From a virus (Duplodnaviria; Heunggongvirae; Uroviricota; Caudoviricetes), in IMG/VR virus record IMGVR_UViG_3300037391_000121: a stretch of DNA of 64,000 nucleotides; one strand, given 5' to 3'. Shown one piece after another: positions 1 through 64,000 of this stretch (position 1 is the first letter of the stretch; each line of letters begins with the position of its first letter). A program made the translations under genes and the position numbers. The notes under the pieces were generated by a model that searched no databases, had not been told where the DNA came from, and saw only the letters and a list, made by a program, of their open reading frames with translations.

Positions 1-345
1 GTCCAGACCGTAGACTCCATAAGGAGCCATCCCACCAAATTCCGCAATGATTACACCTGTTGGAGCGGAGGTTGCGTTGTGGAATGTCGCCGTGACGGTG
101 TTTGCTCCCGCTTTGCAGCCGTACACTACGAAGATTGCGGATTGGTCCGCGTTCGCGTTGTTGTAGAGAGTGGTGTACGTGTTCCCTTGCGTGTCCGCTA
201 TAGTGCAAGTGATGGTTGCGCTGCCGGACCAGCAGGCGTACACGACCAAGAAATTGCCTCCTTGGTTGTCGTTTGTGTAGGCAACGGCCTGCGATGCTTC
301 GGCTGCTGTTGATCCTCCAGAGTTGCCCTGTACAAAGTATCCCAT
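1..345 (-). CDS. structural protein, 5' portion (gene runs off window start)
   Basis: Minus-strand ATG at 343-345 preceded by TAAGGAG; frame stays open to position 1; Thr/Gly/Val/Asn-rich like neighbouring fibre-like genes. Confidence 0.55.
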   Translation of the reverse strand, partial: MGYFVQGNSGGSTAAEASQAVAYTNDNQGGNFLVVYACWSGSATITCTIADTQGNTYTTLYNNANADQSAIFVVYGCKAGANTVTATFHNATSAPTGVIIAEFGGMAPYGVYGLD

Positions 346-353
346 GCGGCTCC

Positions 354-2828
354 TTACTCGTAGAAGACGTTGTAGTCAACCGTGTTCGTCGGACCAGTGG
401 CTCCTGCACGAGTAGTTGTGATGGCAATTGTGATTGCGGTTCCGAAGGCGATGCCCATGTCGTTCAGGACGTTTGCACCAGCGACAGGTGGAATACCGAA
501 GCTCATGAATGGAGCCGTGGTGCCTAGCGTAACGGATGCGACTGATGCGTTGAAGAACTGCACGTATGCTACGCTCGTGTTCGAGTTGTAGAAGTACCAA
601 CCGTACACTTGACCAGCGGTGGTCTTGATGGCGGTCTTCGTCGCACCGATGGAGCCTGTAGCAGGAGAAACGCCGCCCGTAGTCGCTGGCGTGATGGCGA
701 CGGCGACTGTATTCGTAACGAAAGCGTTGACGCCCGGTACGATGACAGCGCCCGGAGATGTTCCGTAGTTGGAGGGAGCGCCGAGATCAGAACCACCCCA
801 ATACTGTACGTCAGTGTTGAGGTTACCAGACAGATCGGTGACGAGTAGACTTTCATTGCCCGCAACGTAGGTCGGGAATGTGGTGTCGGATGGTGCCGTA
901 ACTGATACAAGAGCACTGAGGTTCGCGGTGCCCGGTACAGCGGTGTTGTTGCCTCTGTTGCCAGCGACCGTGACGGTGTTCGTGATGAAGGCATTGACAC
1001 CCATCACGGCGGTTCCAGTTGGTGCCGTACCGTAAGCCGATACCGCAGCAACTATCTGTACGCCGCCAACAGCCTGCAAATCTTGGTTAAGAGCCCCGTG
1101 CAAGTCGGTGACGGGCAGGACTTGGAAACCGTTGGTGTACGTCTGCGTTGTGTACGAAGTCGCAGCGATGGCGGTTAAGGAGCCTTCATTGTTGGCAATT
1201 GGGGCGGCAGTATCGTTGGAGAGCGTTCCGCCAGAGAACCCAGTGACGTTGACGTTCAGCGCACCGCCAGTGTTGGTCAGAGGGGTTGTGCCCGAGAACA
1301 ACGAAGCGTTGACGGCTGGGACATTGACAGCGGCGGGAGCCGTACCGAAGGCAGTGACAGCCGTCGCACCGAGTTGGACGCCAGCAACCGCTTGTAGGTC
1401 GCTATTGAGTGCACCGTGTAGATCGGTGACAGGCAGAACCATATCGCCCGTGGTGTACGTGACCGTATTGTACGCGGTCTCAGCGATTGCACCGAGGACA
1501 CCAAGAAGCGTTGCGGTTGGGGCAGCGTTGTTATTCGTGAGAGTCCCATCTACAGCGGACGTGCCCGAAAGAGATACAGTGCCGCTTACCACCCATGGCG
1601 ATGTGCTCTGGGTTACAGCTACAGTGCCCGTGATGCCGAAGGTTGTCGGGAAGTTTGTTACGTCAACGTTGAGTGACGTGCCCGTGGCACCGATGGCGGT
1701 TGTGCCCGAGAAAAGTTCGGCGTTGACACCGATGACGGCTCCCGTTGGTGCCGTACCCCACGAGGTAGGAATTCCGAGGTTGGTGTTAGCCCATTGAGTG
1801 ACATCGGTCACCCACGGAGTCGTGCTCTGCGTTACGGCTACAGTTCCCGTAACAGCGGCACTTACGAAGATCGGGTTGCCGCTTGTGTTCGCAGCCGCCG
1901 TAGCTGAGATCGGAACAGGTGCCGTTGCCGAAACGGGGTTCTGACCAACAAAGAGTTCAGCGTTAACGCCCTGTACCTCAGTTGAAGCAGCGGGTGCAGT
2001 ACCCCAATCTGTGGGACCGCCAAGAGCCGTTCCAGCGAGAGCTTGCCAGTCAACGTTGAGAGCGCCGTGCAAGTCTGTAACAGGTAAAACTTGGTCACCA
2101 GTCGTATACGTGACAGTCGTGTATGCCGTCTCTGCAATGGCTGGTAGGACGCCAACGTTGAAAGCGTTCGGGGCTGCGTTGTTGTTGGTTAGGTTGCCTT
2201 GGAACGTTGAGGTCGCTGGGAAGTTCGTTACATCAACGTAGATCGGGTTGCCTGAAGTGTTTGCCGCAGTCGTGGCGGAAATCGGTACGGGATTCGTACC
2301 GGACACCGCGTTTTGCCCGACAAACATTTCCGCGTTAACGGCAGGAACCAATACGCTCGTAGCGGGTGCAGTGCCCCAGTCTGTGGGCGTTGGAATTTGC
2401 ACGGCGAAAGTGCCAGTATTCGTAACGGCGATGGTCGTGTTGGAGAATGCCACGGTGCCACTTACGACCCAAGGCGATGTGCATTGCGTAACGCAGATCG
2501 AGGCGTTGCTGATGGCAACGGTGCCGCTTACGACCCAAGGCGACGTGACCTGTGTGACGCCGATCTGTGTTTCCGTGAAGGTTGCGGTGACGGGGTTGGT
2601 CACGTAGACGTTCAGTGCTTCGACGGCAGGGCTACCGTAGCTAGTTGCACTGAGGGCTGTGCACGATCCAACGAAGAGCGAGGCATTGACGGGGATCGCG
2701 GCTGTAACGGTGGAGCAGCAACCGAGACCGGGGCAAGTGCCGAACGCGGAAGGAGGGCTCAGCGGCGTGTTATCCCACTGCGTAATGTTGCCCGAAAATG
2801 AAAGACCAAACGGATTTTGAACTGGCAT
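354..2828 (-). CDS. large repeat-containing structural protein (tail-fibre/adhesin-like), 824 aa
   Basis: Long ORF. Thr/Gly/Val/Asn-rich, few charged residues. Three to four diverged ~130-150 aa internal repeats (..TAYTTVTYTTGDxVLPVTDLHGALN..). Motifs VTQCTSPWVV (x2) and YGSPAVEALNVYVTN shared with other genes of the block. Confidence 0.6.
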   Translation of the reverse strand: MPVQNPFGLSFSGNITQWDNTPLSPPSAFGTCPGLGCCSTVTAAIPVNASLFVGSCTALSATSYGSPAVEALNVYVTNPVTATFTETQIGVTQVTSPWVVSGTVAISNASICVTQCTSPWVVSGTVAFSNTTIAVTNTGTFAVQIPTPTDWGTAPATSVLVPAVNAEMFVGQNAVSGTNPVPISATTAANTSGNPIYVDVTNFPATSTFQGNLTNNNAAPNAFNVGVLPAIAETAYTTVTYTTGDQVLPVTDLHGALNVDWQALAGTALGGPTDWGTAPAASTEVQGVNAELFVGQNPVSATAPVPISATAAANTSGNPIFVSAAVTGTVAVTQSTTPWVTDVTQWANTNLGIPTSWGTAPTGAVIGVNAELFSGTTAIGATGTSLNVDVTNFPTTFGITGTVAVTQSTSPWVVSGTVSLSGTSAVDGTLTNNNAAPTATLLGVLGAIAETAYNTVTYTTGDMVLPVTDLHGALNSDLQAVAGVQLGATAVTAFGTAPAAVNVPAVNASLFSGTTPLTNTGGALNVNVTGFSGGTLSNDTAAPIANNEGSLTAIAATSYTTQTYTNGFQVLPVTDLHGALNQDLQAVGGVQIVAAVSAYGTAPTGTAVMGVNAFITNTVTVAGNRGNNTAVPGTANLSALVSVTAPSDTTFPTYVAGNESLLVTDLSGNLNTDVQYWGGSDLGAPSNYGTSPGAVIVPGVNAFVTNTVAVAITPATTGGVSPATGSIGATKTAIKTTAGQVYGWYFYNSNTSVAYVQFFNASVASVTLGTTAPFMSFGIPPVAGANVLNDMGIAFGTAITIAITTTRAGATGPTNTVDYNVFYE
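700..2300 (-). repeat. intragenic diverged tandem repeats (~400-450 nt units) inside the 824-aa gene
   Basis: Protein-level repeats at roughly residues 243, 445, 570 and 680. Corresponding DNA similarity near 1050-1150, 1400-1500 and 2050-2150. Confidence 0.5.
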
Positions 2829-2861
2829 TTTTATCTCTCTGATTAGGAGTTACATAGTCCT

Positions 2862-3650
2862 TTACTGGAACTCCTGAATTGACAGCAACGCGCAAAATGT
2901 GGGCGGGCTTTCACAGCATGATTCCGTGTATGACAGGCCCGTATCGGCGATGGCATTTACCGCTGCGGTCGTGAAATCGGAAGCATCCATCCAAAAACTG
3001 CCCCCGGGTGCCAGCGTGATACCAGCGAAGAGGACGGCTGGATTAACACCAAAGGAAATGCTGATCGTGACGTAGGACATGTTCGTCAGGTTCAAACCTT
3101 TTCGGTAGGGATTCGACGCCAGTACGACCGATGAAGTGGTCTCCACGCAGATAGACTCAGGAGCGTTGGCTGCGCTCGCGGTCGTGGGGCAACAGGGCGG
3201 CGGTGTGGTGACGAACGAGTCTGCGGAGTACCCAAAGACCACGGAGCCGCAAACTGGAGGGCTCCCGCAGGCCGTCCCCGTGATCGGACTGACGAGCACA
3301 ACTTGAAAATATGGTATGGCGGTGAGATTGAATTCAGCCGCAAGGAAGGTGTTGGGTTCCAGCGTGTAAACTGGGCCGACCGCACCACCCATTCCCGGCA
3401 CATAGCCAGTGAGGGGGAAGTAGTTCACACCATCGGTGCTGCCTTGGAATTGAACCGCACCACCCGTGACGCAACCTTGATCGAGAGTGACGATGAGGGT
3501 GTTGTACGAGTAGTCGTTGTTTACTATCGTGGCTGTCGTGCCAAGGGGAGTGGCGCAATCCCACGGTGGGAAAGTCGCACCGCATTGGGTGTTTTCGCCG
3601 ACGCTCAGGACGGCGGAAATGCTGTACTGCGACTCAGTATACTGGCTCAT
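2862..3650 (-). CDS. structural protein, 262 aa
   Basis: Complete ORF in the same orientation and similar composition. Cys-containing N-terminal half. Confidence 0.5.
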   Translation of the reverse strand: MSQYTESQYSISAVLSVGENTQCGATFPPWDCATPLGTTATIVNNDYSYNTLIVTLDQGCVTGGAVQFQGSTDGVNYFPLTGYVPGMGGAVGPVYTLEPNTFLAAEFNLTAIPYFQVVLVSPITGTACGSPPVCGSVVFGYSADSFVTTPPPCCPTTASAANAPESICVETTSSVVLASNPYRKGLNLTNMSYVTISISFGVNPAVLFAGITLAPGGSFWMDASDFTTAAVNAIADTGLSYTESCCESPPTFCALLSIQEFQ

Positions 3651-3735
3651 TCAATCTGATCCCCTATAAACGAATGACAAAGCTAAAAAACGTGAGAACT
3701 GTCAAAAACTCCATTTTTACTGGGGAAATGAGAGG

Positions 3736-3885
3736 TTACCTCATGCAGTTGCATAATTTTTCCTTGCGCGTGGTGGTCGCTGCCCGAGCGTTCGCGCAGG
3801 TAGTGCAGTGGTAGGTGACGCTGCCATCGTGGTTGTAGACACGCCATTGAGCTTGTTGACCGCACGCACAGATTACTTTTGCCAT
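3736..3885 (-). CDS. small Cys-rich (zinc-ribbon-like) protein, 49 aa; not in the ORF track
   Basis: Own translation: MAKVICACGQQAQWRVYNHDGSVTYHCTTCANARAATTTRKEKLCNCMR. CxC..HCxxC pattern. Overlaps the glycosyltransferase stop by 13 nt in another frame. Confidence 0.3.
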   Translation of the reverse strand: MAKVICACGQQAQWRVYNHDGSVTYHCTTCANARAATTTRKEKLCNCMR

Positions 3886-4520
3886 AGCTTTTGAATTGTC
3901 TCCCACGGTTCAGGTTTGTAATCCTTACTCAGATGCTTCCTGCAAGCATTGGCCGTATGGATCGCCGCTACGACCAAGGCAGGATCGTTCAGATCGTACC
4001 TCGCTGCAACAGGCGTCTTCTTTTGAAAATTGTAGTCGGCTCCCCCAGCGAGATTGTCGAACTTCAAATTCTGCCAAGCGGATTTACGTACCGCTATGGA
4101 TGCGAGCCAACCGATCCCTTTCGGCGTCGTGTATCGGTAAGCTTGCTGGGTGCCGTGCTGATAGTAGTAGAGAGTGCTCGTTCCAGAAAGCTGCAATGCT
4201 GGATTCTCGATGAGCGGCGTGATCTGGCGAGTGATTCGATTTGTGGGATACCAATCATCGTCGTCGAAGACAATCCCGAACTCACCGCTCGCTAATTCAA
4301 AGCAACGATTCATCTTCGCCCCATGGTGTTTTTTGGGCTTTTCATGGAAATATTTGATCCTCGGATCGGTCGGCAGGAGGTTCCCGATTGGGTCTGCGCC
4401 ATCATCCAGTATGATCCATTCCAGATTCGGATAATCTTGCGAGAGGAAGCACTGGATGGCCCGAGGAAAGAAGGCTCGGCGATTAAAAGTCGGCGTTAGT
4501 GCACTTACGAGAGGAGGCAT
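3873..4520 (-). CDS. family-2 (GT-A) glycosyltransferase
   Basis: LVSALTPTFNRRAFFPRAIQCFLSQDYPNLEWIILDDGADP matches the GT2 N-terminal signature with the DD motif. Start taken at internal Met (MPPLVS) because the upstream part of the ORF overlaps the preceding gene. Confidence 0.6.
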   Translation of the reverse strand: MPPLVSALTPTFNRRAFFPRAIQCFLSQDYPNLEWIILDDGADPIGNLLPTDPRIKYFHEKPKKHHGAKMNRCFELASGEFGIVFDDDDWYPTNRITRQITPLIENPALQLSGTSTLYYYQHGTQQAYRYTTPKGIGWLASIAVRKSAWQNLKFDNLAGGADYNFQKKTPVAARYDLNDPALVVAAIHTANACRKHLSKDYKPEPWETIQKLWQK

Positions 4521-4813
4521 TAGTGTTCGATGCACTTTCTCATGATGCCCGCCGTGATCTGAGAGAGCGCGATCACGATAAAGCCCTGCACGATGTGGTC
4601 GATGAAACTTCCACCGAGGGTCTTGTAGTACGCCAGCACGAGCATCGCCGTTACCCAATGACTTACGCACCATGAGCATGACAATAACTGGTCTAAAAAT
4701 GGGAATTTCGGTGCCAACCAGTCGTGGGGTTTAGCAAAAATCTTCCCCTCGGCTACGACCAAACTGATCGCTCCGCAGGCAACGCCTAGTTCAGCCAAAA
4801 ACGTGAGATTCAT
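4520..4813 (-). CDS. small multi-pass membrane protein, 97 aa
   Basis: Two or three hydrophobic helices. Its stop overlaps the glycosyltransferase start by 1 nt. Confidence 0.45.
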   Translation of the reverse strand: MNLTFLAELGVACGAISLVVAEGKIFAKPHDWLAPKFPFLDQLLSCSWCVSHWVTAMLVLAYYKTLGGSFIDHIVQGFIVIALSQITAGIMRKCIEH

Positions 4814-4818
4814 ATTGG

Positions 4819-4848
4819 ATAATACCCAAAAGAAAAGCCGCTGGGGTT
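4819..4848 (-). terminator. Rho-independent terminator downstream of the 755-aa structural gene
   Basis: On the minus strand GCCGCTGG-CTAACC-CCAGCGGC followed by TTTTCTTTT, then a TGGGTATTAT extended -10 before the membrane-protein gene. Confidence 0.55.
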
Positions 4849-4880
4849 AGCCAGCGGCTCATTTTGTTCAACCGTTAAGC

Positions 4881-7148
4881 TTAGCCGCAGATCGAAGTCT
4901 GTTCTGACCAACGAATCTGTCCAACGGCCTTGGCGCAACCCTTGAAGCTCTTGCCCGCGAGGGTGTAGGTCTTGCCGTTCAAGCAGTCCAAGAGACCGTC
5001 GAAGCTGCGTGGGAAGGCTGCCGCGTAACCAGACCAGACCACCGTGCCGCCAGTGACAGCCGATGCCGTGGTGTCCACGTTGACGTTGCCCGGGCCAGCC
5101 GCGAATGCAGCGCCCGTGAGCGCACCGCCTTCGATAAGCTGGAAGAGAACCGTCGAACCGTCCGTGAAGACCTGAATCTCGCGGAGCAACTGTACGATGG
5201 TTCCGATGCCGTTGCCCTGAATCGACCAGAGCGGAACGAACGCAGTCGTCATGACCTGAGTATCGAACGCTGCACCGCTGTCGTAGCTGTAGTATTGGAT
5301 CGAGCAAGCAAACTGCTCGTCCGCAGGGATGGTGATGAGTGCGCCAGACGGGGCAAGCTGGAGCACCTGCATTGAGCCGAGCGAGAAAGTCTCGGGTCCG
5401 CAAGTGACCGTTGCAATATCGACGCTCAGACCGTTGGTTACATAAACGTCCAGAGCCGCCGTTGCTGGGCTGCCGCTGATCGTGAAGCCAACTGGGGTGC
5501 CCGCGATATCCGTGAGGTTGATGTTGAACGGCGTCGAGCAATCGCCGGGGCAGACATAGATCGGTGTCGAAGGAGTGTTCGTGACCGTTACGGTGCCAGT
5601 GACGCTCACCGTACCCGTGACACTTACCGTGCCGCCCGTCACATCGACGTAGACTGGTGACGAGAAGTCGTTGGTGATGAAGGTGTTGAGCGATTCAACC
5701 GCTGGGCTACCAGAGGTCGTGAAGCTCAACCCGCATACGCTGAGGCAGGTGTTAGTAACGTCAACGTAGATCGGCGTGGTTGGCGTGTTCGAAGTGAGAG
5801 TGACATCGCCGCCCGTAACGAAAACGTTGAGCGAGGATTCCGCAGGGCTTCCAGCAGATGTGAAGGTCGCGCCCGTGATGCCGACAGTCCAAGTTCCAGA
5901 CTGAGTGACGGCTACGGTGCCACTGACCGATACTGTCCAAGCGCCCGACTGTACGGACTCAACTGTCCATGTACCGCACTGCGTGGCGCATACTGTGCCG
6001 CCCGTGCTGTAGACATTGAGCGAAGATACCGCTGGGCTGCCAGCCTCAGTGAAGGATGCTCCGCAAACGTTGAGGCAGGTGTTGGTTACATCGACGTAAA
6101 TCGGAGTCGTCGGTGTGTTCGAAGTGAGGGTAACGTCGCCGCCAGTGACGAAGACATTGAGTGATGCCTCGGCGGGGCTACCAGAGATTGTCGTTCCGAT
6201 TGGAACGCCGCCAACTTCCGTGAGGTTAACAACCCACGGTGATGTGCACTGCGTTACGCAAATTTCGCCGCCAGTGACGAAGGTGTTGAGACCGCACACC
6301 TGAACAGAGGCGCAATCTGGAGTGGTGACGATTTCAGCAGTCGAGATAGTGACCGCGCCATTGTTGGCGAGTGCGCGACCAGTAAGAGTTCCGCCGCCGA
6401 GGGTGACGCTTGCGACAGCGAGGATGGTGCCGACTGTGGTAGCTCCCGGCCCGATGGATGTCCAAGAGCTTCCAGCGACCCAGACGACGTTGCACGCCTG
6501 CGCTCCGTTAGCCAGAAGGATCGTACCAGCGATCTGCTGGGTGATGGTGCTGCCAGCCAAGAACACGAATACCGCATCAGGGTTGCCCTGTGCATCAAGA
6601 GTGATCGGCGTGTCGATTTCGAGACTTGAGCCGCTCGAATAAACGCCCGGGTAGTAAGTGCCGACTGGAGCACCAACGGACATCTGTGTGCCCATGTCCG
6701 CCGTGGTGAGAACTTGTCCCGGTCCAAGACCTTGGTAATAAGTGATTGCCGCTGCGACTGCCGTCTGATCCGCTGCCGTGGCAGTGACTTCAGCCGCAGG
6801 CGGAACGATTACACCGGGAGGGAATCCAGTGATTGAATTTGTTGGGTACGAACCGACGTTACCGCCCGAGATGACCGAGGAACCAGAGTTCGTTACGCCA
6901 CTGTAGCCGAGGAGGGCGTAGGTTGCTGCTGAACCAAGCTGAGCGAGAGTCGGAGAGACTCCACCCGTGCAGGTTGTTCCGACGCCACTGATAGTGACTT
7001 CGGGGATGTTGATGACGCCGACGTTGATCGAGGCAACAGCAGGGCTACCCGAAACTGTTATGAGGGAACAACCCGTAGTATCATCGTAGATACCAAAAAC
7101 GGAGATGCCCGTGTATTGTCCACCCGCACAAGAATTGCAATCTGGCAT
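4881..7148 (-). CDS. large structural protein (tail-fibre/tail-associated), 755 aa
   Basis: Long ORF. Two near-identical ~45-aa repeats (SGSPAEASLNVFVTGGDVTLTSNTPTTPIYVDVTNTCL..), several GSPAxxSLNVxVT motifs, one ICVTQCTSPWVV motif. Confidence 0.6.
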   Translation of the reverse strand: MPDCNSCAGGQYTGISVFGIYDDTTGCSLITVSGSPAVASINVGVINIPEVTISGVGTTCTGGVSPTLAQLGSAATYALLGYSGVTNSGSSVISGGNVGSYPTNSITGFPPGVIVPPAAEVTATAADQTAVAAAITYYQGLGPGQVLTTADMGTQMSVGAPVGTYYPGVYSSGSSLEIDTPITLDAQGNPDAVFVFLAGSTITQQIAGTILLANGAQACNVVWVAGSSWTSIGPGATTVGTILAVASVTLGGGTLTGRALANNGAVTISTAEIVTTPDCASVQVCGLNTFVTGGEICVTQCTSPWVVNLTEVGGVPIGTTISGSPAEASLNVFVTGGDVTLTSNTPTTPIYVDVTNTCLNVCGASFTEAGSPAVSSLNVYSTGGTVCATQCGTWTVESVQSGAWTVSVSGTVAVTQSGTWTVGITGATFTSAGSPAESSLNVFVTGGDVTLTSNTPTTPIYVDVTNTCLSVCGLSFTTSGSPAVESLNTFITNDFSSPVYVDVTGGTVSVTGTVSVTGTVTVTNTPSTPIYVCPGDCSTPFNINLTDIAGTPVGFTISGSPATAALDVYVTNGLSVDIATVTCGPETFSLGSMQVLQLAPSGALITIPADEQFACSIQYYSYDSGAAFDTQVMTTAFVPLWSIQGNGIGTIVQLLREIQVFTDGSTVLFQLIEGGALTGAAFAAGPGNVNVDTTASAVTGGTVVWSGYAAAFPRSFDGLLDCLNGKTYTLAGKSFKGCAKAVGQIRWSEQTSICG
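5700..6230 (-). repeat. intragenic direct repeat pair (~130 nt units, roughly 80% identical by eye) inside the 755-aa gene
   Basis: DNA near 5700-5830 resembles DNA near 6060-6190; protein repeats at about residues 310 and 410. Confidence 0.5.
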
Positions 7149-7239
7149 GGTTTTTCCTATGAAACTTGAAATTAAATTGGTGGACGCACCACCCCAAAGA
7201 GCCCTCTATCCTTAGAAGGAGGAAGTTGAGAAATACCTC

Positions 7240-7983
7240 TTACTGTTCGTCCCAAGCGAACGAGGCCCCTGCGGAAGCACATCTGCCCCCTGTGGTAGGC
7301 GCAAAAACGATGGTTATCACGGACGGTTCCGCAGGTGATCCCGTAAATCCAAATTGGAACTTGTAATCATTTTTATACGGACTCGCACCGATAAACCCAG
7401 CATCGAGCAACGTTCCACCCGTGTACGAAGTGGCTGAAACGTCGTAAGTCATACTAGATGCGGGGTCTACGCTCACAAAATTGGCTCCCGTTAACGTCGC
7501 ATTAAGAAGAAGCTGGAAATGGCACACTTGTCCCATACTGGAAATGTCTAAGCCTCTGAAAGTGAAGACGATATCTCCGTCAGCGTCGATTAGGGGAGTG
7601 ATGCTCAGCATGGGTAGGAGACCGCCAGTCGCGTTCTGTACCAGCGTCACCCCCGTGGTCGCGGCAAAGCGCGAGACGGGCTCCAAATCTTCGGGGTTAG
7701 GTGTATTGCTATCGAAAGTTAACAAAACGTCAAAAGCAGAAATCTGACCCGCAGGCATGGGTGCAAGAAGCGTGATGACGAGGTTTCCGAATTGGTCAAT
7801 CGCTGCATTGGCTGGAGGATCGGTGCTCGTGATGAAGGCAGAAGCGGGCACAAGTCCCACGGGCGACATAACGAGCGTGGAGCCGCTCGTGCTCTGGAAC
7901 AGGTACTCCACCGGGAAGGTGAAGACCATGGAGGTTCCATCGCCCTGCAACGAAATCGAAATGGGGACTACTTGACGTAGCAT
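7240..7983 (-). CDS. structural protein, 247 aa
   Basis: Complete ORF in the structural block; contains a TGSPAEPSV motif variant. Confidence 0.5.
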   Translation of the reverse strand: MLRQVVPISISLQGDGTSMVFTFPVEYLFQSTSGSTLVMSPVGLVPASAFITSTDPPANAAIDQFGNLVITLLAPMPAGQISAFDVLLTFDSNTPNPEDLEPVSRFAATTGVTLVQNATGGLLPMLSITPLIDADGDIVFTFRGLDISSMGQVCHFQLLLNATLTGANFVSVDPASSMTYDVSATSYTGGTLLDAGFIGASPYKNDYKFQFGFTGSPAEPSVITIVFAPTTGGRCASAGASFAWDEQ

Positions 7984-7984
7984 T

Positions 7985-9394
7985 TTATTCCTCTGTCCAC
8001 ATAACTTTGACTGTCATCAACGCACCAGCCGCCGCAACAGCCGAGGTTTCAATTCCAAACCAATCCGAAACGCCGCGCAATGTTGCCGCTTGTCCGCCGT
8101 CCGTGCCGAACTCCCACACAATGGCAGTAGGACCAACCAAACTCGAAGTGTTCGTCGTCCACTGCATGTATTGCGACTCGATGGAACCAAGGTTGAAAGC
8201 TGTGGCAACCGTGGGCAACGTCGTGTACTGATTGATAGCAACGGTTGCAGCGGGGTTGAGAGTATCGTCGGGTACTGGCGTTATAGCGTTAAACGCCCCT
8301 CCACTAATAGCTGAAAAGCGGCGTAAACGAATTAGGTTGAGGGCTGAGTTGCCCGTCGTGCAAGCCCAAGTGATCTGGATTCGGCGAACCCTTATGATCT
8401 TTGTCGCACTTCCCTGAATTGTGAAGAACGGGATAGTGGCACTAGCGAGTGGGGCGAAGGCACTCTCAGTCCCATGATAGGTCGGGATGCGCCCCGTATT
8501 GTCCACGTACAGACTGCCCGCGCTGTCGGATTGCAGCGGAAGAGTGGAACCGCTGGCTGGCGTCGGCGGAATAGCGTTGTAAGTCTCTGAGACCGTGATA
8601 TCGCCACTCGCAACGTTGACGTTGATAGCGGGTACGGCTGGCGATCCAACGTAAGTGAGAGCAGCTACGAGTTCAGCCAGATAAGCGTTGGTAATCGGAT
8701 CGTTTACGATCCAAGGCGTCGTGCATTGGGTGACGCAGATCGAGGACTCGGAGAACGTTACAGTCAGAGGATTGACGACGTTTACGTCGAGCGCGAATGT
8801 TGCGGGACTACCAACCAAACTCCCTTGCAGCCATTGGAGATCGCCGTTCGCGTCCTGTATGCCGATACCGATGGGCTGGATGCAGGTCGGTGCGACATAC
8901 GCGGGCGCAGGGCAGATGGGACTGCCAGCGGGGTAGAGACCCTGCACTTGCGGGTCAGCCCAGATCGCTGAGCAGTTACCGGGCTGTGAAATCAGCATCA
9001 TGCCCGGGTGAGTTGGGGCACTGATGCCAACATCGATAGGGCAGCCGCTCGGCGTGCAGAGATACTCCGCGCACGATGACGGCGTGCCAACGACATTGAA
9101 GTAAATCCCACCTTCGTTGTCGTAGGTGATTTCGATGTTGTTTTGGGCTATGAAATTGGCGGTGTTCTGGTCGGGTACTTTGACGCTGTTGACTTCAAGT
9201 TCGATGCAGCATGAGGATGATGGGATCGGAGGCAGGAGTGACGAGTCGATTTTCCCACAAGAATCGAGCAAAACGAGAGCGCCCGCCTGTGCCGCACAAC
9301 CGCCCGCAGTCACCGCGTCTATGCGGAACTCAGTCCGAGCGATCTGCCCGCGCTTATCTTTTCGATTTGCTAAAACTGACCATTGAGTCGCCAT
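7985..9394 (-). CDS. structural protein, 469 aa
   Basis: Contains VGSPATFALDVNVVNPLTVTFSESSICVTQCTTPWIVN, the same two motifs as the 824- and 755-aa proteins; 2-nt gap to the downstream gene. Confidence 0.55.
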   Translation of the reverse strand: MATQWSVLANRKDKRGQIARTEFRIDAVTAGGCAAQAGALVLLDSCGKIDSSLLPPIPSSSCCIELEVNSVKVPDQNTANFIAQNNIEITYDNEGGIYFNVVGTPSSCAEYLCTPSGCPIDVGISAPTHPGMMLISQPGNCSAIWADPQVQGLYPAGSPICPAPAYVAPTCIQPIGIGIQDANGDLQWLQGSLVGSPATFALDVNVVNPLTVTFSESSICVTQCTTPWIVNDPITNAYLAELVAALTYVGSPAVPAINVNVASGDITVSETYNAIPPTPASGSTLPLQSDSAGSLYVDNTGRIPTYHGTESAFAPLASATIPFFTIQGSATKIIRVRRIQITWACTTGNSALNLIRLRRFSAISGGAFNAITPVPDDTLNPAATVAINQYTTLPTVATAFNLGSIESQYMQWTTNTSSLVGPTAIVWEFGTDGGQAATLRGVSDWFGIETSAVAAAGALMTVKVMWTEE

Positions 9395-9406
9395 TCAATC
9401 ATCCCG

Positions 9407-10399
9407 TTACTTCTCGAACAGGGCCTCCATATCCAGCATGAACTTCGACGCACCAACCCCCTCCATTTGACGGGGTGCTTGTGAGGGTGAGACGTTCGAT
9501 TCAGCGTAAAATAGCCAGACCTTACGGGTGCTGGGGTCAATAATCTTGCCGTGGAGTTCGGTGGTGCTGTAGGCTACAAGTGTTGCCGTGCCAGTGTCGG
9601 GTGACGTTTCGCAGGCGTAGGTGGGGTTCGGGTAGCTCCCGCTCGCGTTCCCCGTGTTGGTCTCGTTCACGCCCATAGCGTTGACGAGAGTCAGAGTCGT
9701 AGCGGTGCTCGCCGTAGCTAAGAAAGTGCCATTATTTGTGGGATTACTGAACCCACTGATCGTGAAGTAGTACCCCGCGTAGGCGTTCCCAGCCCCACCC
9801 GTGATCGTGCCAATGTAGACGGTCGAAGACGGCGGGCTGCCCGTGGCGGCATCGACCTGTGTCAGGGCAAAGTTGAAGGGGGACGTTGTGGTAAACTGTT
9901 CATCGGTCGCTGACAGGACTGTGACGGTCTGACCGTTTAGGAACGGTTCATTCATCCCACTAAGGGTCACTGTTGCGCCAGTGGCGAAAGAGTTGCCACC
10001 CACGATGGTCACAACGTTGTTCACAATCGACGAAGCGGTGATGTCGGCTGTGAGCTTGTAATTGGTGAAGGTGACGCTGGTGGGAGTTACGGTCGCTACT
10101 CTAAAAACTTCGGCGTTGAGGAAGAAGGCGTTGATGAATCCGTCGAGGATTACGATCATGCCGGGTTTGAGGACACCGAAGCTGTTCCCACCGCTGAGCG
10201 TAAGCACGCCGCCAGCGATGGAGACGCCTGTGACATCTTCGACAAGATATACGGGGAGGTTGGATTCGATGTACTGGAGGCTATTGACCTCAACTATGGT
10301 CTCGCGTCCATCGGGCTGCCCAAGTGTGCGGTCTGGTTTGTAAATCCAGAATGCGGCGTGGATCGTCGTATTTAGCTGGAACCCGTACTTGTGCGCCAT
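9407..10399 (-). CDS. structural protein (capsid- or tail-associated), ~330 aa
   Basis: ORF 9407..10432. Start chosen at MAHKYGF (10399) because it is preceded by CGGAGCAAA; Gly/Thr-rich. Confidence 0.5.
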   Translation of the reverse strand: MAHKYGFQLNTTIHAAFWIYKPDRTLGQPDGRETIVEVNSLQYIESNLPVYLVEDVTGVSIAGGVLTLSGGNSFGVLKPGMIVILDGFINAFFLNAEVFRVATVTPTSVTFTNYKLTADITASSIVNNVVTIVGGNSFATGATVTLSGMNEPFLNGQTVTVLSATDEQFTTTSPFNFALTQVDAATGSPPSSTVYIGTITGGAGNAYAGYYFTISGFSNPTNNGTFLATASTATTLTLVNAMGVNETNTGNASGSYPNPTYACETSPDTGTATLVAYSTTELHGKIIDPSTRKVWLFYAESNVSPSQAPRQMEGVGASKFMLDMEALFEK

Positions 10400-10593
10400 T
10401 TTGCTCCGAGTTTTAGCTGAACACAGAGACACGCCAACGCACGGGCGCAGACGTACTACGACTACTGTTCATGCTCAGAAGTTGCCTTGTGGTTGGGGTC
10501 AACTCCTATCTATGTGTCTGGAAATAGGTTTTCATTTCGCGGACAAAATTGCGAAAATCGAGAGCAGGCCCAAAGTCGCGGTGTTCGTAAACC

Positions 10594-10660
10594 GTTGAAA
10601 ACAAGCCTCAAAATGCTCTGAAAAACCTATCGATTTTGCCATTTTTATTGGTATAATAGC
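10594..10660 (+). promoter_or_regulatory. conserved phage promoter element, copy 1
   Basis: GTTGAAAACAAGCC...CCTATCGATTTTGCCATTTTTATTGGTATAATAG directly upstream of the ATG at 10664. Sits in the divergent region between the two strand blocks. Confidence 0.6.
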
Positions 10661-10663
10661 GAC

Positions 10664-10963
10664 ATGAATTGCTCACGCGCACATCACAGCCGCATGGTCG
10701 ATTACTCGGGCATCGTTGACGGCGAACGCAAGCTGCACCGTGCCCTCTTCCTGTTTGTCCTCGGCATCAACGGTCGCCGCAAGAATCCCGTGACCAAAAA
10801 GCAAATCCTGAACTGGTTCCACGGCACGCCCGAAAGCATGGTCGTTGCCGCCATCAACACCCTCTGTGGCGACACCATCATTCATGAGAACGGCAAGTTC
10901 CGCGTGCTTACCTTCCGCGACCATTCCGAAGCCCGCAAATCTCAGGTGGTCGCCAATGGATAA
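10664..10963 (+). CDS. hypothetical protein, 99 aa (first gene after promoter copy 1)
   Basis: ORF immediately downstream of the promoter element. Confidence 0.5.
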   Translation: MNCSRAHHSRMVDYSGIVDGERKLHRALFLFVLGINGRRKNPVTKKQILNWFHGTPESMVVAAINTLCGDTIIHENGKFRVLTFRDHSEARKSQVVANG

Positions 10964-11312
10964 CGTCATCTTAGATGTCATTCGAGCGATTCCTCAGCAG
11001 GCTCAGCGGCAGTATGGCACCGACGAGCAGCTTCGCCTAGCGATGGCGGCTGCCAACAAGCTTGGCCTGTACGACGCCGCCGACGTGATCCGCAGGCTGG
11101 CGGGGGACGACGAACTGGCGAACGCGGCGGAACGGCACGCGGGGCATGTGTGCACTTCCCCATGTGAGCCGTGTTGCGAGAAAGACCCCGAATACGACAT
11201 GGAGTTGCACGCGACTCAGCCGAAGAAGGATTGGCCGACTGTGAAGGCCGAAGCTAAGCTACGCGAGGATTGGCGTGACCGCAGGGCAGCACGAGATTTC
11301 CAGAGAGACTGA
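10956..11312 (+). CDS. hypothetical protein
   Basis: ATGGATAA start/stop overlap with the upstream gene. The tracked ORF 10845 start lies inside the previous gene. Confidence 0.45.
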   Translation: MDNVILDVIRAIPQQAQRQYGTDEQLRLAMAAANKLGLYDAADVIRRLAGDDELANAAERHAGHVCTSPCEPCCEKDPEYDMELHATQPKKDWPTVKAEAKLREDWRDRRAARDFQRD

Positions 11313-11333
11313 TAAAATCAAAGGGAGGTATTT

Positions 11334-11684
11334 ATGGCGCGAATTTGCTCAGTTCCAGCAGAAGTTGGTCCTCAACCCAAATTCCATGATTGCGACGGTG
11401 ACTTCAAAAAGTACACCACCGCGACCGACAAGTGGATCAAAACGGTCGTCGAGTACGCCAAGAAGAACGGCTCCGGCGAACTCGCAGGCGAGATCGTTCG
11501 CTTCCACGTTGCTGACGGCTACGCTCAATATGTGGTATTCTCGTCCAAGCCACTGCAACTGATTCACCTGCCTGTCTACGATGCTTGGCATTTCCAGTAC
11601 GCCAACCGTCTGACGGTCAAGGACATCAAGGAAGAAGTTCGGCGCAACAAGTCACTCAAGGCGATGTTTGCCTCAAAGGGGTAG
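11334..11684 (+). CDS. hypothetical protein, 116 aa
   Basis: AAGGGAGG SD before the ATG. Confidence 0.5.
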   Translation: MARICSVPAEVGPQPKFHDCDGDFKKYTTATDKWIKTVVEYAKKNGSGELAGEIVRFHVADGYAQYVVFSSKPLQLIHLPVYDAWHFQYANRLTVKDIKEEVRRNKSLKAMFASKG

Positions 11685-11686
11685 TA

Positions 11687-11854
11687 ATGGCGACCGATTA
11701 TCCACAATGCAAGGGCGGCAACGGAAGAAGCTGCTCTCAAGAAGCGACCGTGGGCTGCCAGCAATGCGGCAAGGACATTTGTCCAGACCATATCGGGCCT
11801 GAACAAGCGGATGACCCAACGGCCATAGTTTGCACAGATTGCGGGAGGGAATAA
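11687..11854 (+). CDS. small Cys-rich protein (zinc-ribbon-like)
   Basis: MATDYPQCKGG..CQQCGKDICPDH..CTDCG; start at the internal Met of ORF 11585. Confidence 0.4.
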   Translation: MATDYPQCKGGNGRSCSQEATVGCQQCGKDICPDHIGPEQADDPTAIVCTDCGRE

Positions 11855-12096
11855 TGGCAACCGAAACCATAACCATCTTCACGCCGTCCGAGATCATGCT
11901 GGCGGCTCTTCTGGGGAAGACGTTCCGCCCCGAGTCGGTGTTGGACATCATCCGTAGCCTGAGCGATCTGGGGATCACCGAGCATCCTTACGATGCTGTT
12001 TGCGTCGAGAAGGTGCACGAACGGCTGCAACGGTACGGCTACAACGCCAACGAAGCAAACCAAGTAGTTTGGGCACTCAGGGAGCGTGCGAAATAA
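11854..12096 (+). CDS. hypothetical protein
   Basis: GGAGGGAATA then ATG at 11854; ATGG-type overlap with the upstream stop. Confidence 0.45.
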   Translation: MATETITIFTPSEIMLAALLGKTFRPESVLDIIRSLSDLGITEHPYDAVCVEKVHERLQRYGYNANEANQVVWALRERAK

Positions 12097-12097
12097 T

Positions 12098-12322
12098 ATG
12101 CCGAGAATCTACGATTCAGCCAGCGACCCACTAGACTTCTGCAAGCGTTGCTTCCCCGGCGAGAAGACCGCCGAGGCACGCTACGGCAACGTCGCCAAGA
12201 CGGGCAACGGCCCTGACGGGCGGGGCAACTGCTTCGGCTACAACGAAGATCACCCACCTTACGAGGACACCGATTACAAGTGCGAAACCTGTAAGCGGAA
12301 CCTCGGTGAAAAGGACAACTAA
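12098..12322 (+). CDS. small Cys-containing protein
   Basis: Internal Met (MPRIYD) of ORF 12086 directly after the upstream stop. Confidence 0.4.
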   Translation: MPRIYDSASDPLDFCKRCFPGEKTAEARYGNVAKTGNGPDGRGNCFGYNEDHPPYEDTDYKCETCKRNLGEKDN

Positions 12323-12324
12323 TC

Positions 12325-12696
12325 ATGAACTTAGACAGCGTTCGTGTTCAATTCCAATCGCAGAACCCGCACAACACTCTGTTCCTGAAAGTGTGGGCCG
12401 ACGCCAACAATGAGCCGACCGAAATGTACGCGGCTCTGAACAAGCTTGGCTTCACGCAGGACGAAGTTCCGCCTGCCCCGCCGATCCCCGCCGAGTTCTG
12501 TTACGCGGCTGGTTACGCCAAGGGGGACAAGACCCTGATTATTGAGCAGACTTTCGTGAAGGGCGGCGAAGGTTTGTTCGGCGGCTGGACGCCCGAAGAG
12601 AAAAAGGCGAACGTGCCTGCGGTTCGCGGTGCGCTCCGCAAGTTCGGTTTCGTCCGTATCGATCACCGCAAACTCAGACTTGAGGACATGCTATAA
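12325..12696 (+). CDS. hypothetical protein, 123 aa
   Basis: ORF tightly spaced after the previous stop. Confidence 0.45.
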   Translation: MNLDSVRVQFQSQNPHNTLFLKVWADANNEPTEMYAALNKLGFTQDEVPPAPPIPAEFCYAAGYAKGDKTLIIEQTFVKGGEGLFGGWTPEEKKANVPAVRGALRKFGFVRIDHRKLRLEDML

Positions 12697-12722
12697 TCGT
12701 GGTAGGATGGTGAGGAGCAAAT

Positions 12723-13634
12723 ATGCGAAGAGGCAGCAATCCCGTATTTATCCATGTCGCCGCTGATGGGCTGATTCTTGCCCCAGACAAACGGAACCGC
12801 GAGCAGAGCGCCGTCCTTGACCTTGACCCAACCACCCGCACCCTTGCCGTCAATCTGGGTGCCGACTACTGTGCGGAGCACGAGTGGGGCATCAAGAAAT
12901 TGTATGAGGCTTTCGGCGTCAAGCACGAGATCGGCACCTATGGCATCAAGAAACGCAAGATCACCCGAGTGCCCAAATCCCTTGTCTGGGTGAAGTTCAT
13001 TGACGGGCGGCAAGGCTTCGCGTACCGAAACTTCTGGTTCAAGTCAGCGGAAGTGAGTCTCGTTGACGACAGCGATCTCAAGTCGTATGAGGTATACGAC
13101 CGCGAGAAGCGCAAGATGAAAGCCAACCCCGTCCAGTTGTGCTGTGCGTGGAGCGACGACGATTTCGCCTGCGTATCCTCCGACCCCACCGATATCAAAT
13201 ACCTCCGTGAGATTTTCGACCAGTTCCAGAAGAAGAACATCATCTTCACGTTCTCGAACGCCCTCCCCGCCTTTGAGAACCCGGGGCTCATCATCGCCAT
13301 CGCGAATCGAATGCCGAAGGAAGTCGCCGACATGCTCGCGAAGGCCGACAAGGAATCGCACGAGATCGAGAAATTCGTGGTAAAGAGCAAGGTTCGTGAA
13401 CTGCTCAAGGAAAAGGGCAAGGGGTATTTCGCTCTGTCGCCGAAGCGTTGGGAGGACGGCTCGATCAAGTTCTGGCTGAACCCTTACGACCAGCACAAGG
13501 TCAACTACGGCTGGTTCACGCTGGAGCAAGTCCGCCAGTGGGCGGATGACAAAGGGCCGATCCCGATGTCTCCCGCTCAGGTGATCGATTACCATGAACG
13601 GATGTCTGGCAAGAAAGTGAGGGCTATCCAATGA
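12723..13634 (+). CDS. hypothetical protein, 303 aa
   Basis: Long ORF; GGATGGTGAGGAG then ATG. Confidence 0.5.
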   Translation: MRRGSNPVFIHVAADGLILAPDKRNREQSAVLDLDPTTRTLAVNLGADYCAEHEWGIKKLYEAFGVKHEIGTYGIKKRKITRVPKSLVWVKFIDGRQGFAYRNFWFKSAEVSLVDDSDLKSYEVYDREKRKMKANPVQLCCAWSDDDFACVSSDPTDIKYLREIFDQFQKKNIIFTFSNALPAFENPGLIIAIANRMPKEVADMLAKADKESHEIEKFVVKSKVRELLKEKGKGYFALSPKRWEDGSIKFWLNPYDQHKVNYGWFTLEQVRQWADDKGPIPMSPAQVIDYHERMSGKKVRAIQ

Positions 13635-14086
13635 TAATCACCATCTTGGCGTACAAAGCGGAGTCCGAGGATGTCTGTAGGGGTTGCCGTGTGGCATCCT
13701 ATGGTTCGGATTTCAAGTGGAAGTCGTCCATGGATCGAGGAGAGATCGAAGAGTTCCTCGCGGGGCTCATGTTCGACAACAAGCATCTCGACACGAACGA
13801 GGGCGGGTACGAAATCACTTTCCTTTTCAACGGCGAAGAATACAACGATGTCGATCAAATCGCTTGGGAGATGGATGCTCTCAAGAAAGAGCTAACGCTG
13901 GAAGCTACGGCGCTCTACATCGTCAAAGAGAATGATTTCCAGCGGGCGGAAGCTGAATCCAAGAAGCGAGCCGCCGACAAGCAAAAGAAGGACACTGAGG
14001 AGCGCGAGCGTCAGCAGTTGGCTCAGCTTCAAGCCAAGTACGCTCCGAGAGCGATGGCACCTAATGAGGATTACAACGGTCAATGA
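13631..14086 (+). CDS. hypothetical protein with charged C-terminal coiled-coil-like tail
   Basis: ATGA overlap with the upstream gene. Confidence 0.45.
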   Translation: MIITILAYKAESEDVCRGCRVASYGSDFKWKSSMDRGEIEEFLAGLMFDNKHLDTNEGGYEITFLFNGEEYNDVDQIAWEMDALKKELTLEATALYIVKENDFQRAEAESKKRAADKQKKDTEERERQQLAQLQAKYAPRAMAPNEDYNGQ

Positions 14087-14286
14087 GCCGAACGTACAGC
14101 CAACGCACGTGTCGCTGCGGTAAGAAAATCAGTGCCGCAGGGCTGCCGTGGTACAATCACATGATGGGACACGTCCGTCGTGGAGAGGCGACCGTTACGC
14201 GGACGCTCTACGACTTTCTCCAGCCAGAACACATTGAATTCACATGGATCAAAGGGGTCAAATGCCAGCCAAACAAATCCCGCTAG
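14083..14286 (+). CDS. small protein, 67 aa
   Basis: ATGA overlap; CxC..H..H pattern. Confidence 0.4.
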   Translation: MSRTYSQRTCRCGKKISAAGLPWYNHMMGHVRRGEATVTRTLYDFLQPEHIEFTWIKGVKCQPNKSR

Positions 14287-14564
14287 TCAATGAGCTTCTC
14301 GCACTTACGGAGAGGCCCTACGATGAGTACAACACGGTTCTGACCGAAGTCATGACCCGCCTGCCGCTCGACGTGCAGGTGCAGACGTTCCAGCAGGTCT
14401 TAGGGGAAGAGCTTCCCCTGACCACCGCCCGCCGCGCCTATCGCACCGCCATTCGGATAGCAATGGGGCAGGAAGATGTCCACCGTGAGTACCAGCCACA
14501 CGGCCTGCCAAGAAAAATAATTTCAAAAAACAGTTGCCAAAATCGTAAAACTTCCGTATTGTAA
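14262..14564 (+). CDS. hypothetical protein
   Basis: Internal Met (MPAKQ) preceded by AAAGGGG; alternative start at 14244. Confidence 0.35.
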   Translation: MPAKQIPLVNELLALTERPYDEYNTVLTEVMTRLPLDVQVQTFQQVLGEELPLTTARRAYRTAIRIAMGQEDVHREYQPHGLPRKIISKNSCQNRKTSVL

Positions 14565-14621
14565 CTACAGAGAAGCTTTACGGTCGCCCGCAAGGGCTCC
14601 AAAACAATTTCAGAACCTCAC

Positions 14622-14707
14622 GATGGTGTTAGGTTGACGGTTACTTCATTCAACTGAATTCGCCAATGGCGAACTGGGGCTTGCCCCTCTCTGTCTCCGC
14701 TTGTTCC
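14622..14707 (+). ncRNA. degenerate Y-RNA-like element (copy 0)
   Basis: GATGGTGTTAGGTTGACGGTTACTTCA ... TCCGCTTGTTCC resembles the conserved 5' and 3' arms of the better copies. Internal hairpins TTCGCC-AATG-GCGAA and GGGGC-TTG-CCCC. Confidence 0.35.
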
Positions 14708-14710
14708 TCG

Positions 14711-14880
14711 TGGGTTCAATTTGCAAAAGGAGTTGCCCGGGATCATACTGCCGCCTTCGGGCGGGTGTCCCTGATACGTGCAATATTCCTTTCGACGGGT
14801 GGGAAACGTGCCCCGCAGACTGCCAGCCTCGGCTGGGTGTACCTGCGAGGTCCACCCACCGTCGTCCGATTTTAATGTGC
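14711..14880 (+). ncRNA. structured non-coding region (possible additional small RNA or processing signals)
   Basis: Hairpins CCGCC-TTCG-GGCGG, long-range stem CGACGGGTGG...CCACCGTCG, T-loop-like GTGGGTTCAATT, ends GATTTTA just before the next RNA. Confidence 0.3.
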
Positions 14881-14881
14881 T

Positions 14882-15004
14882 GTGGTGTTAGGAAACGGAT
14901 ACTTCTCCTGAAAAGAGGGGGACGTGGGTTCGAGTCCCACTGCCCGTCGCGAGACGGGTATAGCTCAGTGGCAGAGCACCAACCGTGCCGTTCCGCTTGT
15001 TCCC
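14882..15004 (+). ncRNA. YrlA-like Y RNA with circularly permuted tRNA-like module (copy 1)
   Basis: 5' arm GTGGTGTTAGGAAACGGATACTTCT; T-arm GTGGG-TTCGAGT-CCCAC (14924-14940); 8-bp hairpin CCCGTC-GCGA-GACGGG; D-arm TAGCTCAGTGGCAGAGCA; 3' arm CCGTTCCGCTTGTTCCC. Directly upstream of rsr. Confidence 0.6.
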
Positions 15005-15156
15005 AGCACAGTTTTCGCGAAGGTGCCCTTGAGAGGGGCTTAAAGAAGCGTGAGCCGCTTCGCCATCGGGGTAAGGCCGCTACCAAGGGAGGTAGCGGGG
15101 CAACGTGGGCACGCACTCCCACCCTTATCATTGATATTTTGAAGGAGGATACCAGC

Positions 15157-16671
15157 ATGGCATCCGTGAACGCAGTAACTCGACGTATTGGTCCGCAGGT
15201 GCACACCGCACCCGGAGCCACGGCAGCACGCATCAACAAGGCGCTTCAGCTTCAGCGTCTCTTGAACGCTTGCATGTTGTGGGAAGACAATTTCTACATC
15301 GACGGCGAGACCGTCGCTGGCTTGATCCAGAAGCTCGTCCACGAGACTTCCGCAGAGAAGTGTGCGGAACTCGCGGTCAAGGCTCGTAATGAGCAGAAGC
15401 TTCGCCACGCACCGTTGCTCGTAGTGCGTGAGATGGCTCGTGCGTCCGCCGACCACAAGGCACTCGTGGCGGATACGCTGTTCGCCGTCATTCAGCGTCC
15501 TGATGAGATCGCGGAGTTTCTCGCGATTTACTGGAAGGACGGGAAGCAGCCGATCTCCGCTCAGGTGAAGAAGGGCCTCGCTCGCGTGTACAACAAGTTC
15601 TCCGAGTACCAGCTTGCGAAGTGGAACAAGGACAAGGACATCAAGCTGCGTGACGTGGCTTTCTTGACGCACGCAAAGCCGAAGGACAAGGCTCAGGGTC
15701 TTCTGTTGGCGCAATTGGTCAACAAGGATCGCGTGCCCGTGGCAACCCGTGGCGGAAAGTACGACAAGAAGAAGGCCGCTGGGTTCCCGGTCGCGAAGAC
15801 CTACAAGACGCTGGCGAAGAATTTCGTCGGTCTGGCAACGCCCGACACTTGGGAGGTTGCACTCTCTGGTGGGGCAGGCAAGAAGGAGACGTTCACCCGT
15901 ATGCTCGAAGAGGGCACGCTGGGTGCAATCGCCGTCCTGAAGAACCTCCGCAACATGACTCAGGCGGGCGTGTCGAACAGCGTCATCAAGAGCGGTTTGG
16001 CAACCATGAAGACTGAGCGTGTGCTCCCGTTCCGTTTCATCACGGCGGCGAAATATGCCCCGGGATTTGAGTCGGAACTTGAGCAGGCGATGTTCCGTTG
16101 CCTCGCGGGTGCCCCGAAGTTGCTGGGTCGCACTGGTGTTGTGATCGACGTTTCTGGGTCCATGAACGGCAAAGTCTCGGGTAAGTCTGAGCTTGGCCGT
16201 ATCGATGCTGCGGCCTGCATCGCAATGTTGCTTCGTGAGGTTTGCGAGGACGTTGTGATCTACTGCACGGCAGGTAACGACGGCACCCGTATCCACAAGA
16301 CGGAGATGATCCCGTCTCGTCGTGGGTTTGCGTTGCGTGATCTCATCAACCAGTCCGCAGGTCGTTTGGGCGGCGGCGGTATCTTCTTGACGCAGATGAT
16401 GGACTACGTTCGCAAGCATGAGCAGGGCGACTTCGAGCGTATGATCGTCATCACGGATGAGCAGGACTGTGAGCGTGATCCCGCTCGTGCGGCATCGCGT
16501 GCAAACACCTTTGGTGAGCACAACTACCTCATAAACATTGCCAATGAGAAGAACGGAATTGGCTACCGCAAGTGGCATCACATTGATGGATTCAGCGAAG
16601 CCGTCGTCACCTACATCTTCGCGGAAGAGGGCCAGTCCTTCGATTCCGCCGATGAAGACTCACTTAACTAA
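15157..16671 (+). CDS. rsr: Ro60-like protein (Rsr): TROVE domain plus vWA domain
   Basis: ATG after GAAGGAGGA. vWA MIDAS motif VIDVSGSMNG. Size (504 aa) and N-terminal region consistent with a TROVE domain. The tracked ORF start at 14701 is an over-extension across the ncRNA cluster. Confidence 0.75.
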   Translation: MASVNAVTRRIGPQVHTAPGATAARINKALQLQRLLNACMLWEDNFYIDGETVAGLIQKLVHETSAEKCAELAVKARNEQKLRHAPLLVVREMARASADHKALVADTLFAVIQRPDEIAEFLAIYWKDGKQPISAQVKKGLARVYNKFSEYQLAKWNKDKDIKLRDVAFLTHAKPKDKAQGLLLAQLVNKDRVPVATRGGKYDKKKAAGFPVAKTYKTLAKNFVGLATPDTWEVALSGGAGKKETFTRMLEEGTLGAIAVLKNLRNMTQAGVSNSVIKSGLATMKTERVLPFRFITAAKYAPGFESELEQAMFRCLAGAPKLLGRTGVVIDVSGSMNGKVSGKSELGRIDAAACIAMLLREVCEDVVIYCTAGNDGTRIHKTEMIPSRRGFALRDLINQSAGRLGGGGIFLTQMMDYVRKHEQGDFERMIVITDEQDCERDPARAASRANTFGEHNYLINIANEKNGIGYRKWHHIDGFSEAVVTYIFAEEGQSFDSADEDSLN

Positions 16672-16707
16672 TCAGTTCTGGGTTCGTTAACAAACAGATT
16701 AGGTAAC

Positions 16708-16736
16708 TTCCGAACCCCTGAATAGGGGGTTCGGAA
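16708..16736 (+). promoter_or_regulatory. perfect 11-bp stem-loop abutting the HNH start codon
   Basis: TTCCGAACCCC-TGAATA-GGGGGTTCGGAA ends 1 nt before the ATG at 16737. No T-run after it. Confidence 0.5.
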
Positions 16737-17300
16737 ATGATTGGTGAAAGGTTCGGTAGGTACGTCGTTCTCGAAAGAATAGAAGACCACATTACGACTG
16801 GGGGACAGAAATTTTCCCAGTGGAATTGTCGTTGTGACTGTGGCATAGTCAAGCCTGTCCTTGGGGCAAAGCTGAGGAGCGGAAACACAAAAAGTTGTGG
16901 TTGTTTGCGGTTAGAGCGATTGGCGGCGAACAGAAAGATTCTTCCCTCGGGTCAATCTCTACGAAATTCCGTCCACCACACCTACGAACTTCGTGCGGCA
17001 AAAAACCATCTCGTGTGGGAGTTGACAGACGACAAGTTCGACGAGTTGACGCGGGGAGATTGCTACTACTGCGGCTGTCCGCCCGCTAATATGGCGAGTC
17101 GCTCGTTCTTACATGGGGACTTCGTGTACAATGGGATTGACCGAAAAGACAATCTCAAGGGGTACACAACGGATAACACCGTATCTTGTTGCGGCATTTG
17201 CAATAAGATGAAGCGCGATTTGTCGGTTGAAGAATTTCTGAGTCGTGTGAGTTGTATAGCGAAAAGGCACAGCGAATATGGCAAAAGCGAGGCATTATAG
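16737..17300 (+). CDS. HNH homing endonuclease
   Basis: GRYVVLERIED..QWNCRCDCG..SCGC N-terminal zinc region and DRKDNLKGYTTDNTVSCCGICNKMK HNH motif. Confidence 0.7.
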   Translation: MIGERFGRYVVLERIEDHITTGGQKFSQWNCRCDCGIVKPVLGAKLRSGNTKSCGCLRLERLAANRKILPSGQSLRNSVHHTYELRAAKNHLVWELTDDKFDELTRGDCYYCGCPPANMASRSFLHGDFVYNGIDRKDNLKGYTTDNTVSCCGICNKMKRDLSVEEFLSRVSCIAKRHSEYGKSEAL

Positions 17301-18300
17301 GAACGGACGCAGCAGGAATCGTCCAAACCGAGGACGCTGGATTAGCAACCAGACGCTCTACGCAAAGCCGTGGACGCCGTGGGACCCGACCGCTAATTTT
17401 GATCCAGCACGAGTTGAATTCGGTTTCAAAGAGTTCTGGCCGGACGCCGCGTCCAAGTACAAGCCATTCTTTAGGCACATCAAGGTGTTTGAAGACGCGA
17501 TGAATCGCCTCGTTAACAAAGGGCGATCAGACGTGGATACGTACCCGCATGGCTGGAGGGTTATCCACACTCTGGTCGAAACGGTATTCGTGGGCATGAC
17601 ATCTGTTGTTACCCTTGTCGGAAATGGACAAGGGCCTGATGCTTTCAAAGTCGCTCGTAGTGCTTTGGAGAACGCGATCAACGCTGAGTATCTTCGTCTT
17701 TACCCAGATGAGGTAGACAATTACCTCGAATGGAAGTTCGTGGAAGACCACAAGAAGCTTGAATCCATTCGGCAGTATCGCCCAGCGTCGTTGGCGGGCT
17801 TCACGAAGGATCAGTTAGACAAGGTTGACAACGAATACGACCGCGTGAAGGATAGGTTCCGCAACACCTCCACGTCCAAATGCGAAAGCTGCGGGCACGA
17901 GCGCAATCGTGTAAATAAGTGGAATTGCTGGACTGTCAAGAACTTAGCGGAACGCGCAGAATTGACCGCGACCGATTCGTTGTATCGAGCATCGATGAGA
18001 CTCATGAACGAAGTGATGCATGGCTCAATCAGTGGCATCATGCAATACTTCGGCTCTGAGGACCCAGATCGCATCGCCGTACCTCCGCATGACAGCGAGT
18101 GTGCTACAATGGCATTGGTCGCAGCGCATGAAAGCCTGCTCCGCGCTATTAGGACGCTTACGCAGGTGTACAATGAGGACTCGACCCCTCCGTATGATGA
18201 TCTCCTAAAGGAGTTCGTCTCCGTGTGGGAAAAGATTCTCGGTATAAAAGCCGAACCGCTTCCAGCGGTAATGGCGGCAAAAGCTCTAGGAGGAGTTTAA
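17278..18300 (+). CDS. hypothetical protein, 340 aa (basic N-terminus)
   Basis: Long ORF overlapping the HNH stop by 23 nt. Confidence 0.45.
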   Translation: MAKARHYRNGRSRNRPNRGRWISNQTLYAKPWTPWDPTANFDPARVEFGFKEFWPDAASKYKPFFRHIKVFEDAMNRLVNKGRSDVDTYPHGWRVIHTLVETVFVGMTSVVTLVGNGQGPDAFKVARSALENAINAEYLRLYPDEVDNYLEWKFVEDHKKLESIRQYRPASLAGFTKDQLDKVDNEYDRVKDRFRNTSTSKCESCGHERNRVNKWNCWTVKNLAERAELTATDSLYRASMRLMNEVMHGSISGIMQYFGSEDPDRIAVPPHDSECATMALVAAHESLLRAIRTLTQVYNEDSTPPYDDLLKEFVSVWEKILGIKAEPLPAVMAAKALGGV

Positions 18301-18301
18301 C

Positions 18302-18562
18302 ATGGGAACCGAAACGCAGTATTACGTCATCGATGCAACTTTGATACCCGAGAAGGACCCTTTCACGGGCCTGTCCGTCAGCATCGGGGCGACCACCAAG
18401 CAACTTGTGGGGCACCAAGGATTGGCGGACGAGCAGGTTTCCGCTGTTGAGTTATTGACTCCCGGCGTGGAGGACGGAAACTACACGTTGATCTACTCGT
18501 TGCTGGGGAAGAACCATTCGTCTGATGTCCGTGTCTATTTGGGGAACTTCTTGACGCGGTAA
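18302..18562 (+). CDS. hypothetical protein, 86 aa
   Basis: ORF 2 nt after the previous stop. Confidence 0.4.
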   Translation: MGTETQYYVIDATLIPEKDPFTGLSVSIGATTKQLVGHQGLADEQVSAVELLTPGVEDGNYTLIYSLLGKNHSSDVRVYLGNFLTR

Positions 18563-18699
18563 CTAAACTTAAGGTCGGGCGCTCCCACGAGCACGCACCC
18601 GATGTACGAAGCCGAAGCAGCGTGGAACGGAGTGATAACGCTTCGATTAAGCTTGCAAGACAGGTATGTCAGTATAAAATATCGGTGGAGGAAACTGGG

Positions 18700-18748
18700 C
18701 GGTCCACCGAGTACCCCTTGCATTTTCCCGCAAACGTGGTATTATTTC
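18700..18748 (+). promoter_or_regulatory. promoter-family copy (CCTTGCATTTTCCCGCAAACGTGGTATTAT) placed for a leaderless transcript
   Basis: Extended -10 TGGTATTAT ends about 7 nt before the ATG at 18752. Upstream hairpin TCGGTGGA-13nt-TCCACCGA preceded by TATAAAAT. Confidence 0.4.
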
Positions 18749-18751
18749 TTT

Positions 18752-18934
18752 ATGCCATTCAAAGCCATAAAACGTAAGATCAAAAAAGACGGGAAAGTCA
18801 CTACAATCAAAATTTTCAGGGACGGTGCGGATGGCACAGGTGTAAGGCTGCCGTTTAGCTGTGGGTTCTGTAACGAGGTTCACTTTCGGTCCCGCCAGCA
18901 GCGCACCGACCATACGCAGCATTGTCCCAAGTAA
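18752..18934 (+). CDS. small zinc-finger-like protein, 60 aa
   Basis: MPFKAIKRK..CGFCNEVHF..HTQHC. Start at the internal Met because the upstream part of ORF 18602 carries the promoter element. Confidence 0.4.
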   Translation: MPFKAIKRKIKKDGKVTTIKIFRDGADGTGVRLPFSCGFCNEVHFRSRQQRTDHTQHCPK

Positions 18935-18948
18935 GCTTGTGTGGGTGG

Positions 18949-19020
18949 TGATTGGAAACGGGTACTTCTTCCTTTAACGAAAGATGCCGAAAGGCTACCC
19001 CGTCCCGCTTGTTCCCCCAC
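18949..19020 (+). ncRNA. YrlB-like short Y RNA without a tRNA-like module (copy 3)
   Basis: GTGGTGATTGGAAACGGGTACTTCT ... hairpin CCTTT..AAAGG ... CCGTCCCGCTTGTTCCC. Confidence 0.5.
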
Positions 19021-19037
19021 CATGTTTCGCCGAGTGG

Positions 19038-19161
19038 TGTTAGGAAACGGGTACTTCTCTCGCCTTGGGAGAGTAGCTCAGCGGTAGAGCGCCTGACTTG
19101 AAATCAGGAGGCCGTTGGTTCGACTCCAACCTCAACTACTCCGTCCCGCTTGTTCCCTCGG
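19038..19161 (+). ncRNA. YrlA-like Y RNA with colinear tRNA-like module (copy 2)
   Basis: 5' arm GTGGTGTTAGGAAACGGGTACTTCT; hairpin CTCTC-GCCTTGG-GAGAG; D-arm TAGCTCAGCGGTAGAGCG; anticodon-like arm CCTGA-CTTGAAA-TCAGG; T-arm GTTGG-TTCGACT-CCAAC; 3' arm CCGTCCCGCTTGTTCCC. The acceptor stem does not pair and there is no CCA. Confidence 0.6.
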
Positions 19162-19180
19162 CATATTTTCTGGAGCTTCA

Positions 19181-19429
19181 ATGAAGCCATTGGGTATCGA
19201 CGCCGCTATCGACCAGATCGAAACCGCCCTATTTGATCTCAGTGAACCCGGTTGCACGGACACCGAATATAGCGATGAGATTGTCATCAACTCCATCGGT
19301 CGCATCCGCCTGAGAGCGATCCTCAAACGCCTCCGTGTGGGCTACATGCGTGGGGTGGGAATCAATTCCCTGTGCCCGCACGACCTTGCAGTGCAGGCGA
19401 AGCTGAAGAAGCTTAAGAAAAAGCGATGA
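19181..19429 (+). CDS. hypothetical protein, 82 aa
   Basis: ATG after TGGAGCTTCA; the tracked start at 19115 would overlap the ncRNA. Confidence 0.45.
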   Translation: MKPLGIDAAIDQIETALFDLSEPGCTDTEYSDEIVINSIGRIRLRAILKRLRVGYMRGVGINSLCPHDLAVQAKLKKLKKKR

Positions 19430-19986
19430 GAACGCTCAGACTAGGATTCACGGGCACTCATCATGGCATGGATGATTTCCAAAAAGAATCCATCGCTCTC
19501 CTGTTCACCCAACTTTTCCGAGAATACGACTTCATTGAATTTCACCATGGTGATTGCATTGGGGCCGATTCTCAGGCCGCGACAATTCTCAACGATTTGC
19601 GGAACAGCCACTACTCAACGAAATGCCGTGTACGAATCATCTGTCACCCCGGCTTCCCACCGAACCACCCCAAAGAGACCAAATTCCGAGCGTTTACTGA
19701 TTTCAACGATGAAGTCCGCGAGGTAAAAGTTTTCATTGGCCGCGATCATGATATAGTAGATGAGACCGAGGAAATGGTCGCCACGCCCGTGACTGAGGAC
19801 GAAGAGGTTCGTTCTGGTACATGGACAACGGTGCGGTACGCCCGCAAGCAGGGCAGGAAGGTTACCGTCTTGAATCCCAAGAAGACGATCAAGTTCGATC
19901 CGCACGCGATGCCAGTCAAGACGAACGCGGTCTCGGGCGAGATCAATTTGTACGGGCCGACCCATCGGCAGAGGGGCATCCGATGA
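19426..19986 (+). CDS. SLOG-fold (YpsA/DprA-like) protein
   Basis: LGFTGTHHG..ESIALLFTQL..HHGDCIGADSQAA resembles the YpsA/DprA-type Rossmann-like (SLOG) motif pattern. Family assignment is tentative. Confidence 0.35.
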   Translation: MRTLRLGFTGTHHGMDDFQKESIALLFTQLFREYDFIEFHHGDCIGADSQAATILNDLRNSHYSTKCRVRIICHPGFPPNHPKETKFRAFTDFNDEVREVKVFIGRDHDIVDETEEMVATPVTEDEEVRSGTWTTVRYARKQGRKVTVLNPKKTIKFDPHAMPVKTNAVSGEINLYGPTHRQRGIR

Positions 19987-20011
19987 AGCACAAAATGCTG
20001 AAGAAAATTCC

Positions 20012-20362
20012 GTGGTATTTGAGGACTCGATGAATTGCTGTCTATGCGATGCTGGGGTTCCTGCGGTCAAGCGCACGGTGGTGCCCGTCGTGCTGGCGAA
20101 TGGGAAGACCGTTTACTGGCGACTTAATGAGGATATGCACAAGGAGATATGCTCTCACTTTATGCCGCAGCCTTGGTATAGCGGTATCGTCAGACTGTAT
20201 TACCGCGTCCGTGGTTGGTTTCTCAGAGTGTTCTTTGGCGTCCACATCTGCGTTAAACCCACGGGCACGATCTCCACGGTGTACAATACATCGAGCGGGA
20301 TTCACCCCCGTTTCTCGATGAACTACAAGAGGGACAATGGACTTCAAAAAGCTGATCGCTAA
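20012..20362 (+). CDS. hypothetical protein, 116 aa
   Basis: ORF; Cys cluster near the N-terminus. Confidence 0.4.
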   Translation: MVFEDSMNCCLCDAGVPAVKRTVVPVVLANGKTVYWRLNEDMHKEICSHFMPQPWYSGIVRLYYRVRGWFLRVFFGVHICVKPTGTISTVYNTSSGIHPRFSMNYKRDNGLQKADR

Positions 20363-20567
20363 ATACCCGAAGATGTACCTCTACTACCACGACAATCAGC
20401 AGTGGATTCTCTACAAAGAGAAGCCGCCGAAGGACACCTATTGTGGGGAGCCCGATCATGATGCGTGCATCCTCGCTGAGGGGCAGGACTACGACGGCGA
20501 GGGCTACGCTCCGCACCTAGTCATCGATCTGTGCAAGGCATTGGGGATTAAGGTGGAATCCATCTAA
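20337..20567 (+). CDS. hypothetical protein, 76 aa
   Basis: ORF, ATGG-type overlap downstream. Confidence 0.4.
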   Translation: MDFKKLIAKYPKMYLYYHDNQQWILYKEKPPKDTYCGEPDHDACILAEGQDYDGEGYAPHLVIDLCKALGIKVESI

Positions 20568-21283
20568 TGGATGTCCTGTTCCAAGAGAAAGTCCCCCGAG
20601 GCAAGAAGAGTGGCCCGAGGCAATGGTACATGAATTGTGCGGGGTGGTTCGCCCATCCCGAGGAAGACAGAGAAGCGTTCAACGATCTTCCCGCATGGCG
20701 GCAGCGGGAGATTTTAGAGTGTCGTCGTATTTTCCGCGAAGTTCCCGGCGTTCAAGCTTACGAGATCATTGACCCAAGTACGGGAATCCCGTACCCCAAC
20801 CAGAAGCTCGCCGTCAACTATTATCAGAAAACCCCCGAGATCGCCCTAGCTCCCATACCCCCTGCCGCCAAGTATTTCATTCCAAACGGCATTTCCCTAG
20901 CCGAATTCCGCCGCCGCAAGGTAGAATGTAGTGAGGGTTCACTACTCGAAGCTCTCATAGGGCACGTCACCCGCGACCGACTTGTTCAGGTCGGGGCAAC
21001 TGAAGACGGTAAGGCGTTGGCTGGTAGGAAGCCATTGGATGGCATCCTCGCTTTCGTCTGGCGATGCGCTCAGTATCACAGCGGACAGGCCGCAGGTATC
21101 CCAGTGACAGCATTCTGGGACTTGGACGATGGCATCAGCCGCCTGACGGGTGTACGTGGCGGGGCAAGTGTGGAAGTGGTCGGGTTTCTTGAGCAGAAGG
21201 CTCATGAGCTTGTGGAGATTACAGGCGGCGAGAAGAACGTTGCCGAGCTTCGCTGGGCTCGCATCATGGGGAGACTTGATTGA
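20567..21283 (+). CDS. hypothetical protein, 238 aa
   Basis: Long ORF in the co-directional block. Confidence 0.45.
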   Translation: MDVLFQEKVPRGKKSGPRQWYMNCAGWFAHPEEDREAFNDLPAWRQREILECRRIFREVPGVQAYEIIDPSTGIPYPNQKLAVNYYQKTPEIALAPIPPAAKYFIPNGISLAEFRRRKVECSEGSLLEALIGHVTRDRLVQVGATEDGKALAGRKPLDGILAFVWRCAQYHSGQAAGIPVTAFWDLDDGISRLTGVRGGASVEVVGFLEQKAHELVEITGGEKNVAELRWARIMGRLD

Positions 21284-21597
21284 AAGACAAACCGCTGGAT
21301 AAACAGTTGGAAGACCTGATCCTTCTTGGCAACAAGCACGGATTGCACGCCGCCGCCGACTGGCTCAGGTCGCAGGTGGACGCCGCTTTGTTGGTTTTCA
21401 ATGTGGAGCGGGAGCGACAGGAACAGCAAATGTACCTCAATCGGTTTGCGGGCGAAGGGCTGGAACTGCCCGTGTTGCGTGACAGATTGAGAGCCACGTT
21501 TCCCGATCTTACGATACCGAAGGCCCACACCATCGCATCGAAATGGCTTCGAGAGCATGGGCGGAACATATCGCAACAAGGAGCGTTGATATCTTGA
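21280..21597 (+). CDS. hypothetical protein, 105 aa
   Basis: Overlapping start with the upstream gene. Confidence 0.4.
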   Translation: MKDKPLDKQLEDLILLGNKHGLHAAADWLRSQVDAALLVFNVERERQEQQMYLNRFAGEGLELPVLRDRLRATFPDLTIPKAHTIASKWLREHGRNISQQGALIS

Positions 21598-21848
21598 TCG
21601 TAAAAGTCTATCCGACGAAGGATAACCGATGGGGGGTTTTTCTCATCGACACCGATACCGACGCTACGTTTTTGGTGGGTGCGTCGAAGCACAGCCATGA
21701 TGCCGATCTCGCGGCTGAGCGGATGGGGAAGGCGTTACGCGGGATGGTGGAAGACCCAAGCCAGATCGTGGTTGACCACTGTGCCGCCGACCGTGCAGAG
21801 ATTATGGCGTACCACGAGGCTGCCAAGAAAGAGGGGAAAAAGAAATGA
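21594..21848 (+). CDS. hypothetical protein
   Basis: TTG start overlapping the upstream TGA, preceded by AAGGAGCG. The tracked ATG at 21543 lies inside the previous gene. Confidence 0.35.
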   Translation: MIVKVYPTKDNRWGVFLIDTDTDATFLVGASKHSHDADLAAERMGKALRGMVEDPSQIVVDHCAADRAEIMAYHEAAKKEGKKK

Positions 21849-22291
21849 GATACGCGACGAAGTTCATTGATGACGCACAAAAGCTGCAACGCGAATACTA
21901 CCTCGGAAAGATTCAACGCGAGACGGCTATCACAATGATGGGCGAACTCATGCGGTATCACAGGGTCATCCGCGAGGATGAAATCTTGGTTGATATCCCC
22001 GAGGGTTTCCGCTCGGAGCCGCAGGCGGGATTTATTGGGGAATTTACGGTTCGCCAAAAGGATTCTGCTTACGTGTGGAAGCGCAGTTTCGCCCGCAACA
22101 TGCCGCCGCTGCATAGCTGGACTAACAGCACAACCCTCCCTGCGGAACCAGTACGCCGTCCCGCCAACTTCTTTCAGCAGCACTACACGTCTCCCGCACT
22201 TCGGAAAGCAGCCGCCTTGCCATTGCCACTAATGACGGACAAGGATCGGGAGTTTTTCGCTCCCTACGAGAAGCAGATGGAAACCAAATGA
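21845..22291 (+). CDS. hypothetical protein, 148 aa
   Basis: ATGA overlap. Confidence 0.45.
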   Translation: MRYATKFIDDAQKLQREYYLGKIQRETAITMMGELMRYHRVIREDEILVDIPEGFRSEPQAGFIGEFTVRQKDSAYVWKRSFARNMPPLHSWTNSTTLPAEPVRRPANFFQQHYTSPALRKAAALPLPLMTDKDREFFAPYEKQMETK

Positions 22292-22560
22292 AAACAATCA
22301 TGATGATTCGCTGTTACAGGCAGAACGGGCATAAAGCATGGATCGCACTCCGCGACACGGGTTGCGGTTACGACATCCTGATGGGAGTGATCCAGATCGG
22401 CGAAGTCGATCCTCAAGTCACCATCAAGGATAACGGCAAAGCCATCTCGACGCTGGTGGAGGCCCTCGTGGACTTCAAATCCCGCTGCAATTTCTACATC
22501 GAACAGGGCTGGCAGGCGGACACGATTTTTCAGAAACTTCTGGACGGGATGATGGCATGA
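22288..22560 (+). CDS. hypothetical protein, 90 aa
   Basis: ATGA overlap. Confidence 0.45.
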   Translation: MKTIMMIRCYRQNGHKAWIALRDTGCGYDILMGVIQIGEVDPQVTIKDNGKAISTLVEALVDFKSRCNFYIEQGWQADTIFQKLLDGMMA

Positions 22561-22811
22561 AATTCTTCGTTGAGAACCAGCAATGGGTTATCGCCACAAT
22601 CGTTTGGCTCGGTATGATGGGCATTATTTGCCTCTTTGCGGAGGCTAACAGCCAGAGAGCTACCAAAGTGAAACGCATCGTCGGCTGCGCCGTAGTCACC
22701 CTGTGGATATGGGGAGTGACGATTTCTGGGCTGTATGCCAACCTGCAACCGCCGCCTATTCAACAACATATCAGCATCCCCGCCGATTACCACCCATGCG
22801 GGAAAACCTAG
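22557..22811 (+). CDS. small membrane protein, 84 aa
   Basis: Two hydrophobic helices. Confidence 0.45.
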   Translation: MKFFVENQQWVIATIVWLGMMGIICLFAEANSQRATKVKRIVGCAVVTLWIWGVTISGLYANLQPPPIQQHISIPADYHPCGKT

Positions 22812-22843
22812 CGATTTTCCCATTTTTCTTGGTATAATAGGGC
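22807..22843 (+). promoter_or_regulatory. conserved promoter element, copy 2
   Basis: CCTAGCGATTTTCCCATTTTTCTTGGTATAATAGGGC then GGAGGA then ATG at 22857. Confidence 0.6.
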
Positions 22844-22856
22844 TGGAGGATCACCC

Positions 22857-23201
22857 ATGTACACTGGAAAAATCATCCACGACGGCGTAATCAAAGACGT
22901 TGACCGCATCGTCACCAACGGCAAAGGCAAACAGCTTAATCTGGAAGCCAGCCTCAAGGTGGTGAACCATTCCCCCACAGGCTTTTGCTGGGGCTACGGC
23001 GGCAGCGGCCCTGCTCAGCTTGCTCTCGCGATCTTGCTCGATCATTTCAACGGCGACAAGGAACGCGCTCTGGGGCTGTATCAAGATTTCAAGTTCAGGG
23101 TCATTGCTCGGCTGCCGATGGACGAGGATTTCGTCCTGACCGACCAACAGATCGAGAGCGTCATCAGCGAGATCGACATCGAGCGGATGAAAATCGCGTA
23201 A
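22857..23201 (+). CDS. hypothetical protein, 114 aa (conserved HSPTGFCWGYGGSGPAQLALAIL motif)
   Basis: First gene after promoter copy 2. Confidence 0.5.
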   Translation: MYTGKIIHDGVIKDVDRIVTNGKGKQLNLEASLKVVNHSPTGFCWGYGGSGPAQLALAILLDHFNGDKERALGLYQDFKFRVIARLPMDEDFVLTDQQIESVISEIDIERMKIA

Positions 23202-23256
23202 TGCCCGTCAGGTTGCCGTTGGCGAAGGTCGTGGCATTGCGGAATCCGTTCTCCGA

Positions 23257-23580
23257 TTGTCCGTGGACACATTCCGAGATTCGCCCGTGGGAGATACGGA
23301 AGGCGGTCGCGGAGAAAAGGCTTCGACGCGAGATAATACGCGGAAACAGAACATCGAGCGGATCGCTTACTTCGTAGTGCGGGGCTGGCGTGATCCAATC
23401 GGAATTGACGTAGGGGTGCCGGGGTTGAGTTTCCACGAGCCAGCCTTGACGGATGGATACCACCGACTATCGGCGGCAATGTTTCGGAAAGACTCTCATA
23501 TCCGAGCAATCGTGGACGGCGACTTAAAGTACGCCTTCGAGCTGTTTGGGGTTAATTGTGAGGAGAAGTATGGCAGATAA
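23257..23580 (+). CDS. ParB/Srx-like nuclease-domain protein
   Basis: LTDGYHRLSAAMF matches the DGxHR ParB/sulfiredoxin-fold motif. Start uncertain; it overlaps the alternative ORF 22985..23377. Confidence 0.4.
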   Translation: MSVDTFRDSPVGDTEGGRGEKASTRDNTRKQNIERIAYFVVRGWRDPIGIDVGVPGLSFHEPALTDGYHRLSAAMFRKDSHIRAIVDGDLKYAFELFGVNCEEKYGR

Positions 23581-24166
23581 ATTGATCGTGCGGTATTGGG
23601 ATGATCCAGCCCTGTCCACCCTTTGCGATGCGGTGGAGGACAACGAGTTCGGCCCGCAGTTGGGCGAGTTCGCGGCCTCGTTGCTGATAGCAATGGGTGA
23701 CAGGAACGGCGTTGGGCTGGCGGCTCCGCAGGTGGGCATCACCAAACGGATTTTTGCCATGTGCTTCCCCGATGACGAGGAATTCAACCGTAAGTGGGCT
23801 GCCGCTGGCGTTGCGCCAGTAACCGAAGTGAGGAAGGCAATCGTCGTGTGTAATCCGACACTGGTATTTGAGGGCAAAACGGTGTATGCTCGTGAGGGTT
23901 GCCTGTCGCTGCCCGGGATTCATGAACAAGTCTCCCGAGCCGAGAAAGTGACAATGCAGTATCGGCAGACGGACGGCGTAGCGAAAGAGATCGTGCTGAC
24001 GGACATCAATGCCCGAGTCGCGCAGCATGAGTTCGATCACTTGAACGGCATCATGTTCTTCAACTACACGGACAAACGTCCGCAATACGGAGCACGGATG
24101 TCTAAGCAGGTGAGCAAGCAAGTCCTGCGGGATTGGGAAAAGGAAAGGGCAAAACGTGGCATCTAA
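23570..24166 (+). CDS. def: peptide deformylase
   Basis: All three PDF motifs present: GVGLAAPQVG, EGCLSLPG, QHEFDHLNG. GAGGAG SD before MADKLIV. Confidence 0.8.
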   Translation: MADKLIVRYWDDPALSTLCDAVEDNEFGPQLGEFAASLLIAMGDRNGVGLAAPQVGITKRIFAMCFPDDEEFNRKWAAAGVAPVTEVRKAIVVCNPTLVFEGKTVYAREGCLSLPGIHEQVSRAEKVTMQYRQTDGVAKEIVLTDINARVAQHEFDHLNGIMFFNYTDKRPQYGARMSKQVSKQVLRDWEKERAKRGI

Positions 24167-24383
24167 ACCAGCACCAGCGCGAGAGAAGTACACGAAGAAA
24201 GAGCAGACGTTCATAGCGATGGACAACCTTCGGGCGATGCTCCGTTGCTACATGAACTTAGTTCGTGACAATGCCTTAGTTCCACCGGGCATCGGCAACG
24301 GGCTCTGCGGCTATGAAGAGCGGATCAAGACGGAGTTTCAAAAACTCGCTGATTTGCTCGGCATGGAATCAACTAAACTGTGA
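24156..24383 (+). CDS. hypothetical protein, 75 aa
   Basis: ORF overlapping the def stop. Confidence 0.4.
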   Translation: MASKPAPAREKYTKKEQTFIAMDNLRAMLRCYMNLVRDNALVPPGIGNGLCGYEERIKTEFQKLADLLGMESTKL

Positions 24384-24392
24384 GGTTCTGAC

Positions 24393-24581
24393 ATGGAACA
24401 GGAAGACAGTTTGAATTTCGATCAACCGCATCTGACGCTGTTCGTAGGTGACGGCGTAACGGTGATCGTCGGCAACAAAACGTATCGCGGCACGCTGGTG
24501 CAAGACGGCGACCGCTGGTATGTCAAGTTGGCTGGTCGCGAGCCGGGTGAGATCGACGAAGTTGTGATCGCGAAGCTTTAG
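24393..24581 (+). CDS. hypothetical protein, 62 aa
   Basis: ORF. Confidence 0.4.
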   Translation: MEQEDSLNFDQPHLTLFVGDGVTVIVGNKTYRGTLVQDGDRWYVKLAGREPGEIDEVVIAKL

Positions 24582-24589
24582 GAGGAAAC

Positions 24590-24808
24590 GTGCTACCGCC
24601 TTGTGGATGCCCGCCGCCAGCCCCAGAGACGTTCTGGACGCTGTTTCATGACGCCGCCCACTGGAAGTTTGAGTTGTTCGTCGGCGGCATTGAGGAACTC
24701 GTGACGGGTGTCCTTATCGGCATGTTTGTGTGGCCGCGTATCCAGAGACACTGGAAGCACCATCTCGAAAGAGACAAAAAAGAGGGACGGAATGGCGACC
24801 ACGCTTGA
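24590..24808 (+). CDS. hypothetical membrane-associated protein, 72 aa
   Basis: GTG start after AGGAGGAAAC. Confidence 0.4.
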   Translation: MLPPCGCPPPAPETFWTLFHDAAHWKFELFVGGIEELVTGVLIGMFVWPRIQRHWKHHLERDKKEGRNGDHA

Positions 24809-24968
24809 AATGATTATCGCCGACATGGAAGCTGACTTGGAGTACGGCGAAAGCTTCCCCAACAGCATGAGCAGTCGTGGCGAGGAAGCCATGGAAGACG
24901 GGAAAGTCCAGCTTTTGAGAAAGTATCTGCCCAAGTTGCGGGCGTTAAGGGATCAGAATGGCGAATAA
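24792..24968 (+). CDS. hypothetical acidic protein
   Basis: Internal Met (MATTLEM) overlapping the upstream stop. Confidence 0.35.
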   Translation: MATTLEMIIADMEADLEYGESFPNSMSSRGEEAMEDGKVQLLRKYLPKLRALRDQNGE

Positions 24969-26067
24969 GGGATTCACGGAGACTCGATACGATTACTCGG
25001 CAGGGCGTGACCACGCTCCTGAGCTAACCGTGTGCGTCGGTATCAGTGGTTCTGGGAAGAGCACCGAGGTCATGCAGCGGGTGAAGCGGTCGCAGGGTAA
25101 GACCGTCCGTCTGAACCGTGACAAGATGCGTGAGATGCTGTTCTGCGGTGCGGATTGGAACAAGCACAACGAGAATTTCGTCCGCACTTGGCAGATGGAG
25201 GGGGCTCGTATTGCACTCCAGTCGGGCAAGAACGTGGTCATCGACGACACGAACTGCATCCGCAACACGCGGCAGAAGTGGGAAGAGTTTGCGGTCGAGC
25301 AGAAGGTTAAGCTGTGCTTCTTGGTTATGGACGTTCCGTTGAAGGAGTGTGTTGAGCGGGACATTGCACGCGGAGTTCCGTGCCCGACCTGTGGGACGCC
25401 AAAGGGCGTCATGGTTGGCGAGGAGATCATCCGCCGCCAGTACAAGGATTTGACGAGTTTCAATATGAGCAACCGAGACATGACGCCTACGTCGCCGACG
25501 CGAGCTTGGATGGAGCGTCAGGCCCTCTTGAAGGGCGGGTTCGTGCCTCGTCTTGTGGGGCGTCCGTGGGTGTTGTTTGACATGGACGGCACCGTAGCAG
25601 ATCACCGTGGGCAGCGGAACCCTTACGAGGAGCACAAGGTCACGCTGGACAACTGCTACGAGGTCGTTGCGGAGTGGATTCGGCAGTTGGCTCCGTCGCA
25701 CAACCTTTGCGCGGTTTCAGGCCGTCATGATTTTTGTGGGGATTTGACGTGTGAGTGGTTGGAGGGATACAACGTTCCCTTCGATCATATCCTGATGCGC
25801 TACAACGGGGACAACCGCCCCGACGTGGTGGTCAAGCAGGAAATCCTCAACGAGTTGATCGCCGTCATCGGGAAGGAGAACATCGCATTCGTTCTCGATG
25901 ACCGCCCTCAGGTAGTGAAAATGTGGAGGGCGAATGGGATCAAGGTTTACCCGGTACGCGGTGAGCCGATCCACAGGGCGGGGTGCTCGAACGGCTACGC
26001 GAAGCCGAAGGAAGGCGTGTACATCGGCGGTTTCTGCGGTGAGTGTGGTGCGTTGGAGAACTTCTAG
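24958..26067 (+). CDS. polynucleotide 5'-kinase/3'-phosphatase (T4 Pnkp-like)
   Basis: N-terminal P-loop GISGSGKST. C-terminal HAD motif VLFDMDGTV (DxDGT). Domain order kinase then phosphatase, as in T4 PseT. Confidence 0.7.
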   Translation: MANKGFTETRYDYSAGRDHAPELTVCVGISGSGKSTEVMQRVKRSQGKTVRLNRDKMREMLFCGADWNKHNENFVRTWQMEGARIALQSGKNVVIDDTNCIRNTRQKWEEFAVEQKVKLCFLVMDVPLKECVERDIARGVPCPTCGTPKGVMVGEEIIRRQYKDLTSFNMSNRDMTPTSPTRAWMERQALLKGGFVPRLVGRPWVLFDMDGTVADHRGQRNPYEEHKVTLDNCYEVVAEWIRQLAPSHNLCAVSGRHDFCGDLTCEWLEGYNVPFDHILMRYNGDNRPDVVVKQEILNELIAVIGKENIAFVLDDRPQVVKMWRANGIKVYPVRGEPIHRAGCSNGYAKPKEGVYIGGFCGECGALENF

Positions 26068-26187
26068 TGAGACGACCAGTGCCGGGGTATGTCGAACGGG
26101 CTTGCTTTCGGATGAGGGACAACAGAGACCTTATCCAATGGCTGACCGAGGCGTACCCCGACACGATGCGTTGGATTTCGTACACGA

Positions 26188-26412
26188 TTGACACGACCTT
26201 GGAGAACATGCGGAGCAGGGAAATTCAGAAGGCGCAGGAGGCCGACCGTGGACAAGCAACTCGTAGCTGATCTCAGGAAAGAGTATACGGAATTGGTCGA
26301 AGTGCTCGAAGGCGATGGCTTCTGCATTCGTCGCGAGTGCATGTGCGATCATGCGAAGCCCGTGGTGAAGATGAACGATCTCATCACGAAGTTGGAGCAG
26401 GAGGCAAACTGA
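26188..26412 (+). CDS. hypothetical protein
   Basis: ORF; the true start may be the internal GTG. Confidence 0.3.
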   Translation: MTRPWRTCGAGKFRRRRRPTVDKQLVADLRKEYTELVEVLEGDGFCIRRECMCDHAKPVVKMNDLITKLEQEAN

Positions 26413-26804
26413 TGGGGTACATGATCCTCAAGCTGAATGATGGTAAGCGAGATTTCTACCTCGAATGGTCAACGCACACTGATGCCCCGCGAACCTTCGG
26501 CATGACGCTAAATGAATTCACCGCGTTCTACCGTGACGAGTATGGTCGCAGTAGCATGTTGGAGTTTCAGGAGCGGATGGAACGGGTCGAAGCGAAAGGG
26601 ACCTCCGACTACTGCGAGGAGTCCGTGGATGAAACCATCGCCCGCAATCACGCAGGCAAGGATGGCACCTGCCTGACGAAGGAACAGATCATCAAGGTTT
26701 ACTGCCACGAACGTCAGAAGCCCGTAACGGAAGAGGGTGTTGATCCGTGGGCTGAGGAAAAGGCCGCAGAAGCGGCAATGGAAGCACGCAGAGGAGTAAT
26801 CTGA
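26412..26804 (+). CDS. hypothetical protein
   Basis: Internal Met (MGYMILKL) of ORF 26337, right after the upstream stop. Confidence 0.4.
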   Translation: MGYMILKLNDGKRDFYLEWSTHTDAPRTFGMTLNEFTAFYRDEYGRSSMLEFQERMERVEAKGTSDYCEESVDETIARNHAGKDGTCLTKEQIIKVYCHERQKPVTEEGVDPWAEEKAAEAAMEARRGVI

Positions 26805-27109
26805 TGTTGTGTTGGGGCGGTAATTCCAAGGAAACGTCGATCACTGTCGCGATGCAGCCGAACCTGTTTCAGCGAGGCGACAAGATTCGGGTGAGCGGAT
26901 TTGTGAACAGTAACAACGGTTTGTTCGTAGTCAGGCGTGCGAAGGGCACGAGCTACATCGTACAGCCTGCCGACTGGTGGGATTACGTGACGCACTACGC
27001 CTCGAAGTTCTGGAACGAAGTGCAGTGGAAGTTCTGGGGCGTGGTCAACAATTTGGAGGATTTGTGGAACCGACTGTTGGAGAGCCTAAAGCGCGTAAGA
27101 AGCAGATGA
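26804..27109 (+). CDS. hypothetical protein, 101 aa
   Basis: ORF with overlapping start. Confidence 0.4.
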   Translation: MLCWGGNSKETSITVAMQPNLFQRGDKIRVSGFVNSNNGLFVVRRAKGTSYIVQPADWWDYVTHYASKFWNEVQWKFWGVVNNLEDLWNRLLESLKRVRSR

Positions 27110-27255
27110 CACGGCACGATTGGTACATCGTGCTCACCCTGCTCATGTTTGCGAACGCGGCATTGTTCGACGGTAAACGCGGCTGGGGCATGGGCCTGAC
27201 GCTCGTCGCGATCTTGATTGTGGTTCTGGTGGACGGTTTCGGTGTTAAATTATGA
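27106..27255 (+). CDS. small membrane protein
   Basis: MTRHDWYIVLTLLMF...; internal Met of ORF 26977. Confidence 0.35.
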   Translation: MTRHDWYIVLTLLMFANAALFDGKRGWGMGLTLVAILIVVLVDGFGVKL

Positions 27256-28391
27256 CGGTTTTCCTCAAGGACGTTTTGCCTGTCGATTTGCTGAACAAGC
27301 ATATCGAGGACGGCGTAATCCGTAAGCAGGTCCACCCCGACTATCCCGACCAGCTTTACATCTTGAACTATTCCGAGCAGGCTCAGTTCGGTCGCATCTG
27401 GGATGCGGCAACCAACGTGTGCCGTGGATTGGTCTGCGCCATTACGCCTGACGGCGACGTTGTGATTGCACGCGGATTCAACAAGTTCCACAATTACAAC
27501 ACGGAGTACCTGCCCGAGACGATGGACGCAAACTTGCCGCCCGTCACACCGCTGGCGACCCAGAAGTTGGATGGGTCGATGGGGCTCCCGTACTATTGGG
27601 ACGGCAAGTGGTGGGTTGCAACTCGCGGCTCGTTCGCTTCGGATCAGGCAAAATGGGCGACCGAGTGGCTCCGTCACAACTATCCGCTCTTCCACTCGGG
27701 TTCGTTCTCCACGCCCGTGTGCGAGGTAATCTACAAGGAGAACCGCATCGTCGTTGATTACGACTTTGAGGGACTCGTGTTGCTTGGCTTCGTGGACTTG
27801 GCGACTGGTTACGAACTCGGTCGGCTGTTCTGCGAGGATTGGGCATTCGCAAAGCAGTTCCCTATCGTCAAGAAGTTCGATAAGACGTTGGCGGAATGTG
27901 CTGCCGAGAACAACTTGAACGAAGAGGGCTACGTCTTGACTTACGACAAGGGGCGTGATGTAGCGCCCTTGAAGATCAAGGTGAAGTTCGCGGACTATGT
28001 GCGCTTGCACCGCATCTTGACTGGCTTGAATCCCAAGGCGATCTGGGAGATGTTGGAGGCCGGACAGAACGAGGCAATCGACACCATCATCGCCGACCCG
28101 ACGATGCCTGCGCCGTTCATCGCGTGGTTTTCGGGATGGGTGGAGCAGTTCCGTGCTCGGCATCGGGAGATGGAGCGGAAGGCACTGTACGTGTTCGACC
28201 GCCGCCCGAAGAACGATCTCGGCGATTTGGGTCCTGCCCTGCACCGCAAGTCGGTCGCTTTGTACTTCCAGAAGACGCCCGAGTTGTGCTCGATCCTGTT
28301 CGCGTTGCTGGACGGCAAGAACCATGCGTCCATCATTTGGGATCGCCTCAAGCCCAAGGCGACGGACACTTTCAAGAAGGACGGGGAGTGA
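27252..28391 (+). CDS. RNA ligase (T4 Rnl1-like, ATP-dependent)
   Basis: Nucleotidyltransferase motif I QKLDGSMG (KxDG lysine) at about residue 104. ATGA overlap upstream. Confidence 0.65.
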   Translation: MTVFLKDVLPVDLLNKHIEDGVIRKQVHPDYPDQLYILNYSEQAQFGRIWDAATNVCRGLVCAITPDGDVVIARGFNKFHNYNTEYLPETMDANLPPVTPLATQKLDGSMGLPYYWDGKWWVATRGSFASDQAKWATEWLRHNYPLFHSGSFSTPVCEVIYKENRIVVDYDFEGLVLLGFVDLATGYELGRLFCEDWAFAKQFPIVKKFDKTLAECAAENNLNEEGYVLTYDKGRDVAPLKIKVKFADYVRLHRILTGLNPKAIWEMLEAGQNEAIDTIIADPTMPAPFIAWFSGWVEQFRARHREMERKALYVFDRRPKNDLGDLGPALHRKSVALYFQKTPELCSILFALLDGKNHASIIWDRLKPKATDTFKKDGE

Positions 28392-28845
28392 GTGCTTCAC
28401 CCTGCTCAGCACGCTTTATCCAGTTGTGATTTGCACAGAGCAGTTGGTAGTTCTTACCCCCGTCCGCTAGAACTTTTTTCAAGTAGGTTTCTTGTGCCAG
28501 ACCTCTTAACTCTTTACAACCGCCTCCGAATTTATGGTCAATCTGGAGAGCCCTCGGGTCTGTCCATCCGCAACCCGGCCAAGCACATTGATTCCCCAGC
28601 ATTGCGAACACGGCTTCCTTACGCCGCGCTCGTGTCTGTCTGCTGTAGCCGTTATATCGTTCTCGATTGTTTTTCTTGGTTGCGGCTGTTACGGCAATGC
28701 ATTTTTCACGGTGGTTTTTGTAATGCTCGGCGCTTTTCTGCCGCTGTATTTGTAAACAGGTTTCACAGCAGGTTTTTCCGCCTGCTGTTGGATTCGGGCA
28801 ACGTGCACATTTCATGAAATAACCCCCTCTATAATAGGGGTTCAT
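28372..28845 (-). mobile_element. free-standing HNH homing endonuclease, opposite strand, inserted between the RNA ligase and CCA genes
   Basis: CAWPGCGW..LQIDH..LLCANHNW HNH motif plus N-terminal Cys cluster. The only minus-strand gene in the plus block. Overlaps the ligase 3' end by 20 nt. Confidence 0.65.
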
Positions 28846-28886
28846 AGCATAAAGATTTGTAAGTAGTTACAAAATAAGGGGTTATT

Positions 28887-28924
28887 CCTAAAGTTTTCGG
28901 GCGTTTCCTTGGTATAATAGGGGT
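28887..28924 (+). promoter_or_regulatory. conserved promoter element, copy 3
   Basis: CCTAAAGTTTTCGGGCGTTTCCTTGGTATAATAGGGGT then ATG at 28927. Confidence 0.55.
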
Positions 28925-28926
28925 AT

Positions 28927-29184
28927 ATGAGACGAAGCTTTCTGGATTCGATGCTGTCATTCGTGGGTCGGTGTACCCACGACCGTTATTCATTTCCCCA
29001 GACGATCAAGGCAGGCAAGGACAAGGGCAAGACCACGGTCTCCTGCTTGGACTGCGGCAAGACGCTGCCGTATGATTGGGCGGGGTTGGGCGCGGAGGAA
29101 GAAATCAAACCCCCCAAGATGACGGCACCGAGGGTTATCGTGATCGAGAAGACGGGAACGTATCTCATAGGAGAACAAAAGTGA
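28927..29184 (+). CDS. small zinc-finger protein, 85 aa
   Basis: CTHDRY..CLDCGKTLPYDW. Confidence 0.45.
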   Translation: MRRSFLDSMLSFVGRCTHDRYSFPQTIKAGKDKGKTTVSCLDCGKTLPYDWAGLGAEEEIKPPKMTAPRVIVIEKTGTYLIGEQK

Positions 29185-30500
29185 ACAGATTCGCCGCAAC
29201 CACAGTCATCCGAGAATTGCAGAGGAACGGCTTTGAAGCTTTCCTCGTAGGCGGCTGCGTGCGCGACATGATCCTCGGCAATGAGCCGAAGGATTTCGAC
29301 GTGACCACGAATGCTCTCCCTGAACAGGTGCAGGCGATCTTCGCCAAGACCTTGCCAGTCGGCGTCAGCTTCGGTGTGGTTATCGTTGTGGTGGATGTTG
29401 ACGGCAAGGGCGAGCAGATCGAAGTCGCTACCTACCGCAAGGACGGCGTGTACTCCGATGGTCGGCGTCCCGACACGGTTGAGTACGGCAAGACTGCACG
29501 GGAAGACGTGGAACGTCGCGACTTCACCATGAACGGCCTGCTCCTGACGACGCCGATGGATTTCCCCGTCAAAGGTGTCACCGCCGCAGACCACGACATG
29601 TTCGACGGCTACGGCATTGTTGACTTTGTTGGTGGACGGGAAGACATCAAGGCTCGGCTTATCCGCTGCATCGGTGACCCCAACAAGCGGTTCACGGAAG
29701 ATGCCCTGCGGATGATGAGGGCCGTGCGCTTCGCCGCGAAACTCGGCTTCGACATCGAGCCCGAGACGTTGAAGGCGATCACCGTCAATGCACCGAAGAT
29801 GGTGAACATCAGCCGCGAGCGAGTGGCGATGGAACTGTTCAAGTTGCTGACGGCTCCATTCCCTCTTAAGGGGCTCGTGCCCCTGTTCGCCTCGGGGTTG
29901 GCGGCACACGTGTTCCCGAAGGAATTTATGGACAACGTGCTGCTTGGCCGCACGCTGCGGCGATTCACGGAATTTCCTACGTCGAATCCAACATTGGCGA
30001 TGGCAATGTTTCTCAGCGATACGTCGAATCCTAAGACGCCGATGACGATGGCCTTGAGTTTGAAGCTGAGCAACGACGAGAAAACACAGATCGTGACGGC
30101 GCTGCTGTATGTCAGTGCGATCCCGAAGGCGCGGGAGTACGCCAGCACGCCCGCTCATTTTATTCGGACGATGCGAGTTCCGGGAATCGAATTGGGTCTG
30201 GAGATTGCCATCCAGAACGAAATGCTCGGCATAACCAACGTCGGCAATGAGGCTCTGATGTCGATTGTTAACGACTACCGGGGTCTGACGCCTGAGGAAA
30301 TTTACCCGAAGCCGTTGGTGACGGGGGACGATTTGATCGCCGCTGGCTACACGCCGAGCAAGGTGTTCCGCGACGTTCTGTACGTCATCGAAACGGAACA
30401 GTTGGACGGCAAGCTGACCACTCACGAGCAGGCCCTACAGCGTGCGATTGTGCTCATGACTGGCATCTGTACCGAACGTGTTGCTGAGGGCGGTGCGTGA
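29181..30500 (+). CDS. cca: tRNA nucleotidyltransferase (CCA-adding enzyme / poly(A) polymerase family)
   Basis: Head-domain motif FLVGGCVRDMILGNEPKDFDVTT (GGxVRD...DxD). GTG start after AGGAGAA with a GTGA overlap; in frame with ORF 29076. Confidence 0.7.
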   Translation: MNRFAATTVIRELQRNGFEAFLVGGCVRDMILGNEPKDFDVTTNALPEQVQAIFAKTLPVGVSFGVVIVVVDVDGKGEQIEVATYRKDGVYSDGRRPDTVEYGKTAREDVERRDFTMNGLLLTTPMDFPVKGVTAADHDMFDGYGIVDFVGGREDIKARLIRCIGDPNKRFTEDALRMMRAVRFAAKLGFDIEPETLKAITVNAPKMVNISRERVAMELFKLLTAPFPLKGLVPLFASGLAAHVFPKEFMDNVLLGRTLRRFTEFPTSNPTLAMAMFLSDTSNPKTPMTMALSLKLSNDEKTQIVTALLYVSAIPKAREYASTPAHFIRTMRVPGIELGLEIAIQNEMLGITNVGNEALMSIVNDYRGLTPEEIYPKPLVTGDDLIAAGYTPSKVFRDVLYVIETEQLDGKLTTHEQALQRAIVLMTGICTERVAEGGA

Positions 30501-31108
30501 GTACCGCCCCCATTTTCCTGACGGGCACCCCTCCCTCCCGTTTCAGGATGGTCTACTTCCTGCTCGACCCGACGAGCTACAAGGAAACTAACAAGCTGGA
30601 GCAGCTAGTCAGGCAGACTTTCCCCCACGTCAGATTTTTGGAACTGTACCTTCCGCCGTACAGAGTTTACGAGAAGCAAGTAGAACTTTGGGCGTCCGAT
30701 CTGCTCCCACTCCTAATGCCAAACATTTTGCTGGTGGGCGTTGGCCGTGCGGGTACTGCGGCCTGCTGGCTGCAAGAACACTTCCCCGATCTGAATCTGT
30801 CGGTCATGGCTATAAACGCTCCGACCGAGGAGCCTGATTTCACAGTCGAGCGACGGCACGCGAATCGAGTGGCTCTCTTTTCCAAGGACTATCCGCAGAT
30901 CAAGGGCTATACCCAGAATTGGTCATGGATGGCCGAATTTTCATTTGACGTAGGCTGGCTCCAGCATGGTATTCTTTCTGAGAGTGGTGCGAATCTTTGC
31001 AAGTATTCGGTGCTGTACTTCATCACCGCGTACCTCATGCAACCGGACATCAGGGAATCGTGTTCCAAAGTCATTGGGGACGGAGAGTACGAGTCATTCT
31101 TGCCATGA
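30497..31108 (+). CDS. hypothetical protein, 203 aa
   Basis: ORF with overlapping start. Confidence 0.45.
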   Translation: MSTAPIFLTGTPPSRFRMVYFLLDPTSYKETNKLEQLVRQTFPHVRFLELYLPPYRVYEKQVELWASDLLPLLMPNILLVGVGRAGTAACWLQEHFPDLNLSVMAINAPTEEPDFTVERRHANRVALFSKDYPQIKGYTQNWSWMAEFSFDVGWLQHGILSESGANLCKYSVLYFITAYLMQPDIRESCSKVIGDGEYESFLP

Positions 31109-31347
31109 AACGGGCTTTGTTCATCACCAAGAAAACTTGGGACTATTACGAGCGGCATTGTCGGGGCAAGATCAAGCATGTCGCCATCCATCAGGCCCAG
31201 ACCCACGTTAACGAACTCAAGAAAAAGAAGCCCGCCGAGGACTTCAACTTCTACGTTTGCCGTTTCTGTTCGAAGCTGCACGTAGGGCACATCAAGACCA
31301 ATCCCACCGTCAAAGAGCAGGCTTTGGGGGCATCCGCAGGCGTCTGA
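31105..31347 (+). CDS. hypothetical protein
   Basis: Internal Met (MKRALF) overlapping the upstream stop; Cys and His containing. Confidence 0.4.
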   Translation: MKRALFITKKTWDYYERHCRGKIKHVAIHQAQTHVNELKKKKPAEDFNFYVCRFCSKLHVGHIKTNPTVKEQALGASAGV

Positions 31348-31396
31348 TTTGCTTTTTTTCGTTAGTAGCAGTATTATTAACTGGAAGGATAACCCA

Positions 31397-31618
31397 ATGA
31401 AACTCTACCTCAAAGTTTTACTCATCCTGCTGTTCGCTGTAGCCAACTACTACGGCTTCAAATACAGCGCGTTGGGACTGAACTACCCACACGATGCCGC
31501 TTTTATCGGCGGCTTGTTCGGCCTCGCTACACTGCTCGTCACGGACTTCCTTATCATTCGCAAGGTTGTCCTTAACTTCATCAAAAAGGAAACGCCACAA
31601 ACCAATGAAACCAAGTAA
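31397..31618 (+). CDS. small membrane protein
   Basis: GGAAGGA SD then MKLYLKVLLILLF. Confidence 0.4.
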   Translation: MKLYLKVLLILLFAVANYYGFKYSALGLNYPHDAAFIGGLFGLATLLVTDFLIIRKVVLNFIKKETPQTNETK

Positions 31619-32522
31619 GCTGCTCCTCTCCCTCGCCGTGCTCGCCGTCGCATTCCTGACAGGCTGCACCCGTATCGGCCCCGGTCACGCTGGCATCGTT
31701 GTCAATGCTGCTGGATCGGACAAAGGTGTTTCCCAACAGACCGCCTCGACAGGCTGGTTCTGGTACAACCCATTCACCGAGTCGGTGATTGAGTATCAAA
31801 CGGCCCAACGTCTGGAAAAGTGGACGAAGGACACCAACGAAGGCAAGCCGATCAACGAGGAAGTTTCCTTTACGAACAAGGACTCGATGGTCATCAATGC
31901 CGACGTGGGTATCGCTTTCTCGCTTGACCCCAACAGCGTGCCGAAGTTCTACGTCAAGTTCCTTGCCAAAGACGAAGATGATCTGGACGCGAAGTTCACC
32001 AACGGCTACTTGAAGAACCAAGTGCGAAACTGCCTCAACGAACTTGCTGGGCAGTACGACATCAAGCAGATCATGGGTGACAACGCGGAATTCCTCAAGC
32101 GCACTCACGCCTGCATTCAAGATGACGTGAAGCAATGGGGCGTCAACGTTGACCAGTTCGGTTTAATTGGTGCTCCTCGACCGCCAGAGCAGATCGTGAC
32201 TGCCATCAACGGTAAGGTATCCGCCGAGCAGGACGCGCAACGCAAGGTAATTGAGTTGCAACAGTTCACGGCTGATGCCAACAAAACCGTTGTGCAAGCT
32301 GAGGGTCAGGCCAAGGCACAGGTTGCTCTCGCCAACGGTGAAGCGGAAGCCAACCGCATCCGCAACGCCAGCATCACGGACAACATTCTCAAACTCCGTG
32401 CACTGGAAAACCAGCGAGCGTTGATCGACAAGCTGCAACCCGGAGTATTGCCAAGCACGCTCGTTACGGGCGGCGGAAACAACGTCCCGGGCCTGTTGTT
32501 TCAGGTTCCAGCAGGCAAGTAA
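31605..32522 (+). CDS. SPFH/band-7 (HflK/prohibitin-like) lipoprotein
   Basis: Signal peptide with lipobox LTGC. SPFH-like core. C-terminal QAEGQAKAQVALANGEAEANRIR coiled region. Confidence 0.6.
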   Translation: MKPSKLLLSLAVLAVAFLTGCTRIGPGHAGIVVNAAGSDKGVSQQTASTGWFWYNPFTESVIEYQTAQRLEKWTKDTNEGKPINEEVSFTNKDSMVINADVGIAFSLDPNSVPKFYVKFLAKDEDDLDAKFTNGYLKNQVRNCLNELAGQYDIKQIMGDNAEFLKRTHACIQDDVKQWGVNVDQFGLIGAPRPPEQIVTAINGKVSAEQDAQRKVIELQQFTADANKTVVQAEGQAKAQVALANGEAEANRIRNASITDNILKLRALENQRALIDKLQPGVLPSTLVTGGGNNVPGLLFQVPAGK

Positions 32523-32717
32523 GTGAGCCTGTGTCCGAACTATTGCGAATGCCGCTCCTGTAAGCATGGCGTGAAGGTCTGCGAAGGGTACGAGTACGGT
32601 ACTGGTTGCAGAGAATGCCAAGCTGAGCAGGAGCGGCGTTTGCATCAGACGGAACACGAAGCCAGCGTAAAACGTCAACGAGCAAAGATTAAGAAGGCAC
32701 CGTGGTATCAGCCATAA
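32523..32717 (+). CDS. small Cys-rich protein
   Basis: CPNYCECRSCKHG..CEGYEYGTGCRECQ. Confidence 0.4.
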   Translation: MSLCPNYCECRSCKHGVKVCEGYEYGTGCRECQAEQERRLHQTEHEASVKRQRAKIKKAPWYQP

Positions 32718-32920
32718 TCCGAGCCCTAAAGATCAGCGGCATCCTCCTGACAGTGCTTTTCTGCGTAATCTGCGTGGTGATCGGTTGTCTTGCCTTTGTA
32801 CTTGGGGCGATCAACGACCAGCCCGACGCCTCGGTCTATGGCTTTATCATTGCCGCGTTCTGCGGTTACATGATATTATGTCTCTTTGACCCCCTCAACA
32901 AGGTGATCGATGAAAAATAA
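32702..32920 (+). CDS. small membrane protein, 72 aa
   Basis: Two TM helices. Confidence 0.4.
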   Translation: MVSAIIRALKISGILLTVLFCVICVVIGCLAFVLGAINDQPDASVYGFIIAAFCGYMILCLFDPLNKVIDEK

Positions 32921-33650
32921 GTGGCCCAACGAACTGTTGATTTGCAGGCACGGCGAATCAGAGGCCAACGTCCGCAAGAATGCCGCCAAAGCTAGGGGCG
33001 AGGAGCCCGCGTGGACTGGCGTACTTCGGGATATGGACTCTCCGCTGACAGGATTGGGGCTGCGGCAGGCTTACTCCCTCGGTGTACATCTTCGCCAGCT
33101 ATATCCCGCCACTCTGGGCTACAAGTTCCACAATGTTTGCAAGGGTGGGATGCTGGAATACATCGTCACATCGCCCTACCTTCGCTCGCGACAGACTACG
33201 GCTGAGATCATTCGGGGGCTGGACTACACGCCTGAGGTTGTGGTTGATGAGCGTCTCCGCGAGATTGATTTTGGCATCATGGACGGCATTGACCGAAAGA
33301 AGTTCCGCGAGCTTTTCCCAACCGAGGCTGACCGTCGTGACCGTGACGGTAAATATTGGTATCGCCCGCCCGGTGGCGAGAACCGTCCTGATTGCCGCCT
33401 ACGAGTCCACAGTTTCCTTGACACCCTGAATCGTGATTATGTGGACACCAAGACCTTAATTTCGTGCCATAGCGTCATCGTGCTTGCTTTCCGCAGTCTG
33501 CTCGAACGATGGGGCGAAGCAGAGTATATGCAAGTGGACAAGGAAGACGACGTTAAGAATTGTGGGCTGACCATCTACAAGCGAGAAGACAGGCGGCGGC
33601 TCAAGTTGCAGGAGTACAATACCGTGGCGTTGCCACTAGGGAGTTACTAA
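32910..33650 (+). CDS. histidine phosphatase (phosphoglycerate-mutase family)
   Basis: RHGESEAN catalytic motif near the N-terminus. Confidence 0.6.
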   Translation: MKNKWPNELLICRHGESEANVRKNAAKARGEEPAWTGVLRDMDSPLTGLGLRQAYSLGVHLRQLYPATLGYKFHNVCKGGMLEYIVTSPYLRSRQTTAEIIRGLDYTPEVVVDERLREIDFGIMDGIDRKKFRELFPTEADRRDRDGKYWYRPPGGENRPDCRLRVHSFLDTLNRDYVDTKTLISCHSVIVLAFRSLLERWGEAEYMQVDKEDDVKNCGLTIYKREDRRRLKLQEYNTVALPLGSY

Positions 33651-34030
33651 TGAAGAAAACCGAAACAACCGTGCCAGTGATGGCGAATCAGCGTCCATGG
33701 AACGAGCTTGTCCTACAGGGACGCCGCACGTTCAAGACTCTCAATTTCGACTGGAAGCACCGAGGGCCGATCCTCCTCTACAACTCATTGAAGGTCGATG
33801 CGGAGGGCTGCGAGGAGTACGACTTCGCAGTTGAGGATGCCAAGAAGCAGCCCGTCAAAACAATTGTAGGCACCGTGACGGTGACCGATGTGCTTGACTA
33901 TGGCTTCTATTATGCGGTTTTTCTAAGCAACCCGAAGCGGTTCAAGAAACCGATCCCGTTTGCTAAGCCTGCGGGAGCCGTCCGTGTGTTCCGTGCCCCC
34001 GCCAAGCTGCTCAAAAGGGCAACCGTATGA
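33650..34030 (+). CDS. hypothetical protein (possible ASCH/PUA-like fold)
   Basis: Internal Met of ORF 33560 with ATGA-type overlap; fold assignment is weak. Confidence 0.35.
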   Translation: MKKTETTVPVMANQRPWNELVLQGRRTFKTLNFDWKHRGPILLYNSLKVDAEGCEEYDFAVEDAKKQPVKTIVGTVTVTDVLDYGFYYAVFLSNPKRFKKPIPFAKPAGAVRVFRAPAKLLKRATV

Positions 34031-34184
34031 ATCCCTGCGTAACCAACGCCGCCGCTGACGAATCTTTCCGCGTTCTGACCCTGCTGGTCTTGAAGGGTTT
34101 CTGTGGTTACATCGGTGTCCTGATCGTGATGGGCATTGGTGAATGGATTTCCGAGAACCGCCGCATCGCCCGAGGCGAGGAACC

Positions 34185-34415
34185 ATGTCTGTACATCTGA
34201 TGGAGCCGCCGCTCACCGTGGCGAAGCTAAAAGAGATTCCCACGATACTTGAGGTTTACGACTGCAACGACAGTCGCTCGATTCCGCCCGGAATCCTCAT
34301 GATCTTTGTGGATGGGCCTGAACTCAACGACCTGATTCTAGAGGTACTCCCTGTCGGCGTCTGTGCGGAGATCATCACTTGGTCATTCGACCCAAAAATC
34401 GTCAATGAAAACTAA
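34185..34415 (+). CDS. hypothetical protein
   Basis: GAGGCGAGGAACC then ATG; internal Met of ORF 34143. Confidence 0.4.
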   Translation: MSVHLMEPPLTVAKLKEIPTILEVYDCNDSRSIPPGILMIFVDGPELNDLILEVLPVGVCAEIITWSFDPKIVNEN

Positions 34416-34462
34416 CCAAAATTCGATTTCCTTAGGTAGAATGTCCCTGTGGGGGACATCTC

Positions 34463-34627
34463 ATGCCTTACAAGCTAGACACAGGAGCGTTGCTGACGGG
34501 AGCCTTCCTCTTTGGGTTGGTTTGCCTCCCCGTTGTCGCAATCGTTCTCGCGGTTCGAGCAGACCGTCCCAAGGATCACCCCAAAACATTCGAGGAAATA
34601 TACCCAGACGAGCACCGCTTCATCTGA
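34463..34627 (+). CDS. small single-pass membrane protein, 54 aa; not in the ORF track
   Basis: Own translation: MPYKLDTGALLTGAFLFGLVCLPVVAIVLAVRADRPKDHPKTFEEIYPDEHRFI. Preceded by TAGGTAGAAT (-10-like) and hairpin ATGTCCC-TGTG-GGGACAT. Confidence 0.35.
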   Translation: MPYKLDTGALLTGAFLFGLVCLPVVAIVLAVRADRPKDHPKTFEEIYPDEHRFI

Positions 34628-34636
34628 GAGGTATTC

Positions 34637-34927
34637 ATGCATAGCTTCGCTGTTAAAATCGACGACGCGGGAGCTTTCGGTATCGACGAAACGTTCAGCC
34701 TGTTCGCTTCGGACATTGTGGAAGCGGCGATTAAGGCCCTCGACATCCTGAACGCCTTGCACGAGAACATCCGCAAGGCTGAGTTCGAACTTGAACCCGA
34801 AGTCCTCCGCATCGCCTACATCTCTGACGAAGGCGTGCTGACTGGCGGCGAGACGGCACCGAGCGACACATGGGTTCAGGAATTCGCCGATCAGATGACC
34901 GCAAGAATCAAAAAATACCTATGCTAG
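34637..34927 (+). CDS. hypothetical protein, 96 aa
   Basis: ORF. Confidence 0.4.
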   Translation: MHSFAVKIDDAGAFGIDETFSLFASDIVEAAIKALDILNALHENIRKAEFELEPEVLRIAYISDEGVLTGGETAPSDTWVQEFADQMTARIKKYLC

Positions 34928-35229
34928 ACATCACCGACATCAGCCTCGTCGTTCCTTGCCATTACTACTCGCAGGGCGGCTACCATTGCGTTGAGGGACA
35001 TCTCTTCAAGTATATCCACCCAGACCACAGCATGGACTTAGAGGGTGAAAAGGCGGGCGTGATTGCCGAGGTTGTCAGGGAAGAGGGCATTCCTATCCAA
35101 TGTCCCGCCTGCGAAGGCAAGGGCGTCCTTCTGACAAGGCTTGGTCGCCAGACAATTCAGTTTTTACAAACCTACGCCTACCCGATGCTTCGGGAAATGG
35201 TGCAGGATATCATGGAGGAGAAACTGTAG
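34921..35229 (+). CDS. hypothetical protein
   Basis: Internal Met (MLDITD) overlapping the upstream stop. Confidence 0.4.
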   Translation: MLDITDISLVVPCHYYSQGGYHCVEGHLFKYIHPDHSMDLEGEKAGVIAEVVREEGIPIQCPACEGKGVLLTRLGRQTIQFLQTYAYPMLREMVQDIMEEKL

Positions 35230-35510
35230 TGAGTTACGAATTGGATGAGTTTGAAGATTACCCAGAAGACGATTTTGAAGACGTAGAAGAAGCCGAAGTC
35301 GTAGACGATCTGGATGACGAGTTGCCCTCGGTTGACGTGTACGACGACGACGAGGCGTACTATTACGACCCCTACGAGGGGTACGAGGAAGACGAAAAGC
35401 TCGAAGAGGCTGAGGCCGATACCGTCTGCACGAAATGCGATGGCACAGGGGAGTTCCCTGAGGATCATTTGTGCAAAGCCTGCAACGGGAAAGGCTCCAT
35501 CGGTGAGTAA
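35229..35510 (+). CDS. highly acidic protein with C-terminal CxxCxGxG zinc finger
   Basis: GTG start after GGAGGAG; D/E/Y-rich; ..CTKCDGTGEFPEDHLCKACNGKG. Confidence 0.4.
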   Translation: MSYELDEFEDYPEDDFEDVEEAEVVDDLDDELPSVDVYDDDEAYYYDPYEGYEEDEKLEEAEADTVCTKCDGTGEFPEDHLCKACNGKGSIGE

Positions 35511-35763
35511 AGAGATCACCATCACGCCTGACGGCAAAGCCAAGGTGAGCACGATCATGAGCCTCGGCGATGGTCAGGCGTTCTTTCGCTCAATGCTCGG
35601 GACATGTGGCACAATCTGCGGCAAGGCTGGGCACGAGGACAACGAGAAGCCCCACGTCCGCAACGACTCGTGTTGGAACTGGAAGCCCGGAGACTACGTT
35701 TATCTGGGCGAAGTACGCGATACCAAGATCACCTTCAAGCCCGAGACCGAAGACCTGCTGTAA
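35503..35763 (+). CDS. hypothetical protein
   Basis: GTG start overlapping the upstream stop; in frame with ORF 35314. Confidence 0.35.
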   Translation: MSKEITITPDGKAKVSTIMSLGDGQAFFRSMLGTCGTICGKAGHEDNEKPHVRNDSCWNWKPGDYVYLGEVRDTKITFKPETEDLL

Positions 35764-35835
35764 CCCTTTGAAAACAAGCCAAATATAGTCCACATTTCCT
35801 ATCGATTCCCGCTTCTTTTTGGGTATAATAGGCAC
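35764..35835 (+). promoter_or_regulatory. conserved promoter element, copy 4 (long form)
   Basis: TTTGAAAACAAGCCAAATATAG...CCTATCGATTCCCGCTTCTTTTTGGGTATAATAGGCAC then ATG at 35836. Confidence 0.6.
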
Positions 35836-36165
35836 ATGAGCGATCAGACGGTAGCCAAAACAATCCTCGAACAGCTTGGCGGACGCAAGTTTATCGTCAT
35901 GACTGGCGCGAAGAATTTCGTCGGCTCCAGCAACAGCCTGTCCTTCAAGCTGCCCGGTGGCGGCGGCTTCTGCAATGACGGCATCAATTACGTCAACATC
36001 GAACTGACATCTGCCGACGACTATACCGTGACCTTCCACCGCGTGCGTGGTATGCGGAACACACTCGTCGCGAAGCACGAGGGCATTTACTTCGATCAAC
36101 TGCGAGAGTCTTTCACCAACGCAACTGGCTTGGCGACTTCACTCGGCACGATGGGGGCGAAATGA
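35836..36165 (+). CDS. hypothetical protein, 109 aa
   Basis: First gene after promoter copy 4. Confidence 0.5.
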   Translation: MSDQTVAKTILEQLGGRKFIVMTGAKNFVGSSNSLSFKLPGGGGFCNDGINYVNIELTSADDYTVTFHRVRGMRNTLVAKHEGIYFDQLRESFTNATGLATSLGTMGAK

Positions 36166-36611
36166 CAACCAATCACCTGCCTGAATCGCAGTATCTCGCT
36201 GGCGAGCGTGAAGCAGAACTCGCTGCCCTTCGTGCGGACGAGTCTTTCACGTTCAGCGTCGAGTCCGAACTGGCTGTCGTAGGTCACGACGGCGAGTACG
36301 CCGACATGGACAACCCCCGAGGGGAGATCATCCGTCACCGCTATTTCATGGTCGCTACCGATTCCATCGGTCACCAGTATCGCTACGGCTTCGAGCGCAC
36401 CGAGGCTCTCGCCGAGGCCGTCTTCCAACAGTTCGCCCCGCCCGTCTCTGAGTGGTCTCTATGGCGTTGCATTTACGGCTCCATCGCGTATGAACTGGAA
36501 GGCTGCGAAACCGCCCAACTGATCGATGAAATGGAATCCGACCTTGGTCATCGCTGGATGGAGCGGGCTCCCGAAGTCGCTCTCGCTCTCGCCGCTAAGG
36601 GGGCGATCTAA
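36162..36611 (+). CDS. hypothetical protein, 149 aa
   Basis: ATGA overlap. Confidence 0.45.
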   Translation: MTTNHLPESQYLAGEREAELAALRADESFTFSVESELAVVGHDGEYADMDNPRGEIIRHRYFMVATDSIGHQYRYGFERTEALAEAVFQQFAPPVSEWSLWRCIYGSIAYELEGCETAQLIDEMESDLGHRWMERAPEVALALAAKGAI

Positions 36612-36865
36612 TGAGCAAGCACGACGACGCCGAAACAGTGATAGCCATCATGGTCGCCGAAGTAAAACGGCGGACGACGATGGACGAGAAACGAGCCAAG
36701 GCACTGATCGAAGAAATGTGGAGCGAGGCTTACACGTTCGGGGCGCAGGGCAGCCAGAAGGTCTGGCACTATTTCGTGTACGAGACCGAGCGCAGCCCGT
36801 CCTCGGACTGGTGGTACAAACGAATTGAGAACGCCGTACTGCGGCGGACAGGATGGGCAAACTAA
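36611..36865 (+). CDS. hypothetical protein, 84 aa
   Basis: Overlapping start. Confidence 0.4.
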   Translation: MSKHDDAETVIAIMVAEVKRRTTMDEKRAKALIEEMWSEAYTFGAQGSQKVWHYFVYETERSPSSDWWYKRIENAVLRRTGWAN

Positions 36866-37230
36866 TGCAAGTCACGATCACGTTGGGGCAGCTTCGCACG
36901 CTGGAAGAGAACGGCAGCCTGCACATCAACGACGCCAAGATCGCCATTGAACTCGTGCTGCTCAAGCCTGAGAACGTCGCCACGGGCGCGGAGATCAAAG
37001 ACTTCTGGGACAACGGTTGGGACGGGAACTATTACCACGACGATTGGGAAGAAGCCGTTCAGGACGATGAAGGCAACTGGATTCTGGAAGACGGCAAACT
37101 GTATAATCTTGACAGGCTCGGCTATTGCTGCTGGCAGGGTCCGAGCAGCGGGGTGGGTGTGCGGCGTCACGATCAGCCCGCTACCATACCGTTCGTCGAA
37201 GCGTACCTCAAATGGAAGGGGAAACGATGA
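36853..37230 (+). CDS. hypothetical protein, 125 aa
   Basis: ORF. Confidence 0.4.
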   Translation: MGKLMQVTITLGQLRTLEENGSLHINDAKIAIELVLLKPENVATGAEIKDFWDNGWDGNYYHDDWEEAVQDDEGNWILEDGKLYNLDRLGYCCWQGPSSGVGVRRHDQPATIPFVEAYLKWKGKR

Positions 37231-37610
37231 TGACAGCGACAGGGGTAGCGAAAGTGCGTATTGAGATCGGCGGGTCTTACGTCTCCGACGAGTGCACGAT
37301 GGTTTATGAACTGACTCCAGAGCAGGCCGATGTTTACCAGACGGCTCAGTTCGCCTTCGAGAGAGCACGTACCGCACGCGACAAGGCTCTGGGCGCACCC
37401 ATCAGGTTCCCGAAGGGCGTCTGCAATTTCTGGCTCCTGAATGTCCGCCTGACGGCTGACGGCAATCAATTCATCAAGGCAGGCACCACAGGCGACATGA
37501 ACGTGATCGAGTGCAGCCATGACCGCCGCGTGTTGAAGGCTCTGTTCCATCCCACGGGCTCGCCGGGATTCGGCGAAGTGACTTGGCCTCAGTACGAGAA
37601 GATCGGATAA
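37227..37610 (+). CDS. hypothetical protein
   Basis: GGAAGGGGAAACG then ATGATG; internal Met of ORF 37125. Confidence 0.4.
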   Translation: MMTATGVAKVRIEIGGSYVSDECTMVYELTPEQADVYQTAQFAFERARTARDKALGAPIRFPKGVCNFWLLNVRLTADGNQFIKAGTTGDMNVIECSHDRRVLKALFHPTGSPGFGEVTWPQYEKIG

Positions 37611-37676
37611 CCTATGCATTGATGGCTCATAGCGGATGCGTTCGCCCCTGTCGAGGCACAGTACAGGGCAGAGATA

Positions 37677-37994
37677 TTGAAAGAGACGTGGGGACACCTT
37701 GCTCCGTCGCGGAACAAGAAGTACCACGGCTCCTTGACGTTCGCTCTGGGCATCTTCGGCTCCGACGATCTCAACCCGACCGCGATCTCCTGCGAGTTCA
37801 AAACCCGCAAGGGCGAGACGCTTGAGAGTTCACCGTGGTTTTACGACGCGATGATGGACTTCATGCAGTCGCTTGAGTGCGAAGCTGGCGGCGTGTACCG
37901 CTTCGAGGGCTATTTCCGAAATTACGAGTTTTGTGGTACGATCCGCAAGGTGAATTTGGAACCACAGTTGGTGGATCGGCAACGTTGGGTTTAA
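37677..37994 (+). CDS. hypothetical protein, 105 aa
   Basis: ORF. Confidence 0.4.
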   Translation: MKETWGHLAPSRNKKYHGSLTFALGIFGSDDLNPTAISCEFKTRKGETLESSPWFYDAMMDFMQSLECEAGGVYRFEGYFRNYEFCGTIRKVNLEPQLVDRQRWV

Positions 37995-38229
37995 CGTGGC
38001 ACCTGCCAGAGCAGCCACAGGTCCCTTGAGGAAAGCAGGATATGACTCGGGACGTGCGTTAACGGAGGGGTTATGAAAATCGACGGGCTTTTACTCACGT
38101 GTTTTCTCAAGGCGTGCGCTGAGAATTACAAAGTGCCTCTCGCCATAGAAATTGACGCAGCCAAGATGACGCTCATCAACACCGAGACTAAAGAGAAACT
38201 CTCGGAGACGGAATTTTAACGGAGGAATT

Positions 38230-38460
38230 ATGGACGATTTTATCGTGTTGCGTAGAGCGAGAGCCGAAAGCAGGGGACCGCGAGACGAAAAATTCGTCGA
38301 GACCGCAGGACAACTCGCGGAGTTGCTGCAAGTCTTGGCGCACAAGTCGCAGCTTCTTGACAACGTGCAACTGAGCGCGTATCAGGAACGCATGGACGTT
38401 TTGATTGGGCAAATGAAGGAAACGATGCAGGTCGAGGGCATCGCATACATAGGAGTGTAA
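38230..38460 (+). CDS. hypothetical protein, 76 aa
   Basis: GGAGGAATT then ATG. Confidence 0.4.
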   Translation: MDDFIVLRRARAESRGPRDEKFVETAGQLAELLQVLAHKSQLLDNVQLSAYQERMDVLIGQMKETMQVEGIAYIGV

Positions 38461-38463
38461 GCC

Positions 38464-38868
38464 ATGTTTGGATTTGGGAAGGGCAAGAGCAAGCCAGTGA
38501 AGCCCGAGGAGCCGAAGGAAGATAAGCCGCTGCGTTTCTACGCCTACTACAACGCAGTCTGCATCATGGGCAAGGCTCCATGGCCTCCGATGATTAAAGA
38601 CCACTCAGGGCACGACCGCTTCGATCTGTTCCAGCATATCGCGGACGCCCTGAACGTGAAGCACCGCTACGGTTTTGTGCGTAAGCAACTCGCGTTGACG
38701 GTCGCGGCGTATGAACGCGGCGACATCGACAAACAGAAAGTGGCGGACGACTTGATCCACATGCTGCAAGTCATCCGTGCCGACGAGAAGCGCGACGAGC
38801 CTCTGTTCGCCGAGCACGAACGCAAGCTGGCGGAATACGAGCGCAGCAACGGGAATTGGGGAGGATAA
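38464..38868 (+). CDS. hypothetical protein, 134 aa
   Basis: ORF. Confidence 0.45.
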   Translation: MFGFGKGKSKPVKPEEPKEDKPLRFYAYYNAVCIMGKAPWPPMIKDHSGHDRFDLFQHIADALNVKHRYGFVRKQLALTVAAYERGDIDKQKVADDLIHMLQVIRADEKRDEPLFAEHERKLAEYERSNGNWGG

Positions 38869-38870
38869 TT

Positions 38871-39242
38871 ATGCCAATAGCCGATGGAGTTCTGACAATC
38901 ACACCCGAGGAGATCGTCATCACCGATCACCTTTGGGATGCGTTCGGTCACTATGAGACCGAAATTTCTGCCGACTGGCTTGTCCGCTTTGCTCAGAAGC
39001 GTGGTAAGGGTTGGAGGCCGTTCACCTACGCTGAGATCGAAGAGTTCTACTCGGCTGGCAGGGGCGGTACACTTCGCGGCTTCTCTTTCAATAAGCTGGT
39101 TGACAAGGGTTTCATCATCATCATGGTTCCGAAGGGCACCGTTGGCACCGAAGGCTCGCCACGGCTTTTCGTTCCCGAAGACACCTATCACTACACCGAG
39201 GATTTCATCGGTCGATGCTTCCGAGCGGCGGCGAAGAAATGA
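38871..39242 (+). CDS. hypothetical protein
   Basis: GGGGAGGATAATT then ATG. Confidence 0.45.
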   Translation: MPIADGVLTITPEEIVITDHLWDAFGHYETEISADWLVRFAQKRGKGWRPFTYAEIEEFYSAGRGGTLRGFSFNKLVDKGFIIIMVPKGTVGTEGSPRLFVPEDTYHYTEDFIGRCFRAAAKK

Positions 39243-39439
39243 GTTTTGATGACCGCACTATGCGGCTGGATGATAGCCCACGGGATCGGGTGCGACAAGT
39301 TCATCCCAAGTGCGTGTGCACCGCCGTCTACTGGAATGGACGCCGGGAGGGTTTTGTTGTCTCCCTGAACGGGAAGACTATTGCGTCGGCGACCCAAGCG
39401 TATCAGGCGTGGCTGCTGGCGGAAGCGAAGCTACTATGA
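39239..39439 (+). CDS. hypothetical protein
   Basis: ATGA overlap; internal Met of ORF 39215. Confidence 0.35.
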   Translation: MSFDDRTMRLDDSPRDRVRQVHPKCVCTAVYWNGRREGFVVSLNGKTIASATQAYQAWLLAEAKLL

Positions 39440-39606
39440 CTCATTCCTGCGCCAAATCGATCTACTTCGACCGCTGCACGATGTGCGGACGGTGCCCAGA
39501 GTGTTGCCCGGGGCATAAACGACCCGACAATTACTACGGCATGACCCGCCAGCAAGGTCTTGACTGGAAGAAGCAGGAACGCCAGAAACCCGCGAGGATA
39601 AACTAG
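39436..39606 (+). CDS. small Cys-rich protein, 56 aa
   Basis: CTMCGRCPECCPGH; ATGA overlap. Confidence 0.35.
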   Translation: MTHSCAKSIYFDRCTMCGRCPECCPGHKRPDNYYGMTRQQGLDWKKQERQKPARIN

Positions 39607-40631
39607 TGCCCTACATTCAATACGTCAACAAAAAGATCGGTGCAGACAAGATGGCGATCATCGATGTCTGCAATGAGATCATCGCGTCCTATCAGGCTCA
39701 GGGCTTTCGTTTGACGTTGCGGCAGCTTTACTACCGACTCGTGGCGGGCGACCTGTTTCCCGACGACCGTAAGTGGGTCTGGACGGGCAGCAAGTGGATT
39801 CGTCACCCCGATGGCACCAAGAACGCGGAGCCGAATTACAAATTCCTCGGCGACGTGGTTTCTGACGGTCGGCTGTTGGGGTTGGTGGATTGGGACGCTA
39901 TTGAAGACCGCACCCGTAGCCTCAGCACCAACTCGCATTGGGCCGAGCCAGTCAACATCGTGGAAAGTGCTCGCGATTCATACCTCAATGATCTGTGGCG
40001 TTGGCAGCCAGTTCGTCCCGAGGTCTGGGTGGAGAAGGACGCTTTGGAAGGGGTCGTACAAGCCGCTTGCAAGCCGCTTGACGTGCCTTTCTTCTCCTGC
40101 CGTGGCTACACCAGCCAATCCGCCATGTGGGAGGCAGGGCAGCGTTTGCTCGGCTACCGCCAGAACACCGTGGAATACAAAGGCAAGCACGTTCGCCGCG
40201 AGAACAAACCGTTTCGTCAACGTGTGCTGATCTTCCATCTTGGCGATCACGATCCTTCGGGCATCGACATGACGCGAGATATTCAGGATCGGCTGGAAAT
40301 GTTCACTGGCATTCCAGTTGAGGTTCGCCGTCTCGCTTTGAACATGGATCAGGTTCAGAAGTACAGTCCGCCGCCGAACCCCGCCAAGCAAACGGATTCG
40401 CGATTCAAGCAGTACATGGAGGAGCACGGCGACGAGAGTTGGGAGCTTGATGCTCTGGAGCCGAATGTGTTAATCTCCCTCATACAGGCGAACATCAAGT
40501 CTGTGATGGATGCCCCTCGGTACGAGGAAGCCCGCCTGATTCAGGAGCACGGGCGGAAAGAACTGACCAGTATCGCCGAGAAGTATGCCGTGGCAGTCAA
40601 GGCGACGGCTGGAAAACCGGAGAAGAAATAA
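39606..40631 (+). CDS. Spo11/TopoVI-A-like protein (CAP/winged-helix with candidate catalytic Tyr, plus Toprim)
   Basis: GTG start after GAGGA. LTLRQLYYRLV matches the TxRxxYY CAP motif; VWVEKDALEG matches the Toprim glutamate; IFHLGDHDPSGIDM matches the DxD Toprim metal site. Confidence 0.55.
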   Translation: MPYIQYVNKKIGADKMAIIDVCNEIIASYQAQGFRLTLRQLYYRLVAGDLFPDDRKWVWTGSKWIRHPDGTKNAEPNYKFLGDVVSDGRLLGLVDWDAIEDRTRSLSTNSHWAEPVNIVESARDSYLNDLWRWQPVRPEVWVEKDALEGVVQAACKPLDVPFFSCRGYTSQSAMWEAGQRLLGYRQNTVEYKGKHVRRENKPFRQRVLIFHLGDHDPSGIDMTRDIQDRLEMFTGIPVEVRRLALNMDQVQKYSPPPNPAKQTDSRFKQYMEEHGDESWELDALEPNVLISLIQANIKSVMDAPRYEEARLIQEHGRKELTSIAEKYAVAVKATAGKPEKK

Positions 40632-40819
40632 TGCCAAAGAAGAGACCTGCTATCGAATATCCCAAGGATGTCATCGTAGAGGCCAAGCTTCGCCGTATGC
40701 GTCCTGACGACTACCTTCGCCAGATGGCGGAATGCGGCATGGCCGACCAGCGGATGGACGAGATCGACCGCAAGAAGCTGGACGAAATGCAGGAGCCGGT
40801 AGCCGAGTCCGCGTTGTGA
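40631..40819 (+). CDS. hypothetical protein, 62 aa
   Basis: ATGC-type overlap. Confidence 0.4.
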   Translation: MPKKRPAIEYPKDVIVEAKLRRMRPDDYLRQMAECGMADQRMDEIDRKKLDEMQEPVAESAL

Positions 40820-40998
40820 GCAGCTACGGGTTCCAGCCAAGCGGCAATCCAACGAGCGGCAAATACCTTCTTCGGCTGTTTGGCACCATTGCCAGCATCC
40901 TTTGGCTAGTGGGCGGAATTTTTGACGGGCATTGGAGCCCCGGCCCGTTGGTTCTCGCCGCTATCCTGTTCGGGATCGCTTGGGTGTGCAAATCCTAA
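40816..40998 (+). CDS. small membrane protein
   Basis: GTGA overlap; LFGTIASILWLVGGIF..LAAILFGIAWVC. Confidence 0.35.
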   Translation: MSSYGFQPSGNPTSGKYLLRLFGTIASILWLVGGIFDGHWSPGPLVLAAILFGIAWVCKS

Positions 40999-41002
40999 TA
41001 AG

Positions 41003-41072
41003 TTGTTGAAAACAAACCAAATATAGCCCCAAAATCCTATCGATTTCGCTCATTTTTTGGGTATAATAGGGC
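41003..41072 (+). promoter_or_regulatory. conserved promoter element, copy 5 (long form)
   Basis: GTTGAAAACAAACCAAATATAG...CCTATCGATTTCGCTCATTTTTTGGGTATAATAGGGC then ATG at 41073. Confidence 0.6.
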
Positions 41073-41384
41073 ATGAGCAGATTACGATTGAACGTGAAAG
41101 CGATGGCAGCCCGCAGCGAAGCCCGCACCGCCGCCATTGTCGTTGGCAGCACCTACTTCCTGTCCAGCTTCTACGATAAGGACGGCTGTCTCGTGGAGGT
41201 TCTGAGCAAGTCCACGAAGAAGAACAGCGCGGGCTGGCCGAGCACCGTCGAAGTGAAGGTCATTTGTCCTCTGGGCGACGACGCTGGCAAACCGTACTAC
41301 GCGGTCGGCACCATCCACACCTGCAACGCGACCAACCTCTACGATAAGCGTGATGACGCCTCGCACACGCGGAGGGTGTTCTAA
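41073..41384 (+). CDS. hypothetical protein, 103 aa
   Basis: First gene after promoter copy 5. Confidence 0.5.
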   Translation: MSRLRLNVKAMAARSEARTAAIVVGSTYFLSSFYDKDGCLVEVLSKSTKKNSAGWPSTVEVKVICPLGDDAGKPYYAVGTIHTCNATNLYDKRDDASHTRRVF

Positions 41385-41563
41385 TGGATCAGCCAACGAT
41401 TATGACCGCCGATCACCGCCAGATGCTCGCCTACTGGCACGTCAACGAGCCAGACGCGGGCGTCGAGTGGCTGGCGAATAACATGATTCGCAAGTTCAAC
41501 CTGAACAAAAACACCGCATGGATTCTGGCTACACGGTTCATCAACGAACGGAGGGGCTAATGA
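41384..41563 (+). CDS. hypothetical protein, 59 aa
   Basis: ATGG-type overlap. Confidence 0.35.
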
Positions 41564-41709
41564 GCGCAGCTTGGGGTACAGCAGAATCGCTTGAATCGGT
41601 GCCACGATTGCAGCGTATTTGGCGCATGTGGTCCTACGTTTCTGTGGGTTCGATCTTCTACATGCTGGTACGTTTTTACAACTAACAAGCACATTAGAGA
41701 GGGGCAACT

Positions 41710-42045
41710 ATGGAATCCACCAATCGCCATCAGATTCGCGTAAACGGTTTGGTTATCAATCACATTGATGTGCGGCACGCGCTCGTAGACGGCGTACCGT
41801 GCGGTGAATGGCAGGTCGCCATCGAAGACCCCATGATCGGCTGGATGACCCTAGACGACAACGATAACCTGTGGGATAATGATCTACCGAAGTTCGTGTT
41901 GGAGGTTCGTGCCAACCCGTGGGTCTCTGTTATCGACATGCGGGACGGCAATGAATTACCAGTTCTCGGCTGGCGGCAGGTGTCGGTCGCCCAACTGCTT
42001 GAACTTTTAGAGTCTACAGGGGTCTTAGTTAGGGAGACCCGCTAG
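41710..42045 (+). CDS. hypothetical protein, 111 aa
   Basis: GAGAGGGGCAACT then ATG. Confidence 0.45.
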   Translation: MESTNRHQIRVNGLVINHIDVRHALVDGVPCGEWQVAIEDPMIGWMTLDDNDNLWDNDLPKFVLEVRANPWVSVIDMRDGNELPVLGWRQVSVAQLLELLESTGVLVRETR

Positions 42046-42051
42046 GGCATC

Positions 42052-42321
42052 ATGGGATTTTTCGACGACTACAACGAAGAGGAAGTTCGCCCACGCCGTA
42101 AGTCTCGACGGGGGAGCGCCGACGACAGTGCCGACGACAGGCTCGATTGGCGAGACCTTGGCGAAGGGATCGACGAACCCGAAGAGCCTACCGAGGAACC
42201 CGACGAGGAGTCCGAAGAGGACGAGGACACGATCCAAGAACTTGAGATCGATGACCACGGCAGGATGCGTCGTTCGAGCAGGGACGAGATTGACCCCGAC
42301 TTTTGGAACGAAGACGAATAA
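42052..42321 (+). CDS. acidic low-complexity protein, 89 aa
   Basis: D/E/S-rich. Confidence 0.4.
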   Translation: MGFFDDYNEEEVRPRRKSRRGSADDSADDRLDWRDLGEGIDEPEEPTEEPDEESEEDEDTIQELEIDDHGRMRRSSRDEIDPDFWNEDE

Positions 42322-42329
42322 TCCAAACT

Positions 42330-42659
42330 ATGAGGCAAGCGATTAGAGTAGCGTTACTCTGCGTTGTGATTGGGTTTGCACTCGGATACCTCGGTCTGTC
42401 TGTTCACGGCATCATGGCGGAAAAGGCTCAGGCGTCGAAACCTTCCGCACTATTTAAGAACCCCGACATTTACATAGGGGGCAGGCCGTCGCCCTTCACA
42501 TTTGGTGGCCCTCCATTAGGTAACGATCCCCCGTTTTTTGATCCATTCACTCAAAGCCCATCGCGAGCAATGCCCCGCCCACTGCCGCCGCCTCCGCAGG
42601 ACGCTCCCTGTATCGGCACTGCCGATCCCTGCCAGCAACGAAGGGTCATCAGGATATGA
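42330..42659 (+). CDS. membrane-anchored Pro-rich protein
   Basis: N-terminal TM helix then Pro-rich tail. Confidence 0.4.
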   Translation: MRQAIRVALLCVVIGFALGYLGLSVHGIMAEKAQASKPSALFKNPDIYIGGRPSPFTFGGPPLGNDPPFFDPFTQSPSRAMPRPLPPPPQDAPCIGTADPCQQRRVIRI

Positions 42660-42946
42660 CCGTGACCCCACTTGAGGAATCCCGCGAAGTCTACGCTGCG
42701 ATCCCCGCTTCACTCAGGGAGCCCGCCTTAGCCCTCCTGACCGCATTGCTGGAGCCTGTGTCGCCTGAGATACGTGCTGACTACACCAAAGACCCCATCA
42801 ACTGGTGGAAGCATGGACACTTCCATTTCGGCCTCGCCGTCCGCAATCAACTTCGTCGCAAGGGATTTGACGCCGCCTACTTCGGCGTCAGCAACTTGGA
42901 CGACATCTACGTTTTTCTCGTCGAAGAAGCCCTCAAACTCCGCTAA
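42656..42946 (+). CDS. hypothetical protein, 96 aa
   Basis: ATGA overlap. Confidence 0.4.
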   Translation: MTVTPLEESREVYAAIPASLREPALALLTALLEPVSPEIRADYTKDPINWWKHGHFHFGLAVRNQLRRKGFDAAYFGVSNLDDIYVFLVEEALKLR

Positions 42947-42950
42947 ATGT

Positions 42951-42960
42951 GGTATTATAT
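42951..42960 (+). promoter_or_regulatory. weaker promoter-family copy (TGGTATTATAT)
   Basis: Extended -10 about 20 nt before GGAGGCAGAT then the ATG at 42984. Confidence 0.35.
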
Positions 42961-42983
42961 CTGTTAGGCAGTTGGAGGCAGAT

Positions 42984-43436
42984 ATGAAAACTCAACTCGA
43001 ACTGGACATCGAACAGCGCGAATTGGATGCACAGAAAGCCGCCGCCGCAAAGGAAAAGCGGGACGCAGAGGCAGCGGAGAAAAGCCGCCTCTGGTCTCGC
43101 AATGAATTCCGTAAGACTACCACGCCTCTCGTGGAGTGGGCTGGTGCGGAGTACACTGGCGATGAATCCCTGAAATTCACTTTCAAGGGAGAGGTCTTTT
43201 CGCTGTCCGTTGACACGTATTGGAGTGAAGGGGACAACGAAAGCGGCATCCCCAGCGGCTACTCCTCAGCTTGGTATCTCCACGGCAGGTGCAAAGAGGT
43301 TTATGTGGCCGGATGTTCGAGCTATTTTGAGCCTGACAGCAACGGCAAGTATTCGGGCTACGCTCATGGCCCGATCAAAGAAAAGATCATCAAAGCGATC
43401 AAAGAGATCGACGACGACGAATGTCGGAGGCGGTAA
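42984..43436 (+). CDS. hypothetical protein
   Basis: GGAGG SD; internal Met of ORF 42774. Confidence 0.45.
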   Translation: MKTQLELDIEQRELDAQKAAAAKEKRDAEAAEKSRLWSRNEFRKTTTPLVEWAGAEYTGDESLKFTFKGEVFSLSVDTYWSEGDNESGIPSGYSSAWYLHGRCKEVYVAGCSSYFEPDSNGKYSGYAHGPIKEKIIKAIKEIDDDECRRR

Positions 43437-43960
43437 TGAAAGCGGCTCAAGCACGATCCAAAGCAGTATCCATCGCACAAAAAGAAGCCGCCGAGAAATC
43501 GGCTGCACTCCAGAAGCGTCGTGCGGCTCTCAAAGAGTCCGTCCCGCGTCTTCGCGCTGAACGCATCAAGCAGATTGAGGCTAAGTTCCGCGAGCGCATC
43601 GAGTATGCCGTGGAAGATGGAAAGAAACAGACAGCGATCACCCTGTCCTCTGACGGCCACGACCGCCTGCGTGGGGAATACAAGTACCTTCCCATGAAAG
43701 TCTCCGGCAGGAATTATCGCACAGGAGAAGTTGAACGCAGCAATTACCATGCATGGGGTGAAGGCTATCTCAAGTACGCCGCATGGGGCAAGTACGTCAA
43801 GCTGGTGTTGACGAAGCTCCGTCGTGACGGGTACAAATGCGTGGTAACGGGTGAGAACACAATGCACGACGATTCCGCCGCCTACCTGAACAGTGGAGGC
43901 GAGTGCGGCTCCGAGGAGACGTACTACACACGTGACACAATTCTGACGATCAAGTGGTGA
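43436..43960 (+). CDS. hypothetical protein
   Basis: GGAGGCGGTA then ATG. Confidence 0.45.
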   Translation: MKAAQARSKAVSIAQKEAAEKSAALQKRRAALKESVPRLRAERIKQIEAKFRERIEYAVEDGKKQTAITLSSDGHDRLRGEYKYLPMKVSGRNYRTGEVERSNYHAWGEGYLKYAAWGKYVKLVLTKLRRDGYKCVVTGENTMHDDSAAYLNSGGECGSEETYYTRDTILTIKW

Positions 43961-43963
43961 AAC

Positions 43964-44386
43964 ATGAAAGCCAAAGAAGCTAAACTCGCTGCCCAGAAAA
44001 AGGCCGAAGAACTCAAGCAGAAACGCGAAGAGGCCGAGCGCAAGAAGAACGAAGACGCAGCCAAGAAGTGGCGCGAGGAACGAGCCAACTGGTACACGAA
44101 TCACATATCGTGGATCGAAGAGTCCATCGCAGAAGCGGTTAACAAGGGGAAGGATAAGACCAACGTCTGGCTATCGTCCTCCGAGAAACCTGAGAACGCG
44201 ACGGAGCAAGCCTTCTGGGGAAGATTCGCTTTCAAGCCAGAGTTGAAGAAGGTCATTGCTCATTTCGAGGATTTGGGCTACCAAATTAAGTTCCGCGTCA
44301 AGACAGAGGAACACGTTGATCTTTCCGACCTGAGCCCTCGCGACAACTGGTTTACCTACGAGACCCTCTTGGATATAAGCTGGTGA
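43964..44386 (+). CDS. hypothetical protein with KE-rich N-terminal coil
   Basis: ORF. Confidence 0.4.
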   Translation: MKAKEAKLAAQKKAEELKQKREEAERKKNEDAAKKWREERANWYTNHISWIEESIAEAVNKGKDKTNVWLSSSEKPENATEQAFWGRFAFKPELKKVIAHFEDLGYQIKFRVKTEEHVDLSDLSPRDNWFTYETLLDISW

Positions 44387-44772
44387 AGACCCTCCTCGAA
44401 GAGCAAGTCGGTATCTACCTGTCCGAGAAACGGCATCTGCTCAGCGTGAAGATCAACCCCGTCCGCGTTGACTGCGTATCATGTTTGGAATCCTGCTATC
44501 GTTCCGAGTTCAAAACCAATTTGGATTTCTCCGCAGCGGCCAAAGCCTTCAATGACAAGCACGGCTATCTAGAACGCAAAATTGCCGAAAATATTGACGA
44601 AATTGTGGGCGTGTACCTCACTGCAAAGGGCCTCTTTTATACGCTAGAGACTCCGTTCGTTTTCGAGCCGCCCGTTATTGACGTTTCCTACCCGTTCGAC
44701 GTATCTGGCGAGTGGATCGGCGATTCTTTTCACCCCACAGGCTGCACCTGCCCCACCCACGTGAAAAACTAA
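44383..44772 (+). CDS. hypothetical protein, 129 aa
   Basis: GTGA-type overlap. Confidence 0.4.
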   Translation: MKTLLEEQVGIYLSEKRHLLSVKINPVRVDCVSCLESCYRSEFKTNLDFSAAAKAFNDKHGYLERKIAENIDEIVGVYLTAKGLFYTLETPFVFEPPVIDVSYPFDVSGEWIGDSFHPTGCTCPTHVKN

Positions 44773-44790
44773 TTTTCCGTTTTCTTAGGC

Positions 44791-45102
44791 ATGTACGAAC
44801 TTTTTGTTTTCCCGACTGAGGTCGAACATCAGGGTACTAAACAGTTGGTTCACTGCGACTTTCCGCTGGCTGAACTTTCGGACATGCCTGACCCCGCCGA
44901 CCTTGATATTTTCATGGGGTTTCGCCTCGACATCGAACGGGGACTGTTCATCCGCTGGGCTTTAGACACCACCTTGGGCGGCAATCGAGTGGTTCACTAC
45001 TGCTACAACCTGTCCATTGCCCTGACTGAAATTCCCATGCCTCGTAGGTTGGTTCGGGAGCTTCAGAAGCAGCCCGATTTGCTGGATTCCCTGTCCCGCT
45101 AA
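44791..45102 (+). CDS. hypothetical protein, 103 aa
   Basis: ORF; followed by hairpin GGGGTT-TTCG-AACCCC. Confidence 0.4.
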   Translation: MYELFVFPTEVEHQGTKQLVHCDFPLAELSDMPDPADLDIFMGFRLDIERGLFIRWALDTTLGGNRVVHYCYNLSIALTEIPMPRRLVRELQKQPDLLDSLSR

Positions 45103-45198
45103 GAAATTTCCCAACTATCAGTATTACTCTACAGTGGGGTTTTCGAACCCCTAGTGCAGTTAAATCCAAATGAAGTACCAGTACAGTGAGGTAGTCGC

Positions 45199-46143
45199 AT
45201 GACCGCAACTCTGCAAGCCGAAGTATCCAAACTCGCCCCTAAACTCTCGGGCAATCTCAAAGTCAACCAGAAAAAGCAAGCCGTCAACAACTTGGTCGCA
45301 ACCTTGTTCAACACCGTTCGCATGAGCGATTGGGAGTTTGACCACGCCGAAGTTGCCTACAAGTTCCCCCTTAACAAGAAGTTAGCCCTGTGGCTGACCA
45401 CGACATCCGTCGAAGTCCGCAAGGGCATCCGCAAGTTCCCTATCGGGAACGGCAAGGACGCCGCTCGTCTCTTCACCAACATCCAACATGCTCAAGCCGT
45501 GATTGCCAAGTCGGTCGCCGAGCAGGACAAACAGGTGACGGCCTTCATGGAAGCTTTCGACATCGACGCCGAACTCGCTGGTGACGATGTGGTGAGCGCC
45601 AACTCCGAGAAAGTGGACATCAGGATCAAGCCCGCCCCGGCGTCGGTCGCACCTGCCGAAACCTCGGAGGAATCCGAGACCGTTGCGGCCCTACTTGCCG
45701 ATGAGGACAAAGAAGATGTCCTGTCCAAAATCGCCACTGCCGAGACCGCTCTTAAGGCGTTGCAGGCCGAAGTTGACGAGGATGATCCAACCGAAAGCGA
45801 TATTTTCGCCGATGTTCTGGGTTGCTCCGAAGCCAAAGCCGCCAACGACGCGAAAGTCTACGGTGATGCAGGAACTTCCGTTGTGGATGCTTTTGCCCCG
45901 GAAGAGCCCAAAGGCTGTTTACCGCAAGGCTGGGGAGCCCGAGCCCTTGATATCCGTCGTGCTGACATCAACCGCCAACGTGAATCCCTCAAATCCCTGC
46001 AAGGTCGGGTATTAGGTATTGTGGACGCTTCCTTTTCCGATAAGGAACAGCGTGCCGCCGTCAAAACCCTCATCAACAAGGAATTCCGCCGTGAGATGGA
46101 CAAGTTCGGCGGGACGAATGGGGTGGTGTCTGATGAAAACTAA
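45199..46143 (+). CDS. hypothetical protein with acidic central region, 314 aa
   Basis: Long ORF. Confidence 0.45.
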   Translation: MTATLQAEVSKLAPKLSGNLKVNQKKQAVNNLVATLFNTVRMSDWEFDHAEVAYKFPLNKKLALWLTTTSVEVRKGIRKFPIGNGKDAARLFTNIQHAQAVIAKSVAEQDKQVTAFMEAFDIDAELAGDDVVSANSEKVDIRIKPAPASVAPAETSEESETVAALLADEDKEDVLSKIATAETALKALQAEVDEDDPTESDIFADVLGCSEAKAANDAKVYGDAGTSVVDAFAPEEPKGCLPQGWGARALDIRRADINRQRESLKSLQGRVLGIVDASFSDKEQRAAVKTLINKEFRREMDKFGGTNGVVSDEN

Positions 46144-46330
46144 TAGGATCAGCGAGATCGTTCAGCTTGTTCGCAACGAGGACGGCACTATGGATATTCT
46201 CTTCGGTGAGGATTCCAAAGCCCGTTCCGCAACCCTGACTACCGACTACGGGGCAACAATCAAATTGAAACGGCCCCGCTGTTCGTACCAGATTAGCGAC
46301 AGGATAGTCAACATCTCCATACGTGCTTAA
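46133..46330 (+). CDS. hypothetical protein
   Basis: Internal Met of ORF 46019 overlapping the upstream stop. Confidence 0.35.
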   Translation: MKTNRISEIVQLVRNEDGTMDILFGEDSKARSATLTTDYGATIKLKRPRCSYQISDRIVNISIRA

Positions 46331-48324
46331 TGAGCGAAGAGCTTGAACAGTGTCCGCTAGTCACTCCGTACACCACCAGTACAGGGTTGTCTCCCGCCAT
46401 GCTGGAAAAGCTCTACCTCCTTCGCCATTGGGATGTCGAAGTACAAGGGCCTGTGCCGTTCAAATGGCCTGATCTCCTGCGTCGAAACATATTCGACCTG
46501 AGCCGTCAGGCGGATTCCGAGCCTCTGATACTCCGCGAGTACCAGAAAGTCATGACACACCATCTCTGCCGTATGCCCCGCTTTATCTGCGGGGATGCGG
46601 TGGGGCTGGGCAAGACCCTCGACGCCATCGCCGCCGCCTGCTGGCTTAAAGAACGATTCGACAATGCCAAGGTTGTAGTCGTCACCACCAAATCCACCAC
46701 CTATCAATGGGAAGAAGAGGTCATGCGCTACAGCCGCCTGCGCCCGTATGTGATGCGGGACTCCTACAGAGGGCATACTTCATCCAACGCTCGCTACTCC
46801 CAGATGATGCAATTCCTTGAGGGGCAGAAGAAAGATGTCATGATCGCCAAGTATGCGTCGATGATTGGTATCCGCAGAGAGATTGAGGAGGAATTCGACG
46901 CGGACGGCTACCCCACGGCGGGGGATAAAAAAGAGCATCTCTCCGAGGAGGTACGCACTTTCTCACGAATCTTCAAAGAGCATCGCGACAACATCATACT
47001 GGTCTTCGATGAATGCCACAAGTTCAAGACCATGCACTCTTCGACCCGAAATCTCGTCTTCAACTTGAGCAAGTACGCAGGCCGCGTCTGGGCTCTGACC
47101 GCCACGGTCATCAAGAACGGTCTGGAGGAGTTCTATAGCATCGCCTCAGGCATCAGGGTTGAGCCTGTGGGTATGATCGGGGACTTCAGGGAAGAGTTCT
47201 GCGTCTACCACGAGCAGTGGACTGGGCGGGGCGGCAATAAGAAGATTCTCGACGGCTACAAGAACGTGCCTGAATTCAAAAAACAGATACGCCCATTCTT
47301 CCTCGGGCGCTCCCAGAAGCAGGTCGGCGAGCCTATGCCCGAACTGACAACTATTTATCACCCGATTGAACTGGACGCCCGCCAGACGCAAATCCTGACC
47401 GACGAACTGCCCAATGGGACGATAGTATTGCCGCCGTCTATTATCAAGGTCGCCGGGGAGATTTACGAGAAGGAGCGCAATCCCGACAACATCATGACCC
47501 AATTGAGCGTCCAGCAATTGGTCACGAACCACTGGTGTCTGCTGGACAAAACGAACGAGAAGGACTACCACACCAAGACTCTGAGCCCCAAGGAAGAGGC
47601 ATTGCTGGACATGCTGGACGGCGACTACCGAGGTGAGAAGGTTATCGTCTACACCAAGTACAAGACGTGGATTGACCGCCTTGAGTGGCTGACGAAGAAT
47701 AAGCATTTCACGGAACGAAAGTTCCTCCGCATTACGGGCAATGAGAACGAAAAGCAGCGCAATGAGAACAAGAAGCTGTTCCAAGACCCCAATAGTGGCT
47801 ACGACCTGATTGTCATCAACGCTGCTGGGATGGAGGGTATTAACCTACAGCAGGCAGCCCACATGATCCTGCTCGACGCCCCGTGGTCATGGGGCGATCT
47901 GATCCAGCTTGTAGGCCGCATGGTTCGTATGGCGAGCCCGCACTCGGCTTGTACTTTGCACGTCATGGTCGCCCGTGGTACAATTGATGAGTACACCATC
48001 GACACTCTCAAAGGCAAGAAGGGTGTCTTCGAGAAGATTCTGGGCGAGTCACACTCCGCAGGTCTTCTGGACGACAAGGACTTCCTCGATCTGGAATCGG
48101 GCATGGAATCGTGCGGCACCGAGGAAGAGTTTAAGGAGCTTCTCAGGGCTCACGTTAAGACTTCTTCGATGCGTTCGTTCCTCATCGGCGACCTGATTAC
48201 CGACGCCAAAGGGAACACTGACTACAAAATGTCGTTCGAGAAGAAAGGCAGCAAGAAGCATCGCCGCACGAAGAAAGATACCACGAAAGACGACGAGGCA
48301 TTAGGATCACGATGGCTGATGTAG
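46330..48324 (+). CDS. Snf2-family (SF2) ATPase/helicase
   Basis: Q motif LREYQK, motif I GDAVGLGKT, motif II VFDECH, motif III LTATV, motif VI LIQLVGRMVRM. Confidence 0.7.
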   Translation: MSEELEQCPLVTPYTTSTGLSPAMLEKLYLLRHWDVEVQGPVPFKWPDLLRRNIFDLSRQADSEPLILREYQKVMTHHLCRMPRFICGDAVGLGKTLDAIAAACWLKERFDNAKVVVVTTKSTTYQWEEEVMRYSRLRPYVMRDSYRGHTSSNARYSQMMQFLEGQKKDVMIAKYASMIGIRREIEEEFDADGYPTAGDKKEHLSEEVRTFSRIFKEHRDNIILVFDECHKFKTMHSSTRNLVFNLSKYAGRVWALTATVIKNGLEEFYSIASGIRVEPVGMIGDFREEFCVYHEQWTGRGGNKKILDGYKNVPEFKKQIRPFFLGRSQKQVGEPMPELTTIYHPIELDARQTQILTDELPNGTIVLPPSIIKVAGEIYEKERNPDNIMTQLSVQQLVTNHWCLLDKTNEKDYHTKTLSPKEEALLDMLDGDYRGEKVIVYTKYKTWIDRLEWLTKNKHFTERKFLRITGNENEKQRNENKKLFQDPNSGYDLIVINAAGMEGINLQQAAHMILLDAPWSWGDLIQLVGRMVRMASPHSACTLHVMVARGTIDEYTIDTLKGKKGVFEKILGESHSAGLLDDKDFLDLESGMESCGTEEEFKELLRAHVKTSSMRSFLIGDLITDAKGNTDYKMSFEKKGSKKHRRTKKDTTKDDEALGSRWLM

Positions 48325-48644
48325 CGCAGGGATTTTGTCAATGTGACGATTGGGAGCCGTGTCCTTGCGGGGACACTGGACCGACCCACTGTATGTATTG
48401 CGTTCAGCCGCTCTCGCGTGAACAGCTTGCTGCGTTCAACTTCGAGGAGTGGGAGCACATCCCACCCCACCCGAGGGGCTTGCCAATCCAAATCTCTTGC
48501 GGGGTGTGCCAGACGACCATAGACAACCCAACGCAGGAGCAGATCGATTTCCATTTCAACGACGAGCACATCGGCATGAATCAGACTCGCCGCTCCGCAC
48601 AATTTTTCCCGAGGGAATATGACACTAGAAAAACTGAAGATTAA
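48312..48644 (+). CDS. Cys-rich protein, 110 aa
   Basis: CQCDDWEPCPCGD..HCMYC. Confidence 0.4.
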   Translation: MADVAQGFCQCDDWEPCPCGDTGPTHCMYCVQPLSREQLAAFNFEEWEHIPPHPRGLPIQISCGVCQTTIDNPTQEQIDFHFNDEHIGMNQTRRSAQFFPREYDTRKTED

Positions 48645-49212
48645 CCTGCGTAACGCGAGTATCCGTGTCCGACAGTTTTTCGGTCATGAGGCCGCGTGCT
48701 GCGGCTATTTCAAGAATCCCGATGGTCGCCTCGTCGATTGCGATGAGTGGTGGGGCTATCAGGATTGCATGTTTCCGGGCTGTGGGCATTACCAGCTTGA
48801 GCACAGCGACGGCACCCCCAACAAGATCATCTACGCCAAAGACAATCCCGAGCTTGTAGGCACCTTGGTCGTCGATCCCGTGGGCTGCTTGAACGCGGGC
48901 TGCGAAGATTGCCCCAAATTCTGGACAAAAGACGACTTGCACAATTTCATGCAACTTCTGGCTCGTGCACGCCATCATGCAACTCACGATATGCATCGTG
49001 ACGGGGAACAATACGACCCAAATGTCAAGCACGTGGACACAAGCGTCAGCGTCGTCGTGCAGGTGACGACCTCGGTAGCCTCCCGCGACCACGACGCCCT
49101 GAATAAGGTTTTTGAACGAGAGGGGAAGATTCGAGACAAGTTCCCAGATGTCTTGTTCAACTTTGACGTGAGGTTTGAACCACAGGAAGTAAAAACCAGT
49201 ATTAGTGAGTGA
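48619..49212 (+). CDS. Cys/His-rich protein, 197 aa
   Basis: AACCGYF..CDEWWGYQDCMFPGCGHY..CLNAGCEDC. Confidence 0.4.
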   Translation: MTLEKLKINLRNASIRVRQFFGHEAACCGYFKNPDGRLVDCDEWWGYQDCMFPGCGHYQLEHSDGTPNKIIYAKDNPELVGTLVVDPVGCLNAGCEDCPKFWTKDDLHNFMQLLARARHHATHDMHRDGEQYDPNVKHVDTSVSVVVQVTTSVASRDHDALNKVFEREGKIRDKFPDVLFNFDVRFEPQEVKTSISE

Positions 49213-49269
49213 TGCCTGTGCCCTGTCAAGGGGAGAGCTAGGCGGTTCCCACAGCCACGAGGCAGGGCT

Positions 49270-49332
49270 GAGGGCGGGGGCGATCCACCTGTTCTTGGGT
49301 TACGGCCAGTCCGTCCGCCCTCGGCGTTTTTA
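49270..49332 (+). terminator. GC-rich stem (GAGGGCGG...CCGCCCTC) followed by GGCGTTTTT; candidate terminator or small structured RNA
   Basis: The 8-bp stem encloses about 37 nt of further GC-rich sequence; a T-run follows. Confidence 0.3.
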
Positions 49333-49368
49333 CCATCAAATTGCCCCGCATTTAGGGTATTAGGAATT

Positions 49369-49674
49369 ATGAGCAAAGCTGGCGTGACAGGCGTGACCGT
49401 TAGCGTAGAGTTCGGTGATACGAGCTACGGGGCAGGCTCAAAGTGTTTCACCAACCTACAAGCCAAGTTCCCTGAACCCACTGAAGAACTGGACGATGTA
49501 GTCGATCAGGGCCTTGATCTGTATTTCGCCGCTTGGAAAACATTGCTCGCAGGTCGCTGGGCGACAGGGGTTATCGACAAGGACACCTTCAGAGACCAGC
49601 TTGCCGCCACGACCGAAAGAATCGATAAGGCTCGTAAGTTTTTGAGAAGGAAGGCAAATGAGCAGCAACAGTAA
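49369..49674 (+). CDS. hypothetical protein, 101 aa
   Basis: ORF after TTAGGAATT. Confidence 0.4.
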   Translation: MSKAGVTGVTVSVEFGDTSYGAGSKCFTNLQAKFPEPTEELDDVVDQGLDLYFAAWKTLLAGRWATGVIDKDTFRDQLAATTERIDKARKFLRRKANEQQQ

Positions 49675-50713
49675 CGATATCCTTTCTGGATTCTCAGCGG
49701 AAACACTGCTGGGGGACGATGCTCATACGATCAAAGAGATCATCGCTCTCCGCGATGATTTGAGGTATTCGTCCCAAGGAAACGAAATCTCGCTAGACGA
49801 CGCCTTCATGCAGTTGCAGCAAGCAGTTGATTCGCTGCCCAGCATTGTGCTGGATATGGACGTTCCCCCGGGGACGGAGAATGAATACCTCATCCGTCTG
49901 TCCACGTCTCAGGAGAAGGTTCTGGACGATTGTGACCGCGTTCTGCGGCGTATTCTGGAGTATCAGTCCAAACTCAAGAATGCCGAACGATCCATCAAGA
50001 AGTATAAATCCGACTTCATGGCGTGGTACATATTGGCTGCGTCCTACGTGGTCATGCAACACAAGGTCAAGTTTCCGCCATCCCAAGTCAAGCAGCTTGC
50101 TGAAGCGGAATTCACCCGCCTGATCGACGATGTGGATGTGCAGGTAGACAACCTGATTAGCTCCGTAGAACACCTGACCGAAGAGGCTCGCCAGCATAAG
50201 AAGATTCAATCCGAGAAGCATGGGCTTGGCAAGGATCAGGCCAACGCAAGCTGGACAAGCCATTTGGGGAACCCTAACGGAATTGCCCCCAACCGTGCGG
50301 ATGACATGGCACAGGAAATCGAAGAGGAAGAGGATGAGGACGAGGTTCCAGCTTTCGTCAGTCGCAGCCCACAGGTCGGGTCTTTAATTGACTCTGGCTA
50401 CGGGGATATGTCGGGGACTGAAGTCGCCGCTCCCAAGATCGTGACCTCGAATCAAGACCTGTTGGATGCGGCGAAGCCCGGTGAGACGGTGATACTTCAG
50501 TTCAAAGACAACGTAGCCCCCACACTGGAAGCCATCAAGGACACCGTAAAGATTACAGGGCCGACCAAGCTTCCACTCGCCACACCCGAGCAGGTAGCGG
50601 ACTTCCTCAACGAAGACGATGCCCCTAAACAGGCCGCTGTGATGGCGGCGGGTGCCTCAACACTGAAATCCCGCAAGCGGCTAATTCTGACGGAAGATGA
50701 GGAGTTGATGTGA
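49658..50713 (+). CDS. hypothetical protein, 351 aa
   Basis: Long ORF with an acidic stretch EIEEEEDEDE. Confidence 0.45.
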   Translation: MSSNSNDILSGFSAETLLGDDAHTIKEIIALRDDLRYSSQGNEISLDDAFMQLQQAVDSLPSIVLDMDVPPGTENEYLIRLSTSQEKVLDDCDRVLRRILEYQSKLKNAERSIKKYKSDFMAWYILAASYVVMQHKVKFPPSQVKQLAEAEFTRLIDDVDVQVDNLISSVEHLTEEARQHKKIQSEKHGLGKDQANASWTSHLGNPNGIAPNRADDMAQEIEEEEDEDEVPAFVSRSPQVGSLIDSGYGDMSGTEVAAPKIVTSNQDLLDAAKPGETVILQFKDNVAPTLEAIKDTVKITGPTKLPLATPEQVADFLNEDDAPKQAAVMAAGASTLKSRKRLILTEDEELM

Positions 50714-50931
50714 ACGAAGAATTGACGATAGAGGAAGAAGTCAAGGAACTGCGGGCGTGGAAAGAATCCGCGATAGTGCAGTTCCGTAAGGCCGAAAAGC
50801 TCTACGAGTACGTTCGACGGCATGGCGATTATCTGGGCTGGGACATGTACGAAGCGGCCCTCGACCTTCTCCAAAAGAATTGTCCGTGTTATGGCTACCC
50901 GAACTGCGGGCATACACACCCAATACCATGA
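50710..50931 (+). CDS. hypothetical protein, 73 aa
   Basis: ORF. Confidence 0.4.
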   Translation: MNEELTIEEEVKELRAWKESAIVQFRKAEKLYEYVRRHGDYLGWDMYEAALDLLQKNCPCYGYPNCGHTHPIP

Positions 50932-51431
50932 GCTTCTGCGGCACACTCGAACATAATCGCGGAGGGGGGTTCCTGACCCTCGCTCTGACTTGCGTCGTGC
51001 TTTATGACCCTCTTCTCAAGATCATGGACGAACGGTATGAGTCCAAGGGCAAGAAGAAGGGGCAGCTTGAAATGTTCCCGCTGACCACCAAGCAACGGAA
51101 AGAATACGCGACCCTCGTGAAGACCCTGCGTTATTTCCTCGAATCGTATCGGCGGGAGAGACTCAAGACCCTACCGAAACGAAAAGACCCGTGGAGCTTC
51201 CTCGACGAGACCCGCGACTTGGAGTTCTGCGACTACGAATTCTACGAGTTCTGGTACGGCTTCATCAAAGGTTTCAAAAATGACTTGGAGTTCGAGAAGG
51301 AAGTTGATACACTGGATCAGATAGCTGGGGGCGAGCCGATCAAAGACTACGAGCCCGCCATCAAGTTCCTGTCCAAACTGAACAGTGTGGCTCTGGGACG
51401 ACACAACAGCTATCGCAGGGGATGCTTCTAA
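50928..51431 (+). CDS. hypothetical protein
   Basis: Internal Met (MSFCG) overlapping the upstream stop. Confidence 0.4.
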   Translation: MSFCGTLEHNRGGGFLTLALTCVVLYDPLLKIMDERYESKGKKKGQLEMFPLTTKQRKEYATLVKTLRYFLESYRRERLKTLPKRKDPWSFLDETRDLEFCDYEFYEFWYGFIKGFKNDLEFEKEVDTLDQIAGGEPIKDYEPAIKFLSKLNSVALGRHNSYRRGCF

Positions 51432-52210
51432 TGGGTGGAAAGCCTGAGTGGGAAGCTGTGGACTTCGGTAGTCCGCAGTACATGGCGTACCTGCGGCGTA
51501 AGGAATTGGAACTCGTCTCTCAAGATGGCACCTACCTCAAGCTCAACGAACTGCTTGAGGTTATCCCCAACTCCGAAGCACTGCGAAATATCGTGACCGA
51601 GAACTACGAGCGTATTATGATCGCTCCGGGTTCCAGCAAAAATCATCAAGCGTGGGAGGGCGGCTACATCGACCACGTGACTGAGACCATGAATATCGCC
51701 TGCCAGTTGTACTGGACGTTTGAACGGCTCAAGAGAGACCTACCCTTTGTGCTTTCCGATCCGTTGGTGGTCATGTTCCTGCACGACCTTGAGAAGCCGT
51801 GGAAGCACCTTCCAGTGTCCAACGAGTGTTTGTGTGGTCATCTCCTCGGCGATCACGACAGGATCAATGCGTGGTCGGATGCCGCGTGCCGTCACTGCAC
51901 TGGCACTGACTGGCTGCACGGCTTGCCAACAGGCCCCACACTCCGCAACTGCAACATGTATCGTGCCTTGGTGTTGAAGACAAAGGAAGATCGCAGAGCT
52001 TTCCGCGACGGAATGATCGAAGAGTACGGCATCCTGCTCAGCGACGACCAGAAGAACGCCCTCAAGTATGTGGAGGGCATTCCCGATTCTGAGTACAAAC
52101 CCGGAGATCGCATCATGGGTGAGCTTGCAGCGTTCTGTCATTGTTGCGACATCCTGAGCGCACGGCTGTGGTACGATTGGGGTAAGGAACATTCGTGGAG
52201 ACGCGATTAG
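51422..52210 (+). CDS. HD-domain protein
   Basis: H..H...FLHDLEKPW pattern; assignment moderate. Confidence 0.4.
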   Translation: MLLMGGKPEWEAVDFGSPQYMAYLRRKELELVSQDGTYLKLNELLEVIPNSEALRNIVTENYERIMIAPGSSKNHQAWEGGYIDHVTETMNIACQLYWTFERLKRDLPFVLSDPLVVMFLHDLEKPWKHLPVSNECLCGHLLGDHDRINAWSDAACRHCTGTDWLHGLPTGPTLRNCNMYRALVLKTKEDRRAFRDGMIEEYGILLSDDQKNALKYVEGIPDSEYKPGDRIMGELAAFCHCCDILSARLWYDWGKEHSWRRD

Positions 52211-52382
52211 CATGTATCTGAACCTGCAACTCGGCAATTTTCACGTTGTTCTTGGCAAATTAGCAGCGCAGGCGGCGAAAGAAAAACCTCTCAGCAGCCG
52301 CATAAACACTAGCGATTCTGAGCCTGAAGAATTTCTTCTTGACGATGAATCCAAACTCCGCTACCGAAGTTATCAATAGAGT

Positions 52383-52853
52383 ATGATCCAAATTGTCATC
52401 GATCCACAGTACAAGGGGCCGACGATTCTAGACTGGGGAACCGCTTCTCGTCATGTCGAAGATGAATTCGTCGAAGTGCGATGGGGTAACACCAAGTCCG
52501 AATTGACCCAGCTAGAACGCCTGTCAAACTGCAATTTTCGACTGTTCGTCCCCGACGCCGCCGCTCAAGAACGTGCCGCCACGTCTCTCGGAGATGACAT
52601 TCAAATAGACCAGACGATCATTCTAAATGCCAAGCTCGCCCTGAACACACGTAAGACATACGATTGGCGCAACTTCCTCACTGGTAAGCCCGTTTCACTT
52701 ACCCGTAGCATCCTGACAAAGATGAGCGCCGATGCTCTTCGCAAAGGCCGACCATCGGCTCTCGCCGATCTCGCAGGCGATTTTGCCTCTGAAAATGGAA
52801 TAAATCCGATAGACGCCGATGTTTTGCTCCGACTCAAAGTATTAAGAGGGTAA
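52383..52853 (+). CDS. hypothetical protein, 156 aa
   Basis: ORF. Confidence 0.4.
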   Translation: MIQIVIDPQYKGPTILDWGTASRHVEDEFVEVRWGNTKSELTQLERLSNCNFRLFVPDAAAQERAATSLGDDIQIDQTIILNAKLALNTRKTYDWRNFLTGKPVSLTRSILTKMSADALRKGRPSALADLAGDFASENGINPIDADVLLRLKVLRG

Positions 52854-52862
52854 GGAGTTTTC

Positions 52863-53399
52863 ATGACCACTACGTTTCTCGTGGACTACACCCTCGCCCG
52901 TGTCAATCATTACCGCTGCGATCAGCCCGCTGGCAAGTGGGGTACTTCAACCTACGTCTGGGTTCCCAAGACCATGACCACCGAGGAATTTGAGGCACTG
53001 TGCGAGAAGGCTCGTAAGACGTACCTCGATGCGGCGGATGCGGCTAAGAAGCTGGTTGGAACTCCCGCGCCGGGTTACGGCCCGCGATATGACGCCTACC
53101 CCGACAAGACGGTCGCCGAGGTTAAGGCGATCCATGCGGCTGAAACCGAAGAGTGGAACAAGCGCAGCGTTGCGGTCAAAGCCGAGCAGCGTACCTTCGC
53201 ACAACTCTTGAAGGATGTCAGCGACGGTGTGGTAAAAGGCTTTTGGGACATTGAATTCCCAATCGACGTGGAAGTTCATTGGGGGCATCACCATGGCACC
53301 GACATTGCCTACGGCGAGACCAAGATTACCAACCCCGCGCCTGCAACGATGACGTTCGGCGGACAAACCGAGGCCGACATGAACGTGGATGACTTATGA
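52863..53399 (+). CDS. hypothetical protein, 178 aa
   Basis: ORF after AGGGTAAGGAG. Confidence 0.45.
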   Translation: MTTTFLVDYTLARVNHYRCDQPAGKWGTSTYVWVPKTMTTEEFEALCEKARKTYLDAADAAKKLVGTPAPGYGPRYDAYPDKTVAEVKAIHAAETEEWNKRSVAVKAEQRTFAQLLKDVSDGVVKGFWDIEFPIDVEVHWGHHHGTDIAYGETKITNPAPATMTFGGQTEADMNVDDL

Positions 53400-53668
53400 G
53401 CAAATTCGATGTCTTCCGAGCTTTGCTCTCTGAACCCCATCTAAGGACGTGCACTATGAAAAAAGCCAAGAAACAGTGGAAGATTACGGGTACGCAAATC
53501 GCTCCCATGCCGTACAACTCGAAGGGTCAGGAGTTGACGTTCTACCTCGAAAAGATGCCCGAGTCTAGCCAGCCGACCGTGTTTATCTCGGCGTATTGCT
53601 CCGACAAGGGAGACGCGGCGTTTATCGAAAAGACCGCCAAGGACATCGAGCGGTTGCTGAATGTTTGA
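53396..53668 (+). CDS. hypothetical protein, 90 aa
   Basis: ATGA overlap. Confidence 0.4.
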   Translation: MSKFDVFRALLSEPHLRTCTMKKAKKQWKITGTQIAPMPYNSKGQELTFYLEKMPESSQPTVFISAYCSDKGDAAFIEKTAKDIERLLNV

Positions 53669-53939
53669 CGAAGACGAGAGCTTCGAGTTCCCGAGGAAGT
53701 GGTTGGACAAGCGGCAGTATGCGAGAATGGACTCGACGACGGGGTTACCTCAGCTTATCCGTGTAGAGCCGCACATCATTCCGACGACGGGCGAATTTAT
53801 ACCCCATGTAGTCGATATCATCGTTGATGATGGCCCAGTCATGACAATGGATCGCGATGCGGCGGAATCGTACCTCGAAGACACGGGCTGCGTGCCGATG
53901 GGTGTCTTCGCGAAACACAAGCAGGGGAAGATCAACTGA
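53661..53939 (+). CDS. hypothetical protein, 92 aa
   Basis: Overlap. Confidence 0.4.
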   Translation: MFDEDESFEFPRKWLDKRQYARMDSTTGLPQLIRVEPHIIPTTGEFIPHVVDIIVDDGPVMTMDRDAAESYLEDTGCVPMGVFAKHKQGKIN

Positions 53940-54130
53940 TGGACAACGATTGGAATCCCAAACATTTTGACGAGTGGGGCAACGAGTACGAACTCGATGA
54001 GAACGGTGCTCGGCGACCACCAGTGCAAGTTGAACCTCAAAAGTCCAGCGGCTTTACTCACTACGATACTAGCCAAGGCCACTGCGGGATGTGCGGTAGG
54101 TTGACCTGCAACGGGAGTTGTTTCAAATGA
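53939..54130 (+). CDS. small Cys-containing protein, 63 aa
   Basis: HCGMCGRLTCNGSC. Confidence 0.35.
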   Translation: MDNDWNPKHFDEWGNEYELDENGARRPPVQVEPQKSSGFTHYDTSQGHCGMCGRLTCNGSCFK

Positions 54131-54384
54131 AGAAAGCGAAACTACACGATCAAGAGTGGCGGGATTTTCAGCTTGTGGCTGAGCCCGATGGCGACCCTGA
54201 AAAGTTCAAGGAAAGACTCAAACACAATTGGGTTCCTGTCAATACGCTGCTGACAAGCTTTCCTACGTACCCTAATTACCCCGTATGTAGGATATGCGGC
54301 ATCGTTCAACGGGCGGATGGGTTGAACAAGGACAAGGAGTGCAAAGGGCCTGTAAAGATTACGTTGAGAAATGCCACGATTTGA
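54118..54384 (+). CDS. hypothetical protein, 88 aa
   Basis: ORF. Confidence 0.4.
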   Translation: MFQMKKAKLHDQEWRDFQLVAEPDGDPEKFKERLKHNWVPVNTLLTSFPTYPNYPVCRICGIVQRADGLNKDKECKGPVKITLRNATI

Positions 54385-54399
54385 GGTAAAATTGACGGT

Positions 54400-54600
54400 A
54401 TGACCACACTGTGCACAAAATGCGGCAAGCTCAACGGGATGACCGACCGCGAGGAAGTTTTTTGCGATTGTCCCGCTGTCCCTCAGACCATGGTGAACGA
54501 CATCTATCAAGCGGTGCTGAATAACGGGACGAAAAACGATTCCACGGATTGGATCGGCGTTGCAGTCGATCTGGTCAAGAAGGGGTACAAAAAGTCATGA
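54400..54600 (+). CDS. small Cys-containing protein, 66 aa
   Basis: CTKCGKLNG..CDCP. Confidence 0.35.
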   Translation: MTTLCTKCGKLNGMTDREEVFCDCPAVPQTMVNDIYQAVLNNGTKNDSTDWIGVAVDLVKKGYKKS

Positions 54601-54869
54601 AGAAACGCTATTCGTTCGTCGGCAAAAAGCACACACTCAAAATCGATGACGACATTCAGGTTTCTGCTGAGCAGTATGTGAAAGATCAACTCGCGATCCT
54701 GAAACGGTACAATGACAACCCCGAGCCAGATTTGACAGCCTCGGAGTATAGCGATCTCGTCTATGACGTTGCTCGGCACCCGCAGATGATCCGCAATCTG
54801 GAAGCTCAGATCAAACGGAAGCGGGAACGCGAGGCAAAGAAGGCCGCTCGTGAAGCTGTCGCCCGATGA
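54597..54869 (+). CDS. hypothetical protein
   Basis: Internal Met (MKKRYSF) with ATGA overlap. Confidence 0.4.
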   Translation: MKKRYSFVGKKHTLKIDDDIQVSAEQYVKDQLAILKRYNDNPEPDLTASEYSDLVYDVARHPQMIRNLEAQIKRKREREAKKAAREAVAR

Positions 54870-55152
54870 ACGTCGGCGTCGAGCCGCTTCGAAAGACCCT
54901 CGACAAATTGAACTCCCGCTCCCAGACGACTACAAGGCGGGGCTGATTTTCCCCACAAATCATCGCGAGGACGGGTTGACAAAGCAGGAGGAGAAAGTCC
55001 TCCGTATGACCGCTCGGCTGTGGAACGCCTACGCTAAACTCAAAGCGGTTCATCCCTCTGAAAAGGAAGAACTTCAGCTTTACATTCACCAGATTCAGTA
55101 CCTCGTGGCACGCCGCGTTGCGAAACGTCTAGACCCGCACATCTGGGCGTAG
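54850..55152 (+). CDS. hypothetical protein, 100 aa
   Basis: ORF. Confidence 0.4.
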   Translation: MKLSPDERRRRAASKDPRQIELPLPDDYKAGLIFPTNHREDGLTKQEEKVLRMTARLWNAYAKLKAVHPSEKEELQLYIHQIQYLVARRVAKRLDPHIWA

Positions 55153-55281
55153 TATACTTAAGACGCTATGCGTTTCATTAGTATGTGGATGAGACGGTGC
55201 CCTGACTGCAAACGGGATTTACAAAAACGCCATCTCGCCGAGATTTTGGTATGCGTGTGCGGTTGGGTGTGGGGAGCTTAA

Positions 55282-55977
55282 ATGTCCAATTGGTTTGATG
55301 CAGTTCCGATGACGCAGGTTGACCATCGCCTCTGGGTGGGTGGGTACATTCAGGCCGCTATGTTGGCGACCGATAATCCCAAGGGAATTACCGCCGTCCT
55401 GAACGTCAGCACCGAACCGCCTTACGCTCAGAACCCCCAAGTCATCTATCGGCACATCCCGTTCCACGATGGACAGGAAATTCCCCGCCGCCAATTTGCG
55501 GAGTGCCTCGGCTGGCTCAAGTTCATGTACGAGACGGGACACATCATTCTCATCCATTGTGCGGCTGGCATCTCCCGCTCGCCCACCATCACGGCGTCTT
55601 TCATGGACTACATCGGTATCGCGGACTTCGACACGGCATTGGATCGTATCCGCATGGCTCGCCCAATTGCCAGTCCCGCCCCTGCGGTATTGGTAAGCGC
55701 CAAGCAGATGTTGGGGGTTTGGCCCTACGATGGCAGCATGGGACAGATGCCCGAGCACGAGCGTACTATGCACGAAGTCATCGAGCAGGTGATGAGTAAG
55801 CGGGCGGCAGGTGCCCATCCCGACGAAAACTGCCCGATGAAGCAATTCTTGCTCACGCAAGATGTTGAAGACAACAGGCCCCGACATCTGATACAATGCA
55901 CTTGTGAGAAGCTTCTCGACCCATTGGAGGTTGCGAGGCTCGAAGACGGACAAATAGGTGGACTCTATGGCGATTGA
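55282..55977 (+). CDS. dual-specificity/tyrosine protein phosphatase-family enzyme
   Basis: CX5R active-site loop IHCAAGISRS. Confidence 0.6.
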   Translation: MSNWFDAVPMTQVDHRLWVGGYIQAAMLATDNPKGITAVLNVSTEPPYAQNPQVIYRHIPFHDGQEIPRRQFAECLGWLKFMYETGHIILIHCAAGISRSPTITASFMDYIGIADFDTALDRIRMARPIASPAPAVLVSAKQMLGVWPYDGSMGQMPEHERTMHEVIEQVMSKRAAGAHPDENCPMKQFLLTQDVEDNRPRHLIQCTCEKLLDPLEVARLEDGQIGGLYGD

Positions 55978-56623
55978 AGGACAGTTAATTCAGCAGATGG
56001 ATTTGAACGGCATCAGTGAGGCCAATCAGGAGCGCATCTTCGACTACCTGAAGGTTCTTAACGACAAAGACCCAGCTACCTGCCAGCATTCGATGCGGGT
56101 CGCCGTCCTAGCGGGCGCTATCGCTCGCACCGCCGCCATTCCCGGCATCACCCCCAAGGTGCTGCTCTGGGCGGGTGCACTGCACGACATCGGCAAAGTT
56201 GCCATCCCCCTCGAAACTCTCGCTAAAACTGCAAAATTCACCAAGAAAGACATGAAGGCGATGGAGCCTCACGTCATCCTCGGCTGGACGATGCTCGACA
56301 AGCTGCATGACTTCACCGCCGCCATCATCGTGCGGCACCACCAGTTCGGTCCCAAGCCATATCCCGCGAAGCTGCCAGCCCTCCCCGAGTGGTTGGAACC
56401 CAAGAAAGAGTTCATCGACGGGGCAGCCCGCCTGCTGGCTCTGGCGGACTACTACGACGCCCTGATGAACCGCAAGAACGACAAGAGCAAGAAGGGTAAG
56501 GGCAAGGCGAAGAAGGAACTTACGGGGTACGAAAAGCACCAGCAGTTCTATCAGGACAACGCCGACAAAGGCCGCTTGATTCAAACGCTGGAAGAGGTTG
56601 GCATCCTTAGGTTTCCTGAGTAA
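55958..56623 (+). CDS. HD-domain phosphohydrolase
   Basis: QHSMRVAVLAG (His), LWAGALHDIGK (HD), IIVRHHQFG. Confidence 0.55.
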   Translation: MDSMAIEGQLIQQMDLNGISEANQERIFDYLKVLNDKDPATCQHSMRVAVLAGAIARTAAIPGITPKVLLWAGALHDIGKVAIPLETLAKTAKFTKKDMKAMEPHVILGWTMLDKLHDFTAAIIVRHHQFGPKPYPAKLPALPEWLEPKKEFIDGAARLLALADYYDALMNRKNDKSKKGKGKAKKELTGYEKHQQFYQDNADKGRLIQTLEEVGILRFPE

Positions 56624-56658
56624 AACTGACTTTTTAGCCCATAGTAGAGGGCACGTTC

Positions 56659-57141
56659 ATGGGCAAGGTTGCGGCGACCGAGGTTAAAGCACCCGGTACA
56701 TACCAGAAGCACCTAAAATACACCATTTTTCTCGCCGGGGCTATCGACCAAGGCAGCGCCGAGGACTGGCAGAAGACGGTAGCCCGTGCCCTCGATGATC
56801 TCGATATCCTCGTTCTAAACCCCCGCCGTGACGATTGGGACGCCTCTTGGGAGCAGTGCGCGACCTGTGAGCCCTTCCGCAGCCAAGTGATGTGGGAGAT
56901 CACCGCCCAAGAAGATTCGGACATGAACATCTTCGTGTTCACCAAGGACTCCAAAGCCCCGATCACGTTCTTCGAGTTGGGAGCTTTCGGCACCCGCAAG
57001 GACGCCATGATCTGTGCGGAAGAGGGGTTCTACCGCCAAGCCAACCTCGACATCTACGCCGAGCATTTCAAGATTCCCATGTATCACGATCTGGACGAGT
57101 TGATCGCCGACCTACACACCGTGCTTGAGGGGAAAGCCTAA
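56659..57141 (+). CDS. nucleoside 2-deoxyribosyltransferase-like protein (tentative)
   Basis: TIFLAGAID N-terminal motif resembles the YFAGP fold signature; weak. Confidence 0.3.
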   Translation: MGKVAATEVKAPGTYQKHLKYTIFLAGAIDQGSAEDWQKTVARALDDLDILVLNPRRDDWDASWEQCATCEPFRSQVMWEITAQEDSDMNIFVFTKDSKAPITFFELGAFGTRKDAMICAEEGFYRQANLDIYAEHFKIPMYHDLDELIADLHTVLEGKA

Positions 57142-57324
57142 ATGGATCAGAAAGACTGCCCGCACAACACGGTGCATTTCGCTTCGGGCGACTACTACAT
57201 CTTCTGCACAGACTGCCACAAGTATTGGTGCTGCAACCCGAAAGGTGACGGTGCGTTAGAGGGGCAGGATTGGCCCTCGACCGCTTGCAAGGGCGGCGAG
57301 CGCGTAGCCAAGGAGCAGCCGTAA
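57142..57324 (+). CDS. small Cys-rich protein, 60 aa
   Basis: CPHNTVHF..CTDCHKYWCC. Confidence 0.35.
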   Translation: MDQKDCPHNTVHFASGDYYIFCTDCHKYWCCNPKGDGALEGQDWPSTACKGGERVAKEQP

Positions 57325-57689
57325 TGGGAGACGTATTTGTCCTGACAACCACCGTTGGGAACGAGCAGCGTCCTGTTGCCGTGGTGACCAGCGAACATGC
57401 AGCCGATCAGTGGGTTCAAAGCGGCAACGACAACGATTGGATTCCCTTCGCAGTCGATGATCTAAGCCTTACGGGTATGGCGGATAAGAGTGTCACACCG
57501 TTCAAACCGAAGCCCATGCCCAAAATCGATGATGTGCAAAAGATGCGGCGTGATACAATAGAATCGCTGAAGGAATCGAACGCGCAGCTTCAAAAGACAG
57601 TCGAGCAATTGATAGAGAAAATCCAACAGTTGCAAACCAAGAAACGGGGCTCGTTTGAGAACCCCCTGCTTCAAAAGGAAATCGAATGA
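57324..57689 (+). CDS. hypothetical protein with C-terminal coiled coil
   Basis: Internal Met (MGDVFV) of ORF 57270. Confidence 0.4.
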   Translation: MGDVFVLTTTVGNEQRPVAVVTSEHAADQWVQSGNDNDWIPFAVDDLSLTGMADKSVTPFKPKPMPKIDDVQKMRRDTIESLKESNAQLQKTVEQLIEKIQQLQTKKRGSFENPLLQKEIE

Positions 57690-58009
57690 TAACACTGACA
57701 CCAAAAGCAGTATTAAAAGTGAAAGAGATCATGGCGGCTCAAGACCCCGTGCCTTCGGCTTTACGGCTGGGCGTCAAAGGCGGCGGTTGCTCGGGCTTCT
57801 CGTACTCCATGCAGTTCGACAACGAGAAGGGCATGATGGACAAGTCGTTCGAGTTCGACGGCCTCACGCTGCTCGTTGACGCCACGTCTTTCATGTATCT
57901 CGACGGCGTAACCGTTGACTATTTGGAGACGCTCGAAGGCTCAGGTTTCAAGTTCGACAACCCGAACGTCAAGAGCACCTGCGGGTGCGGATCGAGTTTT
58001 AACGCATAA
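57686..58009 (+). CDS. iscA: A-type Fe-S cluster carrier (IscA/ErpA/HesB family)
   Basis: GGGCSGFSY and C-terminal STCGCGSSF signature cysteines. Confidence 0.65.
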   Translation: MITLTPKAVLKVKEIMAAQDPVPSALRLGVKGGGCSGFSYSMQFDNEKGMMDKSFEFDGLTLLVDATSFMYLDGVTVDYLETLEGSGFKFDNPNVKSTCGCGSSFNA

Positions 58010-58236
58010 TGGACAATCGCGAATTATTTGACGAGGTTGCAGGCACGTACAAGCGTGAAGTAATCACGTTCGACTGCAAACCAAAGCCGAAGCCGGGACG
58101 TAAGTCGGAACCATCACGGGGTTCGACGCGAGACGATCCGCCTGACTACAACAAACCGATCTACGACCGTGACGGCAATCAGATTGGCACAATTTACGAC
58201 GCCCCGCCTATGCCGGGGCCGAGTGGGTTATCATAA
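58009..58236 (+). CDS. hypothetical protein, 75 aa
   Basis: ORF. Confidence 0.4.
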   Translation: MDNRELFDEVAGTYKREVITFDCKPKPKPGRKSEPSRGSTRDDPPDYNKPIYDRDGNQIGTIYDAPPMPGPSGLS

Positions 58237-58427
58237 TGGGATACGGAATCATTGAACTGAAGTGCCCCAACGGGCATCTGTGGAACATCGAGTGGTGCAG
58301 TGTCGGCGGCTTCCGCCAAGGCCCGACTAAGTGTTCGATCTGCGGCGAGCAGGGACAGAACACGCAGCGAAACGTACTCGGTGAATTGATGAAAGAAACG
58401 GAAGCCCGAATCAAGAAGGAAGCATAA
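58236..58427 (+). CDS. small Cys-containing protein, 63 aa
   Basis: CPNGH..CSICGEQG. Confidence 0.35.
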   Translation: MGYGIIELKCPNGHLWNIEWCSVGGFRQGPTKCSICGEQGQNTQRNVLGELMKETEARIKKEA

Positions 58428-58646
58428 GTGGCGATCCTGTACCATCTAGACTGGGTTTCCTGCACACTCGGTTTGGTGGGGGTCTACTTCGTCGGGCGTA
58501 AGTTTTGGTGGGGTTGGCTGTTTCACGTAGCAAACCTGATCCCCCTGACGATCATCAACGCCCATTACAAGCTGTGGGGTTTTATGCCTATGAACGCTGT
58601 TTTGTTGGCGCTGTACATTAAGAGCATAAGGGACTGGCGAAAATGA
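58428..58646 (+). CDS. small membrane protein, 72 aa
   Basis: Two TM helices. Confidence 0.4.
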   Translation: MAILYHLDWVSCTLGLVGVYFVGRKFWWGWLFHVANLIPLTIINAHYKLWGFMPMNAVLLALYIKSIRDWRK

Positions 58647-58870
58647 GCATCGTTTGTTCGATCTGCGGCGAGGAATACTACAGCATGAATTGGGACAATG
58701 CTAATGTGACCTCCATGCAGGTAGCGTGGCGGAAACATTACTCCACACATTCGTGGCTACGGCGGAAATTGCAACGCCTGCTGGAGTTTCCAGACAGGAT
58801 GAGATTGAAGAGGTTTCAATGGCGTACTCGGAAAAAGTTCTCGACCATTACAACAACCCGCGAAACGTAG
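58643..58870 (+). CDS. hypothetical protein; its 3' end overlaps the iscU start by about 50 nt, so the true extent is uncertain
   Basis: ORF beginning CSICGEEYY. Confidence 0.25.
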   Translation: MSIVCSICGEEYYSMNWDNANVTSMQVAWRKHYSTHSWLRRKLQRLLEFPDRMRLKRFQWRTRKKFSTITTTRET

Positions 58871-59226
58871 GCTCGATGGACAAGAACAGTCCCGACGTAG
58901 GGACAGGCTTGGTCGGTGCGCCCGAGTGCGGCGACGTGATGAAGTTGCAGATCAAGGTCAACAAAGAGACGGGAGTAATCGAGGATGCTAAGTTCAAGAC
59001 TTTTGGTTGCGGTTCCGCTATTGCTTCTTCTAGCCTTGCTACTGAGTGGGTTAAGGGACGCACTATCGAACAGGCCCTCGCCATCGAGAACAAGGAAATA
59101 GTCAAGGAACTCAGCCTGCCGCCTGTTAAGATTCACTGTTCGGTTCTCGCTGAGGACGCCATTCGTGCGGCAATCGCCGACTGGAAAAAGAAGCAGGAGA
59201 AGGCAAATGACACAACCCCAGCGTAG
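58819..59226 (+). CDS. iscU: Fe-S cluster assembly scaffold IscU
   Basis: MAYSEKVLDHYNNPRNVG..GAPECGDVMKLQ..FKTFGCGSAIASSS..PPVKIHCSVLAEDAI; by recollection roughly three-quarters identical to E. coli IscU. GAAGAGG SD. Confidence 0.8.
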   Translation: MAYSEKVLDHYNNPRNVGSMDKNSPDVGTGLVGAPECGDVMKLQIKVNKETGVIEDAKFKTFGCGSAIASSSLATEWVKGRTIEQALAIENKEIVKELSLPPVKIHCSVLAEDAIRAAIADWKKKQEKANDTTPA

Positions 59227-59229
59227 TGT

Positions 59230-59628
59230 GTGGCTCGTCACAATCGCCATGTCGCTCATCTTGATGATGGTCGGAGTTATGACTTTCATAGCGGTGCACG
59301 CGAAATGAAACTGCTCCCAATCCTCGTCCTCTTTTTCGCCTCTTCCGCAATGGCGAAAGACTACAAGCTCGCCACGGTTCATCGCCACGACAAAGCTATC
59401 GTGATGGTGCTCCTGCCCGATTTTGTCGGCAGCATTCAGATGCTATGTGTGGGCGATCAAAAGACTATGGATTATCAGGGGCTCGATTGTTACCCCGCAA
59501 TCCACAAGGTGAAACTCCCCATCCTTGATGACGGCGTTGCCGAGACCGAGACAGTTTTGGATCGTGACGGTAAACCCCAACGATACACTTTTCCCGTCCG
59601 CGTAGGTATCCCAGAAAGCATGTTCTAA
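59230..59628 (+). CDS. secreted/periplasmic protein with signal peptide, 132 aa
   Basis: MKLLPILVLFFASSAMA then a soluble domain. Confidence 0.45.
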   Translation: MARHNRHVAHLDDGRSYDFHSGAREMKLLPILVLFFASSAMAKDYKLATVHRHDKAIVMVLLPDFVGSIQMLCVGDQKTMDYQGLDCYPAIHKVKLPILDDGVAETETVLDRDGKPQRYTFPVRVGIPESMF

Positions 59629-59774
59629 TGTATCTCAGCGTCATCTGGCTGTGCCTAGCTTTCATCCTCCTGCATGACCACCACCCCATAACCTCGCTCG
59701 CAGTCTTCAACGTCTTCCTGCTTCACCGCCTGTGGGAAGTAAAAAATCGCAAAAAACCTAGACAAAAATCTTAA
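59628..59774 (+). CDS. small membrane protein, 48 aa; not in the ORF track
   Basis: TAATG overlap; MYLSVIWLCLAFILLHDHHPITSLAVFNVFLLHRLWEVKNRKKPRQKS. Confidence 0.3.
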   Translation: MYLSVIWLCLAFILLHDHHPITSLAVFNVFLLHRLWEVKNRKKPRQKS

Positions 59775-59828
59775 ACTACGGTATCTCTATTGTAGACGGG
59801 CCACTGAGCCTGTCGGAAAAGAGATAAC

Positions 59829-60221
59829 TTGAACCCCAAAAATAAGAAGCAAACAACTCCCAAGGGGGAGTCTAAACCCCTCACGCTCAAAGACTACCAA
59901 GACTACTGTGACAAATACTTCCCTCGGAAGCGTTGTCCCCACCCCAACTGTCCTGAAAATGACAGGCCAGAGTTTCCCTATGAGAAGTGCACTCTCACCG
60001 AGCCCATCTGGATCAGCATCCCAGCGGGCGAACACATCCACATTTCATGTCCCGTGCACGCCGAGGGGCACATCCTTCGCGGCAACCCCATTTCATGGAA
60101 GAAGCCCAAGGTGACGTGGAGCGAGGAAGACTTCTGGAAGCTGACGGAGCCCAATTTCCCAAGGCGCGAGAACAATCTTCCTGATCCTGACTACAGCAAG
60201 ATCGGAAAGGTGTGGATGTAA
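59829..60221 (+). CDS. Cys/His-rich protein, paralog A
   Basis: CPHPNCPEND..IPAGEHIHISCPVHAEGHI. Confidence 0.45.
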   Translation: MNPKNKKQTTPKGESKPLTLKDYQDYCDKYFPRKRCPHPNCPENDRPEFPYEKCTLTEPIWISIPAGEHIHISCPVHAEGHILRGNPISWKKPKVTWSEEDFWKLTEPNFPRRENNLPDPDYSKIGKVWM

Positions 60222-60541
60222 TGCCAATGAGAAAAGTACCATCCCACTGCCCGCATTGCCCTGACGAGACCGTGTGGGAACCCGATCCGTCCTACGACAA
60301 CCCTAACTGCATCTGCAACAAGCCGATGATGATCTACATCCCAGCAGGTCAGCATATCCATTGCCCCGTGCATCCGGACTATCGGATTTTCGGGCAGGAC
60401 ATCCGCTGCGGTACGGGCGGCGGCAACGGTGGATGCGTGTATGAGCATGACTCCAGCAAGGACCTGACGTTCGACTCCACTCGACCATTTGGTACGGCGA
60501 CTGGCGACTCTATTCGCAACACGTACAAGGTAATTTGCTAA
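60212..60541 (+). CDS. Cys/His-rich protein, paralog B
   Basis: CPHCPDE..IPAGQHIHCPVHPDY; tandem paralog of the upstream gene. Confidence 0.45.
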   Translation: MDVMPMRKVPSHCPHCPDETVWEPDPSYDNPNCICNKPMMIYIPAGQHIHCPVHPDYRIFGQDIRCGTGGGNGGCVYEHDSSKDLTFDSTRPFGTATGDSIRNTYKVIC

Positions 60542-60561
60542 AAACGCGGTATTAAGGGGGT

Positions 60562-61017
60562 ATGGGAAAACAAATACCAAAGAAGCCCGTACCCCCAAGT
60601 TTCGTAGACGGTCTGATGTTTGACCCTCTCCTCTCTCGCGTCGTCCTCATCCGTAAACTCAGACCCGACTGGCAAGAGGGTCTGCTTAACTGCGTCGGCG
60701 GTAAAGTCGAGCCGGGTGAAGACCCCGAAATGGCGGTGATTCGTGAGTTCAGGGAAGAGACCGGAGTTTCCATTGGTGGGTGGAAACGATTTCTCGATCT
60801 GAAGCTCAAGCGAGACGACGGCATGTTGTACTGTTTCTACACCATTGGCAACGTGGACAAGGCTACGACCGAGCTTGATGAAACGGTCGGCGTCTACAAT
60901 GTACATGAAGTCATGGATCGCTGCGACACCATCCCCAATCTCCGTTGGTTGATCCAGATGGCTCGATCATTTGCGTTCGGCGAAACCACCGCAAAATTCC
61001 TCGCTCAGGAAACCTAA
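60562..61017 (+). CDS. Nudix hydrolase
   Basis: Nudix box GGKVEPGEDPEMAVIREFREETGV. Confidence 0.7.
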   Translation: MGKQIPKKPVPPSFVDGLMFDPLLSRVVLIRKLRPDWQEGLLNCVGGKVEPGEDPEMAVIREFREETGVSIGGWKRFLDLKLKRDDGMLYCFYTIGNVDKATTELDETVGVYNVHEVMDRCDTIPNLRWLIQMARSFAFGETTAKFLAQET

Positions 61018-61082
61018 ATTCCAGTATTAAGCAAGTATGCCCGCAACGGGCTAAATTCAAACGAGGAGGTTCCAAGAGCATC

Positions 61083-61634
61083 ATGGAACAGCAAAGTTTT
61101 CGCACCCAACTCGTCGAATGGTTGAAGGAAATAGTTCCCTACTCCCACATCGACAAATACACCCGCAAGACCCGCGAGGGTTTTGAGAGCAACGCTTTCA
61201 ACACAGATCGCCACGCCAATCACGTGACGTACATTTTCTGCACTGCGGAACACCGTTACAGCATTTCCGCAACCCCAACCTATCTCGGCTGCCAAGCTTC
61301 AGCGACTCGTGAACGCCCCGGAGAGACGTGGACTCGTGGCAACGATTTGCCTGACGGTAAGTTTTGCCGTGAGACGTGGGACGCCATCAAAGACCGCATC
61401 ATCTCCTACGAGATGGTGAAACTTGAGCCGATACATCTCGGAGGAGCGGTTCCCGATGGCCCACCAGCCACACCGCCGTCAGCCGAGGAAATCGCGTATT
61501 TCGAGGCTCGAAACAAAGTATTCAAAGCGCAACAGCGATTGGAACGGGCTGAGCGGCACATGAACGGGTTAGACAAGCTCGACCCCGAAATGCCGACGAC
61601 TCGTTCGGTTGCAATCGCAAACACAGAGGACTAA
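61083..61634 (+). CDS. hypothetical protein
   Basis: Internal Met (MEQQSF) of ORF 60945 after GAGGAGG. Confidence 0.4.
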   Translation: MEQQSFRTQLVEWLKEIVPYSHIDKYTRKTREGFESNAFNTDRHANHVTYIFCTAEHRYSISATPTYLGCQASATRERPGETWTRGNDLPDGKFCRETWDAIKDRIISYEMVKLEPIHLGGAVPDGPPATPPSAEEIAYFEARNKVFKAQQRLERAERHMNGLDKLDPEMPTTRSVAIANTED

Positions 61635-61647
61635 ACACAGAGGACTA

Positions 61648-62685
61648 ATGAAGATCGAAAGCAAGTTAATTCTCACCAGTAAAAACGCCGTCACTGGCGT
61701 CAATCTGTATACGTTCGTATTGACCTACCCGAGGATGATTCTCGCGGAGGTCAATACGCACCGTATGCTCAGCCGTAACGCCGCATCCTCGCGTGCCATA
61801 CCCGCCAAGAAGCAGCGCAAGCAGGTTCTCGCTGATCCTTTCGTGCCATCCTATGTGGGGCAGAACCAGAAGGGGATGCAAGCGGGCGAGGAACTGAAGG
61901 GGTGGAAGCGATTCGTCGTTGAGAATACGTGGAGAATCACTCGCTATCCCAACGTGCTCGCCTCATGGATACTGGACAAGATGGGGGCGCACAAGCAGGC
62001 GGCAAACCGCATCATCGAGCCGTGGACGTACACACAGCAGATCGTGACGTGTACGGACCTGAAGAACTTCTTCAAGCTCCGCAATCACCCCGACGCCGAG
62101 CCGCACTTCCAGATCATCGCCAAGCAAATGCAAGCGCAGGTTGAGTACGTGGAGAGGTTGTTCGAGACTGTCAACTTCGATTCCCGCAACCCAGACGGCA
62201 GTGCGTGTGCACTGGATAACGTAAATCCCAAACTGGGTGTGTACCGTGTGCAAATGCTTCGGCCCGGTTGGTGGGGCGCTGGAGAGCAAGACTGGCATCT
62301 GCCGTTCATCGATCAAAAGGACATCTGGCGGGTGGGTGGTCTTATAGCGCAGTACCAACACTGGGAGTGGCAGCAACGAATGGGAATACCGAGCTACTCT
62401 TCCGATCCCACACCGCCGATCTATATCGGTGTGGCGGCATGGGAGGCACTCAAGCAAATTTCTACGGCTCGCTGTGCTCGCGTGAGCTACCTCTTACCTG
62501 AGAATGGTGAGCGGTCGGACGCCAAGCGAGACATCGAACTCTGCGGTAGGCTCTCAGGATCGGGGCATTGGAGCCCGTTTGAGCACGTGGCTACCCCTGT
62601 TGAAACCGCTGATTACATTGGCAATTTCCGTTCTTGGAAGCAATACCGCAAAGAATTTTCGCAAGAAGATGGGGGAGACCGCTAA
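61648..62685 (+). CDS. thyX: ThyX-like flavin-dependent thymidylate synthase family protein
   Basis: NTHRMLSRNAASSRAIP fits the ThyX (R/T)HRxxSxxxxSxR spacing, with Thr replacing the first Arg. AGAGGA SD. 12-bp tandem duplication CACAGAGGACTA just upstream. Confidence 0.5.
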   Translation: MKIESKLILTSKNAVTGVNLYTFVLTYPRMILAEVNTHRMLSRNAASSRAIPAKKQRKQVLADPFVPSYVGQNQKGMQAGEELKGWKRFVVENTWRITRYPNVLASWILDKMGAHKQAANRIIEPWTYTQQIVTCTDLKNFFKLRNHPDAEPHFQIIAKQMQAQVEYVERLFETVNFDSRNPDGSACALDNVNPKLGVYRVQMLRPGWWGAGEQDWHLPFIDQKDIWRVGGLIAQYQHWEWQQRMGIPSYSSDPTPPIYIGVAAWEALKQISTARCARVSYLLPENGERSDAKRDIELCGRLSGSGHWSPFEHVATPVETADYIGNFRSWKQYRKEFSQEDGGDR

Positions 62686-62718
62686 AACCTCAGTATTGAT
62701 GGAATATAGGAGTTCACG

Positions 62719-63198
62719 ATGGCTAACAAATGGGATGCACACTACCTCAGGATGGCGCAGTTGGTCTCTTCCATGTCGAAAGACCCCTCAACTCAAACAG
62801 GGGCCGTCATCGTGCGACCCGACCGCTCCCTATGCTCCACGGGATTTAACGGCTTCCCGAAGAACATGCCAGATAAACCAGAGTGGTACGCGAACCGCGA
62901 AGAGAAGTATTCCCGCGTCGTCCACTGCGAAGTCAACGCGCTGGTCTTTGCCCGTGAGCCCGTGAACGGCTACATTCTCTACACTTGGCCGTTCGCCTCC
63001 TGCGACCGCTGCTGTGTGCAGATGCTTCAAGCAGGCATCACTCATTTCGTATTCCCCGAACCAACTGCTGACGCCCTCACTCGTTGGGCAGCCGCATTCG
63101 TCAAGACCAAGGACTACATCACCACATCAGGGGCAACATGGGAAGAGATTCCTTCGTCAGCGATTTTCCCATGCGTCCAAGCTGAGGTCGCAAAATAA
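62719..63198 (+). CDS. dCMP/cytidine deaminase-family zinc enzyme, copy 1
   Basis: HCEVNAL (HxE) and PFASCDRCC (PCxxC). Confidence 0.65.
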   Translation: MANKWDAHYLRMAQLVSSMSKDPSTQTGAVIVRPDRSLCSTGFNGFPKNMPDKPEWYANREEKYSRVVHCEVNALVFAREPVNGYILYTWPFASCDRCCVQMLQAGITHFVFPEPTADALTRWAAAFVKTKDYITTSGATWEEIPSSAIFPCVQAEVAK

Positions 63199-63698
63199 TG
63201 AGCACACCCGGACTTCAAACTGGCGGCGACATCACCGTACAGGTTGCCTCTCCCTCGCAACTAAAGTGGGACAACCGTTTCATGGGTCTCGCCAAGCAGA
63301 TCGGCGAATGGAGCAAGGATCACGACCGTAAGGTGGGCTGCATTATCGTCGGCCCGATGCGTGAGATTCGCTCCGCAGGCTATAACGGCCTCCCGCGTGG
63401 TGCGGACGACGATGTTCCCGAGCGTCATCTGGTGCCAGCGAAGTACCTGTGGACTGAGCACCCCGAGCGTAACGCCATCTACAATGCCGCAAACGTAGGT
63501 ATCCCGATGCGTGATTGCACGCTCTACATCGCGGGCTTCCCCTGCATGGACTGTGCTCGTGCCATCGTCCAGAGCGGTATCACGACAGTTGTTTCTTACG
63601 AGCCCGACATGAACAACCCGAAGTGGGCCGAGGATTTCAAGAACACCCTCCAGTTGTTCTCCGAGGCAGGCATCTACTTGCGCCACGTGGAGCGGTAA
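63198..63698 (+). CDS. dCMP/cytidine deaminase-family zinc enzyme, copy 2 (tandem paralog)
   Basis: HPERNAI and FPCMDCA. N-terminal WDNRFMGLAK parallels copy 1 WDAHYLRMAQ. Confidence 0.6.
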   Translation: MSTPGLQTGGDITVQVASPSQLKWDNRFMGLAKQIGEWSKDHDRKVGCIIVGPMREIRSAGYNGLPRGADDDVPERHLVPAKYLWTEHPERNAIYNAANVGIPMRDCTLYIAGFPCMDCARAIVQSGITTVVSYEPDMNNPKWAEDFKNTLQLFSEAGIYLRHVER

Positions 63699-63699
63699 T

Positions 63700-63805
63700 G
63701 ATCGTCTGTAGCCGCCGAGATCGAATCACGGTTTATTGCATCCAAGCAACGGCGGTGGTATCCTTGATCCTCGTGGCTATCCTCATCGTCACAGGAAATG
63801 CATGA
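63700..63805 (+). CDS. very small membrane peptide (about 35 aa)
   Basis: MIVCSRRDRITVYCIQATAVVSLILVAILIVTGNA, overlapping the upstream stop. Confidence 0.25.
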
Positions 63806-64000
63806 AACGTTGCAAACGGCATAAATGGGTGCTCGTTCGTTCCGCGACCCGTCCCAAGGCGTGCGGTAAATGCGGGTATTGGCCGTCAGCGGGGAAACAA
63901 CCGAAATGAAGGCTCTCCCCAGATCGCAGGACATTTATCGCCCGGGTCGCATCTACAAAGAATGGACACGATTGGCCCCTGAGTACGGCGAGACCCTGAA

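Follow-up and report, generated by a model that had tools for sequence, protein, structure and literature searches.

In bacteriophage T4, Pnkp (PseT) and the RNA ligase Rnl1 (gp63), the genes of which are dispersed, act against the damage caused by the nuclease PrrC. Cultured actinophages, such as Streptomyces phage Annadreamy and Arthrobacter phage Bauer, carry an RNA ligase gene that adjoins a polynucleotide kinase gene on the same strand, with the ligase first and often within tRNA arrays. Other points of comparison are the Pnkp1-Rnl3-Hen1 system of Capnocytophaga gingivalis (4xrp) and the CCA-adding enzyme of Geobacillus stearothermophilus (1miv). In jumbo phages, Rnl1, PNK-HAD, a CCA-adding enzyme and ROT/TROVE have been described as an RNA-repair repertoire and interpreted as counter-defence (Iyer et al. 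2021, PMC7824862), so that the idea of such a repertoire, put forward again for the present DNA by an initial annotation, is not new.

The locus considered here spans positions 24958-30500 (5,543 bp, + strand) of the window, by which we mean the whole analysed stretch of 64,000 nucleotides, and holds genes for Pnkp, an Rnl1-family RNA ligase and a CCA-adding-type nucleotidyltransferase. The initial annotation had placed the three genes within 6 kb, which is correct, and the motifs that it quoted are all in place; its enzyme assignments agree with both profile and predicted-fold searches, the family matches being far above chance level in Pfam and PHROGs. A phage origin is likewise borne out: the source element is phage-like, a large uncultured soil phage whose relatives, viral contigs in IMG/VR, are 84-463 kb long, and no close cultured relative was found. 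The locus shares with T4 the protein families, the domain order of Pnkp and all known catalytic residues, and 1ltq and 2c5u are among the closest structures to the predicted folds, being either the best match or near to it, whereas protein identity is only about 20-29%. Unlike in T4, Pnkp and Rnl1 are clustered, about 1.2 kb apart and apparently in one operon, and a CCA enzyme is linked to them.

The first gene (24958-26067, + strand) encodes a T4-type bifunctional polynucleotide 5'-kinase/3'-phosphatase of 369 aa, assigned by Pfam, PDB, alignment and fold. The kinase domain, with its P-loop GISGSGKST (aa 28-36, nt 25039-25065), precedes the phosphatase domain, with its DxDxT motif VLFDMDGTV (aa 205-213, nt 25570-25596). 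Pfam gives HAD_PNKP at 5e-33 and AAA_33 at 4e-21, PHROGs gives polynucleotide kinase at 4e-73, and the PDB sequence matches are Pnkp1 of C. gingivalis (4xrp, 2.6e-24, the best match among solved structures) and T4 Pnkp (1ltq, 1.8e-23). Equivalents of T4 K15/S16, D35, R38, R122/R126, D165/D167, R213 and D277/D278 are all present and are invariant in an alignment of 33 homologues. The same two structures head the Foldseek list for the AF2 model (pLDDT 86), individual T4 domains being matched with TM values of 0.79-0.83. Two clade-specific elements that T4 Pnkp does not have are a CxxC insertion (C142 and C145, nt 25381-25392) and a His/Cys3 knuckle (H339, C343, C360 and C363, nt 25972-26046), the latter being a new feature. 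The JGI gene call starts the protein at 25072, which cuts off the P-loop; we prefer the ATG at 24958 as the start, given its ribosome-binding site AAGGGA and an existing record of an identical protein of 369 aa.

The second enzyme (27252-28391, + strand) is an Rnl1-family ATP-dependent RNA ligase of 379 aa, which distinguishes the system from that of C. gingivalis, where the ligase is of the Rnl3 type; nor was a Hen1 methyltransferase found among the neighbouring genes scanned. Its adenylylation motif KLDGSMG lies at aa 105-111 (nt 27564-27584). The protein matches Pfam RNA_lig_T4_1 at 2e-14 and, over its full length, PHROG 562 (T4 gp63-type RNA ligase) at 1.2e-50, and its family profile matches T4 Rnl1 (2c5u) at 4.6e-25; the NCBIfam score of 33.7 bits is below the equivalog cutoff of 242 bits. 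The invariant columns R58, K78, F79, K105, G108, R125, E158, E225, G226, K243 and K245 align to T4 R54, K75, (F76/)F77, K99, G102, K119, E159, E227, G228, K240 and K242. In the AF2 model (pLDDT 93), which has an all-helical C-terminal domain and aligns with T4 Rnl1 over the full length, T4 Rnl1 is the first Foldseek match, followed by fungal Trl1 ligase domains, with DNA ligases far lower. Membership of a DNA-ligase family was rejected, as the protein falls in the Rnl1/Trl1 RNA-ligase clade.

The third enzyme (29181-30500, + strand) is a class II tRNA nucleotidyltransferase of 439 aa, most likely a CCA-adding enzyme to judge by its profile matches. Motif A, GGCVRD...DFD, covers nt 29250-29300 (GGCVRD 29250-29267; DFDVTT 29292-29309), and motif D, EDALR, is at nt 29697-29711. 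Pfam identifies PolyA_pol (7e-31), PolyA_pol_RNAbd (2e-15) and tRNA_NucTran2_2 (1e-6), and PHROGs a tRNA nucleotidyltransferase (8e-57). The best NCBIfam model is CCA tRNA nucleotidyltransferase NF009814, matched from end to end with 262.8 bits, which is below the equivalog cutoff of 290 bits, while PcnB reaches 184.5 bits; none of the three proteins was placed in a DNA-ligase or an unrelated family. The head and neck domains align with 1miv (2.9e-55), and motifs A to D are all preserved, the EDxxR template included, whereas a 19-residue insertion after motif C and a divergent body and tail set the phage enzyme apart. The start is probably not the TTG at 29076 but most likely the GTG at 29181; the latter overlaps with the preceding ORF's stop (GTGA) and gives the same 439-aa product as the JGI call.

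Regarding gene layout, a terminator-like hairpin (22800-22821) precedes a + strand promoter-like site at 22833-22843, formed by an extended -10 TGGTATAATAGGGC and an upstream CCTAGCGATTTT box. The motif TATAATAGGG[GC] occurs 4 times versus 0.22 expected, and a shared upstream box CCTAtCGATTT occurs at 10652, 22833, 35824 and 41062. To judge by the sequence, the unit holding Pdf, Pnkp and Rnl1 probably begins at 22833, and Pnkp and Rnl1 would lie in one tightly packed + strand operon under a sigma-70-like extended -10 promoter. Pdf is a peptide deformylase (23546/23570-24166, + strand; Pfam Pep_deformylase 4.7e-38, NCBIfam peptide deformylase above cutoff) kept in 8 related loci at 49-90% identity. 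Between Pnkp and Rnl1 there are five packed or overlapping small + strand ORFs in the gene calls (26067-26270, 26248-26412, 26421-26804, 26804-27109 and 27106-27255), which differ between relatives; the two of them that were tested gave no Pfam or PHROG match. The last one is membrane-like. The ligase start ATG overlaps the stop of the ORF before it (ATGA).

Downstream of the ligase, a variable slot holds other genes in relatives. In this genome it contains an HNH-type endonuclease gene on the - strand (28372-28845; weak PHROG HNH matches, 1.6e-4 and 5.4e-4), which runs towards Rnl1 and shares 20 nt with the 3' end of the ligase gene; no homologue is present in any of the 11 related loci, and the gene is an insertion seen in this genome only. 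A second promoter-like sequence, TGGTATAATAGGGG (28913-28923, + strand), stands 3 nt upstream of the start of an 85-aa Cys/His-containing (Zn-ribbon) ORF (28927-29184, + strand), homologues of which precede CCA in three related loci and the stop of which overlaps the CCA start. At the other end, the GTG start of ORF203 (30497-31108, + strand) overlaps the CCA stop (GTGA). No function was assigned to ORF203, which has only 20 database homologues, mostly of 203 aa, is kept in 8 related loci and lies directly downstream of CCA wherever the clade has CCA; its apparent translational coupling to CCA is a new feature. It may have an alpha/beta-hydrolase fold without the nucleophile serine, the matches to UPF0227/esterase 4fle being non-significant (E 0.16 and 0.03). 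Unlike the Geobacillus enzyme, the present CCA enzyme is phage-encoded and appears translationally coupled to two small ORFs, in a next unit that probably begins at 28913.

The three genes had been proposed to form one module, which the evidence does not support. There are at least two apparent transcription units, the HNH gene and the promoter-like site separate CCA from Pnkp/Rnl1, and the three genes are probably not on a single transcript. CCA is linked to Rnl1 in 7/80 viral and 1/80 genomic loci, only in this phage clade, and no CCA enzyme is near the actinophage cassettes. Since the linkage is limited to one clade, the proximity may reflect genome-wide synteny of related phages instead of functional coupling. 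It is a tentative possibility that the CCA enzyme works independently of Pnkp/Rnl1, maturing or maintaining phage tRNAs and tRNA-like RNAs without an encoded CCA, its closeness being early-gene synteny. Besides the separate unit and the clade-limited linkage, this would fit the tRNA-like gene at 19067-19139, in which ACUCCG follows the acceptor stem and CCA is not encoded, and the occurrence of CCA enzymes in 335 phage records, many from large phages. On the other hand, a CCA-adding enzyme is normally supplied by the host, and the Rnl1-(variable slot)-CCA order persists even where CCA identity has fallen to 47-52%, despite turnover of the neighbours; such a task is also compatible with a repair role. 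The wider order Pdf-Pnkp-Rnl1-CCA-ORF203-HisPhos is kept at 56-60% ligase identity while the intervening small genes are replaced.

Rnl1-Pnkp itself is very common as a two-gene cassette. An Rnl1 homologue occurs no more than 10 kb from Pnkp in 49/80 IMG/VR loci, where the median gap is 4 bp, and in 65/80 GTDB genome loci, and without exception the two genes share a strand; the actinophage ligases are at most 37% identical to the present one. No tRNA genes occur near the region in this clade, which removes the tRNA-array association of other phages. Being equally common in bacterial chromosomes, the pair serves RNA repair in general, and its presence alone does not mark anti-defence. Such frequency speaks for general RNA housekeeping, in which the cassette would repair breaks of any source (stress, host toxins that phage does not trigger, phage nucleases) while a very large phage goes through its long infection cycle, and could act together with a Ro60/Y-RNA-like system. 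Ro60 is within 10 kb of Rnl1 in 11/80 viral and 5/80 genomic loci, for example as Ro60-Rnl1-Pnkp in a Fibrella locus, and bacterial Ro60/YrlA shares an RNA repair operon with RtcB (PMC7790460). We consider pure housekeeping rather unlikely, as early-type promoters would fit a pre-emptive function and no role of phage Pnkp/Rnl1 is known from experiment other than the reversal of PrrC damage in T4. Finally, DNA ends are a further substrate of T4 Pnkp, and T4 gp63 has, besides its catalysis, an activity in tail-fibre attachment, with which PHROG 562 is annotated, but processing of DNA ends by Pnkp and the ligase, or a ligase serving as tail-fibre attachment factor, is very improbable here given that every ligase catalytic residue is invariant family-wide, RNA ligases are the nearest folds with DNA ligases far down the list, and the gene is among early-type, not structural, genes.

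The initial annotation had also surrounded the three enzymes with an RNA damage-control arsenal. The peptide deformylase, the TROVE/Ro60 gene (15157-16671) and a branch 1 histidine phosphatase (32910-33650, + strand; Pfam His_Phos_1 3.8e-26; RHG catalytic motif, RHGES at aa 13-17; 62-86% identical in 6 related loci) do exist, whereas the HD phosphohydrolases came down to one HD-domain protein (55958-56623). This lies 25 kb away among nucleotide-metabolism genes, and including it, the deformylase and the histidine phosphatase in the arsenal was not upheld. The locus does resemble the jumbo-phage repertoire in its Rnl1-type ATP-grasp ligase, PNK-HAD fusion, CCA-adding enzyme and ROT/TROVE with a tRNA-like partner; unlike it, the present clade, an uncultured soil lineage absent from that survey (PMC7824862), has a fixed gene order and a Zn-knuckle Pnkp of its own.

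In our opinion, with a probability of roughly 0.6, the locus provides for RNA healing and sealing in the T4 style, together with a tRNA 3'-end repair enzyme, and these would guard the tRNA pool against host tRNA-targeting defences. We infer RNA substrates and co-operation of the three proteins. At breaks made by metal-independent ribonucleases, Pnkp would strip the terminal phosphate (2',3'-cyclic or 3') and add a phosphate to the 5'-OH. Rnl1, with Lys105 as its adenylylation site, would then join the two ends, for which tRNA anticodon loops are the paradigm substrate, and the nucleotidyltransferase would restore missing or damaged CCA ends of tRNAs or tRNA-like RNAs. Action against abortive-infection RNases is proposed by analogy with T4, where Pnkp and Rnl1 counter PrrC. 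The RNA-repair kit is real, but of a kind already well described in phages (PMC7824862). By the T4 analogy, its role is most likely protection of the tRNA pool, which would stay usable during infection as host defences cleave tRNAs.

The initial annotation had read three neighbouring enzymes, a polynucleotide kinase-phosphatase (Pnkp), an Rnl1-like RNA ligase and a CCA-adding enzyme, as a tRNA-repair toolkit of the T4 kind, and the motifs that it quoted are all present in plus-strand ORFs within 24958–30500. The Pnkp ORF (24958–26067, 369 aa) carries GISGSGKST at aa 28–36 and VLFDMDGTV at aa 205–213, and HMM searches place it in the proposed family (Pfam AAA_33, 4e-21, and HAD_PNKP, 5e-33; PHROGs polynucleotide kinase, 4e-73). 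The kinase domain (AAA_33, aa 23–139) precedes the phosphatase domain (HAD_PNKP, aa 205–333), which is the T4-type order and the reverse of that in mammalian PNKP. In an alignment of 33 homologues, the P-loop Lys and Ser of the T4 kinase are matched and invariant, and so are the kinase residues of NRDKMR (D55, R58) and R134/R138, aligned to T4 D35, R38 and R122/R126, and the phosphatase residues of DMDGT (D208, D210), SGR (R256) and DDR (D314, D315), equivalent to T4 D165/D167, R213 and D277/D278. In sequence comparisons, the nearest solved structures are those of Capnocytophaga Pnkp1 (4xrp, 2.6e-24) and T4 Pnkp (1ltq, 1.8e-23), which are also the top matches of the AlphaFold2 model (pLDDT 86). 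Against isolated T4 domains, the model gives a TM of 0.83 and an rmsd of 1.7 for the phosphatase (5uj0), and a TM of 0.79 for the kinase. Judged from sequence, we consider the assignment to the family of T4-type kinase-phosphatases to be secure. The JGI gene call puts the start of this gene at an internal Met (25072). Since that would remove the P-loop, and since a recorded protein of 369 aa is identical to the longer product, we place the start at ATG 24958, which is preceded by an AAGGGA ribosome-binding site.

Some features of this Pnkp are not T4-like. H339, C343, C360 and C363, at least 90% conserved, lie in an insertion immediately before the conserved C-terminal ALExF and form a probable zinc knuckle, and in about half of the homologues the kinase domain has an inserted CxxC (C142 and C145 in the window). 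Both features are absent from more distant homologues and from the Pnkps of cultured phages.

The ligase ORF (27252–28391, plus strand, 379 aa) carries KLDGSMG at aa 105–111, and its description as an RNA ligase holds in HMM searches (Pfam RNA_lig_T4_1, 2e-14; PHROGs T4 gp63-type RNA ligase, full length, 1e-50). A family profile was needed for reaching T4 Rnl1 among solved structures, because a phmmer search of the single sequence against the PDB gave no ligase, merely chance matches to capping enzymes; with a profile of 29 homologues, the top match is T4 Rnl1 (2c5u, 4.6e-25). The essential residues of T4 Rnl1 are R54, K75, F77, K99, G102, K119, E159, E227, G228, K240 and K242. Motifs I, III, IV (EGYV) and V of the window's ligase (K105/D107/G108, E158, E225-G226 and K243/K245) are invariant in the 29 homologues and align to K99, E159, E227/G228 and K240/K242, and the invariant R58, K78 and F79 correspond to the Rnl1-specific N-terminal residues R54, K75 and F77. 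Further invariant columns correspond to G102 and to K119, which is Arg in the window's ligase. The AlphaFold2 model (pLDDT 93) consists of a nucleotidyltransferase domain followed by an all-alpha C-terminal domain of seven helices (aa 247–365), a domain that in T4 Rnl1 confers tRNA specificity. In a Foldseek search with this model, T4 Rnl1 (2c5u) ranks first with a full-length match over 382 columns (1.8e-16), and then come fungal Trl1 ligase domains, archaeal Rnl3, Naegleria Rnl5 and T4 Rnl2. Membership of a DNA-ligase family, named at the outset as the result that would speak against RNA repair, is rejected: the nearest structures are RNA ligases, and DNA ligases appear at ranks of at least 39 with E above 1e-4. 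The ligase scores 54.4 bits against a Pfam gathering threshold of 28.3, and 33.7 bits against an equivalog cutoff of 242 for NCBIfam TIGR02308. Being above the first and under the second, it is, as far as sequence and model tell, a divergent branch of Rnl1; close relatives are named "T4 RnlA family RNA ligase" in their source records.

The third long plus-strand ORF of the stretch carries GGCVRD and DFDVTT and matches the expected nucleotidyltransferase families (Pfam PolyA_pol, 7e-31, PolyA_pol_RNAbd, 2e-15, and tRNA_NucTran2_2, 1e-6; PHROGs tRNA nucleotidyltransferase, 8e-57). It extends from 29181 to 30500, with GTG 29181 as the most likely start: in the sequence GTGA, this codon shares bases with the stop of an 85-aa ORF upstream, and the JGI call gives the same 439-aa product. 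Among solved structures, that of the Geobacillus CCA-adding enzyme matches best (1miv, 2.9e-55), and GGCVRD, DFD (motif A), RRDFTMN (B/C) and EDALR (motif D, the EDxxR template) align with it; relative to it, the window's enzyme has a 19-residue insertion, and the alignment includes the flexible-loop region. A poly(A) polymerase function was considered and is less likely: of the NCBIfam models, NF009814 (CCA tRNA nucleotidyltransferase) scores highest, matched over its full length with 262.8 bits (cutoff 290), whereas PcnB poly(A) polymerase scores 184.5 bits. The enzyme is most likely CCA-adding by its predicted function.

The gene directly 3' of it, ORF203 (30497–31108, plus strand), begins with a GTG overlapping the CCA stop. 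In every CCA-bearing locus among the window's phage relatives (hereafter, the clade), it comes directly after the CCA gene, and it has only 20 database homologues. Searches of Pfam, PHROG, NCBIfam and PDB gave no significant match for ORF203; non-significant hints point toward the esterase fold of UPF0227/YqiA, and by these, ORF203 would have another residue in place of the nucleophile serine. A hairpin at 30488–30509 was considered as a terminator, which it probably is not, as ORF203 starts within it.

A promoter-like motif, CCTAtCGATTT-N9-11-TTTTTnGGTATAATAG(G), recurs on the plus strand at 10652, 22833, 35824 and 41062, and a fifth, weaker copy lies at 28913; its form TATAATAGGG[GC] occurs 4 times in the window against 0.22 expected by chance. 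The copy at 22833 has a terminator-like hairpin before it and a DUF6166 gene after it. We think that the motif probably marks early or middle transcription units of the phage, transcribed by a polymerase of the sigma-70 type. Because of these motif copies, and because the genes from Pnkp through Rnl1 abut or overlap, Pnkp and Rnl1 are probably expressed on one early-type transcript, and the CCA gene and two coupled small ORFs on the next.

How general this arrangement is was studied by scanning 10 kb on each side of every ligase homologue (80 IMG/VR viral and 80 GTDB loci) with HMMs made from the window proteins and their homologues. Pnkp lies within 10 kb of the ligase in 49/80 viral loci, always on the same strand and with a median gap of 4 bp, and in 65/80 GTDB loci, 57 of these within 500 bp. 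Therefore, Rnl1-Pnkp is a general, tightly linked two-gene cassette, in phages and bacteria alike. Cultured actinophages also carry it, often within tRNA arrays. Over the same distance, the CCA enzyme is linked to Rnl1 in 7 of the 80 IMG/VR loci and 1 of the 80 GTDB loci, and Ro60 in 11 and 5, respectively; the window's clade holds six of the seven viral CCA-linked loci and the lone genomic one. Of the bacterial Rnl1-type ligases of the GTDB set (loci L089–L167), those at 65 of 80 loci directly adjoin Pnkp, for example in Actinoplanes, Dactylosporangium and Saprospiraceae. A few GTDB loci have Ro60 ahead, in the order Ro60-Rnl1-Pnkp (e.g., L091, Fibrella arboris), which suggests that a cellular Ro60-linked healing-and-sealing cassette exists.

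Gene-by-gene comparison of the clade gives a backbone of DUF6166, peptide deformylase (Pdf, 23570–24166, plus strand), Pnkp, Rnl1, CCA, ORF203, histidine phosphatase (HisPhos, 32910–33650, plus strand) and an Anti-TRAP-like zinc protein, and the small genes between these are replaced among relatives. The contents of the slot between Rnl1 and CCA differ in this way, and only the window has there an HNH-type endonuclease gene on the opposite strand (28372–28845, minus strand), convergent with Rnl1, which it overlaps by 20 nt. None of the related loci has this gene, which probably inserted as a mobile (homing) element at a variable hot spot.

A JGI metagenome contig of soil type shares 21 kb of identical sequence with the window. 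At the DNA level, the region has no close cultured relative: among 50,697 phage records, a search produced just four short matches of 70–97 nt. The ligase has 1,157 homologue matches, many on contigs of 160–460 kb and one on an 894-kb contig; IMG/VR viral contigs of 84–463 kb carry ligases 56–81% identical to the window's. The block DUF6166-Pdf-Pnkp-Rnl1-CCA-HisPhos is seen on the very long contigs L004 (JGI 3300035696 Ga0374055_0000025, 894,233 bp), L009, L011 and L013 (IMG/VR, 332–463 kb), and on L088, the 185-kb contig of a Terriglobia MAG that holds the sole close ligase copy in GTDB genomes. The 894-kb contig may be a chromosome with a prophage, a misassembly, or a phage of exceptional size. 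The best cultured match of the CCA enzyme (33% identity) is in Tunturiibacter phage Tunturi_5 (L168, PP885688.1), a 309-kb jumbo phage of an acidobacterium; a gene annotated as "tRNA splicing ligase" lies about 9 kb from its CCA gene, where the window has the Rnl1/Pnkp pair instead. In our view, the window's element is a large or huge phage. Its host is possibly an acidobacterium, the hint being limited to the one Terriglobia (Acidobacteriota) MAG contig. Since no Pfam, PHROG or tblastn match identifies a capsid or terminase among the presumed structural ORFs of the minus strand, the phage assignment is based on the IMG/VR relatives and gene content. The large ORFs of the minus-strand block 354–10432, presumably structural or host-recognition genes, mostly match no family. 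The block also encodes a family 2 glycosyltransferase and a 755-aa protein in which an ice-binding-like domain is recognized (3.6e-35), and it has one weak match to a virion structural protein.

The initial annotation had extended the toolkit to a Ro60/Y-RNA cluster, Pdf, HD phosphohydrolases and a histidine phosphatase. Pdf, HisPhos (with its RHG motif) and Ro60 are real; one HD protein was found (55958–56623), and no evidence ties it to RNA repair. It lies 25 kb from the three enzyme genes, in a nucleotide-metabolism neighbourhood, and adjoins a dual-specificity phosphatase. That plus-strand cluster (55282–63698), of nucleotide metabolism or modification, comprises the phosphatase (weakly similar to Swiss-Army-Knife PTP), the HD phosphohydrolase, a nucleoside 2-deoxyribosyltransferase-like protein, NifU, NUDIX, ThyX and two cytidine/dCMP-type deaminases, one MafB19-like.

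The Ro60/TROVE gene (15157–16671, plus strand) is accompanied by four plus-strand Y-RNA-like units, two just upstream (14617–14714 and 14876–15010) and two about 2.3 kb downstream (18941–19022 and 19029–19163), with a common 5' box GGUGUUAGGAAACGG and 3' box CCGCUUGUUCC; the outer stems vary in sequence and pair in all four. In part, this bears out the Ro60/Y-RNA cluster of the initial annotation; the matches to the YrlA family are sub-threshold in the window and its relatives. The window's match (RF02553, 14917–14980, in unit B, with Ro60 starting about 180 nt further downstream) has 29.4 bits against a gathering threshold of 69. In five of six related phage loci (L171–L175), matches of 28–51 bits lie directly upstream of Ro60, scores at which the model also cross-hits tandem tRNAs. 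An Rfam scan of the window at gathering thresholds found no Y RNA and one tRNA only, and none of 87 other loci matched a strict regex for the Y-like stem motifs of the window. The sole Rfam-certified tRNA (19067–19139, plus strand, 66.6 bits; tRNA-Ser UGA by ARAGORN) is without a long variable arm, has two acceptor-stem mismatches and no encoded CCA, and sits inside unit D, between the common boxes. Rather than taking part in decoding, it may form a tRNA-like module within a Y RNA. ARAGORN calls of tRNA-Phe at 14875–14948 and 4450–4545 have no Rfam support.

Homology predicts three steps, in which Pnkp heals 2',3'-cyclic-phosphate and 5'-OH ends, Rnl1 seals them, and the CCA enzyme restores the 3' ends of tRNAs. 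To our knowledge, the sole experimentally established role of phage Pnkp and Rnl1 is reversing PrrC cleavage of tRNA-Lys in T4. The same set in jumbo phages, namely Rnl1/Rnl2/RtcB, PNK-HAD, the CCA-adding enzyme and a ROT/TROVE protein with its tRNA-like partner, has been interpreted as counter-defence RNA repair (Iyer et al. 2021, PMC7824862). By analogy, counter-defence repair by the window's three enzymes is the standard, conventional reading, and a plausible one. Against it, no tRNA genes flank the module in the clade (ARAGORN gave zero tRNAs within 10 kb in 8 clade loci), and Rnl1-Pnkp is equally common in bacterial chromosomes. Two rival views are compatible with it and with each other: the CCA enzyme may mature CCA-less phage tRNAs or tRNA-like RNAs, or the set may serve general RNA housekeeping together with Ro60.

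A more ambitious reading is that, in this clade of very large soil phages, Pdf-Pnkp-Rnl1-CCA-ORF203-HisPhos forms one integrated system of tRNA restoration for several lesions, covering anticodon-loop and acceptor-end damage, in which the near-invariant H339/C343/C360/C363 knuckle of Pnkp would recognize RNA or a partner and ORF203, translationally coupled to the CCA enzyme and possibly with a serine-less alpha/beta-hydrolase fold, would act as an accessory subunit. We consider this unlikely, with a probability of roughly 15%. If it were true, the hosts of this lineage would attack the tRNA 3' end besides the anticodon loop.

The current picture of phage RNA repair is unchanged by this region. 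Its clade-specific novelties are two, and small: the putative zinc-knuckle Pnkp and the CCA-coupled ORF203, which are concrete, testable additions to the known pathway. T4 Pnkp and T4 Rnl1 are laboratory workhorses, and the window's enzymes are about 20–30% identical to them. If the repair reading is true, the region would supply divergent enzymes for study, and huge soil phages, whose hosts are little studied, would face tRNA cleavage as a relevant defence.

Follow-up and report, generated by a model that had tools for sequence, protein, structure and literature searches.

A predicted stand-alone Topo Mini-A protein, divergent within its family, from an undescribed large-phage lineage

The Mini-A gene and its conserved motifs

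The stretch of DNA analysed here (hereafter the window) comprises 64,000 nucleotides of caudoviricete sequence (IMG/VR record IMGVR_UViG_3300037391_000121) and carries a gene whose predicted product joins an N-terminal winged-helix domain to a Toprim domain (Table 1). The start codon follows a Shine-Dalgarno-like sequence and was also chosen when genes were called independently on an identical contig from a metagenome; promoter and terminator scans around the gene returned background-level signals only. The exact protein was found solely in metagenome assemblies, and a megablast search with the 35–45 kb part of the window gave no match among deposited phages. Phage families recognized in the window were a virion structural protein, HNH, Pnkp, RNA ligase, and helicase. 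The phage that carries the gene represents an undescribed large-phage lineage.

Table 1. Coordinates of the Mini-A gene and its features in the window
Feature	Position	Strand	Description
Mini-A gene	39606..40631	+	341 aa, GTG start, stop codon counted in coordinates; from the ORF list
Shine-Dalgarno-like GAGGA	39594..39598	+	7 nt 5' of the GTG start; direct sequence reading
N-terminal winged-helix / 5Y-CAP-like domain	39642..39920	+	About residues 13–105
LTLRQLYYRLV, residues 36–46	39711..39743	+	R39 (clasp/DNA-contact arginine), Y42, Y43
Y43, predicted catalytic tyrosine	codon 39732–39734	+	Within LTLRQLYYRLV
Toprim domain	40011..40505	+	About residues 136–300
VWVEKDALEG, residues 140–149	40023..40052	+	Toprim glutamate E143 (codon 40032–40034), end of first Toprim strand
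IFHLGDHDPSGIDM, residues 209–222	40230..40271	+	Metal-binding D214-x-D216-P-x-G219
ALNMDQVQKYSPPPNPAK...TDSRF block, about residues 239–267	40320..40406	+	Fourth block co-linear with Top6A
"T2BI box" W279-E-L-D-A-L284	40440..40457	+	Mini-A-defining signature; E280 presumed equivalent to the clasp glutamate of Top6A

A sequence-only reading of the window had singled out this open reading frame as a Spo11/topoisomerase VI-A-like protein on the strength of three motifs, around a tyrosine pair, a Toprim glutamate, and a DxDPxG metal site. All three strings are present as described, and they are near-invariant in an alignment of 245 Mini-A homologues, in which we counted residue conservation. In the tyrosine motif, R39 and Y43 are each retained in 242/245 sequences; the Toprim glutamate E143 and the adjacent K144 are found in every homologue (245/245); and in the DxDPxG motif D214 is universal (245/245), with D216 and G219 each kept in 244/245. 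Because conservation across the 245 homologues is nearly complete, the three motifs are not chance matches. Purifying selection on the cleavage residues is very strong.

Conservation extends to two further elements. The WELDAL box is retained at each position in most homologues (W 240/245, E 245/245, L 243/245, D 245/245, A 239/245, and L 234/245), and R242, K261, and R266 of the fourth block are nearly invariant in the same alignment. Some homologues contain a canonical intein (Cys...His-Asn|Cys) inserted three residues before the Toprim glutamate; inteins usually sit in active-site motifs of DNA enzymes. The window protein also has two extra loops, a hairpin at residues ∼51–72 that occurs in slightly over half of the 245 homologues and a basic loop at residues ∼186–205 that occurs in <10% of them. 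Judged from this alignment, both loops are clade-specific.

Family membership and comparison with Top6A and Spo11

The window protein matches PHROG 6247, "DNA topoisomerase", with an E-value of 4e-91. No match was obtained even at E ≤ 10 with Pfam models (including TP6A_N and Toprim) or with NCBIfam, and sequence searches of the PDB with either the single protein or a 70-sequence family profile returned nothing relevant. By tblastn, homologues were detected in 77 deposited phage genomes, all at <60% identity, and the best 40 of these 77 records showed 38–47% identity across ≥ 89% of the window protein; among the matches listed, identity to deposited phage proteins did not exceed 47%. The annotations of these homologues vary (DNA topoisomerase, DNA topoisomerase VI, DNA binding protein, or hypothetical), and the phages that carry them include those of Pseudomonas, Salmonella, Listeria, and Xylella. 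In wider sequence collections, a word-indexed search recovered at least 8000 homologues at E ≤ 1e-5, and an exhaustive HMM search recovered 11,652 clusters (50% identity) at E ≤ 0.001, with 2,629 at E ≤ 1e-30.

These properties correspond to the "Mini-A" subfamily of type IIB topoisomerases defined by Takahashi et al. (2019, NAR Genom Bioinform, PMC7671362). According to that work, Mini-A proteins are distant Top6A homologues of about 300 aa that are stand-alone and virus-encoded, lack the N-terminal Top6B-binding part of the 5Y-CAP domain, retain R-x-x-Y/F-Y, the Toprim glutamate, and DxDxxG, and are set apart by a C-terminal xWELDAL box; a Bergerat-fold partner is absent nearby, and the authors left the existence of a "Mini-B" open. 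The window protein is likewise short and stand-alone, with its tyrosine at position 43 rather than 106 as in Methanosarcina mazei (M. mazei) Top6A, so placed that the N-terminal Top6B-binding part is missing. It contains R39-Q-L-Y42-Y43, a Toprim glutamate followed by DxDxxG, and S278-W-E-L-D-A-L284; it is encoded amid phage families, with homologues in the 77 phage records; and no GHKL (Bergerat-fold) B subunit was found in its neighbourhood, within the window ORFs scanned and the homologue neighbourhoods. Listeria, Pseudomonas, and Salmonella, which are among the host genera of the matching phages, are also named for Mini-A (PMC7671362).

On these sequence features, we assign the window gene to the Topo Mini-A family, and its product would be a divergent member. 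No defining feature differs between the two; Topo Mini-A is mostly annotated in 40–60 kb siphoviruses, whereas the window protein is encoded by a large phage that also carries a set of RNA-repair genes. The sequence-only reading was correct about the structure on all testable points. It had also called the protein the most novel-looking one in the window, which overstates its novelty: the architecture was published in 2019 as Mini-A (PMC7671362), corresponds to PHROG 6247, and is so annotated in many of the 77 phage genomes. What is new here is a divergent member from an undescribed large-phage lineage.

We compared the window protein with Top6A and Spo11 using Top6A/Spo11 sequences from the PDB together with 120 bona fide Top6A sequences carrying PF04406/PF21180; residue numbers of M. 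mazei Top6A follow the PDB fragment numbering and the 2026 Top6 cryo-EM paper (PMC13040014). In a profile alignment with hhalign, TLRQLYY falls on STLRELYY (R39 on R102 and Y43 on Y106), VWVEKDAL on IAIETGGM (E143 on E202), and LGDHDPSG on FTDGDPWS (D214/D216 on D254/D256), thereby placing the motifs of the earlier Spo11/Top6A-like reading on the M. mazei catalytic residues, with weak statistics. A fourth co-linear block aligns ALNMDQVQKYSPPPNPAK...TDSRF with GVQPSDIVDYNLPTDKL...TDPRF of Top6A, within the pattern FxGVxPSDIxxYxLPxDxL...TDPRF (segment P 0.0074). This co-linear alignment was obtained with broader profiles and relaxed settings, the defaults aligning the tyrosine motif alone. Because the P-value of the alignment was only 0.013 (score 26.6), we added a column-shuffled null, which gave 15.1 ± 2.8 with a maximum of 24.7, so that 0/149 shuffles reached the real score. 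The similarity between Mini-A and Top6A thus appears marginally detectable at the sequence level, with weak statistics, and fits the "distant homologues" of the literature.

Neither the full nor the C-terminal-only hhalign alignment placed WELDAL on the Top6A box KKAEQQAL, and the C-terminal-only alignment backed the ALNMDQV...PPPNPAK block. In Top6A, the E342 "clasp" restrains cleavage by pairing with R102 (PMC13040014). Given the published T2BI box (PMC7671362) and the common E-x-x-A-L pattern, E280 of WELDAL presumably corresponds to E342.

An AlphaFold2 model built from the 70-sequence alignment had a mean pLDDT of 90 and a pTM of 0.83, and the protein shows the two-domain fold of a winged helix (5Y-CAP) plus Toprim. 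Among PDB structures, Foldseek ranked the cleavage complex of M. mazei Top6A first (9o0g_A; E 0.025, TM 0.29), and none of the matches reached E ≤ 0.001. At a TM of 0.29, the overall layout of domains in the monomer model fails to match that of Top6A; the relative domain orientation in the model may be unlike that of Top6A, or uninformative. Top6A and Spo11 were the best structural matches for both domains, and Top6A, MksG, and Spo11 ranked above primases, with the N-terminal domain closest to the CAP domain of Top6A.

This ranking bears on two other suggestions. Some SEA-PHAGES annotations ("DNA binding protein") would make the protein a DNA binder or structural component with no catalytic role, and a second alternative is a DnaG-like primase that uses the Toprim fold alone. 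We regard either as most improbable. A non-catalytic role is at odds with how little the tyrosine, the acidic triad, and WELDAL vary among homologues, and with the intein at the Toprim active-site motif of some homologues; a primase is opposed by the absence of a primase zinc-binding domain, by the higher scores of Top6A, MksG, and Spo11, by the Top6A-like N-terminal domain, and by the separate primase that some Mini-A phages encode.

Overall, the window protein shares with Top6A and Spo11 a winged helix bearing the catalytic tyrosine, a Toprim domain, and co-linear R/Y, E, and DxD residues, and with Top6A a C-terminal box of the E-x-x-A-L type. It differs in several respects: true Top6A proteins carry PF04406/PF20768/PF21180, whereas the window protein matches neither TP6A_N (PF04406) nor Top6A-Toprim (PF21180); the box is WELDAL rather than KKAEQQAL; and the protein is ∼60 N-terminal residues shorter, and therefore lacks the Top6B-binding part of Top6A. 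Topo VIII, a plasmid-borne type IIB topoisomerase whose GHKL ATPase and transducer are either joined to the A part or separate from it, resembles Mini-A in its restriction to mobile elements, its truncated 5Y-CAP, and its Toprim catalytic residues, and has the box RVELNAM (PMC7671362). In contrast, the window protein consists of CAP and Toprim only, with no GHKL or transducer, and has WELDAL instead of RVELNAM.

Partner search and genomic context

Top6A and Spo11 work with a GHKL-type B subunit (Top6B or Top6BL). We found none among the window ORFs scanned or in homologue neighbourhoods, bearing out the sequence-only reading, which had seen no GHKL ATPase gene in the window. Specifically, none of 41 window ORFs (62–824 aa) matched GHKL/HATPase or topoisomerase-B families in PHROGs and/or Pfam; these 41 include nearly all candidates of ≥ 180 aa and ten small neighbours of the Mini-A gene. 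In seven annotated phages, no GHKL/ATPase-like gene was annotated or matched by Pfam within 4–5 kb of Mini-A, and none was found up to 10 kb around Mini-A in three related contig lineages.

A partner could still be imagined if Mini-A belonged, as A subunit, to a genuine ATP-dependent type IIB topoisomerase whose B-like subunit has diverged beyond recognition, lies elsewhere in the phage genome, or is supplied by the host. The protein keeps the full set of catalytic and regulatory Top6A residues, many window ORFs have no recognizable family, and "Mini-B" was left open in PMC7671362. The phage genome also extends beyond the window and may be larger than 130 kb, given related contigs of up to 137.7 kb, so from the window data alone a partner elsewhere is possible. 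Against this stand the 0/41 ORFs with a GHKL domain, the lack of such a gene or of any conserved neighbour at the Mini-A loci of ten other genomes or contig lineages, the absence of the Top6B-binding N-terminal 5Y-CAP segment (Y43 versus Y106 in M. mazei), and the presence of Mini-A in 42–60 kb phages with no candidate partner annotated nearby. Taken together, we consider a hidden B partner decidedly unlikely.

In several phages, small ORFs overlap Mini-A at its start or stop. A conserved small partner overlapping the gene start or end was considered and rejected, as none of the upstream small ORFs compared (window, NP1, BP12C, LWP01, and a relative at 67% identity) is related to another; a conserved downstream partner was rejected likewise, the downstream small ORFs being equally unrelated.

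In the window, the immediate neighbours of Mini-A are small ORFs without a PHROG match, and an SNF2-type helicase lies 5.7 kb downstream. Relatives with 66–67% identity occur on 65–138 kb contigs that have TROVE, peptide deformylase, Pnkp, RNA ligase, and SNF2 in common with the window, and Mini-A lies at differing positions between these contigs. In the seven annotated phages, Mini-A is located in early or replication/recombination/nucleotide-metabolism regions. Its neighbours are DNA ligase, Sak4, a Cas4-type exonuclease, helicase, primase, RNase H, and ThyX in NP1; ThyX in Chi-like BP12C; RNR, helicase, and HNH in Pam3; and Cas4 exonuclease, HIRAN, endonuclease V, and DNA polymerase in RcSimone-Hastad. 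In Listeria LWP01, it belongs to an early operon whose last gene encodes DNA polymerase, and two further annotated phages have MazG and lysis genes near Mini-A. No neighbour is common to the Mini-A loci across the seven annotated phages and the related contigs.

This setting, together with residue conservation, also informs the possibility that Mini-A is a hydrolytic, ATP-independent Toprim nuclease comparable to MksG or JetD, acting without a covalent tyrosine intermediate in host DNA degradation, attack on competing elements, or counter-defence. MksG and JetD, the nuclease subunit of MksBEFG/Wadjet, act in host defence, have SMC-like partners encoded alongside them, and lack the catalytic tyrosine of the CAP domain. 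The window protein, in contrast, is phage-encoded and keeps the tyrosine; R39 and Y43 are each present in 242/245 homologues, alongside a clasp-type WELDAL box, whereas MksG has no catalytic tyrosine in its 5Y-CAP-equivalent domain. PADLOC models, Wadjet and Gabija components included, gave 0 matches at E ≤ 10; no SMC-like gene of the JetABC/MksBEF type was found among the window ORFs scanned; and the genomic context is one of replication and nucleotide metabolism rather than host takeover. We hold the hydrolytic reading to be unlikely because the conservation of the tyrosine would be hard to explain if it were unused.

Proposed activity and significance

By analogy with Top6A and Spo11, we propose that Mini-A is probably a stand-alone, homodimeric, Mg2+-dependent enzyme that cleaves and rejoins DNA through a tyrosine link and serves phage replication or recombination. 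In such a homodimer, Y43 of one subunit would attack a phosphodiester near Mg2+ held by E143/D214/D216 of the other, yielding a covalent 5'-phosphotyrosyl link that could be resealed, and the R39–E280 pair would probably resemble the R102–E342 clasp that restrains cleavage in Top6A. Because both the ATPase and the B-binding segment are missing, ATP-gated strand passage seems unlikely, and ATP-independent nicking, or breaking and rejoining, of DNA would be the most likely activity. Candidate roles are the initiation, by a nick or break, of rolling-circle or recombination-dependent replication, or the relaxing or unlinking of replication intermediates. The sequence-only reading had suggested DNA breakage, anti-defence, replication, or genome-end processing; these suggestions are speculative, as are those in the literature. 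The proposed role in replication or recombination, probable on the genomic setting, is circumstantial because the neighbours of Mini-A are not conserved. Along similar lines, the literature has raised Mini-A as a candidate initiator of rolling-circle replication in Asgard skuldviruses, while describing its function as unknown.

A more specific version would make Mini-A a phage "Spo11", a homodimer that introduces programmed, protein-linked double-strand breaks or nicks into phage DNA. Neighbouring exonuclease and annealing proteins would then process the ends, feeding recombination-dependent or rolling-circle replication or forming genome ends. We view this version as a rather improbable one. 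Features compatible with it are the retained tyrosine, metal site, and clasp-like box, the lack of an ATPase, and the proximity, in some phages, of ligase, Sak4, Cas4-exonuclease, and polymerase genes.

Our literature searches found no experimental study of Mini-A. The family has been known since 2019, and the window gene raises no question beyond that description; cultured phages carrying Mini-A are equally or more tractable. Its members are very widespread among phages and proviruses, forming about 11,650 clusters at 50% identity, and, as predicted from their sequences, keep the complete cleavage chemistry of Top6A/Spo11 without an ATPase. Their function would reveal how the cleavage core of a type IIB enzyme works in isolation, with bearing on phage replication and on the origin of topoisomerase VI and meiotic Spo11. 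If the phage "Spo11" version were true, this stand-alone viral protein would be a working model of the ancestral, ATPase-free Spo11/Top6A cleavage machinery.

Mini-A and its immediate surroundings

Two structural elements set the window's Mini-A, a stand-alone Top6A/Spo11-like protein, apart within its family: a beta-hairpin inserted in the winged-helix domain and a basic loop preceding the DxD strand, the latter having lower confidence in the predicted model (see table). Four family members (P0126, P0197, P0225, and P0255; 677-712 aa each) additionally carry an insertion of ∼350 aa that starts with Cys and ends in His-Asn followed by Cys (...VE/C....HN/CWVEKDAL, slashes marking its ends), which makes it a canonical intein. 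The insertion site lies three residues N-terminal of the Toprim glutamate, equivalent to 40023-40031 in the window, directly 5′ of the E143 codon; the window protein itself has no intein.

Mini-A is flanked by two small ORFs. The ATG of the Cys-rich upstream ORF overlaps the stop of the preceding gene (ATGA) and its own stop overlaps the Mini-A GTG (TAGTG), suggesting translational coupling. This ORF had no PHROG match when scanned within a longer ORF (39310-39606), and it is conserved 5′ of Mini-A neither in relatives nor in other phages. The downstream ORF was also without a match in the PHROG scan, and the ORFs at its position in two relatives (L012 and L014) are unrelated in sequence.

Features of the window, with coordinates and strand
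Feature	Position	Strand	Details
Block of large genes	354-10432	-	orientation opposite to remainder of window
RNA-repair/RNA-quality-control set (region 14701-30500)	14701-16671, 14875-14980, 19067-19139, 24958-26067, 27252-28391, 29076-30500	+	
tRNA-Phe-like element	14875-14948	+	
Possible YrlA (Y RNA-like) element	14917-14980	+	Rfam match below threshold (29.4 bits vs gathering score 69)
Peptide deformylase, phage-encoded	23546-24166	+	phrog_2890, E 2e-30
56-aa Cys-rich ORF	39436-39606	+	uncalled; MTHSCAKSIYFDRCTMCGRCPECCPGH...; CxxCxxCxxCC
Beta-hairpin insertion, Mini-A residues ∼51-72	39756-39821	+	in slightly more than half of 245 homologues
Basic loop, Mini-A residues ∼186-205	40161-40220	+	YRQNTVEYKGKHVRRENKPF; in <10% of 245 homologues
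62-aa ORF	40631-40819	+	first base is last base of Mini-A stop codon
Nucleotide-metabolism cluster	55282-57141, 61609-62685	+	

Source lineage and gene content

Megablast of window positions 35000-45000 against 50,697 deposited phage genomes returned zero matches, and identical or related sequence (L001 and L012-L015) was found only in metagenome assemblies (Logan, JGI, and ENA), on contigs reaching 137.7 kb. On this sequence evidence, the window is part of a large-phage lineage so far undescribed.

In the minus-strand block, an Ice-binding-like domain (PF11999, E 4e-35) occurs in a protein of 755 aa; the block also encodes a family-2 glycosyltransferase, shows a weak match to the virion-structural phrog_1645, and includes two proteins of 824 and 469 aa without a match. 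A 96-nt 'tRNA-Phe(aaa)' called by ARAGORN at 4450-4545 falls within the glycosyltransferase ORF on the opposite strand and is probably spurious. The peptide deformylase gene also has counterparts in related contigs.

Members of the nucleotide-metabolism cluster are dual-specificity phosphatase-like, HD-domain, nucleoside 2-deoxyribosyltransferase-like, and thymidylate-synthase-family (phrog_85) proteins. ThyX or DNA-modification genes were also observed near Mini-A in several other phages, namely NP1 (Queuovirinae), Pam3, where aGPT-Pplase2 occurs, and BP12C, which carries both ThyX and a deoxyribosyltransferase.

RNA-repair and RNA-quality-control genes

A plus-strand region of the window carries a set of RNA-repair and RNA-quality-control genes, including a TROVE/Ro60-like protein matched by phrog_850. 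Because this match begins at residue 160, the true start of the TROVE gene probably lies downstream of 14701, and the tRNA-Phe-like/YrlA-like element is situated just 5′ of that probable start. The set further comprises a tRNA-Ser, a polynucleotide kinase-phosphatase, a T4-type RNA ligase, and a CCA-adding enzyme, and it recurs in related contigs of 65-138 kb. Together, these genes may constitute a phage Ro/Y-RNA module plus tRNA-repair counter-defence.
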